A stretch of DNA of 64,000 bases from Bacillota bacterium (GTDB lineage Bacteria > Bacillota > JAAYKD01). The position numbers were made by a program, and so were the translations under genes. The stretch is from assembly GCA_963666425.2 (NCBI GenBank), contig OY762825.2, forward strand, positions 2,464,001-2,528,000, in the 5' to 3' direction. The notes beneath the pieces are model-generated. The model was not told the DNA's origin. It made no database searches and worked only from the letters and a program-made list of their open reading frames with translations. Numbering within the stretch: position 1 is the first letter of the stretch; each line of letters starts with the position of its first letter. Positions 1 to 64,000 of the stretch are shown here, piece by piece.

Positions 1-688
1 TGGCAGTGTGGAGCAGGTGACCGACTCTATTTTATCTGCCTTTCACCTATCCTTCTGGATGCTGCTGCCGGTAGCGGTGATTTTGCTGGCACCATTGTTC
101 AAGATAAAAATCAAATATGCCATGGCGGTCAGTATCGCCATGGCTGTTGTGCTGGCGATGCTGCTGCAAGGGCAGACGTTGCTAGATCTGCTTAAAGTTT
201 TGTTTTTTGGCTATACGGCTCCCGGCAATTCCACGGCAATTTTCAACGGCGGTGGCATGCTCAGTATGAAGAACGCGATTTTGATTATGGGTATTTCCGC
301 TACTTTTTCCGGCATTCTCAAAGGTACGAACATGCTGGCCGATGTGCTTGCCAGACTGGATCAATTTGCCACTAAAATCGGTTTATTTCCCGTCATGGTC
401 CTAACCAGTCTGCCGGTCTCCGCCATCGCCTGCAACCAAACACTTTCCTTACTATTGGAAGCTCAGTTAATGCGGCCGATTTACGAAAAACATCACATTG
501 CGGCGAATCAGTTGATGCTGGATATGGCAGATTCCACAGTGACCATCGCAGGTTTGATTCCCTGGAATACGGCCTGTGCTATCCCTTTGAGCCTTTTGGG
601 CGTGACAACGGCAGCCATCCCATGGGCGGTCTTTCTTTGGCTGCTGCCTGTATGGGGATTGCTGCGTAATTGGCGTCATGCCAATTGA
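1..688 (+). CDS. Na+/H+ antiporter NhaC-family membrane protein (5'-truncated by window edge)
   Basis: Multi-TM hydrophobic ORF with NhaC-like segments 'NGGGMLSM', 'ACNQTLS', 'LIPWN'; only the C-terminal half is present. Confidence 0.75.
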   Translation, partial: GSVEQVTDSILSAFHLSFWMLLPVAVILLAPLFKIKIKYAMAVSIAMAVVLAMLLQGQTLLDLLKVLFFGYTAPGNSTAIFNGGGMLSMKNAILIMGISATFSGILKGTNMLADVLARLDQFATKIGLFPVMVLTSLPVSAIACNQTLSLLLEAQLMRPIYEKHHIAANQLMLDMADSTVTIAGLIPWNTACAIPLSLLGVTTAAIPWAVFLWLLPVWGLLRNWRHAN

Positions 689-748
689 AAAATCAAATCA
701 GTTCGCCGCGTGCAGCGGTGATCAGCAACACGAAGGAGGATTTTTTCT

Positions 749-1180
749 ATGAAATATTTCGATCAGGCAAAACTGGGTCGGGCGATTGTTGTCAGATTGG
801 AACCGGGTGAATTTGTCCTGGCTGGAATCCAGCAAGTAATCGAAGAAGCGGGAATCCACGATGGTTATATTGCCTCCGGTATCGCAACGTTTGACCGCTG
901 CCGTCTGCATACGGCGGTCAACACTGAGCTGCCGCCTGAATTTGTTTATCCGGAATGGCTGGATGCACCGCTGGAAGTTTGTGCGATTCAAGGGGTAATT
1001 GCGGATGGCATACCGCATCTGCATGTAGTGGTTTCGGATGCAAACAAAGCGGTTGCCGGTCATTTAGAAGAAAGCCGCATTTTATTTGTTTGTGAAATTG
1101 TCATTCAGGAATTGCTGGGACAAACGCTGACGCGCCAGCCGATCAGTGAATTTGTCAGCCAACTCGTAGAAAAAGATTAA
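749..1180 (+). CDS. PPC/DUF296 domain protein
   Basis: RBS AAGGAGG; 'VVRLEPGE', 'SGIATF', 'PHLHVVVSD', 'AGHL' motifs typical of PPC domains. Confidence 0.8.
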   Translation: MKYFDQAKLGRAIVVRLEPGEFVLAGIQQVIEEAGIHDGYIASGIATFDRCRLHTAVNTELPPEFVYPEWLDAPLEVCAIQGVIADGIPHLHVVVSDANKAVAGHLEESRILFVCEIVIQELLGQTLTRQPISEFVSQLVEKD

Positions 1181-1376
1181 TTGACTGCAGCTGCTTAAAA
1201 CCAATTGGATGCATCAAGGTTTTAAGCAGCTCTTTTCAAATTCAGCTGGATAAGATTATTACACGAATTCAGCCAAGAGAGTGAAATAGTCGGGTAATTC
1301 CTGGATGGACAGAAGGAATTTATCGCTCTATCTGGAATATTTATACTGTAATCAGCAAAAAAAAGGAGGAAAAAGT

Positions 1377-3275
1377 ATGAAGAGAAAATTGGTTGGAATA
1401 ATGTGTTTTGTTTTCCTTCTGACTCTGGCGGTTTCCGGATGGTGCATGGCAGCAACCGGGTTTACCGTCTATCAAAACAGTGCCAAAGTAATCGTGAATG
1501 GTAAAGTAACAAACTTTGAGGCCTATACCATCGATGGGTTCAACTATTTTAAATTAAGAGACATCGCCATGGTAGTGAATGGCACCGGTAAGCAATTTGA
1601 AGTAACTTATGATTCTGCCAAAAGGGCGATAAACTTAGTCTCCAATGCGGCCTATACGATTGCCGGCGGTGAATTAGCGCCGGGAGACGGTTCCGCCAAG
1701 CAGGCGTTTTTCAATTCAGCAATTATCTATAAAGACGGGAAAATCGCCTCCCTATCTGCTTTCACCATCGCGGGTTATAATTTTTTTAAGCTGAGAGATT
1801 TGACGAAAACCTTTAACATCGAAGTGAATTGGGATCAAGCCAGCAGCACCATCGGGATTGAGACCAGCCGGCCTTACGTCGATGCAGTGCAAACCGCTGT
1901 CTGGTATGCACCAAACTATCAGAATGACCTTGCCCGCATCATCAGTTCGTTTTCAGAAGGCTATTTTGTGGGACTGCGCAGTGCAAGCCTCCTCGAGTGG
2001 GAAAAGCAGTTGGTGACGATTTATGATGCCTCGATGAAACCGGTCGCCTACACCAATTACCGGGCGGAGGACGGCATGTTTGGTGCTGTGCATAACGGTC
2101 TGATCAATGTCACCAGCATGACGAAAACTGTCACAGTGGATGGGGAAGCCTATGCCGTAGCCGGTTATATCGACACGGCCGGTAACCTGATCATCCCCGA
2201 GAAATATTTCCAAACGACCAGCTTTAAAAACGGGGTTGCCATCGTGCATGAAATGCGGGGAACAACTGCTTATACCTTATTGATCAACACCAAAGATGAA
2301 ATCCTGATGCAAAAAAAAGGAGTCTATCTAGGTGAAATCGGCGGCAATGCAGTTTATTTTCAGGATAGCTATATAGACGCAAACGGAAATCCCTATACCG
2401 GTGAGATTGAAGGCTATTACGATTTTAGCGGCAATTATTCGCGCTACCCCATTTCTGATGATTCCGGTTACTGGGGTGAGGATGGTTATTGGGTAGAACG
2501 TCATGGCTACCATCCGTCCGAAGCAAGCGCCTTCAATGCGCAGTATGCAGGGCTTTATGAACATACCGAATATCTTGGCAATGGCTTTATCAAGGTATGG
2601 GAAAGCAATCCCAACTCTTACCCGGGTGTGGTTGATTTGAAGAATCGGGTGATTATCCCGATCAATGCTTATCAGACCATTGATGCGGTTGCCACCGAAA
2701 CCTCCATGTTTTTCATCGTCTCAGGCGATGCCGATCCCATTTATGATGCGTTGAGTGTGATTTCGCCCAGCGGTCAAAAAATCCTATCCCGCGTGCATCA
2801 AGTTTCTTTTGCCGGCGGGGAAGCGATCTATTATTTTCAGCACGATGCCTATGGCAACGGTACTTGGGGTCTGATCGAAACCAATGGCCATGAACTGGTT
2901 GCCAATAGCTACAATTTCCTGATGTATTTTGACCCCTACACCGGCGGATTGACCTCTTATTATGAATCCACCAATCCTGGCGCAGCCAGCGTCCTGCTTT
3001 ATACATCGGGAACGATGGATGAGCGGGCAGATACCAGCAAGATGAGCGAAAACCTCCTTGTAGCACAGGATTATTATCAGCAGCTCACCGAGCAGAATTT
3101 AGCCGCAGAGAATAGTTATTACTATAACGAACTGAATCGCTACATCCAAAGAGCAAACGCCCTTTTGAATATGGAGAAGCCAGCCTGGATTGATGTCAGT
3201 TTAACGGAGACTTGGCTTGGCTTAATCTGCGGCAGTGTCGCACCAATCCTCTACGGTTTTCCCAGCGGTGAGTAG
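1377..3275 (+). CDS. Secreted protein with duplicated copper-amine-oxidase-N-like domain and WG-like repeats
   Basis: ATG 1377 after AGGAGG; signal peptide MKRKLVGIMCFVFLLTLAV; two copies of 'Y/F-T-I-x-G-x-N-Y/F-F-K-L-R-D'; 'FSEG', 'GYIDTAGNLII' WG-like motifs. Confidence 0.65.
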   Translation: MKRKLVGIMCFVFLLTLAVSGWCMAATGFTVYQNSAKVIVNGKVTNFEAYTIDGFNYFKLRDIAMVVNGTGKQFEVTYDSAKRAINLVSNAAYTIAGGELAPGDGSAKQAFFNSAIIYKDGKIASLSAFTIAGYNFFKLRDLTKTFNIEVNWDQASSTIGIETSRPYVDAVQTAVWYAPNYQNDLARIISSFSEGYFVGLRSASLLEWEKQLVTIYDASMKPVAYTNYRAEDGMFGAVHNGLINVTSMTKTVTVDGEAYAVAGYIDTAGNLIIPEKYFQTTSFKNGVAIVHEMRGTTAYTLLINTKDEILMQKKGVYLGEIGGNAVYFQDSYIDANGNPYTGEIEGYYDFSGNYSRYPISDDSGYWGEDGYWVERHGYHPSEASAFNAQYAGLYEHTEYLGNGFIKVWESNPNSYPGVVDLKNRVIIPINAYQTIDAVATETSMFFIVSGDADPIYDALSVISPSGQKILSRVHQVSFAGGEAIYYFQHDAYGNGTWGLIETNGHELVANSYNFLMYFDPYTGGLTSYYESTNPGAASVLLYTSGTMDERADTSKMSENLLVAQDYYQQLTEQNLAAENSYYYNELNRYIQRANALLNMEKPAWIDVSLTETWLGLICGSVAPILYGFPSGE

Positions 3276-3300
3276 TTGCGAATCTTGATGAAAAAACCAA

Positions 3301-3342
3301 AAGAGAGGGTATCTGTCATGGATATCCTCTCTTAATTATTTT
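3301..3342 (+). terminator. Intrinsic terminator
   Basis: aagagagggtatc...gatatcctctctt inverted repeat followed by T-rich tract. Confidence 0.6.
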
Positions 3343-3535
3343 GATTCAGGCAGGATACACTTAAAAAAGTGAAGAATTATGTAAATTAGAGAATGCTTGC
3401 CGCAAAATCGCCCAAAAACAGAACGTGGGCGAACAAGTGAGCAAAATGACCTAAAAGCATGCTATCGCCAGCTGGAATAATTCGACTGAAGGCGTTGTTA
3501 AGCTGCGATAGAAAAAGGAGGACAGACCTATCACG

Positions 3536-4822
3536 ATGCAAAATCAAGAGTTTAACCTGACACAATATCAAAAAAAATCTCTGAACGCACTGGAAATTGC
3601 TTTAAATACGGTTCCTGTCTATGCGTCTTGGCGAACTGCTGATCCCGGAGCCGGAACCGCACCGGAACAAAGATATGCCGCGCTGCCAGAACTGACCAAG
3701 CAGACAATGAGAGAAAATTTTCCGAATGGCCTGGTGCCCAATCACTTACAGGTGGAGGAGGCACTGGCGCGGGATGAAATAGAATATACCTTTACCAGCG
3801 GCAGTACCGGTGAGAAAGTGATCAACCTTTGGAACCAGCAATGGTGGAATGCTTCGGAGGCGGCGTCTTGGCGCTTGAATGCCCATACCGCTCAGCTAAC
3901 CTATCCTCAGAAGCAAGCCAAGCTTGCCAGTGCCTTGAATATTGGTATTCACTGCGAAGAAGATTTACCGATGGATCACCGAATTTTAGGAAATACCTTA
4001 TATCTCAACGAGAAGATTAACGTGATCGCCTGGCAGCCACGTCATCTGGAACGCATGGCGAGAGAGTTGGCGCTCTTTCAGCCGGTCATTCTGGAAGCCA
4101 ATCCTTCCTTGCTGGCACGTTTGGCTTGGTGGGCGATGGATCACGGCCAAAAACTCTTTTCACCAGCCGCTATTCTCTTCACCTATGAATTTCCTTCCCA
4201 AATTCATCTGGCGGCCATTCGCAAAGTATTTTCCTCGCCTCTGATCAGCTCTTACGGCAGCACGGAAACCGGTTTTGTGCTGATGCAGGGAGAAGACGGT
4301 TTGTTCCGTCAAAACACGGAGTTCTGCCGGATCGACTTTTATCCGCTGGCGGCTCGGCATGGCGGTCCGCAGCTGGGCCGGATTTTGGTCACTACCTTTG
4401 GCAATCCTTGGGCGGCGATTGTGCGCTTTGATATGGGTGATCTGATCCGCTTGCAGCCAAAGAACGATCACAGTGAAGGATATCTGGTCCAGGCCGTGGA
4501 AGGCCGCCTTGCCAATGCCACTTTTACGACGAGCGGTGATTTGGTGACCACCCTGGCGCTCGACCGGCAATTGGCCGGTATTCCGGAAATTCGTGATTAT
4601 CATTTGGAACAGCAGACCGAGAGAAAATACGAAGTACAGTTGGTTTTGACAGACCAAAGTGAGACCGTCCTCGAGCGGATCCGGCAAGTGCTGGCTGCAC
4701 TTTATGGCGCGGACGGTGAATTTATTCTCACAGCAGTGGCGAATCTTTGGCCCGGACCGGCGGGGAAATACCGCCGCACGCAAACGAACTTTGACTTTGA
4801 TGCAAAAGGGATGTTTTTATGA
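3536..4822 (+). CDS. Phenylacetate-CoA ligase (PaaK/CapK)-like adenylate-forming enzyme
   Basis: RBS AGGAGG; 'LPELTK', 'TSGSTG', 'YGSTE', 'RFDMGD', 'GKYR' ANL-superfamily motifs. Confidence 0.75.
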   Translation: MQNQEFNLTQYQKKSLNALEIALNTVPVYASWRTADPGAGTAPEQRYAALPELTKQTMRENFPNGLVPNHLQVEEALARDEIEYTFTSGSTGEKVINLWNQQWWNASEAASWRLNAHTAQLTYPQKQAKLASALNIGIHCEEDLPMDHRILGNTLYLNEKINVIAWQPRHLERMARELALFQPVILEANPSLLARLAWWAMDHGQKLFSPAAILFTYEFPSQIHLAAIRKVFSSPLISSYGSTETGFVLMQGEDGLFRQNTEFCRIDFYPLAARHGGPQLGRILVTTFGNPWAAIVRFDMGDLIRLQPKNDHSEGYLVQAVEGRLANATFTTSGDLVTTLALDRQLAGIPEIRDYHLEQQTERKYEVQLVLTDQSETVLERIRQVLAALYGADGEFILTAVANLWPGPAGKYRRTQTNFDFDAKGMFL

Positions 4823-5502
4823 GTACAATCAAACCGATTTATTTATTTGCCGGCGGCCGGTCGCGTGACCCGCAGGCCATGCTCACTGCCATCGCGTCCG
4901 TTTTAGCAGAATGCGGCACCGTCAAACCACAGATTGCTTATCTTGGTGCAGCCAATGGCGATCATTTGCTTTTTTTTCAATCCATCAAAAGCATGCTGCA
5001 GGAGGCAGGCGCGGGTGAAGTCTTATTAGTGAAATTGGCCCGGAAAAAAATCGATTTAGCAGCCACAAAACAGGCGTTGGAAAAAGCGGATGCCATTTTT
5101 ATCTCGGGCGGAGAAGTGGAAGACGGCATGCGTTGGCTGCAGCAGCATCAATTGATTGATTTTCTAGCTCTGCTGCGTCAGCGCGGTAAGTTATTTTTCG
5201 GTATGTCAGCAGGCAGCATTATGATGGGGTCTGCCTGGGTTCGCTGGCAAGATCCCGGGGATGACAGCACGGCGGCGTTATTCGATTGCCTCGGGTTTGC
5301 GCCGACTGTCTTTGACACCCATGCCGAAGACGAGGACTGGATCGAACTGAAGAAAGTATTACAGCTGCAAGGAGAGGGTGCCTGTGGTTACGGCATTCCC
5401 AGCGGCAGTCTGCTGCGTGTGGATGCAGCGGGTGAAATGACAACTTATGGTAAACCTTTACTCTGCTACGTAAATTTAGCTGGACAGGTGCAAAGAAAAT
5501 AA
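4819..5502 (+). CDS. Peptidase S51 (peptidase E / cyanophycinase-like) class I glutamine amidotransferase-fold hydrolase
   Basis: 'AIFISGG', nucleophile elbow 'GMSAG', 'DTH'; ATGA overlap with upstream gene. Confidence 0.75.
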   Translation: MSTIKPIYLFAGGRSRDPQAMLTAIASVLAECGTVKPQIAYLGAANGDHLLFFQSIKSMLQEAGAGEVLLVKLARKKIDLAATKQALEKADAIFISGGEVEDGMRWLQQHQLIDFLALLRQRGKLFFGMSAGSIMMGSAWVRWQDPGDDSTAALFDCLGFAPTVFDTHAEDEDWIELKKVLQLQGEGACGYGIPSGSLLRVDAAGEMTTYGKPLLCYVNLAGQVQRK

Positions 5503-5655
5503 AAAGATCTTTGGCGAAGCGAGGATTCTTCACGAAATCTTCATATGCTTTCGCTATAATCGGCACAGAATAAAGTTTAGGTTCCAGGCAGAGCGGTAAT
5601 TACCGACTGATGGGAACGAATGAAGAGCTTTATCCAGCCGAAAGGGGAAGCAACC

Positions 5656-5832
5656 ATGATCATACCTTTACTGATTTTAGCTTATCTCTTCTACTTAGGT
5701 TCAAAGGACCATCAGAGCACAAAAAGCGGCAAGCGCAATCCGATCAATCCAATTGAAACTCTGCAGTTAAGATACATCAACGGAGAAATTGACGAAGAAA
5801 CCTTTACAAGATTATCGGAATTGTGCAAATAA
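5656..5832 (+). CDS. Small SHOCT-domain membrane protein
   Basis: ATG 5656 after AAGGGG; N-terminal TM plus 'LQLRYINGEIDEETF'. Confidence 0.7.
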   Translation: MIIPLLILAYLFYLGSKDHQSTKSGKRNPINPIETLQLRYINGEIDEETFTRLSELCK

Positions 5833-5844
5833 GGAGTGAATAAA

Positions 5845-6108
5845 ATGATGTTTTTCAGAGAAAGCAATGAAATCGGCCGCTGTCTCGCATTCGGTTCCAG
5901 ATCCTTTATGGGTGGCTGGATGATGCTGATCATGGCAGCAGTCGTGCTGCTCGTGATTTTTACCATCCTGCATTTCACCAGAAAGAAAGGCAAGAACCAG
6001 AACCAAACCAGTCAGGACGTTTTGGATTTATTGAAATTGAAACTGGTCAAAGGCGAGATCAGTGAAGAAGAGTACCTGAGCAAGAAGAATTTTCTCAATC
6101 TCGAATAA
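5845..6108 (+). CDS. SHOCT-domain membrane protein
   Basis: RBS AAGGAG; one TM plus 'LKLKLVKGEISEEEY'. Confidence 0.75.
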   Translation: MMFFRESNEIGRCLAFGSRSFMGGWMMLIMAAVVLLVIFTILHFTRKKGKNQNQTSQDVLDLLKLKLVKGEISEEEYLSKKNFLNLE

Positions 6109-6123
6109 AGTAAGTCAATAGCA

Positions 6124-6165
6124 AACAACAGAACCTTCGGCGCACCAACCGATGGTTCTGTTGTT
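6124..6165 (+). terminator. Intrinsic terminator
   Basis: aacaacagaacc...ggttctgttgtt inverted repeat. Confidence 0.65.
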
Positions 6166-6289
6166 CTATCGGAAGAAAGCAAAGATTTGACTGCAAGGAA
6201 ACGATGACAACAGGACAACTCTGTGGTAAAATAGCCCTGTTAATCAATACTTTGAAAGACTGGATTTTAAGCGAAGAAGGAGGATCTTC

Positions 6290-6841
6290 ATGAACAGTGC
6301 ATTGCTATGCGTTGATCTCCAAAATGATTATTTTCCGGGCGGTAGGGCAGAACTCGTGCAGCCGGAATTGGCTGCGCAGCAGGCTAAGCTTGCTATAGAC
6401 TTCTTTAGGGCAAAGCAGTGGCCCGTTTTTCATGTGCGTCACATCAATAACAATATCAATGCAGCTTTCTTTGCTTCTGCCGGACCCGGTTCGGAGATTT
6501 ATCAGCTCGTTGCACCGCTAGCTGCGGAAGCGGTCATTGTCAAACACAAGCCGAACAGTTTTTATGAAACTGATTTGGCAGAGCGTTTGCGTGCCGGTGG
6601 GATCGACAGTCTGATCATCTGCGGTATGATGAGCCATATGTGCATCGATTCTACGGTCCGCGCAGCCAGAGAATTGGGTTTCAGCGTGACCGTTTTACAG
6701 GATGCCTGCGCCACCCGGAATTTAACTTGGCAGGGTGAAGCAATCTCCGCCGCTGTGGTGCATGCTGTGTTTATGGCTGCTCTACAGGGCTCCTTTGCCC
6801 GCGTGATTCAGACACAGGAGTTGTTTAGTTTGCTAAGCTAA
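6290..6841 (+). CDS. Isochorismatase-family cysteine hydrolase
   Basis: 'VDLQNDYF', 'KHKPNSF', 'GMMSHMCIDST' give the D-K-C catalytic triad. Confidence 0.85.
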   Translation: MNSALLCVDLQNDYFPGGRAELVQPELAAQQAKLAIDFFRAKQWPVFHVRHINNNINAAFFASAGPGSEIYQLVAPLAAEAVIVKHKPNSFYETDLAERLRAGGIDSLIICGMMSHMCIDSTVRAARELGFSVTVLQDACATRNLTWQGEAISAAVVHAVFMAALQGSFARVIQTQELFSLLS

Positions 6842-6994
6842 AGGCGTCAGCATAATTGCCAGGATTGCAAGCGAATTTTGCTATGGTATTTCACCTGAAA
6901 AGCAAAGAACTGTTCAAACCGGACAGATTCCTTGCTTTTTTGATTTTTCGGCTTGCTTTTTTGTCTGAATTAAGGCTTTGTCAGCACTTCTTGT

Positions 6995-7040
6995 CAGCTG
7001 TATATACAGCTGTTGACATTGTTTCGAACTTCGCTATAAT
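6995..7040 (+). promoter_or_regulatory. Sigma-A promoter with adjacent NiaR-type operator
   Basis: Perfect 18-bp palindrome cagctgtatatacagctg (TGT-N4-ACA core) at 6995-7012 abutting TTGACA (7013-7018); TATAAT at 7035-7040, 16-bp spacer. Confidence 0.75.
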
Positions 7041-7072
7041 GCAAATAGAAAACAAACCGGGGGAGTGAGAAG

Positions 7073-7609
7073 ATGGATGCAAACAGCCGAAGGAAAAAAA
7101 TCATCGAGGTCATCAGCCATGCGGACAAACCGATCACCGGCAGCGAACTGGCTTCACTGCTCGGTGTGACGAGACAGATCGTCGTGCAGGATATCGCTTT
7201 GCTCAAAGCAGGCGGTCTGCCTTTGCTCTCCACCGTTGCGGGTTATATCTATTTAAGTAATGCTGCTAAAAACCGCAGTCTGAAGGTATTCACCTGTTAT
7301 CATAAAACACTGCCGGAAGCAGAGGTGGAACTGAAGATCATCGTGCAGCAGGGCGGCATGGTGCGGGATGTGATTGTGGATCATCCGATCTACGGAGAAA
7401 TTACCGGCAGTCTGATGCTGGGTTCTCTGCCGGCTGTTGAGTCCTGGTTGCAAAGAGTCCGCGCCAGCCGTTCGATGATGCTCACTACCATCACCGATGG
7501 CATTCATATGCATACCGTAGAAGCGCCAGACGAAGAAACGCTGAATCGAATTGAATCAGCCTTGCGCAGCGCTGGTCTGCTTTATGAAAAAACGGAAGAA
7601 ACGAAATAG
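7073..7609 (+). CDS. niaR: Niacin-responsive transcriptional repressor NiaR (HTH_11 + 3H domain)
   Basis: 'ITGSELASLLGVTRQIVVQDIALL', 'DVIVDHPIYGEI', 'DGIHMHT'; heads the nad operon. Confidence 0.92.
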   Translation: MDANSRRKKIIEVISHADKPITGSELASLLGVTRQIVVQDIALLKAGGLPLLSTVAGYIYLSNAAKNRSLKVFTCYHKTLPEAEVELKIIVQQGGMVRDVIVDHPIYGEITGSLMLGSLPAVESWLQRVRASRSMMLTTITDGIHMHTVEAPDEETLNRIESALRSAGLLYEKTEETK

Positions 7610-7628
7610 AAAGAAGAGGAAAACAGCT

Positions 7629-8540
7629 TTGTCGAATACTGAACTGATCAAGAAAATCGAGAAACTAAAAAAAGAACGCCATGCCGTGATTTTGGCACAC
7701 CTCTATCAGCCGGCAGAAATTCAGGATATAGCCGATTTTGTGGGTGATTCTCTGGAACTGAGCCGAATGGCCAAAGCAACCACAGCGGAAGTCATCGTTT
7801 TCTGTGGCGTTACCTTTATGGCGGAGACCGCAAAAATCTTAAGCCCTGAGCGTACGGTGCTTTTACCGGATGTAACCGCCGGCTGCCCCATGGCAGACAG
7901 TATTACCGCACAGGAAATTCTGCGGCTGAAAGAGCAATATCCAGAGGCGGCAGTTGTCTGCTATGTCAATTCTTCCATTGAGGTCAAGGCGGTCAGCGAT
8001 ATCTGCTGTACCTCCGCCAATGCCGTGAAAATCGTACAATCATTAACGGAACAGCAAGTGATCTTTGTGCCGGACCAAAACCTTGGCCGCTATATTGCTA
8101 CCTTCTGCCCGGAAAAGCAGATTATTTTAGCCAAAGGTTTCTGTCCGACGCACCATTTTATCACCGTGCAGCAGGTGAACGAGACCAAAAAACAGCATCC
8201 GGCAGCCTTGCTGCTGGTGCATCCGGAATGCCCTTTGGAAATCTCTCGGATGTCCGATCTCACCGGCAGCACGGCTCAGATTATCGATTTTGCCGCGCAC
8301 TCCCCGACGCAGGAATTTATCATCGCGACCGAAGAGGGTATTTTACATCAGCTTCAGCTGGCTTGCCCCGGCAAACAGTTTTACCCGGCCGCTCCGCGTC
8401 TGATTTGTGCCAATATGAAAAAAACGACACTGGCGAATCTGGCGGCTGCTTTAGAGGAATTAAAGTATGTTGTGCAAGTGGATGAAAATGTCAGACAAAA
8501 AGCGGCGCTGAGCCTGGAACGCATGCTGGCGCTTTCCTAA
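7629..8540 (+). CDS. nadA: Quinolinate synthase A
   Basis: TTG start after GAGGA; 'ILAHLYQ', 'GDSLEL', 'FCGVTFMAETAKIL', 'AGCPMA', 'HPEC'. Confidence 0.95.
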   Translation: MSNTELIKKIEKLKKERHAVILAHLYQPAEIQDIADFVGDSLELSRMAKATTAEVIVFCGVTFMAETAKILSPERTVLLPDVTAGCPMADSITAQEILRLKEQYPEAAVVCYVNSSIEVKAVSDICCTSANAVKIVQSLTEQQVIFVPDQNLGRYIATFCPEKQIILAKGFCPTHHFITVQQVNETKKQHPAALLLVHPECPLEISRMSDLTGSTAQIIDFAAHSPTQEFIIATEEGILHQLQLACPGKQFYPAAPRLICANMKKTTLANLAAALEELKYVVQVDENVRQKAALSLERMLALS

Positions 8541-8605
8541 CTGTTTTGGAAATTTGGCGACCAAGCGATAGTCAAAAAATAATTCGGACGAAGGAGGAGA
8601 TTGTG

Positions 8606-9448
8606 ATGCAAAATTCCCGGCAATTGGATGAATTATTATATCTGGCTTTAGAGGAAGATATCGGTCACGGTGATATCACGACGAATGCGACCGTTGCTCC
8701 TGAGCGGTGGGCACAGGGAAATTTTATCGCTAAGGCAGAGGGAATTGTCTGCGGTTTGCTCGTCATGCAGCGGGTGTTTTTCTTGTTGGATCCGCAGATT
8801 CAATGTTCACTCTGCGTAAAAGAAGGAGATCCGATCAGCAAAGGTACGATCTTAGCAACAGTCAGCGGACCGGCTCGCAGTATCTTGAGCGGAGAACGGG
8901 TCGCTTTGAATTTTCTGCAGCATCTGTCCGGGATCGCGACACAAACACGCGCTGCCGTTCTGCAAGTGCAGGGAACGAAAACCAAAATCGTGGATACCCG
9001 CAAAACTACGCCGGGGCTGCGTTTGGTGGAAAAGTACGCGGTGCGGGTAGGCGGTGCCATGAATCATCGTTATAATCTGGCGGACGGTGTCTTGATCAAA
9101 GACAATCATATCGCCGCAGCAGGAGGAATCACGCCGGCAATCGCCAGTGTGCGCCAGCAAGTGCCGCACATTATGAAAATAGAAATTGAAGTGGAGAATA
9201 TGCTGCAATTGGCGGAAGCGCTGCAGGGCGGTGCTGATGTGATTCTTTTGGATAATATGAGTACGGCAGAAATGGCAGAAGCGGTGCAGATCATCGCCGG
9301 CCGAGCCTTGACGGAAGCATCCGGCAATATGGGAGAGAAGGATCTGCGGGAAATTGCGGCAACCGGGGTGGATTTCATTTCCATCGGGGCCTTAACCCAT
9401 ACGGTCAAAGCCTTGGATATTAGTTTACGCTTCGTGAACGAAGCATAG
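8606..9448 (+). CDS. nadC: Nicotinate-nucleotide pyrophosphorylase (quinolinate phosphoribosyltransferase)
   Basis: 'EDIGHGDIT', 'DTRKTTPGLR', 'KDNH', 'LLDNM', 'EASGN'. Confidence 0.96.
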   Translation: MQNSRQLDELLYLALEEDIGHGDITTNATVAPERWAQGNFIAKAEGIVCGLLVMQRVFFLLDPQIQCSLCVKEGDPISKGTILATVSGPARSILSGERVALNFLQHLSGIATQTRAAVLQVQGTKTKIVDTRKTTPGLRLVEKYAVRVGGAMNHRYNLADGVLIKDNHIAAAGGITPAIASVRQQVPHIMKIEIEVENMLQLAEALQGGADVILLDNMSTAEMAEAVQIIAGRALTEASGNMGEKDLREIAATGVDFISIGALTHTVKALDISLRFVNEA

Positions 9449-9449
9449 C

Positions 9450-9503
9450 AAAACAACACAGTGCCTGAAGTAAAAAATCACTTCAGGCACTGTGTTGTTT
9501 TTT
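9450..9503. terminator. Bidirectional intrinsic terminator
   Basis: aaaacaacacagtgcctgaagt...acttcaggcactgtgttgtttt long perfect stem between convergent genes. Confidence 0.85.
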
Positions 9504-9546
9504 AGAGTCATTTGATCCACATCGAAGTGGATTGGCTTGGCAAATA

Positions 9547-10119
9547 TCAAGCAAGCGGCAACAAACTGTAGAGCAAACCGCCAATCACGCCTGCTCCCAG
9601 CATAATAAAGGTGGGGTTGATTTTTGTCTTACGCAAAAACAGCAGGCATAGAGCAATCAAGATAACCGACAGGAGATCGACGCTGCTCGGATCCAGCGAA
9701 GCCGCTTGCCCGTTCCAAATCGCCATAATGAGAATAGTGAGTCCCGCCGAAGCGATCATTCCAATCACAGCGGGGCGTAAACCACCGAGAACGCCTTGCA
9801 CCGTATCCAGATTCTTATATTTTTTGTAGAGGGCGGCGAACAGCAAGACGATCAGGCAGGAGGGCAGGATGCAGCCGAAGGTAGCTGCGATCGCTCCCCA
9901 GAAGCCTCCGATGCGCGTGCCGACGAAGGTGGCTGAGTTGATAGCAATCGGCCCGGGTGTCATCTGAGAAATCGTGATAATATCGGCAAACTCTTTCATT
10001 GTGAGCCAAGCATGCAGCCGGACAACCTGATTTTGAATCAGGGGCATGGCAGCGTAGCCGCCGCCGATGCTGAAGAGACCAATCTGAAAAAACGACCAAA
10101 ATAGTTTAAGGTAGATCAT
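9547..10119 (-). CDS. chrA: Short-chain chromate transporter (ChrA family) subunit
   Basis: 'GLFSIGGGY', 'SQMTPGPIAINSATFVG', 'LRPAVIG'. Confidence 0.9.
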   Translation of the reverse strand: MIYLKLFWSFFQIGLFSIGGGYAAMPLIQNQVVRLHAWLTMKEFADIITISQMTPGPIAINSATFVGTRIGGFWGAIAATFGCILPSCLIVLLFAALYKKYKNLDTVQGVLGGLRPAVIGMIASAGLTILIMAIWNGQAASLDPSSVDLLSVILIALCLLFLRKTKINPTFIMLGAGVIGGLLYSLLPLA

Positions 10120-10690
10120 GCTTGGTCTCCTTTGTTTTTCTTTGTGTTATTAAGGTTGAAATAAGACCCGCTGCCGCACAGACGAGAATGATATAGATCA
10201 CATTGACCTCAAAAAAGGCACCAGCGATGAAAGCAGCGATCATCAGAATGATCGGAACCAGTTTCTTGTTCTTGAAGATCGATCCGGCCATCCCGATTAC
10301 GACATCCAAGATCACTGCACTGACTGCTGCCTGCATGGCGCGCAGCACGTTTTTGACAATCGGATTCGCAACAAAGGCAGTGTAGAAGAGCGAGATCACT
10401 GATAACAGGATAAACGGCGGTAAAATCGTGCCAAAAATAGCAACTAAAGCGCCCTTCATGCCGGCGAGGTGGTATCCCAATAAAGTGGCTGCGTTGACTG
10501 CCATCGCACCGGGTGTGGATTGGGCAATGGCGACAAAATCGAGCATTTCTTTTTCATTGATCCAACCGAGCTGTTCGACAAATTGCTTTTTCATCAGCGG
10601 CACGATCACATAACCACCGCCGAAGGTAAAAGCACTCAGCTGAAAAGTATAGAGGAAAAGCAGAGTATAAAATTTCATATCGTGTTTCAA
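10106..10690 (-). CDS. chrA: Short-chain chromate transporter (ChrA family) subunit
   Basis: Likely TTG start at 10690 after GGAGG; 'AFTFGGGY', 'AQSTPGAMAVN'; overlaps its partner gene. Confidence 0.9.
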   Translation of the reverse strand: MKHDMKFYTLLFLYTFQLSAFTFGGGYVIVPLMKKQFVEQLGWINEKEMLDFVAIAQSTPGAMAVNAATLLGYHLAGMKGALVAIFGTILPPFILLSVISLFYTAFVANPIVKNVLRAMQAAVSAVILDVVIGMAGSIFKNKKLVPIILMIAAFIAGAFFEVNVIYIILVCAAAGLISTLITQRKTKETKHDLP

Positions 10691-10807
10691 GAGGATGCCT
10701 CCGGTATCTTTTACTTCTAATTTAGTATAAGGCTTGCCAATACTCAAGTAAAATAGTATAATAAGATAAATATCATAACAAATTTGTTGTGAAAGGAGAG
10801 GTTAGTC

Positions 10808-11719
10808 CTGACACTGCAGCATTTAAAAGTATTCGTCACAGTCTGTGAATGGAACAGCATTACCAAAGCGGCCGAGCAGCTCTACCTGGCTCAACCGGCA
10901 GTCAGCCGCACGATTAAGGAATTGGAAGCAGAATATGATCTTAAGCTGTTTGATCGAATTTCCCGACGCCTCTACCTGACCGAAGCCGGTAAGAATTTGC
11001 TCGATTATGCCAGACCGATACTCGATTTGCTGGAAGAGATGGAAACAAATCTGCGCAGCCAAGGTGTTGCCGGAAAACTGCGCATCGGTGCCAGTATTAC
11101 CATTGGCAGCTACTTTATGCCCGATTATGTGCGGCAATTCAACATAGGTTACCCGCAGACACCGATCTTTGTCACGATTGACAGCTCTGAGACGATTGAA
11201 AAAAAGATTGCAGCCAATGAACTGGATTTTGCCTTGATTGAAGGGGTTGCTCATCTGGACAGTATCGTTTCGGAAACTTATCTGGACGATGAATTGGTTG
11301 TGATTTGCGCTGCCGGGCATCAGTTCAGCAACGGAGAAGAGATTGCATTTGATCGTTTGCTCGCCGAACCCTTTCTCTTACGGGAAAAAGGCAGCGGTAC
11401 CAGGGAATTATTCGATCATATTCTGGCAGCCCGCAGCCTTTCCCTGCTGCCAATGTGGGAGAGTACCAGCACAACCGCGCTGATCAATGCAGTCAGTAAC
11501 GGACTCGGACTCTCCGTTTTACCATACCTTATGGTAAAGGAAAAGCTGCAGCAGCAGGAGATTGCGCTGGTTCGGGTGCAAGGTTTGCAATTGAAACGTA
11601 AGTTCAATATGATCCATCACAAGAACAAGATTCTTTCCGTTACGGCACGGGCTTTTCTCGCATTGTGCAGGCAGTCATCCGGAGAGGGAGGTACTTCTCT
11701 CCTTGACGATGGCTGCTAA
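10808..11719 (+). CDS. LysR-family transcriptional regulator (probable CTG start)
   Basis: Frame extends upstream of the listed ORF as (M)TLQHLKVFVTVCEWNSITKAAEQLYLAQPAVSRTIKELE, a full LysR HTH; 'LREKGSGTR' in the substrate domain. Confidence 0.9.
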   Translation: MTLQHLKVFVTVCEWNSITKAAEQLYLAQPAVSRTIKELEAEYDLKLFDRISRRLYLTEAGKNLLDYARPILDLLEEMETNLRSQGVAGKLRIGASITIGSYFMPDYVRQFNIGYPQTPIFVTIDSSETIEKKIAANELDFALIEGVAHLDSIVSETYLDDELVVICAAGHQFSNGEEIAFDRLLAEPFLLREKGSGTRELFDHILAARSLSLLPMWESTSTTALINAVSNGLGLSVLPYLMVKEKLQQQEIALVRVQGLQLKRKFNMIHHKNKILSVTARAFLALCRQSSGEGGTSLLDDGC

Positions 11720-11851
11720 AGTGCTGTTGATTGGGGAAGCCAAAGACGAATCAAAGATTTAGTGCACAGAGAAGGAATTTCAGTCCGATTCACGGAAATA
11801 AAACGAAGCGAAGTCATTCGCAGTATAACAAATCAGAAAGAAGGTTTGAAA

Positions 11852-12256
11852 ATGATTTCGGAGTTTAAAAAATTCATCATGCGGGGCAATGTTGTTGACT
11901 TGGCAGTTGGCGTGATTATCGGCGGCGCCTTTGGGAAAATCGTCACATCGCTGGTCAATGATATGGTGATGCCGCTGCTCAGTGTGATTTTAGGCAGAAT
12001 TAATCTGGCCGGCTTAAAGGTCATCATCACTCCAGCTATCGGGACTGCCAATGAGGTCGCTTTGAAATACGGTGCTTTTTTGCAAGCCGTCATCGATTTT
12101 GTGATTGTCGCCTTGGCAATTTTTTTGATGATCAAACTGCTTTCAGCTTTTAAGAAAAAAGAAAAAGAATCACCGACGATTCCGCCAACGCCTTCCAAAG
12201 AAGAAGTGCTGCTGACTGAAATCAGAGATCTGTTGAAAGAAAAAAGTTCAGTATAG
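11852..12256 (+). CDS. mscL: Large-conductance mechanosensitive channel
   Basis: 'EFKKFIMRGNVVDLAVGVIIGGAFGKIVTSLV', 'LLTEIRDLL'. Confidence 0.97.
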   Translation: MISEFKKFIMRGNVVDLAVGVIIGGAFGKIVTSLVNDMVMPLLSVILGRINLAGLKVIITPAIGTANEVALKYGAFLQAVIDFVIVALAIFLMIKLLSAFKKKEKESPTIPPTPSKEEVLLTEIRDLLKEKSSV

Positions 12257-12290
12257 GATCGTCAAACCGATTCGTTAAAAAGAAAAATGG

Positions 12291-12335
12291 AAGACCAGAA
12301 ACGCTTGAAAAAAAGGCGGTTCTGGTCTTTTTTTT
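12291..12335 (+). terminator. Intrinsic terminator
   Basis: aagaccagaa...ttctggtctt stem plus T tract. Confidence 0.75.
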
Positions 12336-12672
12336 ACGGGCATGCGTTGGTTCAGCGTCATTCGGCAATCCTGCTTTTGACACAAACAATGACAATAAAT
12401 CGACAAAAATGTAAAATTATTCCCTGTATCTGAGCCAAGACGAAAGGGTTTCTATAAGCGATATCGAATTGGTAAATCGAGTGATATTCAAGATGAAACA
12501 GAGTATATAAAAGATAAAATACTTAGGTAACTGATAAATTTTATGGTATCACGTCGTTATAAGGCAGAATAATGTCAAAGGAATCAACAGCCATACCATA
12601 GCGAAAAAAGACAGAAACAGCAAATAAGTTTGTTGACGAATACATGTTTCTTAAAAGCAGAAAGGAGCAATC

Positions 12673-13128
12673 ATGATGAAAAATGAGTTTTGCAGCCAAT
12701 GCGGGGCACCCTTGCAATCGATGGATCAATTCTGTTCTGTCTCCGGTAAACAAGTGGCAGGAATGAGGCAGCCGCAGCCAAATCAACAAACACGCGTACC
12801 GCCGCCGCCCATCCTTACAGCAAAAGAAACTATGCCAATCATGCCGGAAAAAAATCCGTATCGGGCACCTGAGCCAGCGGTTAAAACGAGCAGCGGTCCA
12901 GCGGCTGAGCAAGCAGAGAAATCAGCGGTTGAACCAACGTCTGAAGTGGCAGCCGGGTCAAAGACAAGCATTGCAGGCTCTGCCAAAGTAACCAACCGCG
13001 TAAAAATCAGTTCGACGGCTGGCAGTGCAAGACAAACCGCTGTAAGGTCTGCCAATCTTCCGCTGCGTTTGCTTGCTTTACTGATTGTTCTGGCCGCTAT
13101 TGTTTATCTTGTGTTTTTTATGAAATAG
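12673..13128 (+). CDS. Zinc-ribbon protein with Pro/Ala-rich linker and C-terminal TM
   Basis: RBS AAGGAG; 'FCSQCG...FCSVSG' (fourth Cys replaced); C-terminal hydrophobic helix. Confidence 0.65.
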   Translation: MMKNEFCSQCGAPLQSMDQFCSVSGKQVAGMRQPQPNQQTRVPPPPILTAKETMPIMPEKNPYRAPEPAVKTSSGPAAEQAEKSAVEPTSEVAAGSKTSIAGSAKVTNRVKISSTAGSARQTAVRSANLPLRLLALLIVLAAIVYLVFFMK

Positions 13129-13147
13129 AGAGCGAGGTGTAGGCTCT

Positions 13148-14500
13148 ATGAAAAAACCGTTGCGCTATCTTGTGCTTTTTATCAGTTTTCTCCTGATTTT
13201 ATATGGCTTGGCCCACCTTGGTTTGTATTTCTTTGGCACAGAAACCACAGCAAAAATCACTTCTGTATTGCCGGGACCGTATACCAGAACGAGCGCGCAT
13301 GACTTTTCAATCACCTATCAGTTCTCCCTGCCGGATCATTCGGTGCGGCGTGGTTTTGGGCTTGCGGTCTCGAGCAAGCAACCAACCGGTTCGCTAGCAA
13401 TCGTCTATTTTGCTGCTTATCCGGCGTTCAATTCACCCTATGGCAGCGGTTTGTTTTTCTTTTTCCTGCTCTGGTCTGGTTTAGGCAGTGCTCTGCTGGT
13501 TTTTCAAGGGAGAAAATTGAGGGAGAAGCAAATCGAGCAGGAATCCAAATTACCCAGATCCTTCTACCGCAATTTGATTCTTCTGGCGGCGATCGGGTTG
13601 CTGCTGATCGCTGCTTACGCTATTTATGAGCAAAGAGCGCATCAGTCAACCGATTCGGCAGACATCGGTAATACGGTTGGCAATATTGCCAACGGCGGTT
13701 TTGTACTGCAAATGAATGATAAGATTTTTTATTTGAACTGGCAGGACGAGAACCGCTTATATTCGATGAACCTGGACGGCAGCGAGAGAAAGCAGCTGAC
13801 TAAAGAATCGGTCGATACCATGAATGGTCTGGACGGATGGATCTATTACACAAATTTCAGCGATCAAAGTAAGTTATATAAAATCCGCGCGGACGGAGCA
13901 AAACGTTCCTGCATCTATCCCTGGCAAGTGGATGCACTGAATATTTGTGGCGAGTGGCTCTATTTTACCAACCTCAGTGATCTGCGGCAAATCTACAAAC
14001 TGAAAACCGATGGCAGTCACGAAACACAGCTGAATCAGGATGAAAGCCGCAACGTGTTGGTTGCGGCTGGTTGGATTTATTATAATAACAGTACGGATGC
14101 GGATTGCCTCTACCGCATCCGATTGGACGGCAAGGAAAGAACCAAGCTGACAGACTTTAACCCCGGCATTTTTTGGCTGGAAGGAAATCAGGTTTATTTT
14201 TGTAACGCAGCAGACGATGGGAAATTATATACGATGTCGGTCGAAGGCAAGGAAATCCGTCTCTTCTCTGCCGAGCAGGCGGGTTATTTGAATTTTGATC
14301 AGGAATACTTTTATTATACCAATCTGAAAACAGGCGGACAGCTCTATCGGATGGGCAAAGAGGGAGGTAATCCTGAAAAACTCTCTGATCTTCTGCCTTT
14401 TACGATCAGCCTGACGCAGGATTATCTGGTGATCGTTGATTTCTGGGACAGCGACCAGTTGATTTTTCTGCGAAAAAACGGTTCGGTATTGGTTGAATAA
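13148..14500 (+). CDS. Membrane protein with DUF5050-like beta-propeller domain
   Basis: Three TM segments, then 'GNTVGNIANGG' and repeated 'GWIYY.N..D...LY.I..DG' blades. Confidence 0.75.
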   Translation: MKKPLRYLVLFISFLLILYGLAHLGLYFFGTETTAKITSVLPGPYTRTSAHDFSITYQFSLPDHSVRRGFGLAVSSKQPTGSLAIVYFAAYPAFNSPYGSGLFFFFLLWSGLGSALLVFQGRKLREKQIEQESKLPRSFYRNLILLAAIGLLLIAAYAIYEQRAHQSTDSADIGNTVGNIANGGFVLQMNDKIFYLNWQDENRLYSMNLDGSERKQLTKESVDTMNGLDGWIYYTNFSDQSKLYKIRADGAKRSCIYPWQVDALNICGEWLYFTNLSDLRQIYKLKTDGSHETQLNQDESRNVLVAAGWIYYNNSTDADCLYRIRLDGKERTKLTDFNPGIFWLEGNQVYFCNAADDGKLYTMSVEGKEIRLFSAEQAGYLNFDQEYFYYTNLKTGGQLYRMGKEGGNPEKLSDLLPFTISLTQDYLVIVDFWDSDQLIFLRKNGSVLVE

Positions 14501-14523
14501 GCAAAAGAGGGGGGTGAAATTTC

Positions 14524-15354
14524 GTGAAGAAGGTGGGTGCCGTGCGCGGGAAGGTTAAATTTATCGTTGCGAGCCTGCTGATCCTTGCTCTTTCATTGAT
14601 TCTTTTCTTTTCGAGCTTTCAATTGAGCTGGCATTGGGAAAAATATGAAAGCTTATTCAGCCAAGGAGAAGGGCTGAGTTATCGCTCATTCGTCTTTGAA
14701 ACCATCTTGCCAACCAGCAATCCATATCCCTTACAGCTGAATAATTCGTTTGCTTATTGCCGCGGCACGTATGATGCCCATGCGGAGCAGTTGACGGCTG
14801 GGGTTTTTCAAGCCGCGAAAGCTTTCACCCAAGGGCTCGGCGCTGTGAAAATGGAGGGTAAATGGGGTTATATTCGCTTGCTGGAAAAGAACGACCCCGG
14901 TTTTGAATTGGCAATCCCCCTGATTTATGAAGCAGCGGAACCCTTTTCCGAGGACCTGGCTGCAGTGAAAAGCGAAGGCAAATACGGCTATATCGACCGG
15001 AACGGCAAAATCGTGATCCAACCCCAATTTGAAGAGGCGCATTACTTCAGTCAGGGTTTGGCCGCAGTCAAGGATGCAGAAGGCTGGTACTTTATCGATT
15101 CGTTGGGCAGCCGGGTCATTGCAGGTCCTTTTGAAGCGGCGGAATCTTTTTCCGCGACGGAGATCGACACAAAATCGGCATTGGCGCCGGTCAAATTGCA
15201 GGGTAAATGGGGCTATATCGATTTATCGGGCACAGTTGTGATCAAAGCGATTTATCAGGATGCCTGGGCTTTTGAACGCAGCGGCAAAGCTGCGGTGAAA
15301 ATCAACGACAAATGGCAGTTTATTGATGTGAACGGCAATCGATTATGGCTGTGA
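14524..15354 (+). CDS. WG-repeat protein with N-terminal membrane anchor/signal
   Basis: Repeats such as 'FSEDLAAVKSEGKYGYIDRNG', 'GKWGYIDLSG'. Confidence 0.85.
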   Translation: MKKVGAVRGKVKFIVASLLILALSLILFFSSFQLSWHWEKYESLFSQGEGLSYRSFVFETILPTSNPYPLQLNNSFAYCRGTYDAHAEQLTAGVFQAAKAFTQGLGAVKMEGKWGYIRLLEKNDPGFELAIPLIYEAAEPFSEDLAAVKSEGKYGYIDRNGKIVIQPQFEEAHYFSQGLAAVKDAEGWYFIDSLGSRVIAGPFEAAESFSATEIDTKSALAPVKLQGKWGYIDLSGTVVIKAIYQDAWAFERSGKAAVKINDKWQFIDVNGNRLWL

Positions 15355-15447
15355 AGATCAGAAAGCAGCAACCGCTCTGCACTTGGGCAGGAAGCCGCGG
15401 CGGAACAGTTGCCATTAAAAATTGCATGACATGGAGGAGGGAATTCC

Positions 15448-18372
15448 ATGCAAAAACTTCCTGGGAAAGCAATCTTGCTGAAAATAATGAGTATTCTTTG
15501 CCTTTTCCTGGCGCTGCAAGCTGTTTGGTATCATCCGCATCGCTTGAACCTTCTCAATGTTGTGATAGCGGCAAGCGAAGACGAAGCTAACAACTGGGAA
15601 GGTAAGCTGCCAAGCGAGCAGGAGATAGAAAAAGCAGCCATTCATTTTTTGGAAGTACATGACGGCGAAGAATTTGTCACCCCGGGTTTGGTTCTGCAAT
15701 CGATGGTGCGAGTCACAACCTACACCATCAACGATGCGGTCAAATGTCATAGCCGAGCGTTGGAAGCGGCAAGCCCGGAATTGGCGAATAATTTATTTCT
15801 GGCAGTGACTGCACACGCCACCACAACCCATACAGTCTATGATCTGCAAACCGGCACAGACCAAACAACCGTGACAAAAGAGAACGGCAACGGTTATGTC
15901 AAACTGTATTACATGGCGGATGGCAGTTTCTCCTTTACCTACAGCAATGAATTCGGTCAGGGCAATGATTTTGATGCAATCACCGAAGCGGAATTCGAGT
16001 CCGGTTACGACGACGGCTGGCTGGGCGAAGCAGGAGCGGATGAAATTCCCTTTGTGGTCGTAGCAGGCGGCGTGGCTGTAGTTGCCGCTGCTGCACTCGC
16101 TATTGCTGCCGGAGCGGCAGCCCGGCGGAAAAACAAACAGAAAAATCAAAATGACAGGGAGAGAGCAGCGGGTTATATCCTGCAATTGAGCAGTCCGATC
16201 ATTCAGGTTGGCCAAAACCAGCCGGGTAGTTTGCAAATAACTGCCTACCAGGTCAAAGAGAGCGGTGCATACAGCAAAGCCCCCGGTGTGAAGATTACAG
16301 TTGCTGCCGAGCTGGATTCTGTGCTGAGCATTTCTCCTCAAACGGGAAGCGGGCAAATCAATCTCAGCATTGCCATGAATGCGGCAAAAAAAACCCAGAG
16401 CGAAACCATAAACATCACAGGCATCTCTCCTAAGGGCACGATTACCGCTCAGGCGACGATTGAATTGACAGACGAAGCCTATGCCATTGAGATGGCTACC
16501 AACCCGGCAGAACGCACGCTGCTGACCGATGGCAAAGCCGAAATCTGGGTCTATGCAAGACCGATCGCCAACAGCAGCAGCCAGACAGACCGCGGTAAAC
16601 TGCAGCAGCTATTGCAGGAGCTTGCATTCAGCGCGGAAGAAAACGGCGCCGATTGGCTGGATGGCGGCGAAGCCGAATACTATCAGGATTGGAAATGTAT
16701 TCTGCTGAAAGCAGCCAATCCCAATCCGGGCGCTGTCGGCGGCCAAACACCGGATACCGCTGCGATTGTAGCCAGCCTGACCGTGGACGGCAAGAAAATC
16801 AGCGCGAAAGTGCTGATCGAGCTGATCGGCGAACCGGAACTGACCGTAAATCCGGCTTCCTATCAATTTTTGAGCGGATCCGGTGAAACCAAGGAATTTA
16901 CGCTTGCGATTGTGCATCCGACCATCACCGCTTGGCAGCTGGCCGCTCCGCAAGCTGACGGTATGGCGTCAAGAATAACAAAATGGAATGCTTTGCCAAA
17001 AGAACTGAACAGCAATCAAACGGCTGTCTTTCAGGTAACCGAGTGTGATCAGGTCCAAAATGATGACGGCACGAATTTTTCGGATCAAGGGAAATTTACT
17101 TTCCAAGCCAACAGCGCAGCTTACGAAGTCAGCAATTGCTGTCAAATCACCGTCTGCAGGGAAGGCTTATTCCGCACCGAAGATGTGATCGGCATCGATC
17201 GGGAAACAGGGGCGATTCAGCTGCCGGCGGATGATACGGCAGACGGCAGTATGCAGAAAGCGATCTTTGATCTGCGTTTCCTGCGCTGGAACGAGCAAGA
17301 GCGGAGATTACTCTGTGAAACAGAGTTGTTTACCAAGAAAAATCTTTTCAAATTCTCGGCACCTTGGGCGCACGATGAGGGAGCAGAAGCCATTCTGACC
17401 AACTTTAAGCCGATTTTCTCCTGGCGGCAAGTCAAGCCATCCAGCCTGCCTTCCGGAGAATTCAGCGTGGAAATGGATAAAATCATCCCGGGCAAACAAG
17501 GTCAGCGTTTTCGTTTTTCCGTAACAGCGGTAGCAAGCATTGAAGGCGGCAATCGCCATTTTGAATTGAACATTCCTTTTGATCTGATCCCGGCATGTTT
17601 AGCCGAAAATGACAATGACTGGCAAAAAGAATACGAATATTGTAAGAAGATCATCGAGAAATTTCTGCCAAGCGACGTGAGTATCCGGGCCATGACGGAT
17701 CTGGAGAATAGAAAATACAGCCTGGGGGTTGGTGATTTAAAACAGCTGCGCCAAGAAACTTGGGACGCAGCGCAGAAAATCATCCTGGTTCAGCGGGACA
17801 GCTATCTCAATGCGGCCGCCTGGTATGATTATTTCCTAATCGGCGCCCAATCGATTCAATGGCTGAATGACAGAGCCTTCAAGATAGTTGCCTCGCAGCT
17901 ATTGGGCCCGGTGGGAGCCATTGTTGCCAATCAGTCTAAAGAACTGATCCAGGATATCCTGGATCAATGCGTCAATGCAAAAGATTCGGACAGTTGGCTG
18001 ACGATTACTTGGAATCTGCTCTATAAACGCATGGCCGGCAGTCTGGGAGATTCCATTAACAGCGGATATTTCAGCAATCGGGAAGTCGGCATCGCCTGGG
18101 TTGTCAGTTTCTTTCTGTATCGATGGGTCTTTCATGTGGTTTTCGATTATAACGACAGCGGAACGAGCCGCAAGGGTTGGCTAGCAGGCTTATCCGCCGC
18201 CGCCAAAGACCTGACCGGTAAAGGATTTGAAGGCTGCTTCAAAGCCTATGTCGGTAAATGGGCAGAACAGGAAGGTTACCAAAAGAACGTTTGGTTTGAT
18301 CAGCAATACAAGAAACTGGCGGAGACGGTAGCGTCTTATCTGGTTGATCTGCAGATCAATATCACATTTTAA
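15448..18372 (+). CDS. Large hypothetical membrane protein (974 aa)
   Basis: RBS GGAGG; N-terminal hydrophobic segment, internal TM followed by RRKNKQK, beta-rich middle, helical C-terminus with hydrophobic stretches. Confidence 0.7.
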   Translation: MQKLPGKAILLKIMSILCLFLALQAVWYHPHRLNLLNVVIAASEDEANNWEGKLPSEQEIEKAAIHFLEVHDGEEFVTPGLVLQSMVRVTTYTINDAVKCHSRALEAASPELANNLFLAVTAHATTTHTVYDLQTGTDQTTVTKENGNGYVKLYYMADGSFSFTYSNEFGQGNDFDAITEAEFESGYDDGWLGEAGADEIPFVVVAGGVAVVAAAALAIAAGAAARRKNKQKNQNDRERAAGYILQLSSPIIQVGQNQPGSLQITAYQVKESGAYSKAPGVKITVAAELDSVLSISPQTGSGQINLSIAMNAAKKTQSETINITGISPKGTITAQATIELTDEAYAIEMATNPAERTLLTDGKAEIWVYARPIANSSSQTDRGKLQQLLQELAFSAEENGADWLDGGEAEYYQDWKCILLKAANPNPGAVGGQTPDTAAIVASLTVDGKKISAKVLIELIGEPELTVNPASYQFLSGSGETKEFTLAIVHPTITAWQLAAPQADGMASRITKWNALPKELNSNQTAVFQVTECDQVQNDDGTNFSDQGKFTFQANSAAYEVSNCCQITVCREGLFRTEDVIGIDRETGAIQLPADDTADGSMQKAIFDLRFLRWNEQERRLLCETELFTKKNLFKFSAPWAHDEGAEAILTNFKPIFSWRQVKPSSLPSGEFSVEMDKIIPGKQGQRFRFSVTAVASIEGGNRHFELNIPFDLIPACLAENDNDWQKEYEYCKKIIEKFLPSDVSIRAMTDLENRKYSLGVGDLKQLRQETWDAAQKIILVQRDSYLNAAAWYDYFLIGAQSIQWLNDRAFKIVASQLLGPVGAIVANQSKELIQDILDQCVNAKDSDSWLTITWNLLYKRMAGSLGDSINSGYFSNREVGIAWVVSFFLYRWVFHVVFDYNDSGTSRKGWLAGLSAAAKDLTGKGFEGCFKAYVGKWAEQEGYQKNVWFDQQYKKLAETVASYLVDLQINITF

Positions 18373-18446
18373 ATGAGCCGCTAGCCTGATCGTCAATTGA
18401 CCCGCAGTAAAAGAAAAATAATTTTTATAAAAATGAATTTAAGGTA

Positions 18447-18475
18447 TTGACAAGGAGCCTTTGATGTTATAAAAT
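18447..18475 (+). promoter_or_regulatory. Sigma-A promoter P1 upstream of first riboswitch
   Basis: TTGACA (18447-18452), 17 bp, TAAAAT (18470-18475). Confidence 0.7.
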
Positions 18476-18504
18476 GACAATAATAAATCTGAATGATCCA
18501 ATTG

Positions 18505-18592
18505 AATCAAACTTTAGGGCAAACTAATCGAAAGATTAGGACGCAAAGTCAGGAGTCTAAAGCATTACGATGTGATGACCGTCCGACCGCAA
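18505..18592 (+). ncRNA. c-di-GMP-I (GEMM-I) riboswitch, copy 1
   Basis: GGCAAAC-TAATC-GAAA-GATTA-GGACGCAAAG...GTCTAA...ATGAC: GNRA tetraloop, receptor and GGCAAA/GACGCAAAG hallmarks. Confidence 0.93.
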
Positions 18593-18617
18593 GCTTTATT
18601 TGCGGTCGGACTTTTTT
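18581..18617 (+). terminator. Riboswitch expression-platform terminator 1
   Basis: gtccgaccgcaa / ttgcggtcggac perfect 12-bp stem plus T6; 5' arm overlaps the aptamer 3' strand. Confidence 0.88.
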
Positions 18618-18655
18618 ATTGTTCTCCGGCTCAGAGGGAATTTTTAGAATTCAGG

Positions 18656-18684
18656 TTGACAATCCTTTTAATATGGTATATTAT
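18656..18684 (+). promoter_or_regulatory. Sigma-A promoter P2 upstream of second riboswitch
   Basis: TTGACA (18656-18661), 17 bp, TATTAT (18679-18684). Confidence 0.7.
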
Positions 18685-18719
18685 GTCATTGGAAAATTTA
18701 AACCATTTACAAACTGAAT

Positions 18720-18805
18720 AAGTGTTCTTAGGCAAACTAATCGAAAGATTAGGACGCAAAGTCAGGAGTCTAAAACATTACGATGTGATGACCGTCCGAC
18801 CGCAA
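18720..18805 (+). ncRNA. c-di-GMP-I (GEMM-I) riboswitch, copy 2
   Basis: Near-identical copy of the first aptamer, 213 bp downstream. Confidence 0.93.
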
Positions 18806-18831
18806 GCTTTGTTTGCGGCCGGACTTTTTTT
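18794..18831 (+). terminator. Riboswitch expression-platform terminator 2
   Basis: gtccgaccgcaa / ttgcggccggac stem (one A-C mismatch) plus T7. Confidence 0.85.
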
Positions 18832-19243
18832 ATCGGTCATCGCATTTGAATCAGGGAAGTTCTAACCACTGACCTCGAGGTTGGAGATTTGATCTCTTCT
18901 AGGGTGGCCAATCGGTTATTACTCATAGAATTCTTGAAATGACAGAAGAACAGGGAACGAAAATTCAGAACAAAGGGGGCTCAGATGAATGTGAGTCGGA
19001 CCCGGCGGCGCCCGAGTCAAGCGGAGAGATGCTCGTTTTTATTAATCCTTTCTAACCAGACGCTAAGATCCCATGCAAACCACAGAAAAACCTTAAAAAG
19101 CAAAAAATAGAACGTCAGACCGGTGCTAATCTGCCGGCAGCTGACAAAAAATCAAGAAAATGATGAGAATAGCCTAGAAAACGTGAATATAGCCGGCAAA
19201 ATGGCTGTAAATAAAATTCAAAATAATAAAAGGAGTGTAAGTA

Positions 19244-20095
19244 ATGAAAAAACTTTTCTTAAAACTGAGCGTTCTGGTCATGGTTCTAACGCTCGTCACC
19301 CTGCCGCTCGTCTCTGGAACGTATGCCAAGTATACGACTGCTGCAGATGGAACTGATACTGCCAGAGTAGCAAAATGGGGCGTGACGGTCACCGCTGATG
19401 TTCAGAATGTATTTGGTGATGCGTATCAAGCTGCCGCCGGTGGACATACTTCTGTTGATTATGCAACGGCTGATGTGACAGTTCAATCCGCGACTGACAA
19501 CACAGATGTTCTAGCTCCAGGCACGGAAGGTTCCTTCACTTTCGGTGTTGCAGGTACTCCTGAAGTATCCGTTGGTCTCGTCTATGATGCTACGGTAACT
19601 CTTACTGGTTGGACAGTTATTGCAGCTAATGATTATCAACCAATTAACTTTACTCTCTTTGATGGAACGCATTTTGCTACCACGGCGGGTGCATTTACAT
19701 CAGACACTGCGGTTTCTTTGACCGGTGCTCAACTCGATACAATAATTGATGGCCTTGACAGTACGAATGATCCCTTGACAGCGCTTACAAAAACCTATAC
19801 AGTTGCATGGGAATGGCCTTTCGAAAAAGCAGGTAATTTTAGTACATTATCGGTGGGAACTGATGTATCGACACATTTTGTTGCCAATGGATCCGGATAT
19901 CAAGCAGCGACAGGAAAATACGTTCCTGGAACAACCTATTACACTAGTCTTGCCGGAACAACACAGGTTGATACCAGTCATTTCCTTCCCGCTGGAAATA
20001 TTAGTTATGATTTTGCCGATACAATTCTCGGTAATCTAGCTACAGCACCGACACTTTTGATTACCGTTTCTATCACCGCAACGCAAATCGACTAA
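19244..20095 (+). CDS. SipW-dependent TasA/CalY-like secreted protein (putative major fibre subunit)
   Basis: RBS AAGGAG; SipW-class signal ending 'SGTYA-KYTT', then 'DTARVAKW', 'LAPGTEG', 'YTVAWEWPFE', C-terminal 'ITATQID'. Confidence 0.8.
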   Translation: MKKLFLKLSVLVMVLTLVTLPLVSGTYAKYTTAADGTDTARVAKWGVTVTADVQNVFGDAYQAAAGGHTSVDYATADVTVQSATDNTDVLAPGTEGSFTFGVAGTPEVSVGLVYDATVTLTGWTVIAANDYQPINFTLFDGTHFATTAGAFTSDTAVSLTGAQLDTIIDGLDSTNDPLTALTKTYTVAWEWPFEKAGNFSTLSVGTDVSTHFVANGSGYQAATGKYVPGTTYYTSLAGTTQVDTSHFLPAGNISYDFADTILGNLATAPTLLITVSITATQID

Positions 20096-20164
20096 TTTTC
20101 TTCCCATAAACCAATAGCTCAGTAGTGCCGAAAGCATTCGTGCGAGGCATCAAAAAACTGGCAT

Positions 20165-20216
20165 AAAGACCCCGGCAAAGGTGAATAAGACCAGCTTTGC
20201 CGGGGGTTTTTCTTTC
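20165..20216 (+). terminator. Intra-operon stem-loop/terminator after major subunit gene
   Basis: aaagaccccggcaaag...ctttgccgggggtttt stem plus T-rich tail. Confidence 0.7.
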
Positions 20217-20254
20217 TTGCGGCCAAAATCCATACTGCGGAGGAGGTGATCTGC

Positions 20255-21694
20255 TTGGCTCAGTCGAATCATGAAACGACAGTAAAAATGACGGAAACTC
20301 AGGAAAAGCAGACCACACTCCGGCGTTTATGGTGGCTGCTGCTTTTGTTGTTGCTGCTGCTCTCTCTATCCTTCAGCTATATCGGCTACTTGATTGGCAA
20401 ACAGGCAAACCTGGATGATTTCACCGGGCGGATCGTTGATACGATTGAGCTTGACTTGGGTGAAATCGGACAGAACGATGAAACAAAACCGGTCACCTTA
20501 TATCAATTTGATATTTCTGGCACTGTGATGTATACCGATGGCACGCCATATCGCAACGGTATCATCGAACTGCGAAGCGATGTCCGCTATACAATTACCG
20601 ATGCGAATGGTAACTTTGAATTTCTGCGTGTCACAGAGGGACAGCATACGATCAGCGTCATCGAGGGAACGCGGCGGCTGGCCTCCAGTACGGTTTCCTT
20701 TACCGGCGTCAGTTCTTTAAAAGTCAAGCAAACCATCCAACTGGGCAATGGTCATTATCTGATCAAGATTCCTTTGGAGGTCACTGTCATTAACCTGGTT
20801 CTGGAATTAAAAGACGAATCAAATCAGGAAACGATCGTTTTGGATCCGGATACGGCGATGCCCAGTCAACCGGGCCAGCCGGATCTCTCCGTTGATCCGA
20901 TCCTGCCGGGTGATCTCAGCCCGCAGGACGGCGGCAGCAGTAACCCAACAAACCCAACCGACCCGACTAATCCGAACAATCCGAACAATCCGACGAATCC
21001 AACCAATCCAACCAATCCAACCAATCCAACCGATCCGACGAACCCTACAAACCCGACCAATCCAACCGACCCAAACTCGCCGGATGTTCCGCTGACGCCA
21101 ACAGAACCAAGCACTCCGGACCCGGTGATTCCGGTTGATCCAACCAACCCGACCAACCCGACTACCCCTGAACTGCCAAACGATCCCGGGCTGCCGGCTG
21201 CACAAACCCCTGACAGAGCGCCCAATATGATTGTCACGGATACGATTGCTCCTGCCCAAATCTGGCAGCAGGCCACCGCCGTTGATATTTTTGCGCCGCG
21301 TGACGGAAATACCGGCGTCAGCAAAATTGGCGGGCAAACCGTGATTGCGCCCGGCGCTACCGGCAGATATATCTTTAAAATCAAAAACCCAGAGAGTTTT
21401 GCCGTTGTTTTCCAGATCAATCTTCTGGAAGAAGATCAGAATTTTCCCAAACTGCCCATGCGCTACCGCTTGTCGCAAGGTGTGATCCGCAATAGTTCGA
21501 TTGAATATTACGACTGGCGATCGGCGCAGGATGTCACCCTGCGCAATGTGACGCTGGATGCGAAAAGTGAGACTTTTTACACGTTAGAATGGCAATGGCA
21601 GGATACCTCCGACAGCATCGACACCGCAATCGGGATGCAGCAGGGTAATCCTCTCTATATTCTGGACATTTTAATTGGAGGTTCCTTTCAATGA
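20255..21694 (+). CDS. Membrane-anchored protein: TM, carboxypeptidase-regulatory-like domain, Pro/Thr/Asn stalk, C-terminal subunit-like domain
   Basis: Likely TTG start after AGGAGG; 'WWLLLLLLLLL' TM; 'TITDANGNFEFLRVTEGQHTI'; NPT repeats; 'IAPGATGRYIFKIKN...YTLEWQW'. Confidence 0.7.
   Translation: MAQSNHETTVKMTETQEKQTTLRRLWWLLLLLLLLLSLSFSYIGYLIGKQANLDDFTGRIVDTIELDLGEIGQNDETKPVTLYQFDISGTVMYTDGTPYRNGIIELRSDVRYTITDANGNFEFLRVTEGQHTISVIEGTRRLASSTVSFTGVSSLKVKQTIQLGNGHYLIKIPLEVTVINLVLELKDESNQETIVLDPDTAMPSQPGQPDLSVDPILPGDLSPQDGGSSNPTNPTDPTNPNNPNNPTNPTNPTNPTNPTDPTNPTNPTNPTDPNSPDVPLTPTEPSTPDPVIPVDPTNPTNPTTPELPNDPGLPAAQTPDRAPNMIVTDTIAPAQIWQQATAVDIFAPRDGNTGVSKIGGQTVIAPGATGRYIFKIKNPESFAVVFQINLLEEDQNFPKLPMRYRLSQGVIRNSSIEYYDWRSAQDVTLRNVTLDAKSETFYTLEWQWQDTSDSIDTAIGMQQGNPLYILDILIGGSFQ
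20942..21076 (+). repeat. Coding 9-bp tandem repeat, 15 x (N/D)P(T/N)
   Basis: NPT NPT DPT NPN NPN NPT... read directly from DNA and protein. Confidence 0.9.
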
Positions 21695-22227
21695 AAACAA
21701 GAGCAGCGATGAAATTACCGGGCTTTAGAACTTTTTTACGCAATCTGTTCCTTGTTTTCTTGAGTTTGATTGTTCTGTTCAACCTTTACATAATCACCGC
21801 ACAGCTTTTCCTGAAAAACGAGCTGCCGAAGGTTTTCGGTTATGCCCAGGTCATCGTGATTTCCGGCAGTATGCAGCCGGAAATTCAGGTTGGTGATCTC
21901 TTAATCATTCATCAGCAGGCAGAGTATGCCGTGAACGATGTGATCACGTATCATTCCGGTGCGAGCTTTGTGACACACCGCCTTGTTTCTATGCAGGGAA
22001 ATCAATTGGTGACGCAGGGCGATGCCAATAATGTGGCGGATCCGGCCATTGCTTTGTCGCAAGTGGAAGGGAAAGTCGTACTGCGTTTGTCAGCTTTGGG
22101 TAAATTGATCTATTTTCTCAAAACGAAACAGGGTATTTATCTGACAGTGCTGCTTGCCATCCTCTTGTTTGCGGTGCCATATGCGGCGGACGCCATCCGA
22201 CAGTTCAAAAATAAACCAAAGCAGTGA
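21691..22227 (+). CDS. sipW: Signal peptidase I, SipW (S26B) type
   Basis: 'VISGSMQP' (catalytic Ser), 'GDL', 'VTHR' (His), 'TQGDANNVAD'; TM segments at both ends. Confidence 0.92.
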   Translation: MKTRAAMKLPGFRTFLRNLFLVFLSLIVLFNLYIITAQLFLKNELPKVFGYAQVIVISGSMQPEIQVGDLLIIHQQAEYAVNDVITYHSGASFVTHRLVSMQGNQLVTQGDANNVADPAIALSQVEGKVVLRLSALGKLIYFLKTKQGIYLTVLLAILLFAVPYAADAIRQFKNKPKQ

Positions 22228-22766
22228 TGAAAATGAAAAAAGGCTATATTGTCTATCTCGTTTATTTGCTGATGGTGACCGTTGTGGTTGCCGCCGTTTC
22301 TCTTTCTAAATTTAGTACTACCGGAGAGGGAACAGACACGGTTGCGATCGCGAAACCAATCCTCAACTATCTGCCGCAGAGCGCTGAACGCAACGGGACT
22401 GAGCTTTTGGATATTGATAGCGGATTGAATGTCAGCGACCTGCTGCCCGGCGATATCTTAGTTTATCATTTTGACATCGTTAATTTTGAAAACGGCAACC
22501 TGAATCAGGTTTTATTAAAATATAAAGTCACCGTTGAATTTAGTCCGGTTTTGCCGAACTTACCCCTTACCTACACATTGGAGCCTGCCGTAGCTTATGA
22601 TTCCGCCGGCGATGGTTATGTCTATTTGGGATTTGGCGAGCAGATTGCCCATAGCTATACACTGACCATTACCTGGGATGAAACCTATGCCGGTTCCACT
22701 TATCTTGACAAACAGCAGACACTGCAGGTGAAGATTGAGGCAGTGCAGGTGGACAGTTTGACCTAA
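22224..22766 (+). CDS. Small SipW-dependent secreted protein (putative minor fibre subunit)
   Basis: Signal ending 'VSLS-KFSTT', 'DTVAIAKP', 'LLPGD', 'YTLTITWDE', C-terminal 'IEAVQVD', similar to 19244..20095. Confidence 0.72.
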   Translation: MMKMKKGYIVYLVYLLMVTVVVAAVSLSKFSTTGEGTDTVAIAKPILNYLPQSAERNGTELLDIDSGLNVSDLLPGDILVYHFDIVNFENGNLNQVLLKYKVTVEFSPVLPNLPLTYTLEPAVAYDSAGDGYVYLGFGEQIAHSYTLTITWDETYAGSTYLDKQQTLQVKIEAVQVDSLT

Positions 22767-22831
22767 GAACATAGCAAAGCATTTTTCGAGAGATTGGAGC
22801 TTTCGCGCTGCAGAAAGGGGGGATTCGTGAA

Positions 22832-23941
22832 ATGAATGAATCGATGGATGAGAATTATCCATGGGATAAAGCGACGGGGCAGGGGATCGATACCAGCTAT
22901 TACAACAATCGCGATCCCAGGACGGGTTTATATCGCCATAATTACTTAAGACAGGAAATGAAGAGACTGGATTATGAGAATCAGCTGCCTTTTTCCTTGA
23001 TTATTGGAGAAATCAACGGCCCGGGTTTTGACGCTGCTTCCTTGGGCTGCGATGAAGAAGACAAGCTGATGATTCGTTCGGTGGAAATATTGAAAGACTG
23101 CTGCCGCAAAGCAGGCGTTTTGGCAGCCATCGTCGGCAAAAGTTTCAGCATTCTTTTACCAAAGACAAATGATCTGGAAGCGGACCGTATTTTAACGCAA
23201 ATCATTTTTCGTTTCAGCACTTTTCAAAGCAATATTGGCAACGGTACGGTCGTGATCAGCCTGTCCTGTGGCTGTGCTACCAAGAGCAAACCGGAAGAGA
23301 CGTTGGAAACGATCATTAAATCCGCGATTGAAAATATGAATCAGCATAAGCTGCTGCAAAATCGGGAGCAGTGTAATTCTTTAATCCATTTCATTGCCAC
23401 GGTCATGCATGAGAAAAGCAGAGAAACAGAAGAACACTCCCTGCGACTCATCAAGTATGCGCGCGCGATTGGGACTGAAATGCACTTATCCAATCACCAG
23501 ATGAATAAGCTGGAGCTGCTTTCCATTGTGCATGATATCGGGAAATTCATTATCAGTGATTCCGTTTTAACGAAACCGTTTGCCCTCTCGGCAGATGAAA
23601 ATAAGGTGATTCACGAGCATACCGAAATCGGTTATCGCATGGCACTCTCTTATGATGAGCTGAAGCCAATCGCTTATGATATTCTTTGTCATCACGAATT
23701 CTGGAACGGAAACGGCTATCCTCTCGGTTTGAAAGCGACAGAAATACCGTTGCTCGCCCGTATCGTATCGATTCTGGATGCTTATGATGCCATGACAAAT
23801 AACCGGTCGTATCGCAAGGCGATGAACAAGCAGGCTGCGATTGCAGAAATCAAGAAATTTTCCGGCAGCCAGTTTGATCCGGTCATTGCAGATTTATTTG
23901 TTGAACGCATTGTGGAACGGGTAGACAAAGCAGAAGAATAA
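22832..23941 (+). CDS. HD-GYP c-di-GMP phosphodiesterase with degenerate GGDEF domain
   Basis: 'DPRTGLY', GGDEF position reads 'VGKSF'; 'HDIGK', 'HHEFWNGNGYP', 'DAYDAMT', 'GSQFDP'. Confidence 0.88.
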   Translation: MNESMDENYPWDKATGQGIDTSYYNNRDPRTGLYRHNYLRQEMKRLDYENQLPFSLIIGEINGPGFDAASLGCDEEDKLMIRSVEILKDCCRKAGVLAAIVGKSFSILLPKTNDLEADRILTQIIFRFSTFQSNIGNGTVVISLSCGCATKSKPEETLETIIKSAIENMNQHKLLQNREQCNSLIHFIATVMHEKSRETEEHSLRLIKYARAIGTEMHLSNHQMNKLELLSIVHDIGKFIISDSVLTKPFALSADENKVIHEHTEIGYRMALSYDELKPIAYDILCHHEFWNGNGYPLGLKATEIPLLARIVSILDAYDAMTNNRSYRKAMNKQAAIAEIKKFSGSQFDPVIADLFVERIVERVDKAEE

Positions 23942-23996
23942 CCAAAAGTTTAGTCTCAGCGACAGACGATCCGATCGCCGGAAAGGAGATGAGAAA

Positions 23997-26900
23997 TTGA
24001 CAAAACCAAAGTGGGTGAGAACGATGTCAGCGCAGAAGCTGATCTTGCTTCTCTGCGCTCTGATTTTATCGATATTTTTCATTTCACCGGCGGCAGCTCG
24101 GCTGTCGCTTTCTAAATATGTACTGGAAACGAAAACCTATACGATTTCGGTTGCTTCAGCAGAGCAATTTCCAATCACGGCAATGGCTGCGCTGCAAGGT
24201 ACAGCGCAAGTTGGGCAACTATTAACGGCCGGTGCGCTGACTCCCGCCGATGCGATGGCTACCGCCACCTATCAGTGGTTCAGCTGTGCTACTGTTGACG
24301 GCATCTACACTGAAATCATCGACGCCACGGCTGCCTCCTACACGCTGACCGCTGCCGAATATGGCAAATTTATCCATGTGGTTGTTACAGGCAGCGGTGG
24401 TTATAGCGGTCAGTTGACCAGCACTGCTGTTGGTCCGGTCAGCGCGGCTCCCATCACGATTGCCGCTCTTCTGGAGATCACAGTACCGGTCAAAGGGGAG
24501 CTTCCGGATCAAACAGTCGCTGCCAATGCGGAATATACCGCCGCCATCACCTGGTCACCGGTGGATTCCCCTTTCAAAGCATATACCATCTATACCGCTG
24601 CCATCACCATTACACCCAATACCGGCTATACCCTGACTGGGGTGGCTGAGGATTTCTTTACAGTAGCCGGCGCTGTGGCGAGTAACGCGGCAAATTCCGG
24701 CGCAGTGACGGCTGTTTTCCCAAGAACAGCGCCTGCCGTGATTAATCTGGCCGCGATTGCAGGCGTGACACCGCCGATGATCGGTGCGACACCGGTCGGA
24801 AGCATTACCGAAACCGATCAATATACAGCAAGTCTAACCTGGTCTCCCGCGCACAGCCAATTTTCTGCCGATACGATTTATACCGCAAGCATCACGCTGA
24901 CGGCGAAAACGGGTTATACCTTGACCGGCGTAGCGCAAAACTTCTTTACTGTGGCAGGTGCCGTAGCAACCAATGCCGCCGACAGCGGCGTGGTAACAGC
25001 CGTCTTCCCCAAAACAGCCTTGGTACCGATTTCCTTCTCTGCCATCGCCGGTATCACCGCTCCGGTCAAAGGCGCGCTGCCAACAACAAGTGTTATGGCA
25101 ACCGAACAATATACCGCAACAATTTCCTGGTCACCGGCGGATTCTCCCTTTAAAGCGAATACCGTCTATACGGCAACGATTTCGCTCACTCCGAAGACAG
25201 GCTATACTTTAGCCGGTGTTGCAGAAAATTTCTTCACGGTAGCCGGAGCGACCGCTGCCAACACAGCGAATTCTGGTTTGATCACAGCGGTATTCCCGGC
25301 AACCGCCAAAGAAAGCCTGACTGCTATTGGTCTCAGCGGAACAGCAACAATCGGTCAGCAGCTGACCGCTGTTGACCTTCTCCCCTCAGGTGCCACGGCA
25401 ACCTATCAATGGCAGCGCTCTGAAACGATCGATGGTACGTATGTTGATATTGCCGGAGCAACGAACACTGCCTATACCCTGGTGCTCGCCGATAAAGACA
25501 ATTATCTCAGAGTCGCTGCCAGCGGCAGCGGTAATTACAGCGCAACGGTTTATAGCAGTCCCAGCGCCAAAGTAAGCGGCATTGCTTTAATTAGTATCAA
25601 TGCAATTACCGGTACGACTCGTCAATATGAAACGTTAACAGCAGGATCCTTCTCGCCGACGGAAGCGACCGTCAGTTATCAATGGCTGCGCTCAGACAGC
25701 GCAAGCGGTGAATACAGCGAGATCGCAGGTGCGACTTCTTCAACCTATACGTTGGTGTTTGATGATAATAACCACTATATCAAAGTGAGAATCAGCGGCA
25801 CAGGCAGTTATAGCGGCAGTGTGGAAAGCGTCAGTTCCGGACCGGTTGTCTTTGCGGCGACGGCCATCACCGCTATGGCTGCAATCAATGGCACGCCTTA
25901 TATTGGTCAAACCTTGACCGCCGGCGCCTTGACCCCAGCGGAAGCGACAGCATCCTATCAGTGGCAGCAAAGCACTGCTCTCAATGGGACCTATACCAAC
26001 ATCAGCGGAGCAACCAATAGCAGCTATTACTTAACCGCGGCTGCCTTGAATCAATTTTACCGCGTGGTGGCGACCGGCTCGGGAACCTTCTCCGGCACAG
26101 TCAGCGCCAGCATCGGTCCGATTAAAACGGCGGCGCAGCAGATTACCGCCATCGGTGCGATCAGTGGTTCCACGGTATCAGGGCAGATTTTGACGGCCGG
26201 CACCCTGACTCCGGCCGAGGCGACGGTTACCTATCAATGGCAAAGATCCGATCTCAGCGGCAGCATCTATACGGATCTTGCCGGTGCCACTTCCGCCAGC
26301 TATACCTTGAGTGATGCCGATCTAAACTGCTATTTAAAAGTCGTGGCAACCGGTTATGGTACTTATACCGGCACAGTTATCAGTGCTCGCAGCGGTCCGG
26401 TAGCGACCAGCACACAGAATATCACGTCCATTGGTGCGATTACAGGAACCGCTCAAGTTGGTTCGACGCTGACCGCCGGTGCTGTGGCACCGACGAATGC
26501 GACGGTGACTTACCAATGGCAGACAGCGGATAACCTAAGCGGGCCCTATACAGATCTCAGCAATGCCACGTCTTCAACTTATACGGTAACCGCCGCAAAT
26601 TTTGGCAAGTTTCTCCGTGTAAAAGTGACCGGCTCCGGCGCATATGCCGCAACAGTTAATAGCGACGCGGTGGGTTCAGTCACCGCTTGTCCGTTAATCT
26701 CGATCACCAATATCAGCGGTACCGCGGTGACTACCTATACGGTGACTGCCGGAACTGTCGCCCCTGCCGGTGCCACGGTGAGTTATCAGTGGCGCAGATA
26801 TACCAGCAGCGATCCTGCAGCAAGCTATACCGTGATCGGCAGCAATGCCGCCGGTTACCTGCTGACTGCCGCGGATGAGAACACTTACCTGCGCGTAGCG

Positions 26901-29900
26901 GCGATTGGAACGGCCGCTTATACCGGAACAGTGCTCAGCAATTATATTGTGCCGAAAGCCAATACCGGCGGAATCACCGCTATCACTGCCATTGCAGACA
27001 GCATTGGTTTGACGGAAGTATTTCAGTCGCTGACAGCAGGTACAGTCACTCCTTACGGTGCTACCGTCACCTATCAATGGTATCGCTGCGATACGGCAAG
27101 CGGTACTTACGCTGTGGTGAATGGTGCAACTTCGAAAAACTATAATATCTTAGGAATTGATAAAGGCTATTTTTTCAAAGTGGAAGCAACTGGCTCCGGT
27201 TCTTACAGCGGTACGGTTTGGAGCCGTTATGCCGGTCCCATCACTGCAGCCCCTCTCAGCGCGATCGGTTCGATCAGCGGTACGGCGACGATCGGGCAGG
27301 TGATTACCGCCGGCAGTCTGACACCATCCGCCGCAACAGTCAATTACCAGTGGCAGAGATCCGATCTGAACGGTGAGAATTACAGCGACATTACAGGCGC
27401 AACCTCCAATACCTACACCCTGACTGCCGGCGATGAAAACCGATATCTCAAAGTTACCGTGACCGGCTTCGGTTATTACAGTGGAACTCTGACCAGTCTG
27501 CGCACCGGTCCGGTATTAACCAATGCAACGCCAATTACAGCGCTCAGCGCCATCGACGGGATTGCCCGCGTCGGCCAGATTTTAAACGCAGGTACAACCA
27601 CACCCTTGGGAGCGACCGTTACCTATCAGTGGCAGCGCTGCTCGGAAATCAATGGAGTTTACAGTAACATCAGCGGAGCGACAACGGCAACCTACACGCT
27701 CACACCAAGTGATCTCAATCAGTACATCAAATTGGTTGTTCACGGTGCCGGTATCTATGCTACGCCAGCCGAGGGTATCAGCAGCACAGCCTTTGGCCCT
27801 GTGGCGGTATGTCCGATCACCGCTGTTTCCAATATCATCGGCAAGGCGGAAGTAGATCAAATTCTAACTGCCGGTACAGTAACACCTTACGGAGCGACTG
27901 TCAGTTACCAATGGCAGCGTTATATCAACGGCAGTTATGCAGCCATCAGCGGTGCAACCGCCAGCACCTATACGTTGGTCACAGCGGATAACACTTATTA
28001 TATTCGGGTAGCGGTCAGCGGGATTTCCGGTTATTCCGGTACGGTGTACAGTAACAACACAGGACCGGTCGGGAGCCCCAATGCCATCAGCTCGATCAGC
28101 GCCATTACCGGCGTAACCAAAGTCAGTCAGGTGCTGACAGCCGGTACCGTGCTGCCGTATGGTGCTTCCGTCTCCTATCAGTGGCAAAATTCCAGTGAAG
28201 CCGACGGTACTTACGCTAATATCAGCGGAGCGACGAGCAGCAACTATACGCTAACCACTGCCGATTATGGTAAATACTTGAAAGTGATTGCCGAAGGTAC
28301 TGGCGTCTATTTTGGCGAAGTCATCAGTACACCGACCGATCTGATCAGCAAGGGCTCGATCACAGCAATCTCCAACATTAGCGGTTCGACGATCTCCGGT
28401 CAAACGCTGACTGCCGGTGTAGTGACTCCTCTCGGAGCGACTGTCACCTATCAATGGCAGCGAAGTGATACCTCCGGCAGCAATTACACCAATATCACGG
28501 ATGCCACAGCCAACACCTACTTATTAACAAATGCGGATGTAGCATGTTATCTGCGGGTTCTAGTTACCGGCAGTCAATCGTATGAGAGTTCTGTCACCAG
28601 TTTACCGACGGCTGTAATTTCACCCAGCGGCACGGCTACCACGGCGCTGATCAGCATCGCAGCGACCGGCGGCACGGCGGGCGTAGGGCAAACCTTAACG
28701 GCAGGAGCCGTTTCACCAAGCAATGCAACAGTGACTTATCAGTGGCAGCGCTCCGCCGGAGCGTCCGACAGCGCGTATGCTAATATCAGTGGAGCAACAA
28801 CAAGCAGTTACGTACTGACAGCAGCCGATTTCGGCAAGTATGTCAGGCCGGTAGCGACCGGCAGCGGTACTTTCAGCGGTTCGGTCAATCCCAGCGGTAC
28901 GTCAATTACCCTGAAGCAACTGGTCACAGCCGGCAATATCACCGGTACACCGGCGGTTGGTGAGACAGTGGTTGCGGGTGTCTTGACGCCTGCTGATGCC
29001 ACGGTCACCTATCAGTGGCTACGCGCCAGTAAAAACGGTACAACCTATAGCAATATTGCCGGAGCCACCGGCAGAAGCTATACGATTGTCGATGCGGATG
29101 ATGACGGTTATCTGAAAGTACTAATTGTTGGCACCGGAGCTTATGAGACAAATCCGACGGCCGGTTTACTCAGCGCCGCTTACGGCCGCATCGAACCTTA
29201 CCCCTTTAAGATCACCGCAATCAGTGCCATCACCGGAATTTCGCAGGTCGGTCAGCTCCTGCATGCCGGTGCCACCACACCTTACGGCGCGGCGGTTACC
29301 TATCAATGGCTGCGCAAAGTTGCCGGAGCGGAAACCTATGCTGAAATTATTGGAGCAACCGCCAGCAGCTATACAACAACGAGCAGTGACTATCATGCTT
29401 ATATTAAGGTGATTGCTACCGGTGCCGGTTCTTTCTCCGGTTGGGTAGAAAGCGCGCCGACTGCTTTGATTGCAGCAGCACCGCTGACTGCCATCGGCGG
29501 CATCAGCGGTACCGTAGCTACGGGACAGATCATTACTGCCGGTCTGCTTACACCGGTAGAAGCAACTGCTACCTATCAATGGCAACGCTCCGATACCTCC
29601 GGTGCAAATTTCAGCAATATCGCCGATGCAACCGGAAGCACCTATCTTTTGGGAGCATCCGATTTGAATTGTTCTTTGAAAGTAATTGCAACCGGCACGG
29701 GCAGCTATACCGGGACAGTGACGAGTTCTGCGGCTGGACCGGTCAGTGCAACCTTTCAATCGATCACCTCGATTGGACCGATTACAGGGACAGCGACTGT
29801 TAACCAAACCCTGACAGCGGGAGCCATTGTACCGACCAATGCCAGCGTAACCTACCAGTGGAAGCGGGCGGATTCAAGCGGAGGAAGCTACACTGCCATC

Positions 29901-32900
29901 AGCGGAGCAACGAATTCGCAGTACACGTTAACGGCTGCCGATTATGGCAAATTTATCAAAGTCGTCGCCACCGGCTCCGGCAGCTATGCCGGCAGTGTGG
30001 AGAATGCTGCTGTGAAAGGTGCCGTTGCCGCCTGCCCCATCACCGCGCTCGGCGATTTTACCGGTGCCTGCAATGTTGGACAAGCGCTCGTTGCGGGAGC
30101 AATTACTCCGTCCAATGCTACAGTAATCTATGAATGGTATATTTCAGATCAAAAGAAAGCTGATCCAAGCAGTTGGACTGTAATCGGCGCCACGACCGAC
30201 GCCATCGTGATTCCGGAGAATAAAATAGGTGCCGGTTCCGGTACGGATAATATTGGCTACTATATAAAAGTAGTGGTCACCGGCTCGGGTGCTTTCAGCG
30301 GCACGCAGTCAAAAGTGGTTGGACCGATAGGCAGTACGCTCAACCTGACTCCGCTGACTGCAATTGGGTCGATCATTGGTACAACAGCGCCAACACAGCT
30401 GGTCAGTGCAGGTAGTCTGACGCCGAACGGTGCCACGGTTACTTATCAATGGCTGCGCTGCCTGACTTCCGATGGAACTTATGAAACGATCACAGCTGCA
30501 ACTTCTGCTTCCTATACCATCCAAAATACGGATTTAGGTTACTATCTCAAGGTCAGCGCAACGGGAACCGGAGCTTATACCGGTATTGTGATTTCGGGCT
30601 TTAAGGGGCCGGTCATCGCACTCAGTCAAACGACGCCGATTACTGCCATTTCGGATATCCTTTATACCACTGCCCGCAACGTGACTTTGACCGCAGGCAC
30701 GGTGACGCCATTGCTGGCTACTGTGACCTATCAGTGGCAGGTCAGCAGCAGTATATCCGGCAGCTATACCGATATTGCCGGTGCGACAGCCAACACCTAT
30801 ACAATACCTTTGACTCAAACCTATGGCTATTATTTCAAAGTAAAAGCGACCGGTTCCGGTTCCTATACCGGCACCGTCACCAGCAATTATACCGGGCCAG
30901 TCGTAGAAACTCCTACTCCCCTGACCAGTGTTGCAATCAACGGTACGGCGCAGGCGGGACAGACTCTGACAGCCGCTGTACAGCCGACCAATGCCACCGT
31001 AACCTATCAGTGGCAGATTTCAACCACAGTCAATGGGACCTATACCGATCTAGCCGGAGCCACTGCTTCAACCTTCCTTGTCACGGTGGTAGAATACAAC
31101 TACTATCTGCGCGTTGTCGCCATCGGGTCCGGTGCCTATACCGGGACAGTGATCAGCGCTTCTACGGATCGCATCGCCGCTTTCCCGATTTCGGCCATGG
31201 CGCCGATCAGCGGAACAGCCACTGTGGGCAATACGATAACGGCGGGCGGCTTGACCCCGGCGGCGGCCACCGGGGTTTATCAATGGCAAATTTCCACTAC
31301 CGGCAATGCGGCTGACTTTACGGATCTAGCCGGGGCAACTAGTGCCACATTGGCGCTGAGCGCCAACGAACTTGGTCAATATCTGCGGGTTAGCCTGACC
31401 GGTTCCGGTGCCTATTCCGGCAGTTATATCAGCGCTGCCGTTGGACCGGTCGTCTATGCGGAAGCTGCACCGGTCGCCAGTAATGTCGGCAGCACCGGTT
31501 CGGCGCAAGTTGGTCAGACGATGAGTGGCTATTATACTTACAGCGATCTAAACGGCGATTTGCAGGGAACTTCGACTTACCGCTGGCTGGCGGACAATAC
31601 CGCGATCAGCGGCGCAACGGCAAATACCTACCTGATCACGACGGCTGAACTCGGCAAAACGATTCAATTTGAAGTAACCCCCATCGCGCTCAGCGGTACT
31701 TTGAGCGGTACGGCAGTCAGAAGTACTGCCAGCTGTGCGGTGGTGACAGCAGACGCCCCGCGGGCCAACAATGTCAGCATCAGCGGCAGCGCTTCGGTTG
31801 GACAAACCCTGACCGGTTCCTATACTTATAGCGACAGCAACAGCGACCCGGAAGCAACGAGTACTTTCCAATGGTATGCGAATGACACACTGATCAGTGG
31901 TGCGAACTCCCTCACTTACCTGTTGACTTTAGCGGAAAGCGGCAAGACCATCCGCTTTGAAGTAACACCTGCAGCGCAAAGCGGAACCTCTCCCGGCGCG
32001 GCCAGCAAGAGTGCGCCGACCGCAGTGGTGTCGGTGGAAGAAATGGCGCCAATGGCGCTCAATGTCAGTATCTTAGGAACCTCTATGGTTGGCGAAACGC
32101 TAACCGTAGATTATACTTATCTGGATCTCAATGGCGATCCGGAAGGCGACAGCCAGATTCAATGGTATGCCAGTGACCTCAGTGATGGCTCTGAAATGCT
32201 GATGCTGGCAGAAAATCCGAATCGTACGGCAATTAGCGGCGCTACCGCAAGAACCTTAGTTATCACAGCAGCACTGCAGCAAAAACAGATCGATGTGGAA
32301 GTCACTCCGGTGGCGACCAGGGGTAAAAAAATCGGAAATCCTGCCCGCAGCGCTAAAACAAACGCGGTAACAACGGATATCAGCCTGCTTACCATTAATG
32401 GGGTGACTGCTCCGGTGAAAGGAGCCGTTCCGGTGGTGAGTCTAGCCGAAACAACGGAATATACACTTTCCCTGGTCTGGTCTCCTGCAGTATCTACTTT
32501 TACCGCCAATACAGTTTATACGGCGACCATTCAGGTTACGCCGAAAGCAGGCTATAGTCTGGCGAAAGTCAAGCATAACAGCTTTACGGTGACGGGAGCG
32601 GTTGCTGCCAACGCAGCTCATAGCGGCAGCGTAACGGCAGTCTTTCCGGCTACTGCAAAAGAAACGCTGATCAGCGTTTCAATCAGCGGCAACCCGGTCA
32701 TCGGTGAAACTCTGACAATGGATCAATTGCTACCCGCTAACGCTGCGGTGACCTATCAATGGCAAAGAAGTACGGCCTTTGACGGTAGTTACAGTGATAT
32801 TGCCGGGGCGAATACAAATCAATATGTGCTGACGGCAGAGGATGATTTGCAATATCTGCGTCTGTCGGTCAGTGGTTCAGGAAATTTCACCGGTACGCTG

Positions 32901-35900
32901 AGCAGTGTCCCTATCGGACCGGTCAGTGCGCAAGGTAGAGTTCTCAACGGTATCACGGCAATCGGGGGTTTGCCTCAGGTAGCCAGCCTTCTGACTGCGG
33001 GGGTTCTGACGCCAGCCGGTGCCAGCGCAACTTATCAGTGGCAAAGATGCGCCACGATAGACGGCGAATATCTTGCGATCAGCGGAGCGACCGGCAGCAG
33101 TTATCTGCTGACAGCCGACGATTATCAAGCTTATCTGAAGGTAGTCGCGACAGGCTCCGCCGGTTTCTCCGGCGTGATTACCAGCGCGGCTACGGCGCAA
33201 GTGCAGAAAGGGCCGTTGACCGCCATCTCCGATGTAATTGGTACCACCGTAATCGGACAAATCCTAACAGCCGGAACGGTCACACCGCTCGGTGCTACGG
33301 TGACCTACCAGTGGCAGAGATGCGGTACCACCGGAGCCTATGTTGATATTGCAGGTGCTACGGCAAGTAGCTATCAGATCACCGGTTCAGACAGTCAGTT
33401 CTTCCTAAGAGTGATTGCGACCGGCACGGGTGTTTATACCGGCAGCGTGACGAGTGACTCCACCGTACATAAGGTTACGGAAAGCAGTATTGCGATAAGC
33501 AGCATCGCAGCCACCGGCGGCAGCATCCAGGTCGGCCGCACGCTGACTGTAGGTGAATTGACTCCCTACGAAGCAACAGTAACTTACCAATGGGTTCGTT
33601 CTGCGGCAGCCGACGGGACGTATGAACCGATTGCCGGCGCGACCAACGCGGCTTACACGCTGACAGCGGCTGACTGCAATCAGTATCTCCGGGTTGTGGT
33701 GCTAGGTTCCGGTTTGTATACCGGCAGCTTGACCAGCATCGCGGTCGGTCCGGTCTCTACCGGGGTTGTCTCGGCAATCGCCGCGATCAATGGTACGACC
33801 ACAATCGGCCAAACCTTAAGCGCAGGCGCTCTGACACCGCTTGAAGCCACCGTAACCTATCAATGGCAGAAATGCAGAACAGCCGGCGGCAGCTACACTG
33901 AAATTAGTGGAGCTACTTCGGCGACCTATACAATTACGGCAGCTGATTTCAACTACTATCTCCGCGTGGTTGCTACCGGTTACGGCAGCTATACCGCTTC
34001 CGCCACCAGTGCACCGACTGCCAGTAAAGTAGGCAGTGCTAATACGCCGATTAGCAAAATCGGTGTGATTGTTGGTCAGATGCGAGTCGGCAATACGATC
34101 AGTGCGGGAACTTTAACACCTACCGTTGCCACTGCGACTTATCAATGGCTGCGCTGTTCGACAGAAGACGGCAGCTACGAACCGATTGCAGGGGCGACCG
34201 GCTCGACTTATTGCTTAACCGCGTTGGATTACAATTATTATTTGAAAGTCACTGCTGTCGGCTCCGGCAGTTATAGCGGCAGTGTGACGAGTTTGGCATC
34301 CGCTCTGACGGCAGCCTGCCCAATCAGCTCCATTTCGGACATTATCGGAACCACAACCGCGGGAGAAACATTAACCGCAGGAACGGTTACCCCGCTCGGT
34401 GCCACGGTCACTTATCAATGGCAGACTTCGGATGCAACCGATGAGACCAAGTTTATTGATATTGCCGGTGCGACTGCGCAGGATTTCATTGTGATTGCGG
34501 AATACAATTATCGCTACCTCAAAGTGGTGGTGACCGGCAGCGGCGCTTATACCGGAACGATCGCCAGCGCTCAAACAACCAGCAGAGTGGTTGGAACCGT
34601 GCTTGCTACTCTCAGCGGTATGGATCCGATCATCGGCACGGCCAAAATCGGTAATACGCTCACTGCGGGGAATCTGATTCCGGCCGGCACGGATGCAACC
34701 TATCAATGGCAAAAGTGCACGATTGCCGACGGCACCTACGAGAATATTCCGGGTGCGGCAGACAATTCTTATGTATTGACAGCAACCGATTATCAATACT
34801 ATTTGCGGGTCGTCGCTACTGCCTCCGGCAGTTATATTGGCAAAGCCACCAGTGCAGTCGTGGGACCGGTCGAGGCTGGAACGATAACAGCGGTGGGACC
34901 GATCAGCGGCATGGCAGCAATCGGGCAGACTGTGAGCGTGGGATCCATCGAACCAAGCGGTGCGACGGTGACTTATCAATGGCAAATAAGTCCGACGGCG
35001 GACGGTGTCTATACCGACTTAACGGGTGAGACTTTTGCTCATTATACAATCAGCGAAGCTGATTACAACAGTTATCTGAAAGTGACGGTCACCGGCAGCG
35101 GCAGTTATAGCGGCAGTATCAGCAGCGCGGCCAGCAGTAAAATCAGCAATGCAACGTTTGCGCTGACCGCTCTGGAAGCGATGCATGGTACGGCTGCAGT
35201 AGCGCAGCAACTGACGGCCGGGGCAGTGTCTCCTGCCGGGGCAACGGTGACCTATCAATGGCAGAAATGCCTGACTGCGGATGGCCAATACGAAGACATT
35301 GCTGGTGCCACTAAGAGCAGCTATCTGATAACCGCCAATGAATACGGTTATTATATCCGTCTGACCGTCAGTGGCTCGGGTAATTATGGCGGCAGTTTAA
35401 GCAGCGCGGCCACGGGATTGGTGCAAAAAGCGACCATCACGGCAATTTCGGATCTGATCGGCAGCACAAAAATCGGCTTAACCCTGACCGCCGGCGAATT
35501 GACGCCCAGCGGAGCAACCGCCGATTATCAATGGCAGCGCTCCGATACCGGCGGCGGTCTGACTTACAGCAATATCCCCGGCGCCACGGCAGAAAATTAT
35601 ACCATAACCGGTGAAGACAGCTATTGCTACATTCGCGTCGTTGCCACTGGCAACGGCGCTTACAGCGGAACCATCACGAGTGAATCCACCGTCAGCAGAG
35701 TGAGCGCCGACGAGCTGACACCGCTGCAGAGTATTGCAGCCATCAGCGGCAGTACTGTGGTAGGACAAACGCTGACAGCCGGCGTGCTGACACCGGTCGG
35801 AACGGCAACCTATCAATGGCAGCGCTGCGCTACAGTCGACGGCAGTTTTGAAAATATCAGCGGAGCCAGCAAAGCGACTTACATCCTGACAGCGGCTGAT

Positions 35901-38900
35901 CTGCATTACTTCCTCAAAGTGACGGCAACCGGTTCAGGAGTTTATTCCGGCACGGTGATCAGTTCTGTCACCGCCGAGGTTGCTGCCTGTCCGATCACCG
36001 GCATCGGTGCGACAGCCGGTTCACTGGCTGTCGGCCAGGTTCTGACTGCCGGCACCGCGCTGCCGGCCACCGCTAACCTGACTTATCAGTGGCAGAAAAG
36101 CGCGACGGTGGGGGGGACCTATCTCAATATCGACGGAGCTCAGCAAAACGCTTATGTTCTGCAAGCGGAGGATGCCGGTTACTATTTGAAGGTAGTGATC
36201 ACCGGTGTCAATGGCTACACGGGGACCATCACCAGTGCCTATTGCGGTCCTGTGGGTCTGACTCTTACGCCGATTACCGCCATTGCAGCCATCAACGGAA
36301 CTGCACAGGTCGGCAGTGTGCTGACCGCGGGAAGTCTGACGCCGAGCAATGCCACGGTTACTTATCAGTGGCAGAGAGCAGCCGAAGCGAACGGCACTTA
36401 TGACGATATCCCGGGAGCAACCGCCAGAAATTATACCTTGCAGGTTGAGGATTATACAAAATATATCCGGGCCAGAGCAACCGGATCCGGCAATTATGCG
36501 GAAACGGTCATCAGTGCTGCCACAGAGCAAGTAACCGCTTGCCCGCTGACAGCGATCTCGGATCTGATCGGTACAACCAGACAATACCAAACGCTGACAG
36601 CCGGCAGTGTGAGCCCGCTTGGCGCGACGGTTACCTACGAATGGCAGGTAACCAAAACACCGGGAAGCGGAACGCCTACGGTGATCAGCGGCGCTACCGC
36701 CAATACGTATTACATCGCATATTTAACCTATAGCCAATATTATATCCGCGTTGTCGCGACTGGGACGGGAGCCTATACGGGTAGTGTCGCCAGCGCTTAT
36801 TCCGTCAGTATCATCACGAGCGGAACCGCCACAGCGTTGTCTTCCATCGCTGCTACAAGCGGTGCAACGCAGGTCGGCAGTCTGTTGACCGCTGGGGTTT
36901 TGGGGCCAAATGGCGCAACTGCAACCTATCAATGGCAGAAGTGTGAGACCGAGAATGGTGTTTATGCCAACATCCCCGGAGCAACCGGCAAGACCTATCG
37001 GCTCACAGCAGCGGATTACAATTATTATCTTAAGGTAATCGCTACCGGTTCCGGTAGTTACAGCGGGACCCTGTCCGGTGACACAGTCGGGCCGATCAGC
37101 TTGGCCCCTGTTACAGCAATCGGTCCGATCAGCGGCAGCAGCATCAAGGGTGAAACCTTAACAGCCGGCAGCATTACGCCGCTTGCTGCCACCGTGAATT
37201 ACCAATGGCAGAGCAGTAATGCATCAAACGGCAGTTATACGGATATTGCCGGCGAAACACAAGCCAGCTATACCATGCAGGAGTCCGATCTGAATCGCTA
37301 TATCAGAGTCATGGTGACCGGCACCGGCAGTTATTTTGGCAGCGTGAGCAGCGTTGCGACCGGTCCGGTCGTAAATACCGCAATTCCCATCACGGCGATC
37401 GGACCGATCAGCGGAACGGTGCAAGTCGGGCAAAACCTGACAGCGGGAAGCGTCAGTCCGGCAGGCGCCAACGTTACCTATCAATGGCAGCGAGCGAACG
37501 CTGCCGGCGGCAGCTACAGTGATATTGCCGGCGCGACAGCAGCGAGTTACACGCTGACGGCGGACGATTACACCAAATTCCTGGTTGTGAGAGTAAGCGG
37601 CGCGGGCGTTTATAACGGGACGCAAATCAGCGCGGAAACAGCCGCAGTAGCGAGCTGTCCGATCACAGCGATCTCGCCAATTATCGGTTCCACCACAGCA
37701 GGGCAAACCTTAACTGCCGGAACGATTATGCCGCTAGGCGCAACCGTCACCTATCAATGGCAGGCTTGTCAGACTCCGGGCAGCGGTGCAGTTACCACGA
37801 TTGATGGGGCTGTCGCCAATAGCTATGTCGTGAGTCTGCAATACAGTTGGTCTTTCCTCAGAGTGGCGGTAACCGGCAGCGGAGCTTACAGCGGTACGAT
37901 AGAAAGTGCCTATACGACAGGCAGAGTAACCTCTGCGGCAGCCACGGCCATTTCAGCGATGGCTGCGATTCAGGGCAACGCTCAGGTTGGCACGCAGCTG
38001 ACTGCGGGCAATCTGACTCCGGCCGCGGCGACGGCGACGTATCAATGGCAAAGAGGCACCGCTTCAACCGGTAATTTCGAAGATATCTTGGGGGTGACAA
38101 CAAAGAATTATACGCCGACAGAGGCAGATGATTCCGCTTATCTCAGGGTGATTGCCACCGGTTCCGGCGCTTACAGCGGCGTGAAAACAAGCGCGGCGGT
38201 CGGACTGGTATTGGCGGCAGAAGCGGCTCCCTCGGTGAGTGGTGTCGGTATCAGTGGCACCGCTCAGGTTGGGCAAACGCTGAGCGGCCATTATAGCTAT
38301 TACGATGCGAACGGTGATCTCGAAGGGGTTTCCAGCTTCCGCTGGTTCGCCGACAGTACAGAGATCTCCGGCGCAACAGGCTTGACTTATGTCTTAACGG
38401 CAAGTGAGTTGGGTAAAACGATCCGATTTGAAGTTACACCGGTTGCCGCAAGCGGCATCAGCCACGGCACAGCCGTGCAAAGCAGTGCAACAGCACAGGT
38501 TGTGGCAGCCGAAGCGGCACCCAACGCCAGCCTGGTTAGTGTCAGCGGACTCTTACAAGTAGGAAAAACACTGACCGGACACTATAGCTATTCCGATGTG
38601 AACAGTGATCCGGAAGGCGTTTCCAGCTTTCGTTGGTTCGCCGACGGGACGGAGATCACCGGCGCGACAAGCTTGACTTTTGTTTTGACGGCAGGTGAAT
38701 TGGGTAAAGCGATCCGATTTGAAGTCACACCGGTGGCGACAAGCGGCACACTCAATGGCAGCGCCGTTCTGAGCGAGGCGACTGCGGCTGTGGCGGAAAC
38801 CGCAGCGGAAGCGGCTCCGACTGCCGACGCAGTCAGCATCAGCGGTACGGCGCAAGTAGGGCAAACGCTGACCGGTAATTATACCTACAGTGATGTGAAC

Positions 38901-39680
38901 GGTGATTCGGAAGGAATTACCACTTTCCGCTGGTTTGCCGGCGAAACGGTGATAATTGGTGCAACAGAGAGAACACTGCTCTTAACCGCAAATGAACTCG
39001 CTGCCGCAATTCGCTTTGAAGTGACACCGATGGCAGCAACGGGCACGAGCAGTGGTTTGGCGGCAATCAGCACCGTAACAGCCGCCGTGCTGCCGGCCGA
39101 AGCAGCGCCGCAAGCTATCAATGTGACAATCAGCGGCATGGCGCAATTCGGTCAAACGCTGACAGGCAATTATAGCTACAGTGATGTGAATGGTGATCCA
39201 GAAGGTGTTTCTAGCTTCCGTTGGTACGCCGATGGGGTTTTGATCACCGGTGCCGATGCAAAAACGTATTTGGTAACGGCGGCTGTACTCGGCGCTGTCT
39301 TGAAATTTGAAGTGACACCGATGGCCGCCACAGGGATCACCGGCGGCAGCGCCGTAGAAAGCGCTGTTACGGCGGCTGTCACAGAAAAACCGATTGACCT
39401 GACTGCCATCTCCGGTGTTACGCCACCGGTGAAAAATGCCACACCGGATACGACTGTAGAGGCTGCCAGTCAATATACAGCCACCATCGTCTGGAATCCA
39501 TCACCCGGAGATAAATTTAAAAATAACATTGTCTATACGGCTGTGATAACCCTGACACCGGCGGAAGGTTACACAACCATCGGCATTCCTGCCAACTATT
39601 TCACCATCGCCGGTGCAGTCACGGTGACGAATTCTGCCGATTCGGGAACAGTCAGTGCAATTTTCCCGAAAACGGGTTAG
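23997..39680 (+). CDS. Giant repetitive Ig-like surface protein / putative adhesin (5227 aa)
   Basis: TTG after AAGGAG; signal peptide then 'LSLS-KYV'; about 55 repeats of ~95 aa in three classes; no C-terminal TM, LPxTG or SLH. Confidence 0.88.
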   Translation: MTKPKWVRTMSAQKLILLLCALILSIFFISPAAARLSLSKYVLETKTYTISVASAEQFPITAMAALQGTAQVGQLLTAGALTPADAMATATYQWFSCATVDGIYTEIIDATAASYTLTAAEYGKFIHVVVTGSGGYSGQLTSTAVGPVSAAPITIAALLEITVPVKGELPDQTVAANAEYTAAITWSPVDSPFKAYTIYTAAITITPNTGYTLTGVAEDFFTVAGAVASNAANSGAVTAVFPRTAPAVINLAAIAGVTPPMIGATPVGSITETDQYTASLTWSPAHSQFSADTIYTASITLTAKTGYTLTGVAQNFFTVAGAVATNAADSGVVTAVFPKTALVPISFSAIAGITAPVKGALPTTSVMATEQYTATISWSPADSPFKANTVYTATISLTPKTGYTLAGVAENFFTVAGATAANTANSGLITAVFPATAKESLTAIGLSGTATIGQQLTAVDLLPSGATATYQWQRSETIDGTYVDIAGATNTAYTLVLADKDNYLRVAASGSGNYSATVYSSPSAKVSGIALISINAITGTTRQYETLTAGSFSPTEATVSYQWLRSDSASGEYSEIAGATSSTYTLVFDDNNHYIKVRISGTGSYSGSVESVSSGPVVFAATAITAMAAINGTPYIGQTLTAGALTPAEATASYQWQQSTALNGTYTNISGATNSSYYLTAAALNQFYRVVATGSGTFSGTVSASIGPIKTAAQQITAIGAISGSTVSGQILTAGTLTPAEATVTYQWQRSDLSGSIYTDLAGATSASYTLSDADLNCYLKVVATGYGTYTGTVISARSGPVATSTQNITSIGAITGTAQVGSTLTAGAVAPTNATVTYQWQTADNLSGPYTDLSNATSSTYTVTAANFGKFLRVKVTGSGAYAATVNSDAVGSVTACPLISITNISGTAVTTYTVTAGTVAPAGATVSYQWRRYTSSDPAASYTVIGSNAAGYLLTAADENTYLRVAAIGTAAYTGTVLSNYIVPKANTGGITAITAIADSIGLTEVFQSLTAGTVTPYGATVTYQWYRCDTASGTYAVVNGATSKNYNILGIDKGYFFKVEATGSGSYSGTVWSRYAGPITAAPLSAIGSISGTATIGQVITAGSLTPSAATVNYQWQRSDLNGENYSDITGATSNTYTLTAGDENRYLKVTVTGFGYYSGTLTSLRTGPVLTNATPITALSAIDGIARVGQILNAGTTTPLGATVTYQWQRCSEINGVYSNISGATTATYTLTPSDLNQYIKLVVHGAGIYATPAEGISSTAFGPVAVCPITAVSNIIGKAEVDQILTAGTVTPYGATVSYQWQRYINGSYAAISGATASTYTLVTADNTYYIRVAVSGISGYSGTVYSNNTGPVGSPNAISSISAITGVTKVSQVLTAGTVLPYGASVSYQWQNSSEADGTYANISGATSSNYTLTTADYGKYLKVIAEGTGVYFGEVISTPTDLISKGSITAISNISGSTISGQTLTAGVVTPLGATVTYQWQRSDTSGSNYTNITDATANTYLLTNADVACYLRVLVTGSQSYESSVTSLPTAVISPSGTATTALISIAATGGTAGVGQTLTAGAVSPSNATVTYQWQRSAGASDSAYANISGATTSSYVLTAADFGKYVRPVATGSGTFSGSVNPSGTSITLKQLVTAGNITGTPAVGETVVAGVLTPADATVTYQWLRASKNGTTYSNIAGATGRSYTIVDADDDGYLKVLIVGTGAYETNPTAGLLSAAYGRIEPYPFKITAISAITGISQVGQLLHAGATTPYGAAVTYQWLRKVAGAETYAEIIGATASSYTTTSSDYHAYIKVIATGAGSFSGWVESAPTALIAAAPLTAIGGISGTVATGQIITAGLLTPVEATATYQWQRSDTSGANFSNIADATGSTYLLGASDLNCSLKVIATGTGSYTGTVTSSAAGPVSATFQSITSIGPITGTATVNQTLTAGAIVPTNASVTYQWKRADSSGGSYTAISGATNSQYTLTAADYGKFIKVVATGSGSYAGSVENAAVKGAVAACPITALGDFTGACNVGQALVAGAITPSNATVIYEWYISDQKKADPSSWTVIGATTDAIVIPENKIGAGSGTDNIGYYIKVVVTGSGAFSGTQSKVVGPIGSTLNLTPLTAIGSIIGTTAPTQLVSAGSLTPNGATVTYQWLRCLTSDGTYETITAATSASYTIQNTDLGYYLKVSATGTGAYTGIVISGFKGPVIALSQTTPITAISDILYTTARNVTLTAGTVTPLLATVTYQWQVSSSISGSYTDIAGATANTYTIPLTQTYGYYFKVKATGSGSYTGTVTSNYTGPVVETPTPLTSVAINGTAQAGQTLTAAVQPTNATVTYQWQISTTVNGTYTDLAGATASTFLVTVVEYNYYLRVVAIGSGAYTGTVISASTDRIAAFPISAMAPISGTATVGNTITAGGLTPAAATGVYQWQISTTGNAADFTDLAGATSATLALSANELGQYLRVSLTGSGAYSGSYISAAVGPVVYAEAAPVASNVGSTGSAQVGQTMSGYYTYSDLNGDLQGTSTYRWLADNTAISGATANTYLITTAELGKTIQFEVTPIALSGTLSGTAVRSTASCAVVTADAPRANNVSISGSASVGQTLTGSYTYSDSNSDPEATSTFQWYANDTLISGANSLTYLLTLAESGKTIRFEVTPAAQSGTSPGAASKSAPTAVVSVEEMAPMALNVSILGTSMVGETLTVDYTYLDLNGDPEGDSQIQWYASDLSDGSEMLMLAENPNRTAISGATARTLVITAALQQKQIDVEVTPVATRGKKIGNPARSAKTNAVTTDISLLTINGVTAPVKGAVPVVSLAETTEYTLSLVWSPAVSTFTANTVYTATIQVTPKAGYSLAKVKHNSFTVTGAVAANAAHSGSVTAVFPATAKETLISVSISGNPVIGETLTMDQLLPANAAVTYQWQRSTAFDGSYSDIAGANTNQYVLTAEDDLQYLRLSVSGSGNFTGTLSSVPIGPVSAQGRVLNGITAIGGLPQVASLLTAGVLTPAGASATYQWQRCATIDGEYLAISGATGSSYLLTADDYQAYLKVVATGSAGFSGVITSAATAQVQKGPLTAISDVIGTTVIGQILTAGTVTPLGATVTYQWQRCGTTGAYVDIAGATASSYQITGSDSQFFLRVIATGTGVYTGSVTSDSTVHKVTESSIAISSIAATGGSIQVGRTLTVGELTPYEATVTYQWVRSAAADGTYEPIAGATNAAYTLTAADCNQYLRVVVLGSGLYTGSLTSIAVGPVSTGVVSAIAAINGTTTIGQTLSAGALTPLEATVTYQWQKCRTAGGSYTEISGATSATYTITAADFNYYLRVVATGYGSYTASATSAPTASKVGSANTPISKIGVIVGQMRVGNTISAGTLTPTVATATYQWLRCSTEDGSYEPIAGATGSTYCLTALDYNYYLKVTAVGSGSYSGSVTSLASALTAACPISSISDIIGTTTAGETLTAGTVTPLGATVTYQWQTSDATDETKFIDIAGATAQDFIVIAEYNYRYLKVVVTGSGAYTGTIASAQTTSRVVGTVLATLSGMDPIIGTAKIGNTLTAGNLIPAGTDATYQWQKCTIADGTYENIPGAADNSYVLTATDYQYYLRVVATASGSYIGKATSAVVGPVEAGTITAVGPISGMAAIGQTVSVGSIEPSGATVTYQWQISPTADGVYTDLTGETFAHYTISEADYNSYLKVTVTGSGSYSGSISSAASSKISNATFALTALEAMHGTAAVAQQLTAGAVSPAGATVTYQWQKCLTADGQYEDIAGATKSSYLITANEYGYYIRLTVSGSGNYGGSLSSAATGLVQKATITAISDLIGSTKIGLTLTAGELTPSGATADYQWQRSDTGGGLTYSNIPGATAENYTITGEDSYCYIRVVATGNGAYSGTITSESTVSRVSADELTPLQSIAAISGSTVVGQTLTAGVLTPVGTATYQWQRCATVDGSFENISGASKATYILTAADLHYFLKVTATGSGVYSGTVISSVTAEVAACPITGIGATAGSLAVGQVLTAGTALPATANLTYQWQKSATVGGTYLNIDGAQQNAYVLQAEDAGYYLKVVITGVNGYTGTITSAYCGPVGLTLTPITAIAAINGTAQVGSVLTAGSLTPSNATVTYQWQRAAEANGTYDDIPGATARNYTLQVEDYTKYIRARATGSGNYAETVISAATEQVTACPLTAISDLIGTTRQYQTLTAGSVSPLGATVTYEWQVTKTPGSGTPTVISGATANTYYIAYLTYSQYYIRVVATGTGAYTGSVASAYSVSIITSGTATALSSIAATSGATQVGSLLTAGVLGPNGATATYQWQKCETENGVYANIPGATGKTYRLTAADYNYYLKVIATGSGSYSGTLSGDTVGPISLAPVTAIGPISGSSIKGETLTAGSITPLAATVNYQWQSSNASNGSYTDIAGETQASYTMQESDLNRYIRVMVTGTGSYFGSVSSVATGPVVNTAIPITAIGPISGTVQVGQNLTAGSVSPAGANVTYQWQRANAAGGSYSDIAGATAASYTLTADDYTKFLVVRVSGAGVYNGTQISAETAAVASCPITAISPIIGSTTAGQTLTAGTIMPLGATVTYQWQACQTPGSGAVTTIDGAVANSYVVSLQYSWSFLRVAVTGSGAYSGTIESAYTTGRVTSAAATAISAMAAIQGNAQVGTQLTAGNLTPAAATATYQWQRGTASTGNFEDILGVTTKNYTPTEADDSAYLRVIATGSGAYSGVKTSAAVGLVLAAEAAPSVSGVGISGTAQVGQTLSGHYSYYDANGDLEGVSSFRWFADSTEISGATGLTYVLTASELGKTIRFEVTPVAASGISHGTAVQSSATAQVVAAEAAPNASLVSVSGLLQVGKTLTGHYSYSDVNSDPEGVSSFRWFADGTEITGATSLTFVLTAGELGKAIRFEVTPVATSGTLNGSAVLSEATAAVAETAAEAAPTADAVSISGTAQVGQTLTGNYTYSDVNGDSEGITTFRWFAGETVIIGATERTLLLTANELAAAIRFEVTPMAATGTSSGLAAISTVTAAVLPAEAAPQAINVTISGMAQFGQTLTGNYSYSDVNGDPEGVSSFRWYADGVLITGADAKTYLVTAAVLGAVLKFEVTPMAATGITGGSAVESAVTAAVTEKPIDLTAISGVTPPVKNATPDTTVEAASQYTATIVWNPSPGDKFKNNIVYTAVITLTPAEGYTTIGIPANYFTIAGAVTVTNSADSGTVSAIFPKTG

Positions 39681-39757
39681 CGATTCGTACGCAAAAAAAC
39701 AAAACATCGCAAATTGAGATAACACCGTAAATAATCTTTAAATATCGGCAAAAGCTA

Positions 39758-39786
39758 TTGACTGAGTGACTTTCCCGGCATATAAT
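39758..39786 (+). promoter_or_regulatory. Sigma-A promoter of second sipW
   Basis: TTGACT (39758-39763), 17 bp, TATAAT (39781-39786). Confidence 0.75.
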
Positions 39787-39952
39787 CACATTATCGATTG
39801 ATAAAGGAAACGATAACCAGTTCATTTACAGATGGATCTGGAATCAGGCTGCAAATCAGGTAAGAATCGATTGCGCTGGATTTAGCCAACGCTGATCCAG
39901 CGTAAGCGATTCGCGTATGCTAATCCGAGAAAAATTGAGTGGGGGTTTTTAA

Positions 39953-40600
39953 ATGAACACGATTGATCACACCAAAAAAACACGGGATAAAACTGTGATG
40001 GTGATTGGCATCCTGCTTTGCATCCTATTATTGCCGCTACTGATCATCAATGTAACGCTGATTGTGAAATCCTTTGTCTATCCCAATGAAGTACCAAGCT
40101 TCCTTGGCTATAAGCCGTTCATTGTCTTATCCGGCTCAATGGAACCGGAGTTTTATTCAGGAGATCTTGTCTTGGTGAAAGAAGTGGCGACAAATACCCT
40201 TCAGGTTGGGGACGTAATTTCTTACCGCGAGGGGAATTCAGTCATTACTCATAGAATCGTCGAGATCACCGAGAGCGCTGCCGGACGTAAATTTACGACC
40301 AAAGGGGATAACAACAACGTAAATGACAGAAATCAGGTATTGGAGAGTATGGTGGAAGGGCAGTATTTGCTGCATGTCTCCAAATTAGGTAATTTTGCGA
40401 TTTTTATGCAGACACCGATTGGTATGGTCATTTTTATCGCTTGCCCGTTGGCCTTGTTTATTTTGTATGATGTTTTGCGCCGTATTTTCTTTGACCGTAA
40501 GAAGAACCAGAAAACACAGGAATTGGAAGCCGAGCTGGAAAAAATGCGTCAGCAATTGGCGGAAAAGCAGGATAATAAGAACGAGCAGCCAAAAGAATAA
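39953..40600 (+). CDS. sipW: Second SipW-type signal peptidase I
   Basis: 'VLSGSMEP', 'GDL', 'ITHRI', 'TKGDNNNVND'; charged coiled-coil-like C-terminal tail. Confidence 0.92.
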   Translation: MNTIDHTKKTRDKTVMVIGILLCILLLPLLIINVTLIVKSFVYPNEVPSFLGYKPFIVLSGSMEPEFYSGDLVLVKEVATNTLQVGDVISYREGNSVITHRIVEITESAAGRKFTTKGDNNNVNDRNQVLESMVEGQYLLHVSKLGNFAIFMQTPIGMVIFIACPLALFILYDVLRRIFFDRKKNQKTQELEAELEKMRQQLAEKQDNKNEQPKE

Positions 40601-40655
40601 AAAAGACATCCTAACTGTTGACAGTTTAACTGCAAACAGTTGGGATGTTTTTTTT
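40599..40655. terminator. Bidirectional intrinsic terminator
   Basis: aaaaaagacatcctaactgtt...aacagttgggatgttttttt between convergent genes. Confidence 0.78.
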
Positions 40656-40683
40656 GGCAGTAGATTGACAAGGAAAATCATTC

Positions 40684-42708
40684 TTACATCGGAGCTGGAT
40701 TTTCTGACATCATTGCAATGAAAACAGCGGTGATGCGCGGATCAATTACCTTGCCCGCCATTTCACTCATTTTCAGCAGTGCTGCTTCTTTCGATAAAGG
40801 TTTGCTGCGATAGATATTTGTCATAGCATCATAGGCTTCAGCGACTGCAATGATACGGGACATTTCCGGGATTTCCAGACCATGCAAGCCCTTTGGATAA
40901 CCCGAACCGTCCCAATTTTCATGATGGCTGTAAACCGATTCCGCTAGATCCAGGGTTTCATCAAATAGATTGAGGATACGGTAACCCATGATCGGGTGTT
41001 TTTGCCGCTCTGCTCGCTTTTCCTCTGTCATCGTATCGGTCTGCAGGATTTCATCCTTTAAAACAATTTTACCGATATCATGCAGGAAACCGGCTTGTCC
41101 CAGCTTTTTAATTCTGGTTTCAGGCAGTTGCAATGCCACCCCAATTTGGATGCAAAGCCTGCTGGTGTTGAGGGAATGCTGACGTTCTCTGGGGTATTTA
41201 TCATGCAGGGTTGTGATGACCGTGTTCAGTATTTCCGAGTCGATTTGTTTGCGGTTGCTGGTTTTATTCTGATACATATTGCTTTCCGCATTGAGAATCG
41301 TCCGCTCAATATCTTGGGTACGGTCTGTTTTCGTATCGAAACCCATTGACATGCTGCAGGGAATAGCGGAGACTTTTTCTTTGAAAAGTTCGGTTGTGAT
41401 TTTGCCTGAGATTTTTTCTGCGGTGGCGGCATCTGTTTTTGCTAGGAGAAGAATAAATTCATCTCCACCTGCCCGCGCAATGATGGCCGTATCTCCACAG
41501 ATTTTACGCAGGATCTCTGCTGATTTTTGGATCAATTCATCGCCGAGGTTATGACCAAAGATATCGTTGATTAATTTTAAACCGTTGATGTCGCCGAAGA
41601 ACAGGGAGATCGGTAGATTCTCATCGGTGTCCATTTTGGCGACCTGATCATAGAAACGAGCTTTGTTCAGCAGACCGGTCAGAGAATCATGATAACTGAG
41701 GAATCTGATCTTGTCTTCGTCTTTCTTGCGCTCGGAAATATCCATAAAGGTGATCACAGCACCGACGATTTTTCCATCTTTATATTGAGGATAGGAATGA
41801 TACTCCACATCGAAAGAACTGGCATCGGCTCTCCAGAAAACTTCATCCTTCACATGCAAAGCACTGGCTTCCTGCAGGGATTTTAAAATGCGGCATTCTT
41901 CTTGAGGATATGCTTTGCCGTCTTTCAAGCTGTGCAGAATTTGGCTGTGCATATTTTTACCCAGTAAGTCTTCTTGTCTGTGATAACCTAAAGTAGCAAG
42001 GCAGCTATGATTACAGAAAGTACAATTGCCCTGCAAATCAATGCCATAAATCGCTTCGGCGGTGGAATCCAAAATCAGACGCAATTGCTCTTTGCTGTCT
42101 TGCAGCGCTTCGTTGGTGAGTTCCAATTCGCGATTCTTTTCATTCAAAAAGGCGGATACTTCATTCCTGCTTTGTTCGAAATAGTCGATGATTAGGATTA
42201 AAACCAGAGTGGCGAAGAAGAGATTCCCGAGGGTGATCCAGTTGATGCCGGCGGGCTGCCATATTTCATACCGACTGAGAAGATAAATCAAGAGACCTGA
42301 ACCATACACCAGAGTCAAAAGTCGGCCAATCTTTAGCCCCAGCTGGAAATAGAGATAGGGAGGGAAACAACAAATCCAATAAAAGGCATAATCGGTATTC
42401 CCCTTTAAAACAAGATAAAGGCTCAAAGAAGCCAAGAGAATAAAAGCAGTGAGATGGCTTGCTTGGATAAATTGATTCGTCTTGTGGAAATAATAGAGTA
42501 AGCAGGTGGCGCAGAGGATGACAAGCAAGTTGACTGCTGCCGAGGCGGAGCATTGGAAAAAAAACAGATTGCTGACAGCACAAAAGGCAGAGATGGGAAT
42601 CAGAGCAAGCAGGATCACATTGAGCAGGATTACGCTGCGGTATTGCGGATGACTGGTGGTAAAATGATGATGATTGGTTAAAAACCCCTCATCTAGAGTG
42701 AAACGCAT
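40684..42708 (-). CDS. Membrane-bound PAS-GGDEF-HD-GYP c-di-GMP metabolism protein
   Basis: 5-6 TM segments, PAS/PAC ('TAEAIYGIDLQG', 'FMDISERK'), intact 'RAGGDEF', 'HDIGK', 'HHENWDGSGYP'. Confidence 0.92.
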   Translation of the reverse strand: MRFTLDEGFLTNHHHFTTSHPQYRSVILLNVILLALIPISAFCAVSNLFFFQCSASAAVNLLVILCATCLLYYFHKTNQFIQASHLTAFILLASLSLYLVLKGNTDYAFYWICCFPPYLYFQLGLKIGRLLTLVYGSGLLIYLLSRYEIWQPAGINWITLGNLFFATLVLILIIDYFEQSRNEVSAFLNEKNRELELTNEALQDSKEQLRLILDSTAEAIYGIDLQGNCTFCNHSCLATLGYHRQEDLLGKNMHSQILHSLKDGKAYPQEECRILKSLQEASALHVKDEVFWRADASSFDVEYHSYPQYKDGKIVGAVITFMDISERKKDEDKIRFLSYHDSLTGLLNKARFYDQVAKMDTDENLPISLFFGDINGLKLINDIFGHNLGDELIQKSAEILRKICGDTAIIARAGGDEFILLLAKTDAATAEKISGKITTELFKEKVSAIPCSMSMGFDTKTDRTQDIERTILNAESNMYQNKTSNRKQIDSEILNTVITTLHDKYPRERQHSLNTSRLCIQIGVALQLPETRIKKLGQAGFLHDIGKIVLKDEILQTDTMTEEKRAERQKHPIMGYRILNLFDETLDLAESVYSHHENWDGSGYPKGLHGLEIPEMSRIIAVAEAYDAMTNIYRSKPLSKEAALLKMSEMAGKVIDPRITAVFIAMMSENPAPM

Positions 42709-43007
42709 TGATTTGTAACACCTCCCAAAGATGTCTGACCAATTGTAAGCAAGGTATCCTTGCTTGGATTTATTTGAACGACACCATGCGATCTGTTTGA
42801 AGATCGTTGAGCGTGAAGCAGAACCATGACGATGGACGCCTTTTTATGTTCTACCAGTAGATAAAAAATAGAGAAAATTCTCATTATGCGCAATCGCTTT
42901 TTATGATAAATCTTCCAACAGTATTTGTCAATTACGAATTGTTTTATTTCAGCGAATAATCAAAACTTTCTCGGCGGAGAAAGATAGATTACCGGTTCTT
43001 TATATAG

Positions 43008-43057
43008 AAAAAGCAAGACAGCATTCCGAGATGAAGTCGGAGCGCTGTCTTGCTTTT
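43008..43057 (-). terminator. Intrinsic terminator after asnS-glutaredoxin genes
   Basis: aaaaagcaagacagc...gctgtcttgcttttt inverted repeat. Confidence 0.75.
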
Positions 43058-43089
43058 TGTTCGATTAACAGACTAATTTTTAGAAGGAA

Positions 43090-43371
43090 TTATGCTTCTG
43101 CCAGTGCGGCTTTCAGAACCGCTTCGACAGCCTCTTTGCTGCCGACACCTTTGATGGGAGCTGCTTCCAACATTTTTTGACTGCCGAGATAAAAAGTTGG
43201 CACAAAATAGTAATCGTACTTGTTCGCCAATTCCATTTGCTGGCTTTCATCGATTTTTTCAATTTCGATAGCAGCATACTCCGGATGCAGTTCGATCAAT
43301 TCATTCAACATCCGCAGGGCTTCTTTGCAATAGGGACAATATGGTAAATAGAATAGAGTGATTTTTTTCAT
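43090..43371 (-). CDS. Glutaredoxin/thioredoxin-like protein
   Basis: 'CPYC' active site, 'YDYYFVPTF'. Confidence 0.85.
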   Translation of the reverse strand: MKKITLFYLPYCPYCKEALRMLNELIELHPEYAAIEIEKIDESQQMELANKYDYYFVPTFYLGSQKMLEAAPIKGVGSKEAVEAVLKAALAEA

Positions 43372-43398
43372 CGTATGTTAAGCATCCTTTCGTTTTGG

Positions 43399-44793
43399 CT
43401 AAAATGATATACTGCCAACCGTGCGCGGACTGAGGCAAACATCGCGAATATTGCTGACTCCGGTCAGATACATGACCAGTCGTTCAAAACCGAGGCCATA
43501 GCCGCTGTGATACACCCCGCCGTATCTGCGTAATTCCAAATACCAACTGTAGGGTGTCAGATCCATATTCAATTCGTTCATCCGTTTGATCAGCACATCA
43601 TAGCGCTCTTCACGTTGGCTGCCCCCTACGATTTCACCGATACCGGGCACCAGCAAATCGACTGCCGCCACCGTCTTGCCATCGCCATTTTGGCGCATGT
43701 AAAAAGCCTTGATTTCTTTGGGATAGTTGTAGACAAAGACGGGTTTTTTAAAGATCTGCTCTGTCAGGTAGCGCTCATGTTCTGTCTGTAAATCCATTCC
43801 CCAGGAGACGGGGAACTCGAACACATGCCCGCTTTGCAGGAGCAGATCGACTGCTGCAGTATAGGAAAGGTGTTTGAATTCATTGGAGACGACATTGTTC
43901 AAGCGAGTCAGCAAATTGGTATCGACGAATTGATTGAAGAATTCCATTTCTTCCGGGCATTCCTGCAGCACATAGTTGATGACATATTTGATCATACTTT
44001 CGATATTGGCCATATTGTCTTCCAAATCGGCATACGCCATTTCCGGTTCCATCATCCAAAACTCTGCCGCGTGACGGGTGGTATTGGAATTTTCAGCCCG
44101 GAAGGTGGGGCCAAAGGTGTAGATGTCACGGAAAGCCATCGCCATTGCTTCGGCTTGCAGTTGACCGGTGACGTTGAGATGGGTTTCTTTGCCAAAAAAA
44201 TCCTGGCTGTAATCCACACTGCCGTCAGCGTTATGGGGCAGGTTCATCATATCCAATGTGGTGACACGGAACATTTCGCCGGCGCCTTCACCATCGGAGT
44301 CGGTGATCAAAGGAGTATTGGCGTAAACGAAACCCTGTTCCTGAAAGAAGCGATGGATGGCAAAAGCCGCCACAGAACGGACACGCAGGACAGCGGAGAA
44401 GAGATTGGAGCGCGGACGGAACCAGGCAATTTCACGCAGATATTCCAGGGAATGACGTTTTTTCTGCAGCGGGTAATCGGCAGACGAAGGCGCCAGTTCA
44501 ATGATTTCCAGAGCGTGCAGTTCAAAGGGCTGCTTGGCATCCGGAGTTTGAATTAAGCTGCCGCTGATCTGCAGCGCCGTGGCGATGGGCATTTTTGCGA
44601 CATCTGCGTAATTGGTGACGTGCTGCGGGTCAAATACGATTTGCAGGTTTTTAAAAAAGCTGCCGTCGTTCAGTTCGATGAAACCGATACTGTTGGAGGA
44701 GCGGCTGGTGCGGACCCAGCCGTTGACGGTGATTGTTTGGTCATAAGGCGGCTGTGCCATGCGGTAGAGTTGTTTGATTTTGGTGATGGTCAT
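43399..44793 (-). CDS. asnS: Asparagine--tRNA ligase
   Basis: 'GWVRT', 'YPLQKKRHS', '[21 protein letters not shown]', '[10 protein letters not shown]', 'GLGFER'. Confidence 0.97.
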
Positions 44794-44824
44794 TTTTTAG
44801 TACCTCCTGTTTTTTTGGGGTATA

Positions 44825-45125
44825 AAGAAAGCCCTTCGTTGACGCTGTAAAATTTACAGCGGGACGAAGGGCTGCTATTCGCGGTGCCACCCACTTTGGA
44901 GATGAGATCCGCTGACGAATGATTCGCAAGACGGCAATCTCCCAACTCATGAATCGCTGTAGCGGGCGAACCCGTCCGCGCCTACTGAAAAAGCAAAGAG
45001 AGTCAGCTTTTTGTTGGGGCGGTAACTCGGCGGTGTTCTTGGCAAACATTGATTTATCGGGTTCGCAGCCTTCCCGACTCTCTGGAAAATCAGTTTGTTT
45101 GTTACTCTCCGCGTCATCGTTTTGT
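44825..45125 (-). ncRNA. T-box riboswitch leader with Asn specifier
   Basis: Minus strand: Stem I with AGAGA and GCTGC boxes, specifier AAC at 45037-45035, T-box AAGTGGGTGGCACCGCG (~44896-44880), terminator gcccttcgt...acgaagggc plus T tract. Confidence 0.92.
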
Positions 45126-45142
45126 GTGGATGAAGTTGACTT

Positions 45143-45171
45143 ATTATAGCGAAATTGAGATATTTTGTCAA
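45143..45171 (-). promoter_or_regulatory. Sigma-A promoter of asnS leader
   Basis: Minus strand TTGACA (45171-45166), 17 bp, TATAAT (45148-45143). Confidence 0.85.
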
Positions 45172-45199
45172 GCAAAAATTTGTAAGAGAGGAGCGGCAG

Positions 45200-46410
45200 G
45201 TGTTTTTTGTGGCAAGCGACAATCTCCTTCCGGCAGCTGCAGCCGGGGCTGATGCTGGCCTGCAGGAGACAGCCGCTCGCTTTGAGGACTGTGCTGCTGA
45301 TGTGGGGAGAGGGGTTGTTTTTGGACGGGGGTAAAATGTTTTTGGCAGCAAGCGACAATCTCCTTCCGGCAGCTGCAGCCGGGGCTGATGCTGGCCTGCA
45401 GGAGACAGCCGCTTGCTTTGGGGACTGTGCTGCTGATATGAGGAGGGGGGTTATTTTTGGACGGGGGAAAGTTCTTTTGGCAGCAAGCGACAATCTCCTT
45501 CCGGCAGCTGCAGCCGGGGGCTGATGCTGCCCTGCAGGAGACAGCCGCTCGCTTTGAGGACTGTGCTGCTGATGCGGGGAGGGGGGTTATTTTTGGACGG
45601 GGGAAAGTGTTTTTTGTGGCAAGCGGCAATCTCCTTCCGGCAGCTGCAGCCGGGGCTGATGCTGCCCTGCAGGACACAGCCGCTCGCTTTGAGGACTGTG
45701 CTGCTGATGTGGGGAGAGGGGTTGTTTTTGGACGGGGGTAAAATGTTTTTGGCAGCAAGCGGCAATCTCCTTCCGGCAGCTGCAGCCGGGGCTGATGCTG
45801 CTCTGCAGGAGACAACCGCTTGCTTTGTGGACTGTGCTGCTGATGTGGGGAGGGGGTTATTTTTGGACGGGGGAAAGTGTTTTTTGTGGCAAGCGACAAT
45901 CTCATTCCGGCAGCTGCAGCCGGGGCTGATGCTGCCCTGCAGGAGACAGCCGCTTGCTTTGAGGTGTGCTGCTGATGTGGGGAGGGGGGTTATTTTTGGA
46001 CAGAGGAAAGTGTTTTTTTGTGGCAAGCGGCAATATCCTTCCGGCAGCTGCAGCCGGGGCTGATGCTACACTGCAGGTGACAGCCGCTTGTGCTGCTGAT
46101 GCGGCCCTGCAGGAGACAGCCGCTCGCTTTGAGGACTGTGCTGCTGATGAGGGGAGGGGAGTTATTTTTGGACGGGGGAAAGTGTTTTTAGCAGCAAGCG
46201 ACAATCTCCTTCCGGCAGCTGCAGCCGGGGCTGATGCTGGCCTGCAGGAGACAGCCGTTCGCTTTGGGGACTGTGCTGTTGGGGGGTATTCTGGAATGGA
46301 ATCAAATGCTTTTAGGTGGCAAGCGACAATCTCCTTCCGGCAGCTGCAGCCGGGGCTGATGCTGCCCTGCAGGAGACAGCCGCTTGCTTTGGGGACTGTG
46401 CTGCTGATGA
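45200..46410. repeat. Non-coding tandem array of nine ~135-bp units
   Basis: Core gcaagcg(a/g)caatctccttccggcagctgcagccggggctgatgctg recurs at about 45212, 45348, 45483, 45619, 45755, 45889, 46023, 46194, 46319. Confidence 0.92.
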
Positions 46411-46428
46411 GGAGAGAGAGGAGAGCAT

Positions 46429-46508
46429 AAAAAATTCGGGGTGTATTCCTCAAGACATCTCGCACGGAAGGTGGAGAGGCCTTGAGGAGCACACGCCCCG
46501 AATTTTTT
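46429..46508. terminator. Long hairpin, probable terminator of the M14 peptidase genes
   Basis: aaaaaattcggggtgt...cctcaag / cttgagg...acgccccgaatttttt. Confidence 0.65.
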
Positions 46509-46551
46509 GGGTTTAGATTGTGATAGGGAATTTAAGTGCTGCTTGAGAAAA

Positions 46552-48195
46552 TTACGGCAGCACTACTTCAACTCTGGCCGTGCCGGCACGTTCGCTGCTG
46601 GCAGTGATCGTTACTTTGCTGCCGGCTTTACCGAGCAGCAGCCATTCGGCTTTCTTTTCTTCCCGTCCTTTTAACTGCGGCAGTTTGATTTTTTCTTTGC
46701 CATTGGGGACAGAGATGTTTTTACCGCTGATTGATACTTCAATTGGTTGAACCATCTTGATTTGTTCGGCGAGATAAGTGCCGCCGGTAGGCAGGTAGCC
46801 TTTGTTGACGATACCGCAGGTGATTTTATACAAACCGTCGGCCATGGCTTCCACTTTTACTTTACGGACATCCACTTCAGCCATCGCTTTGACCTGAACA
46901 TTGGTAAAGCGCATATTGCGTTCGCAAAGATCGGCAAGGAAACGTTCCGGAGGGTTCTGGAGCAAGAATTTTGATTTCCAGCCGCCGATTTCCACTTTAC
47001 CCAATTGCGGGTGATCAAATTCATGCCATTCCACAAAGCAGCCAAGGTTGTTTTCGTCATGCCATTTCGCCATTTTCAGCATGTCGTCTTCACGTTCCTT
47101 GACCGTCTGCAGCTTACGATCTTTGGAATAATCATTTTTGGGGCAGCCAGCCGCATTGGTCGGGCTCCACAGTTCGGTTGACCAGGAAAGGATACCGCGA
47201 TGATTATAGATCCAATCGAGATAGACGCCGCGCAATGGTTTATCTCTTTGGCTGGGAGCCATATAGCCCTCAAAAATGTTGCAGTGACCGTAACCGGTAA
47301 ATTCAACGCCGCGGGTGCCTAATTCTTTATAGGCGGTCACATCATCTTGATTCATTGCTTTATCGGGAATGGTGGCACAGGGACGCAGATGGACTTCACC
47401 GGTGGTATGATAACTCTGTGCGCCGGCAATGTTTTTCTGCTTGATCAGGAAATCGGCTACGGATTTGGTTTCCGGTTCGGAAAGGGCATAATCACCGGAA
47501 CCGATTTGTTTGGCATCGATATCCCAAAAAGCGGGCATGTTGCGGTTGACATCCAAACCCCAGCGCGAACGGGCAGCATTGACTTCAATCCCATCGAATT
47601 CGACGATTTTACCTTCCTGATATACACGATAAAAATCACCGGTTACTTCATCGGGCCCGCGTTTGACCATCAGACGGGCATCTTCCGGACAAAGTTTGTA
47701 ATCACCGTTTGGATCTTTGATGCGCATTTGAGTGATCCAGCCGTCGCCGTCCATATCTTCGGCATGTAAACCGGGCTGATCTTCCGTGAAGGGAAAGAGA
47801 CGGGTAGAGGAGCGCAGTGTATAGGGAGTATGGAAATACATTTCCGATCCGTCAATGGAAACGCGGGGTACCACGTAGATGGTGCGGTTATCCAGCATGG
47901 CGGTGGCATCTGCATCCGTGCCGTAATTTTCCAGCAGCCAGCTGACCGTGTAGAGCGCAACAGCGGAACCGGTCACCTCACCGGCATGGAAATTGGCATC
48001 GATGTAATAACCGGGTTTTTCGGCGGCGACGCCTTTTTGAGAAGTTAATTCCAAACAGATGATGGTTCGGCCTTCATAAGTCTTGCCGATGGGATATTGT
48101 TTGATTAATTCCGGGAAAGCAGCGCACCATTTTTCAACCAAATCTAAAATTTCAGCCCAGACATAGTATTTGGCGGCTTCATAAGCGACTTTCAT
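46552..48195 (-). CDS. M14-family zinc carboxypeptidase
   Basis: 'HAGE' (HxxE), 'DVNRN', 'SYHT', 'STELW'; RBS AAGGAGG. Confidence 0.88.
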   Translation of the reverse strand: MKVAYEAAKYYVWAEILDLVEKWCAAFPELIKQYPIGKTYEGRTIICLELTSQKGVAAEKPGYYIDANFHAGEVTGSAVALYTVSWLLENYGTDADATAMLDNRTIYVVPRVSIDGSEMYFHTPYTLRSSTRLFPFTEDQPGLHAEDMDGDGWITQMRIKDPNGDYKLCPEDARLMVKRGPDEVTGDFYRVYQEGKIVEFDGIEVNAARSRWGLDVNRNMPAFWDIDAKQIGSGDYALSEPETKSVADFLIKQKNIAGAQSYHTTGEVHLRPCATIPDKAMNQDDVTAYKELGTRGVEFTGYGHCNIFEGYMAPSQRDKPLRGVYLDWIYNHRGILSWSTELWSPTNAAGCPKNDYSKDRKLQTVKEREDDMLKMAKWHDENNLGCFVEWHEFDHPQLGKVEIGGWKSKFLLQNPPERFLADLCERNMRFTNVQVKAMAEVDVRKVKVEAMADGLYKITCGIVNKGYLPTGGTYLAEQIKMVQPIEVSISGKNISVPNGKEKIKLPQLKGREEKKAEWLLLGKAGSKVTITASSERAGTARVEVVLP

Positions 48196-48249
48196 AGAGA
48201 TCCTCCTTTATTTTTAATTTTTTTTTTAAAGCATCGTTCATCCTGTTTC

Positions 48250-49932
48250 TTAAGCTAAAACCAGTTCCGCGACGGCTTTGCCGGCACGGGGAGCGTGGGC
48301 GGTGACGCTGATTTTACTGCCGGCGGCAGCCTGGATGATCCAAGCTACTTTCTTGCGGGAACCGCCGCCGCTGACATTACCATAACCGCCTCCGGAATTT
48401 CCATGACCTTTTAAGTGTCCCAGATCCAGTTCTGCTTCTCCCTGCAAGACTTCACCGCCGCTGAGCGTGGCTTTGACGGTGGCTGCCATCTTCGTTGTGA
48501 CTGCCTGCAGCGTTCCGCTGGTGGGCATAAAGCCGGTATTTTCCACACAGCCGCTGATTTTATAGATGCCTTCGGAGATTTTTTCGGCTGTCAGATCATC
48601 TACCGCTAATCCTGGCGTGGCAGCAGCGAAGGAAAGACTGAAGAGCATATTCTTATGGCATTCTTCCTGCAGCAATTTTGCCGGAGGATTCTGGCGTCCG
48701 AATTTCGGATTCCAGCCGCCAATTTCCACTTTGCCCAATTGCGGATGATCGAATTCGTGCCAAGCAATAAAACAATCGCCGGCCATAACATCGTCGTTCC
48801 ATTTGAGCAATTTCAGCTGCATCTCTTCCTGTTCGGCAGGTGTCATTTTCATGATCTTGGCATAGGTCAGATTCTTCAGGCCGGCTCTGCCCAGCAGATC
48901 CCACAATTCGGTTGCATAAGAAAATAAACCGATATAGGTGAAGGTCATATCGAGGAAAGTGCCCCACTGCGGTTGATAATCACAATAATCCACAAAAAGT
49001 CCTTTGACGGGATAACCGGTAAAGCCGGTTGCTATGCTGCCGATGGCGGTATACATGGCTAAATCATCCGGATTCATCTTATCATCGGTGTCGATGCAAA
49101 GCGCACGCAGATGTTCTCCACCAGCCGTGTGATAATACAAACAACCGGACAGATTTTTTTGACTGAGTAAAAAGTCACTGATTGCTTGGGTTTCGGGTTC
49201 GGAATTTGGCCGCGGACCGGCGCCGTTTTGCATGTAAGGCGGCTTCCAATTGATGGGATAGTTGCGATTAAAGTCCAAACCCCATTTATTGGGTGCCATT
49301 TTCATTTCGTAACCATTATATTGATTGATGGTGCCTTCAGTATAGACGTGGTAGTAAGCACCGCCAAAATCATCGGGTTGGCGTTTGATCATCAAGCGGG
49401 GATCTTTTTCGGAGATTTTCATGTTGCCGGTCAGGTCGTCTCGTACGCGCATTTGCAGGATCAAACCGTCTCCATCCAGATCGGCTCCCACCAGACCGCT
49501 GGGGTCGGCGTAATCCGGGAAAGTAAATTCTTTATCGGATGAACGGACGGTATAGGGTGTCGTCAGATAGAACTCCGCTCCGTCAGGAGAAACACGGGGA
49601 ATAATATAGAAGGTTTTGTGATCAAGCAGCCAGGTTGCCTGTGCATCCTCGCCATAATTGCTCAGGAGGTAATCAATGGTATAAAGACAGGCCATACTAC
49701 CGGTGACTTCACCGGCGTGCGTGTTGCCATCGAGATAGAAACCCGCTTTCTCATCAGCCTTACCGGTCGCATGATTGGTCAGTTCAATGCACCAAAGATC
49801 TCTGCCGCCCGAGCTTTTGCCGAGAGAAAAAAGACGGGTCAATTCCGGATGGTCCAGACAGAAATTTTCCAGCGCTTCCACCAGTGCATGGTAACGGTAA
49901 TAGCGGGTATAGTCCAGTTTCAGAGAAGCCAT
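48250..49932 (-). CDS. M14-family zinc carboxypeptidase (paralog)
   Basis: 'HAGE', 'DFNRNYP', 'YYHT', 'ATELW'; exact start uncertain. Confidence 0.88.
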   Translation of the reverse strand: MASLKLDYTRYYRYHALVEALENFCLDHPELTRLFSLGKSSGGRDLWCIELTNHATGKADEKAGFYLDGNTHAGEVTGSMACLYTIDYLLSNYGEDAQATWLLDHKTFYIIPRVSPDGAEFYLTTPYTVRSSDKEFTFPDYADPSGLVGADLDGDGLILQMRVRDDLTGNMKISEKDPRLMIKRQPDDFGGAYYHVYTEGTINQYNGYEMKMAPNKWGLDFNRNYPINWKPPYMQNGAGPRPNSEPETQAISDFLLSQKNLSGCLYYHTAGGEHLRALCIDTDDKMNPDDLAMYTAIGSIATGFTGYPVKGLFVDYCDYQPQWGTFLDMTFTYIGLFSYATELWDLLGRAGLKNLTYAKIMKMTPAEQEEMQLKLLKWNDDVMAGDCFIAWHEFDHPQLGKVEIGGWNPKFGRQNPPAKLLQEECHKNMLFSLSFAAATPGLAVDDLTAEKISEGIYKISGCVENTGFMPTSGTLQAVTTKMAATVKATLSGGEVLQGEAELDLGHLKGHGNSGGGYGNVSGGGSRKKVAWIIQAAAGSKISVTAHAPRAGKAVAELVLA

Positions 49933-50129
49933 ACATCTTTTCATCCTTTCGTTCGTTTTCTGTCTTATCATAAATAATCAAGACAAATAGTATTTCGTCA
50001 CGCAAAATATGAATCCTTCCTACTTGGAAGAAAAAGAAGCTGCTTGTTTTCGACGGTAAGAAGCAGGATTTTCTGCGTCAAACTGGGAATTAAAACAGAT
50101 AGAAATTGTGAAAAACAGAGAGAGAAAGG

Positions 50130-51758
50130 ATGAAGCAGCAAGTGCAGCAGAAAACAATTTTTTATAACGGTCGCATCTGGACCGGTAATCAAAATCAACC
50201 GGAAGCCGAGGCGATGCTGGTTGAAAACGGACGTATTCAGGCAGTCGGTGAGAATCTTGACTTGATCAATCAAGTGATAGGCTGCGAAAAGATAGATTTG
50301 GCTGGAGCAAGGGTCATTCCCGGTTTACACGACAGCCATCAGCATTTGGTCAATATCGGACGCATGATGGATTGGGTGAATTTGAACGGATCTGCTTCCA
50401 GAGCGGAAGTGGTGGCACGCTGCCGGCTATATGCCGCTGCGCATCCGGAGCGGCAGATCATCACCGGCCGCGGCTTTTTGCAGGACCTTTTTGCTGACAG
50501 GGCGATGCCAACCCGTTATGATTTGGATCTGGTAGCGGAGAATAAACCGGTCGTCATTGTACGAGCCTGCGGTCATATTGCGGTTTGCAACAGCGCGATG
50601 CTGCGTTTGGCTGGAATTGGGCAGGGATATCGCTGCGGTTCGGATGGTCAAGTCGATTTGGATGTGCATGGGGAGCCGCTGGGGATTTTCCGTGAATCGG
50701 CTGTGGCTCTGATTTCCGCTTTTTATCCCAAAGATACGACTGCGGATGTGCAGCGTTATATCAGCAATGCCGCTCGGGCGGCGACGGCCTGCGGTCTGAC
50801 CAGTGTGCAGACCAATGATGTCGGCAATACCGGCAACGAGGGCTGGCAGACTTGCCTGACTGCTTATACGGATTGGATCAAAGCCAATCCTGCGGGCTTA
50901 CGCGTCAATCATCAATTGCTGTTTGCCAAGATCGAAACTTTACTGAATTTCCATGCCTGGCGTCAGCTCAACCCACTGCAAGTGGACGCAGAGCGGATGA
51001 GTTATGGTCCGCTGAAAATTATGTGTGACGGCTCACTGGGTGGCCGGACTGCCCACCTGCTGGCGCCGTACAGCGATGATCCGTCGACCTGCGGCGTAGA
51101 AACCCTGACGCAGGAAGAGAAAACTGCTCTGCTCAGCCTGGGCCATGTTTTGGGCTACCAAATGAGTGGTCATGCCATCGGAGATGCCGCCATTCAGGGC
51201 ATGCTGAATGCTTTTGAAAAAACGTTGGGAGCACATCCCAGCGGCGACGCACGGCCGCGGATTATTCACGCCCAGCTTACCACTCCTACCCAATTGGAAC
51301 AGATCAAACGCTTGGGTGTAGTGATTGACGCACAGCCGGGATTTGTCGGTACGGATCTGCATGTGGTGGAGGAGCGCATCGGTCAAGCGCGCTCAGCCAG
51401 TTCTTACGCCTGGAAATCGATGCTTGAACTGGGCATCCCCGTGGCGGGGGGATCTGATTCTCCGGTCGAACCGTTTAACCCCTTTATCGGGATCGCTTGC
51501 GCTGTGACAAGGCAGGATCCGAGCGGTTTTCCGGCGGGAGGCTGGTTGCCGGAACAACGGATTACAATTGAACAAGCGGTGCGCATGTATACCTACGGCT
51601 CCGCTTACAGCTGTTTTCAGGAAACCAGCAAAGGCCGTTTGATGGAAAATATGCTGGCGGATTTTATTCTGCTGGACCGCGATATTTTCAACATCGAAAC
51701 CGGTGCGATTCAGGATACCAAGGTGCTGCAGACTTGGATTGGCGGCAAATTAGTGTAG
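50130..51758 (+). CDS. Amidohydrolase_3 family (YtcJ-like) metallo-hydrolase
   Basis: 'PGLHDSHQH', 'KIMCDGSLGGRTA', 'HAIGD', 'RIIHAQ', 'GSDSPV'. Confidence 0.9.
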   Translation: MKQQVQQKTIFYNGRIWTGNQNQPEAEAMLVENGRIQAVGENLDLINQVIGCEKIDLAGARVIPGLHDSHQHLVNIGRMMDWVNLNGSASRAEVVARCRLYAAAHPERQIITGRGFLQDLFADRAMPTRYDLDLVAENKPVVIVRACGHIAVCNSAMLRLAGIGQGYRCGSDGQVDLDVHGEPLGIFRESAVALISAFYPKDTTADVQRYISNAARAATACGLTSVQTNDVGNTGNEGWQTCLTAYTDWIKANPAGLRVNHQLLFAKIETLLNFHAWRQLNPLQVDAERMSYGPLKIMCDGSLGGRTAHLLAPYSDDPSTCGVETLTQEEKTALLSLGHVLGYQMSGHAIGDAAIQGMLNAFEKTLGAHPSGDARPRIIHAQLTTPTQLEQIKRLGVVIDAQPGFVGTDLHVVEERIGQARSASSYAWKSMLELGIPVAGGSDSPVEPFNPFIGIACAVTRQDPSGFPAGGWLPEQRITIEQAVRMYTYGSAYSCFQETSKGRLMENMLADFILLDRDIFNIETGAIQDTKVLQTWIGGKLV

Positions 51759-51765
51759 GAGGAAA

Positions 51766-52548
51766 ATGATGAAGAACTTAAAAGCAACCGCAGGCTTCGA
51801 TATCGTCTTGCATGAGGATATGCATCTGAGTTATGCTCCCATTCTGGGCAACCTAAAGCCGAGCGTGCGCAAATTGAATGATTGTCTCAATGTCTTGGCG
51901 CAGCCAGAGGCGGCAGGTCCGGAGGAACTTTATTGGATGTATCGTGATCTGGCTTTGCCGGAACATCGTAAAACCATGCAGAATATGGGTTTGCGCTATG
52001 ATATCACCGTGATTCGGCCGGGAAAAATCGGAGATGAATATATCAAGACCATTGGTCATTATCATCCTCTGATGGCAGGCTCTGCTTTGACCTGGCCGGA
52101 AGTCTATGAGGTTTTACATGGAGAAGCAACCTATTTGCTGCAAAGTCCGGGTAAAACAGCCGGGACTTTGAGCGATGTGGCAGTATTGCAGGTGAAAGCA
52201 GGAGAAAAAGCGGTGATTCCACCTGGTTATGGTCATATTACTATCAATGCCGGACCCGAAGTCCTGGTAATGGCGAATTGGGTCTCTTCCCGTTTTGATT
52301 CGATCTATGGTGAGATTGCCCAATTGCATGGCGGTGGTTATTATTTGCGGGAACGCTCCGGCCAACCGATTTGGACAGTGAATCCATCTTATCATGAAGT
52401 ACCGGAAATTCGCAGCTTGACACCGGTCGATTTGCCTTACTGGGGTCTGGTCAACGGGGAGCCAATGTATCGTTTGATAGCGCAGGATCCTGAGAAGCTG
52501 CGTTTACTGAATGAACCGCAGCATTATTTTTTAAGCAAAGAGGATTAA
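51766..52548 (+). CDS. Cupin-type (archaeal-like) glucose-6-phosphate isomerase family protein
   Basis: 'LYWMYRD', 'RYDITVI', 'KTIGHYH', 'PEVYEVLHG', 'IPPGYGHITIN'. Confidence 0.85.
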   Translation: MMKNLKATAGFDIVLHEDMHLSYAPILGNLKPSVRKLNDCLNVLAQPEAAGPEELYWMYRDLALPEHRKTMQNMGLRYDITVIRPGKIGDEYIKTIGHYHPLMAGSALTWPEVYEVLHGEATYLLQSPGKTAGTLSDVAVLQVKAGEKAVIPPGYGHITINAGPEVLVMANWVSSRFDSIYGEIAQLHGGGYYLRERSGQPIWTVNPSYHEVPEIRSLTPVDLPYWGLVNGEPMYRLIAQDPEKLRLLNEPQHYFLSKED

Positions 52549-52552
52549 GACG

Positions 52553-53959
52553 ATGACTACGATCAATCCAGGCATCTTTCGGGAATACGACATACGCGGC
52601 ATTGCGGATACGGATCTTACTACCGAGGCGCTGCAGTTTTTGGCCAAAGGGTTAGCCGCTTATTTTCAAAGCAAAGAGATCCGGCATGTTCTGGTCGGCC
52701 GCGATTGCCGCACCCATTCTCCCCGTATTAGTCAGACCATGATCGAATTGTTTTTAGCCTTTGGTTTCGATGTGACAGACGTTGGTATGTGCACAAGCCC
52801 TTTGTTTTATTATGCGGGTAAAAAATTGGCGATCGATGGCGGTATCATGATCACGGCCAGCCATAACCCGCCGCAGGACAATGGCATGAAGGTTGCCTGT
52901 GGTCCATCGACGATTTACGGCGAGGAAATTCAAAAGGTTTGTCAGTTGGCCCAACAAGCCGAGGCGGGCAGCTTAGAGGAGATCGTTTCAGCGCAGCCCG
53001 GGCACTTAACCAGCGTTGATTTGGCAGCTGTCTATATCAATGAATTAACGCAGCGCATCCGTTTGGGTCAACGCAAGTTGCATGTGGTAGTGGACTGCGG
53101 CAACGGCAGCTCCGGTGCGGTCAGCCAGGCTTTTATGCAAAACTACAGCAATCTTAGTTTTACACCGCTCTTTTTTGAACCGGATGGTACTTTTCCCAAT
53201 CACGAACCGGATCCCACCAAAGCTAAGAATCTGCAATTTCTGCGGGAAAGAGTCTTGGCAGAGCAGGCGGATTTGGGTATCGCCTTTGACGGCGACGGAG
53301 ATCGTTTGGGCGTGGTGGATCAATTTGGCAATGTTCTCTATGGTGATACCTTAATGGCGATTTACTGGCGTGAGATTTTGGCGAAACATCCGGGAGCGCT
53401 GTGTTTGGTGGAAGTGAAATGCTCGCAAAGTCTGGTCGATGAAATCAATCGTCTGGGCGGTCAGCCTGAATTCTGCCGTACCGGACATTCGTTGATCAAA
53501 GCCAGAATGCGGGAAACCAAAGCATTGTTTACCGGTGAAATGTCGGGACATCTCTTCTTTGCTGATGAGTATTATGGTTTCGATGACGCGCTCTATGCCG
53601 CCGGCCGTCTGCTGCGCATCTTGAGCCACAGCGAAGCAACGTTGTCCGAAATGGTGGCCGTCATCCCGAAATATTACAGCACTGCTGAAACACGGATCGC
53701 TTGCGCGGATGATTTGAAATTCCGTTTGGTCGAGCAGCTGAAAGAGCGTTTGAGCCAGGAGTACCCTGTGATTACGGTCGATGGCGTCAGAGTGATTTTC
53801 CCGCAAGGTTGGGGATTGTTCCGTGCTTCCAATACGCAGCCGGCCATCGTCAGCCGCTGCGAAGCGCAGAGTGAAGCCGAGCTGGCAGCATACTTAGCAA
53901 TACTAAATGAAGTGTACCAAACGCTCTGTCCGGGAGAGAACATCGACTGGGTGTTTTAG
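52553..53959 (+). CDS. Phosphomannomutase/phosphoglucomutase
   Basis: 'FREYDIRG', 'ITASHNP' (phospho-Ser), 'DGDGDR', 'GEMSGH', 'RASNTQP'. Confidence 0.93.
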   Translation: MTTINPGIFREYDIRGIADTDLTTEALQFLAKGLAAYFQSKEIRHVLVGRDCRTHSPRISQTMIELFLAFGFDVTDVGMCTSPLFYYAGKKLAIDGGIMITASHNPPQDNGMKVACGPSTIYGEEIQKVCQLAQQAEAGSLEEIVSAQPGHLTSVDLAAVYINELTQRIRLGQRKLHVVVDCGNGSSGAVSQAFMQNYSNLSFTPLFFEPDGTFPNHEPDPTKAKNLQFLRERVLAEQADLGIAFDGDGDRLGVVDQFGNVLYGDTLMAIYWREILAKHPGALCLVEVKCSQSLVDEINRLGGQPEFCRTGHSLIKARMRETKALFTGEMSGHLFFADEYYGFDDALYAAGRLLRILSHSEATLSEMVAVIPKYYSTAETRIACADDLKFRLVEQLKERLSQEYPVITVDGVRVIFPQGWGLFRASNTQPAIVSRCEAQSEAELAAYLAILNEVYQTLCPGENIDWVF

Positions 53960-54006
53960 CCGGCAGAGTGTTTTCCGGAATAGCAGCGCAGGAGGGAATA
54001 GAAAGT

Positions 54007-56268
54007 ATGGCAATGGCACAGGAAAGAATGGCTGAAGCTTTGCAGTTGATGCCGGAAAAAGCAGAAGCTCTAATTACGAATGCTGTTTTCAAATCCTGGT
54101 TTGTCAGCGGAGAGCGTTTAGTCTATCTGCGGGAAGAATTCATCAAAGATCACAAGCAAGTCCGCTATGTTCTGCACAATCTGTCCGATGGAAAAGAACA
54201 GGAGCTGTTTGATCATCAGGCAATGGCAACAGCACTGGGGCAGCGCTTGGGCAAAGAGTTGGATATCGATCTGCTGCCGATCGTATTTGAGGAACTACAG
54301 GCGGATGATATACCCGTCTTTTCCCTGAGTCCGGGCGGCAAGTTTCAACTGCGTTTTGCTTTTGACGGCAAGAAAATCAGCGATTTAAGCAAAGAAGTAC
54401 CGGCCAACGCACGGATTTCCCCGGACCATCGCAAAGCTGTTTATGGTGTGGAAGGCAATTTATTTGTCATGGATCTACAAACCGGCATCAGCACTGCCCT
54501 CACCAAAGACGGTGAAGCGGAAGATGGCTACGGTATTCTTTGCGCCAATGCCAGCGGTGTGATCGCGGCGCAGCTGAAAGGGACAGCCACTCCTGTGGGG
54601 GCGTTCTGGACGCAGGACAGCCAGCAGATCTTCACCTACCGCATGAATCTGAAAAAAGTGGAGAAGTTCACGCTGGTGCAAAATGTTCCGGAGGGTGACA
54701 GGGCAGTTCGGCCTGTCGTTTATAACTATCATTATCCCTTACCCGGCGATGCTAATTTGCCGCTGGTGGAATATTATCTGGCGGATTTATCGATGAATCG
54801 TTTCCGTTCGCTGGGTTTGGGTCAAATCGCTTATTCCGGCACCATGCCGAGCGGTTTCGCAGACTCGTTGGAGGGAAATTATTCGGCCTTTGAAGTGAAA
54901 AACCGCAGCAATACACGCAGTCAGGTCTATCTGATCGAACACAGCAGCGGAGAAATCCGCCTGCTGTTTACGGAAACGGCGGACACCTTTCTTTTTGCCG
55001 AGCAATTGAAAATGCAGAGCATCGGACCGAACGCCACAGAATTCAGCAAAAGAAAATACTGTATCTCAGAGCAATTGCACTGTATGTTCTGGCTGAGCGA
55101 ACGCAACGGCAGTCTCGATTTATACCGTTACGAGCTCAGCGACGGGGCTTGCACGCAGTTGACCGATGGCTATTATGTCCGTCAGCTGTTGTATCTCGAT
55201 GCGGAACGACAATTGCTGTATTTCTCTGCCAGCAATCATGGTATGGGTAAGACGCCATATCAGAAATTCCCTTATTGTCTTGACCTTAGTACCGGCGAGC
55301 TGCGGATCCTGCTGCAGGAAGACGGCGACCACGAAACACAAATCTCTCTGGATGGCCGCTATCTGATCGACAGTGTTTCTGCCTTCTATCGAGCGACCGT
55401 GACGAAGCTTTATCGGATCGATGGCAGCTTGCTGCGCACGATCAGCAGCTGCGACTGCAGCCGGCTCCTGGCGGCCGGTTACAGTTACCCCATTGGCTTT
55501 ACAATAAAAGCTGCCGACCAACAGACGGAGATTCATGGTGTAATGATATTGCCGCCTGATTTGGATCGGAGCAAAAAGTACCCGGTTGTGGAATATTGTT
55601 ATGGCGGTAATCAGAAAATGCTGGCGCCGCAGACATTCAGCGAGACTATTTCCCGGCATGCAGGCTTCAGCCAAAGTTTAGCCAAGCTCGGTTTTATTTG
55701 CGTGATCACAGACGGCCACGGCACCCCGCTGCGCGGCAAACAATTCCATGATGCCTGCTACAATCAGATGGGAGACTGTGCCGGTATTGAGGATCACGCA
55801 GCGGCCCTCTATGCTCTGGCGGCAAAGTATCCCTTTTTTGACCTGAAGCGTGTGGGGATTTGGGGGCATTCCGGCGGCGGTTTTGCTGCCTTCCAGTTCA
55901 TGGTGAAGAAACCGGAACTCTATCGGGTTGGGGTTTCCTCCAGCGGAAATCATGCGCAGGAAATCTACAGTGCCAGTTGGTCGGAATTGTTTATGCAGGA
56001 GTTTGATCGCGATATATGGCGGGCGCAGAATGCGGAATTTCTGGCTGACCGTTTGGCCGGACATTTATTGCTGATTCACGGTGATTTAGACGATAATGTG
56101 CATCCGGCCAATACCATGCGCATCGTCAATGCCCTGATTCAGGCTGACAAGGATTTTGATTTGCTGATCATCCCGAATCGTCATCATGATTTACATGACC
56201 ACCCCTATTATCGCCGTCGGCTGCTGGAATACTTCATCAAGCATTTACAGCCTGAGCAGTCATCATAG
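54007..56268 (+). CDS. S9-family peptidase (dipeptidyl peptidase IV-like)
   Basis: Propeller N-terminus; 'GIWGHSGGG', 'HGDLDDNVH', 'RHH' catalytic triad. Confidence 0.9.
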   Translation: MAMAQERMAEALQLMPEKAEALITNAVFKSWFVSGERLVYLREEFIKDHKQVRYVLHNLSDGKEQELFDHQAMATALGQRLGKELDIDLLPIVFEELQADDIPVFSLSPGGKFQLRFAFDGKKISDLSKEVPANARISPDHRKAVYGVEGNLFVMDLQTGISTALTKDGEAEDGYGILCANASGVIAAQLKGTATPVGAFWTQDSQQIFTYRMNLKKVEKFTLVQNVPEGDRAVRPVVYNYHYPLPGDANLPLVEYYLADLSMNRFRSLGLGQIAYSGTMPSGFADSLEGNYSAFEVKNRSNTRSQVYLIEHSSGEIRLLFTETADTFLFAEQLKMQSIGPNATEFSKRKYCISEQLHCMFWLSERNGSLDLYRYELSDGACTQLTDGYYVRQLLYLDAERQLLYFSASNHGMGKTPYQKFPYCLDLSTGELRILLQEDGDHETQISLDGRYLIDSVSAFYRATVTKLYRIDGSLLRTISSCDCSRLLAAGYSYPIGFTIKAADQQTEIHGVMILPPDLDRSKKYPVVEYCYGGNQKMLAPQTFSETISRHAGFSQSLAKLGFICVITDGHGTPLRGKQFHDACYNQMGDCAGIEDHAAALYALAAKYPFFDLKRVGIWGHSGGGFAAFQFMVKKPELYRVGVSSSGNHAQEIYSASWSELFMQEFDRDIWRAQNAEFLADRLAGHLLLIHGDLDDNVHPANTMRIVNALIQADKDFDLLIIPNRHHDLHDHPYYRRRLLEYFIKHLQPEQSS

Positions 56269-56286
56269 GAGGCTAACGTTAGAAAT

Positions 56287-56333
56287 AAAAAAAGAACGCT
56301 GGCGGATTACAACTTCGCACAGCGTTCTTTTTT
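56287..56333. terminator. Bidirectional intrinsic terminator
   Basis: aaaaaaagaacgctg...cagcgttctttttt. Confidence 0.8.
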
Positions 56334-56362
56334 GACTTAATTTTAAGTGTACGGAACAGTAT

Positions 56363-57835
56363 TTATTCTCCGGTATAGGCTTCCAGATTCATCGAACCGG
56401 TATAAGTGTGGTTATTGCGCGAGATTTGGAAGTTGATTGGATCACCAACGTTGTAATCCTGCAGCAATTTGTTGATTTCGGCAACAGAATTAACCCGGGT
56501 GTCGTCGATAGAAACGATATAGTCACCCGCTTTAATTCCATTTTTTTCAGCATTGGAGCCTGTATCCACCCCTGCCACATAAACACCTGGATTGACATTG
56601 CCGTAAAAGATACCGTAATAGCTGCTGACGTCCTGCAAGGTCATATGCAGATCGATGCGGCCTTTGACATAGCCGAAGCTCATGAGATCGCTGAGTACTG
56701 CTTTTACATCATTAATTGGAATCGCAAAACCCAGGCCTTCCACACCGCTGCCGGTGGATTTGGCGTTGACAATGCCAATCAACTCACCGTAGGCGTTGAA
56801 TAAACCACCGCCGGAATTGCCCGGATTGATCGCCGCATTGGTTTGCAGCAGATTCATGGTTGCATTATCAAATTCCAATTCACGATCCAAAGCGCTGATG
56901 ATACCATCGGTGACCGTACCTCCCAACTGACCGAGTGGATTGCCAATGGCAACCGCCAATTCGCCGACCACCAATTGATCCGAATCACCTAAGACAGCGG
57001 GTGTGAGTCCGGTTGCATTGATCTTCAATAAAGCAATATCTGTTTTACTGTCGGTACCGATTAAGCTCGCTTCATAGGCTTCTCCGTTGCGCAGGGAAAC
57101 AGCTATGACGTTGGCTCCTTCGATGACATGATGATTGGTGATAATGTAACCGTCTTCAGAAACAATAACGCCGCTGCCGGCACCGGTTGTGACATATTGT
57201 ACGCTGCGCCAATTATTGACCGCTGCTTCCGTTTGAATTTCAACGACGGAATCCGCTGCGAGTGCTGTGATTTGGCTGACGCTCAAAGGCTGACTGAGGC
57301 CGTTTTCTTGGATATAATTTAGTTTGGTCAGTGCCGCATCACTGTTGTGATCTCGAGAAGATTCAAAGAGATTGATCGAAGAGGCACTGCTGTTCAGGCG
57401 TGAGAGGTAATACCCTCCTCCGAAGCTAAGAGCGCCGCTGATTAGCATACAAGCAGCGACCAGACCAAAAATCTGACGTTTCAATTTGCGGGATAATCCG
57501 TCGGCCGTGATATGCGGACTTTTCGGTAAATTCAAGTCAGTTGCCGGCGGCTTGCTTTCGTCATGATCTGCCGGTTCGGTCTGTGAAAAAGCAGCTGCCT
57601 CTGCTTGGTCTATGGTTTCTGTCGCGTTTTTTTGATCGTTGTCAATTGGTTTTCCGATCAGAATAAAATCAACCGCATGTTCCTGCACTGCGTCTTCCTG
57701 ATTCAGCGGCTGTGATAGTTCCTCTTTTGTCACGGGAGCATCGGATTCAGGCAAATCTTCTGCAGCGGTAGGAGCGGGTGTACTGTTCATTTCAGATTCT
57801 GTTGCTTTTTCCGGCATGTCGTATTGTTGTGCCAT
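56363..57835 (-). CDS. htrA: HtrA/DegP-like membrane serine protease with PDZ domain
   Basis: Acidic N-terminus, TM, 'ITNHHVI', 'DIALLK', 'AINPGNSGG', C-terminal PDZ. Confidence 0.92.
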   Translation of the reverse strand: MAQQYDMPEKATESEMNSTPAPTAAEDLPESDAPVTKEELSQPLNQEDAVQEHAVDFILIGKPIDNDQKNATETIDQAEAAAFSQTEPADHDESKPPATDLNLPKSPHITADGLSRKLKRQIFGLVAACMLISGALSFGGGYYLSRLNSSASSINLFESSRDHNSDAALTKLNYIQENGLSQPLSVSQITALAADSVVEIQTEAAVNNWRSVQYVTTGAGSGVIVSEDGYIITNHHVIEGANVIAVSLRNGEAYEASLIGTDSKTDIALLKINATGLTPAVLGDSDQLVVGELAVAIGNPLGQLGGTVTDGIISALDRELEFDNATMNLLQTNAAINPGNSGGGLFNAYGELIGIVNAKSTGSGVEGLGFAIPINDVKAVLSDLMSFGYVKGRIDLHMTLQDVSSYYGIFYGNVNPGVYVAGVDTGSNAEKNGIKAGDYIVSIDDTRVNSVAEINKLLQDYNVGDPINFQISRNNHTYTGSMNLEAYTGE

Positions 57836-57974
57836 TTTTTATACCTCCTTGATGGATTATGAATCAGATCAGCAGCAGTGAATCACTGCAGCATCTATAG
57901 TATAAGCCATGGAAGAGAAGAATGTATCATCAAATTGTGAAGTAAAAATGAAAAAAGCTTTACATGGTTCTTGC

Positions 57975-59843
57975 TTAAATGAAAGAGATATAACCTTCTT
58001 TGATTGGTTTGAAGCTTTCTTTGTAGAGAGAATCATAGATGACGGACATCTCTTTGTTCAACAGAAACAGTCTGCGGCCATTGGGGATATTCGGCAGACT
58101 GCTGAGTTCTTCTTTCAGGCGATAAACCTGGTTGATCTTGCCTTGATGGAAACCCTGACCGCAGTAATCCGGCAGGGTGCTGACATCACGATAAAGATAA
58201 GAGGCAACGTGACAGTATTCGATGCCGTTTTTCACCTCAAAGCAGGGTGAAAGCAGGTCGCGGCTGCCGTTTGCCGGTGTGTTGATAAAGCCTTTACCGA
58301 TCTCATCCGTAACCGGCAAAAAAGAGCCTTCAAAAACGCCGTAGATTTCACTGTCATCGCGGGCAGAAAGGGAGGCAATCAAAATACCGGGGTGATCCTT
58401 CAACTGAGCCACCTGTAAGCCGGTGGCGATATCCCGAATGACCAGATCATAGGGAGAGGCATCGATACAGATGTATTGCTTGCCGAGACGTTTCTCCCAG
58501 GCGGCAGAGATGGCCGGATAGTTGACTGCTTTTTGTGCCAGCGGAATCCGTCGGCCTTTCAGATTGGTGATCAGATAGACAGAATCCTTGCTTTCACTGA
58601 AGTAAAAAGTTTGTCCATCCGCTGCCTCAAAGACACTGCCGTTAAATTTAAGGTTTTTATAAATACCTTCGCTTTCGCCGCGGGTGGTGTCATGCGTGAT
58701 GTTGCAGGTCGTGCCGTAGAGATGCACCCGATAAATCGCACTCGGCAGCAGATAAAGACCGGCATAGTGCTCGATCATTTCCTGCGGAATCAGCTTCTGC
58801 TTCTGGTAAATATTGACGCCTTCTTCTAACAAGGCAGTGGCAAAGAGACGCAGGATGGTTTCGCTGACATCACATTTGCAGTCATGCGTAGCTGAAATCG
58901 CGAGGGCTGCATCAAATTTAGGAATCACCACGAATTGGGTATTAAATTGGAAGCTGTTGCCGCCTTTTTGCAGGACACCTTCACCTAAATCATATTCCGG
59001 ATCTTTCAGATTGACATTGTCCCAGCCCAAACCAAAACTCGTGCTGCGGTCGTCTTCCGTTAGGAAGCTGACGCCATGCGGTTTTGCCATTTCCTCTAGC
59101 GAACTCTGTAAGAACAGCTCCCCCGGATGCAAAATCATTTGACCCAGCTTGCAGAGATCCGGCATACTGGTCGTGATACCGGCGGCACCTTGAATTAAGA
59201 GCAATTCAGCGGGTTTGCTGCCCTCACTGACCAAGGTGTTTTCGCCGGTCAACTGTTCGGAAAATTTGGTCGTAGTGGCCGACAAGGGATGCATAATATA
59301 TTGTTCGCAAAAAGCGGAGAAGCGGATGCCGCTGACTTCAGCCACCACCAATTCTGCCATGGTGAAGCCGTCATTGCAATAAACCGCGTATTCACCGGGG
59401 TTAGCTTTCAGGTGATTATACGACAGATAATCGTAGACATCATCGTAGTAATTCGCATCGGTCGTATCGGTTACGGAGAAGCCTTTCCATTGTGTGCCGG
59501 GCAGTCCGCTGGTATGACTGAGGCAATGACGCAGCGTGATCAATCGATAACGTTCGTCCAGCATCTGAAAACGGGGAAGATACTTGACAATCGGTTCATC
59601 CAAAGACACTTTACCTTGTTCTACCAGTTTCATGACAGCAAGTGTACAGTAAATTTTCGATACGGAGGCCACATTATAGGTATCGTCAATCGTGGAAGGC
59701 TTTTTTCCCGTCCCGCCGCTGTTGCCGATTGCTCCGGCAGCCAGCAATTCACCATTTTTCAGCATGGCATAAGAAACAGAAGTGTATTTCTTAGCCAGAT
59801 TCATTTTTAGGATGCCGTTTAGTTTTTCGCTCAGATGGTTCAT
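57975..59843 (-). CDS. Beta-lactamase-fold serine hydrolase (AmpC/CubicO-like peptidase)
   Basis: 'ASVSK' (SxxK), 'LSHTSGL', 'YCN' (YxN), 'KGG'. Confidence 0.85.
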   Translation of the reverse strand: MNHLSEKLNGILKMNLAKKYTSVSYAMLKNGELLAAGAIGNSGGTGKKPSTIDDTYNVASVSKIYCTLAVMKLVEQGKVSLDEPIVKYLPRFQMLDERYRLITLRHCLSHTSGLPGTQWKGFSVTDTTDANYYDDVYDYLSYNHLKANPGEYAVYCNDGFTMAELVVAEVSGIRFSAFCEQYIMHPLSATTTKFSEQLTGENTLVSEGSKPAELLLIQGAAGITTSMPDLCKLGQMILHPGELFLQSSLEEMAKPHGVSFLTEDDRSTSFGLGWDNVNLKDPEYDLGEGVLQKGGNSFQFNTQFVVIPKFDAALAISATHDCKCDVSETILRLFATALLEEGVNIYQKQKLIPQEMIEHYAGLYLLPSAIYRVHLYGTTCNITHDTTRGESEGIYKNLKFNGSVFEAADGQTFYFSESKDSVYLITNLKGRRIPLAQKAVNYPAISAAWEKRLGKQYICIDASPYDLVIRDIATGLQVAQLKDHPGILIASLSARDDSEIYGVFEGSFLPVTDEIGKGFINTPANGSRDLLSPCFEVKNGIEYCHVASYLYRDVSTLPDYCGQGFHQGKINQVYRLKEELSSLPNIPNGRRLFLLNKEMSVIYDSLYKESFKPIKEGYISFI

Positions 59844-59946
59844 GTCTCGTCACTCCTTTTTTTGTGTATTTGGTTGTTCTGATCCGATTTACCGGCACCA
59901 TAGACAGCCCAGCAGCTCGGAAAACAGAGAAAAACAGAATGTTGCT

Positions 59947-60759
59947 TTAGCTGAACAGGTTAATCAAGGTATATTTCATCAAAAGATAGCCGAGACTGGT
60001 ATGTTCATAGATTTCAACTCTGGGGAATAAATAAAGGCTGTCACTTTTCTTGCCAATTTTGTTTTCTGAAGTAAAGGTCACGGTATAATCGGCTGCTTTC
60101 AAAATCTGATCATTGAGAACATTATAAGCTCCATAGGGGTAGGCAAAAGCTTTTGGACGATAACCCATGTATTGATCAAAACGTTCATTCGTTTGATTAA
60201 TATCTTCGTTAACTCTGCTGCGGTAGGCTGTCTCGGTTTCCTTGGAGCGCTGCTCCATCGAAGCGGTGCCGTCTTCCAGTCGGTGGTGTAGGTTATAGGT
60301 ATGGGACTGAATGTCAATTACGCCCGAATCGGCCAAGGCTCTTGCTTCCGGCCAGGTTAATTTCCTGTCACTGCCCATTGCAGAGGCAATGATGAAAATT
60401 GTCGCTTTCATCCCGTATTGTTTGAGCAAAGGATAGCCATACGTATCATTATTCTTGTAGCCATCGTCAAAAGTAATCACAACCGGTTTTGGCGGCAGCG
60501 GTTGGTCCATATCTTTGGCAAAAATCGTGGTATAGCCATTTTTTTTCAAATAATCCAGGTCTTCTGCAAATTTTTTACTGGAAACATAAAGGGGATCGGA
60601 TTTCGCAATCGCGGGATCGTCGGTCAGACAGTGATAAGTCAGCACAGGAATTTCTTGGCTTTTTTCATTCATGATCAGGTTTCTGCTGAAAAGGCTGCCG
60701 GAAAGCAGCAGGATCACCAAAGGTAAGATAATCAGTTGGATTTTTTTCGGACGTTTCAT
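59947..60759 (-). CDS. Polysaccharide deacetylase (CE4, IcaB/PgaB-like)
   Basis: N-terminal anchor; 'PVLTYH', 'ITFDDGY', 'QSHTYNLH', 'FAYPYG'. Confidence 0.9.
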   Translation of the reverse strand: MKRPKKIQLIILPLVILLLSGSLFSRNLIMNEKSQEIPVLTYHCLTDDPAIAKSDPLYVSSKKFAEDLDYLKKNGYTTIFAKDMDQPLPPKPVVITFDDGYKNNDTYGYPLLKQYGMKATIFIIASAMGSDRKLTWPEARALADSGVIDIQSHTYNLHHRLEDGTASMEQRSKETETAYRSRVNEDINQTNERFDQYMGYRPKAFAYPYGAYNVLNDQILKAADYTVTFTSENKIGKKSDSLYLFPRVEIYEHTSLGYLLMKYTLINLFS

Positions 60760-60902
60760 ATAGCTGCGCTCTTTTCCAAGATTGATCGAATCATCTTGTT
60801 GAATTATAGATTCTTCTCTGATAGAAGTCAATTAAAAATAACAGGGGACACAGGCCGGCAAAGCAGGAAATCCATTCGAATTTGCATTGGGGCGCTGCCA
60901 CC

Positions 60903-62363
60903 TTACGGAACTGATTTCTTCATTGTTGATAATAGTCGATCCCAATGGACTTGCAGCTGATCTTCGGTTGCCGTCCAGCTGCCGCTGTTATCAATCACCA
61001 CATCACTCAGGGCTTTCTTCTTTTCCAGTGGCCATTGTGCATCCATGCGGGCGAGTGCTTCTCGTTCGGTTAAGTGATCCCTTTGCCGTAAACGCTGCAG
61101 CTGACTCTGATGATCGAGCCAAATCAACCATATAGTGTCGCAATATCGGGTCAGATTGGCTTCAAATAAGAGGGGAATATCGAGGACCAACGGCAGTTCG
61201 CTTTTACTTTGACGATACTGATTGATTTGCTGCTGCATTTCCGCTTCGATTTTAGGATGCAAAATGGCATTGAGCTGGGCAAGCTTTTTCGGATCCTGGA
61301 AGACAAGTTCAGCCAAACGACGGCGATTTAAAACACCCGGCGCCAAGAGTACGTCTGAACCAAATACCTTGCTAATCTCCGTCACAGCGGCAGATTGATC
61401 CGCCGTAATCCGGTGTGAGATGGCGTCCGTATCGACAATTTTAGCTCCTTTGGCAGCGAGCCACCGGATGACGCTGGATTTGCCGCTGGCAATGCCGCCG
61501 GTTAAACCGATAATCAAACCCAGTGAATCCTGCTTTGCCTGACAGTGCGGGCAGTAGTGGCTGCTGCGGCCGGCGACTTTACAGCGCTCAATCAGGCTGC
61601 CGCAGATTGGACAGGGTTTACCGGTTTGCTGGTAAACCAACCATTGATCCTGAAAACTGCCTTTGGTTCCATTCACATCCAAATAATCCCGCATGCTGCT
61701 GCCTTTGGCTTCTACCGCTTCCTGCAGGACTTCCGTAATTGCTGTCTGTAAGCGTTGGAGCTGACTGGGGTTGAGGGAGCCGGCTGCTTCGAGCGGATGG
61801 ATACCTGCCCGAAAAAGTGCTTCATCGGCATAGATGTTGCCTAAACCGGCAATTTGATGCTGATCCAGCAAGAAGCTTTTAATGGGAGTCCGGCGATTTT
61901 GACAAATTCGGTTCAAATAGGCAAGATTAAAATCAGATTCCAATGGTTCCGGGCCCAGTGCAAGGTATCCCGGATCCTCAGGTTCTGCCGGCCAATATCT
62001 GATTTTGCCAAAACGCCGCACATCAACATAGCGCAGGCAGCTGCCGTCTTCAAAATGCAGAATAACATGGGTATGCGGCAGCAAAGGAGTTGCTGCATTC
62101 CGCTCGGCCGACAACCAGTAGAGTTGTCCGGTCATGCGCAGATGGATCAGCAGGCAACCCTTCGGCTGCAGACAAAGCTGTAGGTATTTACCGCGCCGCT
62201 TCGCAGCGACGATGGAGTGATGCTGCAAACAGCAAGCAAAGGAGGCGGCGTCCAGCGGTGCGATTACCCCTTCATTGCGAACTTCGGTTTGGCAAATTGG
62301 TGCGGATGGTAAATAAGGCAGTAAACTGCGGCGCACATTTTCGACTTCGGGTAATTCTGGCAT
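60903..62363 (-). CDS. mutM-coaE: Fused formamidopyrimidine-DNA glycosylase (MutM/Fpg) and dephospho-CoA kinase (CoaE)
   Basis: 'MPELPEVE', 'RRGKYL', 'HLRMTG', 'GLGNIY', CPIC/CPHC zinc finger, then in-frame 'IIGLTGGIASGKS', 'LDIPLLFE', 'VIDNSG'. Confidence 0.93.
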   Translation of the reverse strand: MPELPEVENVRRSLLPYLPSAPICQTEVRNEGVIAPLDAASFACCLQHHSIVAAKRRGKYLQLCLQPKGCLLIHLRMTGQLYWLSAERNAATPLLPHTHVILHFEDGSCLRYVDVRRFGKIRYWPAEPEDPGYLALGPEPLESDFNLAYLNRICQNRRTPIKSFLLDQHQIAGLGNIYADEALFRAGIHPLEAAGSLNPSQLQRLQTAITEVLQEAVEAKGSSMRDYLDVNGTKGSFQDQWLVYQQTGKPCPICGSLIERCKVAGRSSHYCPHCQAKQDSLGLIIGLTGGIASGKSSVIRWLAAKGAKIVDTDAISHRITADQSAAVTEISKVFGSDVLLAPGVLNRRRLAELVFQDPKKLAQLNAILHPKIEAEMQQQINQYRQSKSELPLVLDIPLLFEANLTRYCDTIWLIWLDHQSQLQRLRQRDHLTEREALARMDAQWPLEKKKALSDVVIDNSGSWTATEDQLQVHWDRLLSTMKKSVP

Positions 62364-62626
62364 TCATCTCATCCTTTGTTACATTTTACTCTCTTTTTAT
62401 TTGCCATTGCAGAGAAGAAATCCTTTCTAATGAGCGGATTATAATGTTTTCTACGGAACGGAGAAATCTGTAGTGTTCAGGGCTTTCATCGCTTTTATTG
62501 TAAAAAATACTGAAGAATGATAGATTGAAATAAAGGAAATCTTCTTACTGTTCGAGAATTCATAAAGCGGTAAAAGAGAATTTGGGTATAAATAAGGAAC
62601 GTGCTTGAGAGCGGGAGGCGATCGTT

Positions 62627-62914
62627 TTGTTTAGTTATAAAAAGAAGAAGAGGGTTATGGTTGCGTACAAAGATAATTGTCCGGCCTGTCATTTATTTTC
62701 CCTGGAACAACGTTCTTGTATGGGACCGCATAGTGATAAAAAAGAATCGGAGTTAAAAATCTGTGACGATTATAAACTTGATTTGGAAACCTTTTCTTCC
62801 TTGATCCCGCGGGACTTAAAAATCACTCGTTGGGCTCGTGTCAAAGGCGGTTATCTGTTTGAAGGTCTGCCGAAAGAAACGCCAACGGAGAATAGCGAGG
62901 AACTCTGTGAATAA
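62627..62914 (+). CDS. Small hypothetical protein (CxxC)
   Basis: TTG after GGGAGG; 'CPAC' plus further Cys residues; overlaps the nfo start. Confidence 0.55.
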   Translation: MFSYKKKKRVMVAYKDNCPACHLFSLEQRSCMGPHSDKKESELKICDDYKLDLETFSSLIPRDLKITRWARVKGGYLFEGLPKETPTENSEELCE

Positions 62915-63752
62915 GATCTATTTAGGCTGTCATCTTTCCATTGCCAAAGGTTTTACAGCGGCAGCGCAGGATGCGATCCAAATCGACGCTACCAGCTTTC
63001 AATTTTTTACGCGTAACCCACGCGGCGGTGCGGCCAAAGAATATTCTGCACAGGATCTGGCAGAATCTGCGGCCTTGCTGCAGGAGCATCGTTTCGGACC
63101 ATTATTAGCCCACGCACCTTACACGATGAATTTATGCTCCGCCAAGGAAGAGGTGCGCAGATTCGCTCTGGATATTCTGAAAGACGATTATCAGCGGGTG
63201 CAGCGTCTCCCTTATGAGGCGCGTTACTTGTTTCATCCGGGCAGTCATATTGGTTTGGGCACAGAGCAGGGAATTCATCATATCGTTAATGCCTTGAATC
63301 TGGTCATCAAAGAAGAGGACGGACCTTGGGTCTTGTTGGAAGGCATGACTGGCAAAGGCTCTGAAATTGGCTCCACTTTTGAAGAACTGAAGCAAATCAT
63401 TGAGGGAGTCACGCACACAAAAAAACTCGGTATTTGTATTGATACCTGTCATCTGCATGCCGCAGGTTATGATATCGTCAACCAACCGCGGCAGGTTTTG
63501 CAGGAATTGGACCGCGTAATTGGGCTGCACAAGGTGATGGGTGTGCATGTCAACGATAATATGAATCAGCTGAACAGTCATAAGGACAGGCATGCGCCGA
63601 TTGGAGAAGGCAATATCGGCACAGAGGCCATTGTCAATTTTATTAACCAACCGGAATTAGCCGGTCTGCCGTTCAACTTGGAAACCCCCAACGAATTGGA
63701 AGGATATGCTGCCGAAATCGCTTTATTGCGTCGCTTGAGCAGCAATCGATAA
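62907..63752 (+). CDS. nfo: Endonuclease IV
   Basis: GTG start at 62907; 'GCHLSI', 'FQFFTRNPRG', 'HAPY', 'FHPGSH', 'DTCH', 'KDRHA', 'LETP'. Confidence 0.95.
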   Translation: MNKIYLGCHLSIAKGFTAAAQDAIQIDATSFQFFTRNPRGGAAKEYSAQDLAESAALLQEHRFGPLLAHAPYTMNLCSAKEEVRRFALDILKDDYQRVQRLPYEARYLFHPGSHIGLGTEQGIHHIVNALNLVIKEEDGPWVLLEGMTGKGSEIGSTFEELKQIIEGVTHTKKLGICIDTCHLHAAGYDIVNQPRQVLQELDRVIGLHKVMGVHVNDNMNQLNSHKDRHAPIGEGNIGTEAIVNFINQPELAGLPFNLETPNELEGYAAEIALLRRLSSNR

Positions 63753-63786
63753 CTCTAAAAAAGCTGCGGTACCTTAAAATGCATTT

Positions 63787-63844
63787 TAAAAAAGCACCCT
63801 TCCTGTTTTCAAAAGGTGAGAACAGGCAGCGGTGCTTTTTAAAA
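63787..63844. terminator. Bidirectional intrinsic terminator
   Basis: aaaaagcacc...cctgttttca / tgagaacagg...ggtgcttttt. Confidence 0.65.
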
Positions 63845-63938
63845 TGTCATGATGGATTTTTTAGATCCCTAGAGTCGCTTAGATTTTGGCTGGCTTGAGC
63901 AGCAGATCGGTGAAGCTTAATATGAAAGGTAACACCGC

Positions 63939-64000
63939 TTAATGCAGTCCGTCTGCCACACCGCAGCGGCGTGGATCGACTGTTGTGCAGAGCGCACCGT
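63939..64000 (-). CDS. 3' end of a gene entering from beyond the window (possibly gamma-glutamyltransferase-like)
   Basis: Minus-strand frame ...GALCTTVDPRRCGVADGLH*, resembling the GGT C-terminal 'DPRR.G.A.G' motif; only 19 codons visible. Confidence 0.3.
   Translation of the reverse strand, partial: GALCTTVDPRRCGVADGLH

Follow-up and report, generated by a model that had tools for sequence, protein, structure and literature searches.

A giant anchorless Ig-repeat protein with a predicted N-terminal donor strand for TasA-like fibre subunits

Described donor-strand fibres and the locus of the giant

In chaperone-usher pili (Fim/Pap), the incomplete Ig-like fold of a subunit is completed by the N-terminal strand of its neighbour, and the tip adhesins FimH and PapG accept a strand and do not donate one. 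In the tapA-sipW-tasA system of Bacillus subtilis, which forms TasA fibres (PDB 8AUR), TapA is processed by SipW and, according to the published accounts, has a donor-strand-like N-terminus that was modelled or shown to complement TasA, while its body, an Ig-type fold that is already complete, cannot take up a further strand, which restricts TapA to initiation (PMC9674648, PMC10151520). The haloarchaeal Tat-fimbriae (tafi) are described as comprising a tip (TafC), an adaptor (TafE), a shaft (TafA), a membrane terminator (TafF) and a peptidase (TafD), an order that rests on AlphaFold models and MS of the components. As reported there, TafC is a larger protein whose donor strand is N-terminal; it is modelled as the chain starter at the fibre end, and its preferred acceptor is the small adaptor TafE, not the major subunit; TafF is membrane-anchored with a subunit-like domain, and a signal peptidase I gene lies within the tafi cluster (PMC11821415). 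A strand-only initiator already has published precedents: TapA and, at the level of a model, TafC. Finally, the preprint on the WxL (Elr) pilus of Enterococcus faecalis describes modular adhesins in which an invariant attachment module carries a variable payload (bioRxiv 10.64898/2026.10.17.759780).

We analysed a 64,000-nucleotide stretch of DNA from an uncultured Bacillota bacterium (hereafter, the window), which encodes a 5227-aa protein (23997-39680; precursor mass 530.9 kDa; hereafter, the giant). Positions are those of the window, all features lie on the plus strand, and the neighbouring proteins are named by their start positions. Two tandem c-di-GMP-I riboswitch aptamers (Rfam RF01051) stand upstream of the whole locus, the first at 18508..18594 (69.5 bits, gathering 35, E 5.3e-12), whose 3' end is overlapped by a terminator-like hairpin (18581-18611), and the second at 18721..18807 (66.9 bits, E 2.2e-11). 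They are followed by the gene for a TasA-like subunit of 283 aa (19244..20095; 22224-family N-terminal profile, E 8.3e-11), a candidate major fibre subunit that was found in every complete related locus and in two copies in L005. The 482-aa protein encoded next (20246..21694) is a candidate membrane-proximal anchor or terminator, as judged from Pfam and hhalign. It has an N-terminal TM/signal, a conserved strand-like motif, a CarboxypepD_reg-like domain (Pfam 5.7e-6, below cut-off), a Pro/Thr/Asn-rich linker and a C-terminal TasA-like domain; its C-terminal 150 aa matched the 22224 family profile in hhalign (probability 94.7%, E 6.4e-8, 84 columns), and orthologues occur in 7 loci. A SipW-type (ER/archaeal-type) signal peptidase I (21691..22227; TIGR02228, 72.7 bits, cut-off 51.85, E 2.9e-20) precedes a second TasA-like subunit of 180 aa (22224..22766), whose AF2 model, profile matches in the PDB and complex prediction mark it as a putative acceptor of the giant's strand, or adaptor for it. 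Between this gene and the giant lies a GGDEF + HD-GYP protein of c-di-GMP turnover (22832..23941; Pfam HD_5 1.8e-30, GGDEF 8.7e-12), and behind the giant a second SipW-type signal peptidase I with a charged C-terminal tail (39953..40600; TIGR02228, 108.3 bits, cut-off 51.85, E 3.3e-31). The latter matched the Bacillus-specific SipW model at 1.3e-31, below that model's cut-off, and its orthologue heads the locus in L001, L002, L005, L015 and L016.

This arrangement recurs. Every complete locus had a 20246-type protein along with a pair each of SipW-type peptidases and TasA-like subunits, and one or two giant ORFs stood behind a small TasA-like gene in 10 of the 11 related loci examined; downstream of that gene in L017, no giant was seen. 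In each of the 10 loci with a giant, the 22224 gene lies upstream of it, being adjacent in 7 and separated by one GGDEF/HD-GYP gene in 3 (the window, L003 and L014), a gene missing from that place in the other loci.

The subunits appear to be remote relatives of TasA. A profile of 106 relatives of 22224, searched against PDB sequences, matched TasA chains 8aur_A (E 2.4e-4) and 5of1_A (E 1.3e-3) over ~50 residues as the best two of six matches at E<=10. The alignment begins at TasA chain residue 9, and the donor strand of TasA is given as residues 28-38 (PMC9674648), indicating that the N-terminal segment of the subunits falls where TasA has its donor strand. The AF2 model of 22224 (pLDDT 92.8) gave a middling fold match to 8aur_A (Z 6.7, rmsd 3.6, 122 aligned, 19% identity), tied with unrelated beta-sandwiches headed by WxLIP 9i1y_A (Z 7.0, rmsd 3.9, 110 aligned, 8% identity); Foldseek against the PDB also placed 8aur_A first, at E 0.014 and prob 0.96, and nothing reached E<=0.001. 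Fim and Pap pilins were among the fold matches of 22224.

With TapA, the giant shares a SipW gene in its locus, subunits that appear to be remote relatives of TasA, an N-terminal strand that fits a subunit groove (for the giant, in silico) and a complete-fold body, a likeness of functional class and not of sequence family. However, its body comprises ~5170 residues of Ig repeats instead of one domain, its locus carries SipW twice and, besides a pair of subunit paralogues, encodes a fourth protein that is TM-tethered and has a TasA domain, and neither 19244 nor 22224 matched Peptidase_M73, any other Pfam model or any NCBIfam model. The tafi cluster has the same parts list, in which 22224 beside the giant would correspond to TafE beside TafC; it differs in being archaeal and Tat-exported, in its TafC of 37.8 kDa with a laminin-G-like head (as given in PMC11821415), and in the TM of TafF, which is C-terminal whereas that of 20246 is N-terminal. 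The WxL pilus, as presented in the preprint, shares sortase-independent donor-strand-exchange polymerisation in Bacillota and a strand-only protein without an acceptor domain, ElrB, placed at one fibre end (bioRxiv 10.64898/2026.10.17.759780). In that account, however, it is the tip adhesin that accepts the strand, in a groove provided by a C-terminal WxL domain, and the strand-only partner forms the base, anchored through LPxTG; SipW is not part of the machinery described, which includes the membrane chaperone ElrE. In the locus studied here, by contrast, the strand-only role falls to the adhesin-like giant, which lacks LPxTG. Fim/Pap pili share the principle of strand complementation but belong to Gram-negative bacteria with a periplasmic chaperone and an outer-membrane usher. 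Note that a diderm envelope, considered because the closest relative is labelled 'Negativicutes', was rejected, as no Omp85 was found in the giant's genome, which is 98.5% complete.

The giant protein and its N-terminal segment

The giant starts with a TTG codon at 23997, with an AAAGGAG Shine-Dalgarno upstream. Hydropathy, an AF2 helix over residues 12-33 and the -3/-1 residues of orthologues define a signal peptide of residues 1-39 (23997..24113) with a predicted SipW-type cut after S39. Behind the h-region (residues 15-33), the text runs ...AAARLSLS↓KYVLETKTYTISVASAEQF, where the arrow marks the predicted cut, K40 is at 24114 and F58 at 24170. The conserved 19 residues K40-F58 (24114..24170) are the predicted donor strand, as delimited by the orthologue alignment, the AF2 monomer and the complex prediction. 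The first Ig repeat begins at ~P59, directly behind them, and the anchorless body (24171..39680) consists of ~43 YQW-type Ig repeats of ~92 aa and two further repeat types. An earlier note on this DNA had described a protein of >500 kDa that enters its Ig repeats straight from a short N-terminal segment, and this description proved correct.

The same note had stated that the giant has no TM, no LPxTG with hydrophobic tail and no SLH, which hydropathy, Pfam, an SLH scan and the C-terminus all confirmed. The sole prominent hydrophobic 19-mer window has a KD of 2.69 at residue 15 (runner-up, 1.69), and Pfam over the entire giant, searched in three pieces, returned IG_AIR9 and SCAB-Ig only, with no SLH or other wall-binding domain. 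For residues 1-200, the sole NCBIfam match was ZirU (4.2e-7, below cut-off), located in the Ig domain (residues 49-131). The C-terminus is ...FPKTG followed by neither a hydrophobic stretch nor a charged tail, so that an LPxTG sorting signal is absent. We considered FPKTG as a degenerate sortase signal and rejected it, since it is the end of a repeat and the tail is absent: FP[KRA]T[AG] occurs five times in the giant, closing one repeat type, and four of these copies are internal. The orthologue P0157, from the same genus, ends in ...FPKTGND. Note that the genome encodes a sortase and has 49 SLH matches spread over many giant ORFs, none of them inside this giant (genome coordinates 2487997-2503680), indicating that ordinary anchoring routes exist and are unused by it.

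Conservation was assessed in 11 giants from 10 loci. All 11 carry [S/A]↓K-Y-[V/I]-L behind the signal, with K40, Y41 and L43 invariant and V42 at least 90% conserved, while the remainder of the 200-aa stretch is 27-39% identical when the window's closest relatives are set aside; with K-Y-[V/I]-L kept in 11/11 giants, segment K40-F58 is not a product of chance. Hydrophobic positions alternate and are conserved up to ~residue 55. Within the genome, [AS][KR][YF] behind an h-region was found in 44 of 2114 h-region ORFs, mostly spurious short ORFs. Among proteins of 82-2000 aa, a word-based search with the 46-residue signal and strand piece yielded 32 candidates, all with E above 10. Residues 1-150 searched against proteins of 2874-9148 aa gave 35 matches, of which P0157 has the N-terminus with K-Y-V-L and the other 34 match Ig1 alone.

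Small residues precede K40 in all 11 orthologues (-3, S in 9 and T in 2; -1, A in 6 and S in 5), whereas the upstream AAA is shared by the window and L014 alone (L003 has AAT), suggesting that the conserved cleavage option lies directly before K-Y and not at AAA; in the window's lineage, AAA↓R, five residues upstream, suits a canonical peptidase at least equally well. Y41 is an aromatic residue at P2' of the predicted cut. According to the study of TasA processing, residues P3-P4' decide which peptidase can process TasA, it is an aromatic P2' that renders TasA a poor substrate of P-type peptidases and a SipW client, and 0 of 143 verified LepB substrates are given as having one (PMC10269814). 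Given the -3/-1 pair, the aromatic P2' and the two SipW genes, the giant is probably cut by a SipW-type peptidase before K40. At E<=1, the model for SipW-cognate signals, TIGR04088, matched neither 19244 nor 22224 nor residues 1-200 of the giant.

The likeness that the earlier note had drawn between the giant's strand and those of 19244 and 22224 stood in part. The quoted strings are present (signal ends ...GTYA↓KY in 19244 and ...VSLS↓KF in 22224), as are the [S/A]↓K-[Y/F] tripeptide and a general beta character. Profile homology, however, did not hold. An HMM of the subunit N-terminus, run against 11368 genome ORFs, found 22224 (6.5e-16) and 19244 (8.3e-11), and the 20246 ORF at E 2.5 only, but the giant was not listed at E<=10 with profiles of either residues 1-47 or residues 24-47, and we dropped homology of the strands after this negative search.

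Predicted docking and competing readings

The invariant K40, Y41 and L43 sit within the first four residues past the predicted cut, in the part of the P3-P4' span reported to determine peptidase choice for TasA (PMC10269814), and the giant's strand has no profile similarity to the subunits' strands. Both points would suit a reading in which K-Y-V-L is a processing or export determinant for SipW-type peptidases only, and the giant is freed to the matrix or sticks through its Ig repeats, unplugged. We regard this as unlikely, since the alternating hydrophobic conservation runs far beyond K-Y-V-L, to ~residue 55, and the linkage to a small subunit gene in all giant-bearing loci would be left unexplained. 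The structure predictions also argue against it.

We predicted the complex of mature 22224 (residues 29-180) with residues 40-150 of the giant in three runs, along with three controls, using our own alignments. Note that ipSAE expresses the confidence of the model itself, which could be biased by donor-strand fibres whose structures have already been solved (TasA 8AUR). The ipSAE was 0.89 in the three runs and 0.00, 0.00 and 0.25 in the controls. Among solved complexes, 116 of 157 reached this mark, against 2 of 215 among mismatched pairs, counts that hold only roughly here because our own alignments were used. A docking score so far above the controls is unexpected for a segment that serves cleavage only. 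Contacts agreed by at least 92% between the runs, and the partner had a pLDDT of 93. In the model, the giant's strand inserts between two edge segments of 22224, the interface comprising residues 40-43, 45-59 and 61 of the giant (expected errors 0.4-0.6 A for 40-43 and 45-59) and, on the side of 22224, the C-terminal strand 160-176, segment 67-75 and residues 45-51. The strongest contacts are predicted at residues 46-55 and not at 40-43. The note's central proposal, that a ~20-aa N-terminal donor strand docks non-covalently in a fibre subunit, was thus borne out in silico by the docking score, the coil state of the lone strand (see below) and the conservation in 11/11 giants. Note that 22224, 19244 and the C-domain of 20246 are indistinguishable as acceptors, because close paralogues also pass such predictions. 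The support does not extend to the note's choice of the last fibre subunit as acceptor, or to its placing of the giant at the tip instead of the proximal or nucleating end.

It is very improbable that the hydrophobic segment stays uncleaved as a signal anchor, which would make the giant a membrane-tethered stalk with the conserved segment juxtamembrane. The segment is the single hydrophobic one in a giant with no other anchor, and a membrane tether would account for retention without a partner. However, the h-region has only ~15-19 residues, behind which come a helix breaker (S/P) and the small -3/-1 pair in 11/11 orthologues, two dedicated peptidase genes lie in the locus, and in the docking prediction the strand is N-terminal and free. 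Least probable of all, and hardly credible, is that the segment is an N-terminal cap or extra strand of Ig1, or a site for a non-TasA-like partner with the fibre genes merely co-regulated: repeat adhesins often pack short N-terminal strands on their first domain and the locus is co-regulated by c-di-GMP riboswitches, but in the giant's N-terminus folded alone residues 34-57 are coil (block pLDDT 51-72) without packing on Ig1 (residues 61-150, pLDDT 93-97), and the interface with 22224 is carried by residues 40-59, Ig1 touching it through 82-85 and 135-136 only.

A proposed fibre and its meaning

We therefore favour, with some reserve, the reading that a SipW-processed, TapA/TafC-like donor strand ties the giant non-covalently to a TasA-type fibre. 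The giant would be exported by Sec, and one of the two SipW-type peptidases of the locus would cut directly before K40. The freed N-terminus K40-F58 would then be a strand-only plug without a fold of its own, predicted to complete the beta-sandwich of a TasA-like subunit between the C-terminal strand and the 67-75 segment, and the Ig-repeat chain of 527 kDa would thereby be tied non-covalently to a donor-strand-linked fibre of the 19244 and 22224 proteins. Ig1 is a complete fold without the strand (pLDDT 93-97) and the rest of the giant comprises IG_AIR9/SCAB-Ig repeats only. Given that the giant donates a strand and has no acceptor groove, it would be confined to the groove end of a fibre, where it would both start and cap the chain, as TapA does for TasA and TafC (modelled) for tafi. 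The most economical order would run from the giant through the 22224 adaptor and the 19244 shaft to 20246, a membrane-tethered stalk with a TasA-like acceptor domain. Docking of the conserved strand in a neighbouring subunit would explain how the cell retains an anchorless giant.

A further step, which we put forward only tentatively and consider rather doubtful as a whole, is that the genes of the locus together specify an entire TasA-type pilus, polar and independent of sortase, in a monoderm bacterium. Here the 20246 stalk would accept the last subunit of a 19244 shaft, 22224 would be a dedicated adaptor, and the 0.5-MDa giant would nucleate the fibre and become its distal tip, held by the 19-residue strand only, with two SipW peptidases and tandem c-di-GMP riboswitches controlling assembly.

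The display of giant repeat adhesins in Gram-positive bacteria is as a rule ascribed to LPxTG/sortase, SLH or other modules that bind the wall, and anchorless giants are usually left as 'secreted'. If the donor-strand reading is true, a strand of 19 residues would suffice to attach a protein of 527 kDa to a TasA-type fibre, and many anchorless giants encoded beside SipW genes would become interpretable. TasA-type fibres would gain a polar, tipped architecture like that of chaperone-usher, WxL and tafi filaments, and the strand and its groove would offer a compact tag, encodable in a gene, by which proteins could be displayed non-covalently on fibres. Should the polar-pilus reading also be true, it would add a third, non-covalent display route for giant fibrillar adhesins, besides sortase and SLH.

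The giant protein and its missing anchor

The giant ORF (23997-39680, + strand; 5227 codons) starts with TTG downstream of an AAAGGAG Shine-Dalgarno sequence, and its product has an h-region at residues 15-33 followed by ...AAARLSLS|KYVLETKTYTISVASAEQF, where the bar marks the putative cleavage site. By translation, the predicted strand K40-F58 is encoded from 24114 (K40) to 24170 (end of F58) on the + strand, and the Ig-type repeats set in at about P59. The sequence strings quoted in the earlier note were correct. Hydropathy analysis gave one strongly hydrophobic window (KD 2.69 at residue 15; next best 1.69), and Pfam searches of residues 1-1000, 1001-4228 and 4229-5227 matched IG_AIR9 and SCAB-Ig only; the Ig repeats follow the N-terminal segment directly, without a subunit body. 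FP[KRA]T[AG] ends one repeat type and occurs five times; the C-terminal ...FPKTG is the last of these, no hydrophobic or charged tail follows it, and an orthologue from the same genus ends in ...FPKTGND. None of the 49 SLH matches of the genome lies inside the giant gene. The earlier claim that this protein (530.9 kDa as precursor, 526.6 kDa from K40) carries no TM, LPxTG tail or SLH anchor was thus borne out by hydropathy, Pfam and the SLH scan, and its sequence features were confirmed as a whole.

The absence of an anchor is meaningful for this organism, given that its genome (98.5% complete) has one sortase gene and that the SLH matches are distributed over numerous ORFs of very large size, among them open frames of 5005, 4222, 3643, 3407, 3390 and 2777 aa. 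Since many giant ORFs carry SLH domains, SLH is the usual anchoring route for its giants. Examples on the same contig (2416933-2417238, 2459380-2459874, 1901261-1908457 and 469379-469810) come from the many other giants, open frames of 2000-5000 aa with SLH triplets, and the end of one of these ORFs lies a short way upstream of the window. Because no Omp85 was found in the genome, the organism is probably a monoderm, despite the 'Negativicutes' label of its nearest relative. Shorter giants (2062-2473 aa) of related loci end in acidic Pro/Glu/Asp-rich tails (L001 11100-11340, L002 17400-17775, L005 about 17700-17900), likewise without TM or LPxTG.

Gene order, conservation and signal processing

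The locus begins with the gene for a 283-aa exported protein, 19244 (19244-20095; signal end ...GTYA|KY), which is duplicated in L005. It is followed by genes for a 482-aa protein, 20246 (20246-21694, + strand), with an N-terminal TM, a CarboxypepD_reg-like domain, a Pro/Thr/Asn-rich linker and a C-terminal domain; an ER/archaeal-type (SipW-type) signal peptidase I (21691-22227; TIGR02228, 72.7 bits against a cut-off of 51.85); a 180-aa exported protein, 22224 (22224-22766; signal end ...VSLS|KF); a GGDEF + HD-GYP protein (22832-23941); the giant; and a second SipW-type peptidase (39953-40600; 108.3 bits). Two such peptidases occur in every complete locus and may have different clients; the longer of the two ends in a coiled tail rich in charge (39953-40600 in the window, 1334-1987 in L001, 6678-7340 in L002) and stands at the locus head in L001, L002, L005, L015 and L016 and after the giant in the window. 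Just past it, a convergent multi-TM PAS-GGDEF-HD-GYP protein (40684-42708, - strand) is the second c-di-GMP enzyme at the locus. Immediately 5' of the riboswitches described below, a 974-aa ORF (15448-18372, + strand) has a signal-like N-terminus (...ALQA|VW, with an aromatic P2') and an internal Ala/Val-rich TM, and gave no Pfam or NCBIfam match. The long ORFs on either strand at 45200-46090 are spurious and stem from a tandem array (136-bp unit, 6.6 copies, 91% matches).

Relatives of the 180-aa protein were gathered and their downstream genes read. Pattern scans gave 73 matches in genome contigs, leading to two loci, and 46 in metagenome contigs, leading to four, and four further regions were taken from whole-genome matches, so that 11 loci were compared (the window, L001-L006 and L014-L017). 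By whole-genome search, 4 of 10 genomes from the class carried the family, and at phylum level 5 of the 401 sampled did, counting the window's own. A giant ORF follows the small gene in 10 of the 11 loci, directly in seven and after a GGDEF/HD-GYP gene in the window, L003 and L014; none was seen on the short contig of L017. L015 (G004:C12) has two tandem giants on the minus strand (about 4302-12014, 2571 aa; 3-4010, at least 1336 aa), each starting with its own signal and an S|K-Y-V-L-D strand.

All 11 giants have [S/A]|K-Y-[V/I]-L after the h-region; their alignment shows no variation at K40, Y41 and L43 and at least 90% conservation at V42, with an identity to the window giant of 27-39% over 200 residues, its closest relatives excepted. 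Residue -1 is A in six and S in five, and residue -3 is S in nine and T in two. The upstream AAA|R site, cleavage at which would speak against the proposal according to the earlier note, is present in the window and L014 only, with AAT in L003. Among 2114 h-region ORFs of the genome, 44 have [AS][KR][YF] just after the h-region, most of them short frames that are spurious, and the three genuine ones lie together in this locus. In a search of 11368 ORFs, N-terminal profiles of the subunit family detected 22224 (6.5e-16) and 19244 (8.3e-11) and did not detect the giant at E<=10. The parallel drawn earlier among the three N-termini therefore holds for the cleavage-site tripeptide and beta character, which the sequences share, and not for strand homology.

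TasA, with Trp as its P2 and Phe as its P2' residue, is reported to be a client of SipW, a dedicated ER-type peptidase; none of 143 verified LepB substrates reportedly carries an aromatic residue at P2', where such residues slow P-type peptidases (PMC10269814). A cut in front of K40 would make the invariant Y41 the P2' residue; the corresponding residue is Phe in 22224 and Tyr in 19244, whose P2 is also Tyr. These aromatic residues fit with the two SipW genes per complete locus, suggesting SipW processing. Note that TIGR04088, the SipW-cognate signal, matched none of 19244, 22224 and the giant.

Probable TasA kinship and predicted docking

The family of the 180-aa protein is large and unnamed (701 cluster representatives at E<=1e-3, 118 at E<=1e-10), and the consensus of 106 members starts ...VSxSRYxTxxxGxxxAxVA.... 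Against all PDB sequences, the family profile placed TasA first (8aur_A, E 2.4e-4; 5of1_A, 1.3e-3), followed by archaeal AbpX (0.2-0.3). The alignment with TasA begins at TasA chain residue 9, and therefore the family's post-cleavage segment sits at the place of the TasA donor strand, described as residues 28-38 (PMC9674648). The AF2 model of the protein (pLDDT 92.8) comprises a signal helix (6-30), a coil (31-47) and a beta-sandwich (48-175). Its best Foldseek match was the TasA fibre (E 0.014, prob 0.96), with Fim/Pap pilins next and no match at E<=0.001; VIA gave 8aur_A at Z 6.7 (rmsd 3.6, 122 aligned, 19% identity), tied with WxLIP 9i1y_A (Z 7.0) and unrelated sandwiches. These fold searches agree with a TasA relation and are not decisive alone. 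Homology to the family extends to the last 150 residues of the 482-aa protein (hhalign probability 94.7%, E 6.4e-8). A TasA-like acceptor body is thus present in three proteins of the locus and absent from the giant. After its long N-terminal TM, the 482-aa protein also shows a conserved strand-like motif (FTGRIVDTIELD in the window, Y-T-G-Q-I-V-D-T-I-T-I elsewhere), separate from the CarboxypepD_reg domain, with the Pro-rich linker and TasA-like C-domain following; orthologues occur in L014, L015, L016, L005, L002 and L001, and in L002 S|R-Y precedes the motif, as in the subunits.

The complex of mature 22224 (29-180; 106-row alignment) with giant 40-150 (11-row alignment) was predicted at ipSAE 0.89 in three of three runs, with at least 92% of contacts in agreement (pLDDT 93 for the partner, 86 for the other chain). 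Controls gave 0.00 and 0.00 with the partner replaced and 0.25 with 22224 replaced. Of 157 solved complexes, 116 reach the docking mark, against 2 of 215 mismatched pairs; both counts apply only approximately here, since our own alignments were supplied. The predicted interface joins giant 40-43, 45-59 and 61 (with 82-85 and 135-136) to 22224 160-176, 67-75, 45-51 and neighbouring positions. In the model, the giant strand pairs antiparallel with the last strand of 22224 (169~48, 167~50, 171~46) and parallel with its segment 67-75 (68~50, 69~51, 73~54), and would thus be sandwiched in the groove in the style of donor-strand complementation. Modelled alone, residues 34-57 of the giant are coil (block pLDDT 51, 62, 72) and Ig1 (61-150) scores 93-97, indicating that the segment is not part of Ig1.

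The complex modelling proposed earlier thus favoured the roughly 20-aa donor strand in silico, and bears on the 22224 groove, with the wording 'last fibre subunit' lying outside this outcome. The score is the model's confidence and not a measurement, and may partly reflect a general 'memory' of such interfaces, a solved TasA fibre existing. Close cousins of a true partner pass as well; the score therefore does not settle the choice among 22224, 19244 and the 20246 C-domain, any of which may be the real acceptor.

Proposed assembly and its control

At the sequence level, the mechanism has its basis in the conserved strand, the lack of acceptor body and anchor, and the linkage to SipW and TasA-like genes, and the giant strand is predicted to fill a subunit groove. 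SipW would cut the giant before K40, the freed strand would complement a subunit, and this subunit would hand its own N-terminal strand to the next, as for TapA/TasA; a protein that offers a strand and no groove would be confined to the chain's groove end. This principle is already published, for TapA and, as a model, for TafC of the tafi: TapA is described as donating its N-terminus and, having a complete Ig fold, as unlikely to act past initiation (PMC9674648; PMC10151520), and WxL and chaperone-usher pili are donor-strand fibres with tips.

The haloarchaeal tafi are described with the same parts list as this locus: TafC, with an N-terminal donor strand, begins the chain and sits at the tip in the model, the small adaptor TafE is preferred over the major subunit as its acceptor, TafA forms the shaft, TafD is the signal peptidase, and TafF, anchored in the membrane and bearing a subunit-like domain, is the terminator (PMC11821415). 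By analogy, the giant would correspond to TafC, 22224 to TafE, 19244 to TafA and 20246 to TafF; a 22224-type gene lies upstream of the giant in all 10 giant-bearing loci. This mapping would make the giant distal, as the earlier note proposed. ElrB, the strand-only subunit of the WxL pilus, is however described as the base, not the tip (bioRxiv 10.64898/2026.10.17.759780), and therefore both a distal and a proximal giant are possible. The interpretation is accordingly supported in part, for the strand plug in silico, with tip position and acceptor identity outside that support. Among literature matches, most judged by title or abstract, we found no paper in which an N-terminal strand holds a giant Ig-repeat protein on a TasA-type fibre; new here are the conservation count, the profile link to TasA, the P2' argument and the controlled docking prediction.

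Upstream of 19244, the first fibre gene, lie two tandem c-di-GMP-I riboswitch aptamers (RF01051; 18508-18594 and 18721-18807, + strand; 69.5 and 66.9 bits against a gathering score of 35), with a terminator-like hairpin (18581-18611) overlapping the first and a promoter-like site (11/12; 18656-18684) among them. No comparable hairpin was seen between 19244 and the giant, those present having 5-9 pairs and lying inside coding sequence. The tandem riboswitches and the gene run fit a biofilm or adhesion structure that would be turned on by c-di-GMP.
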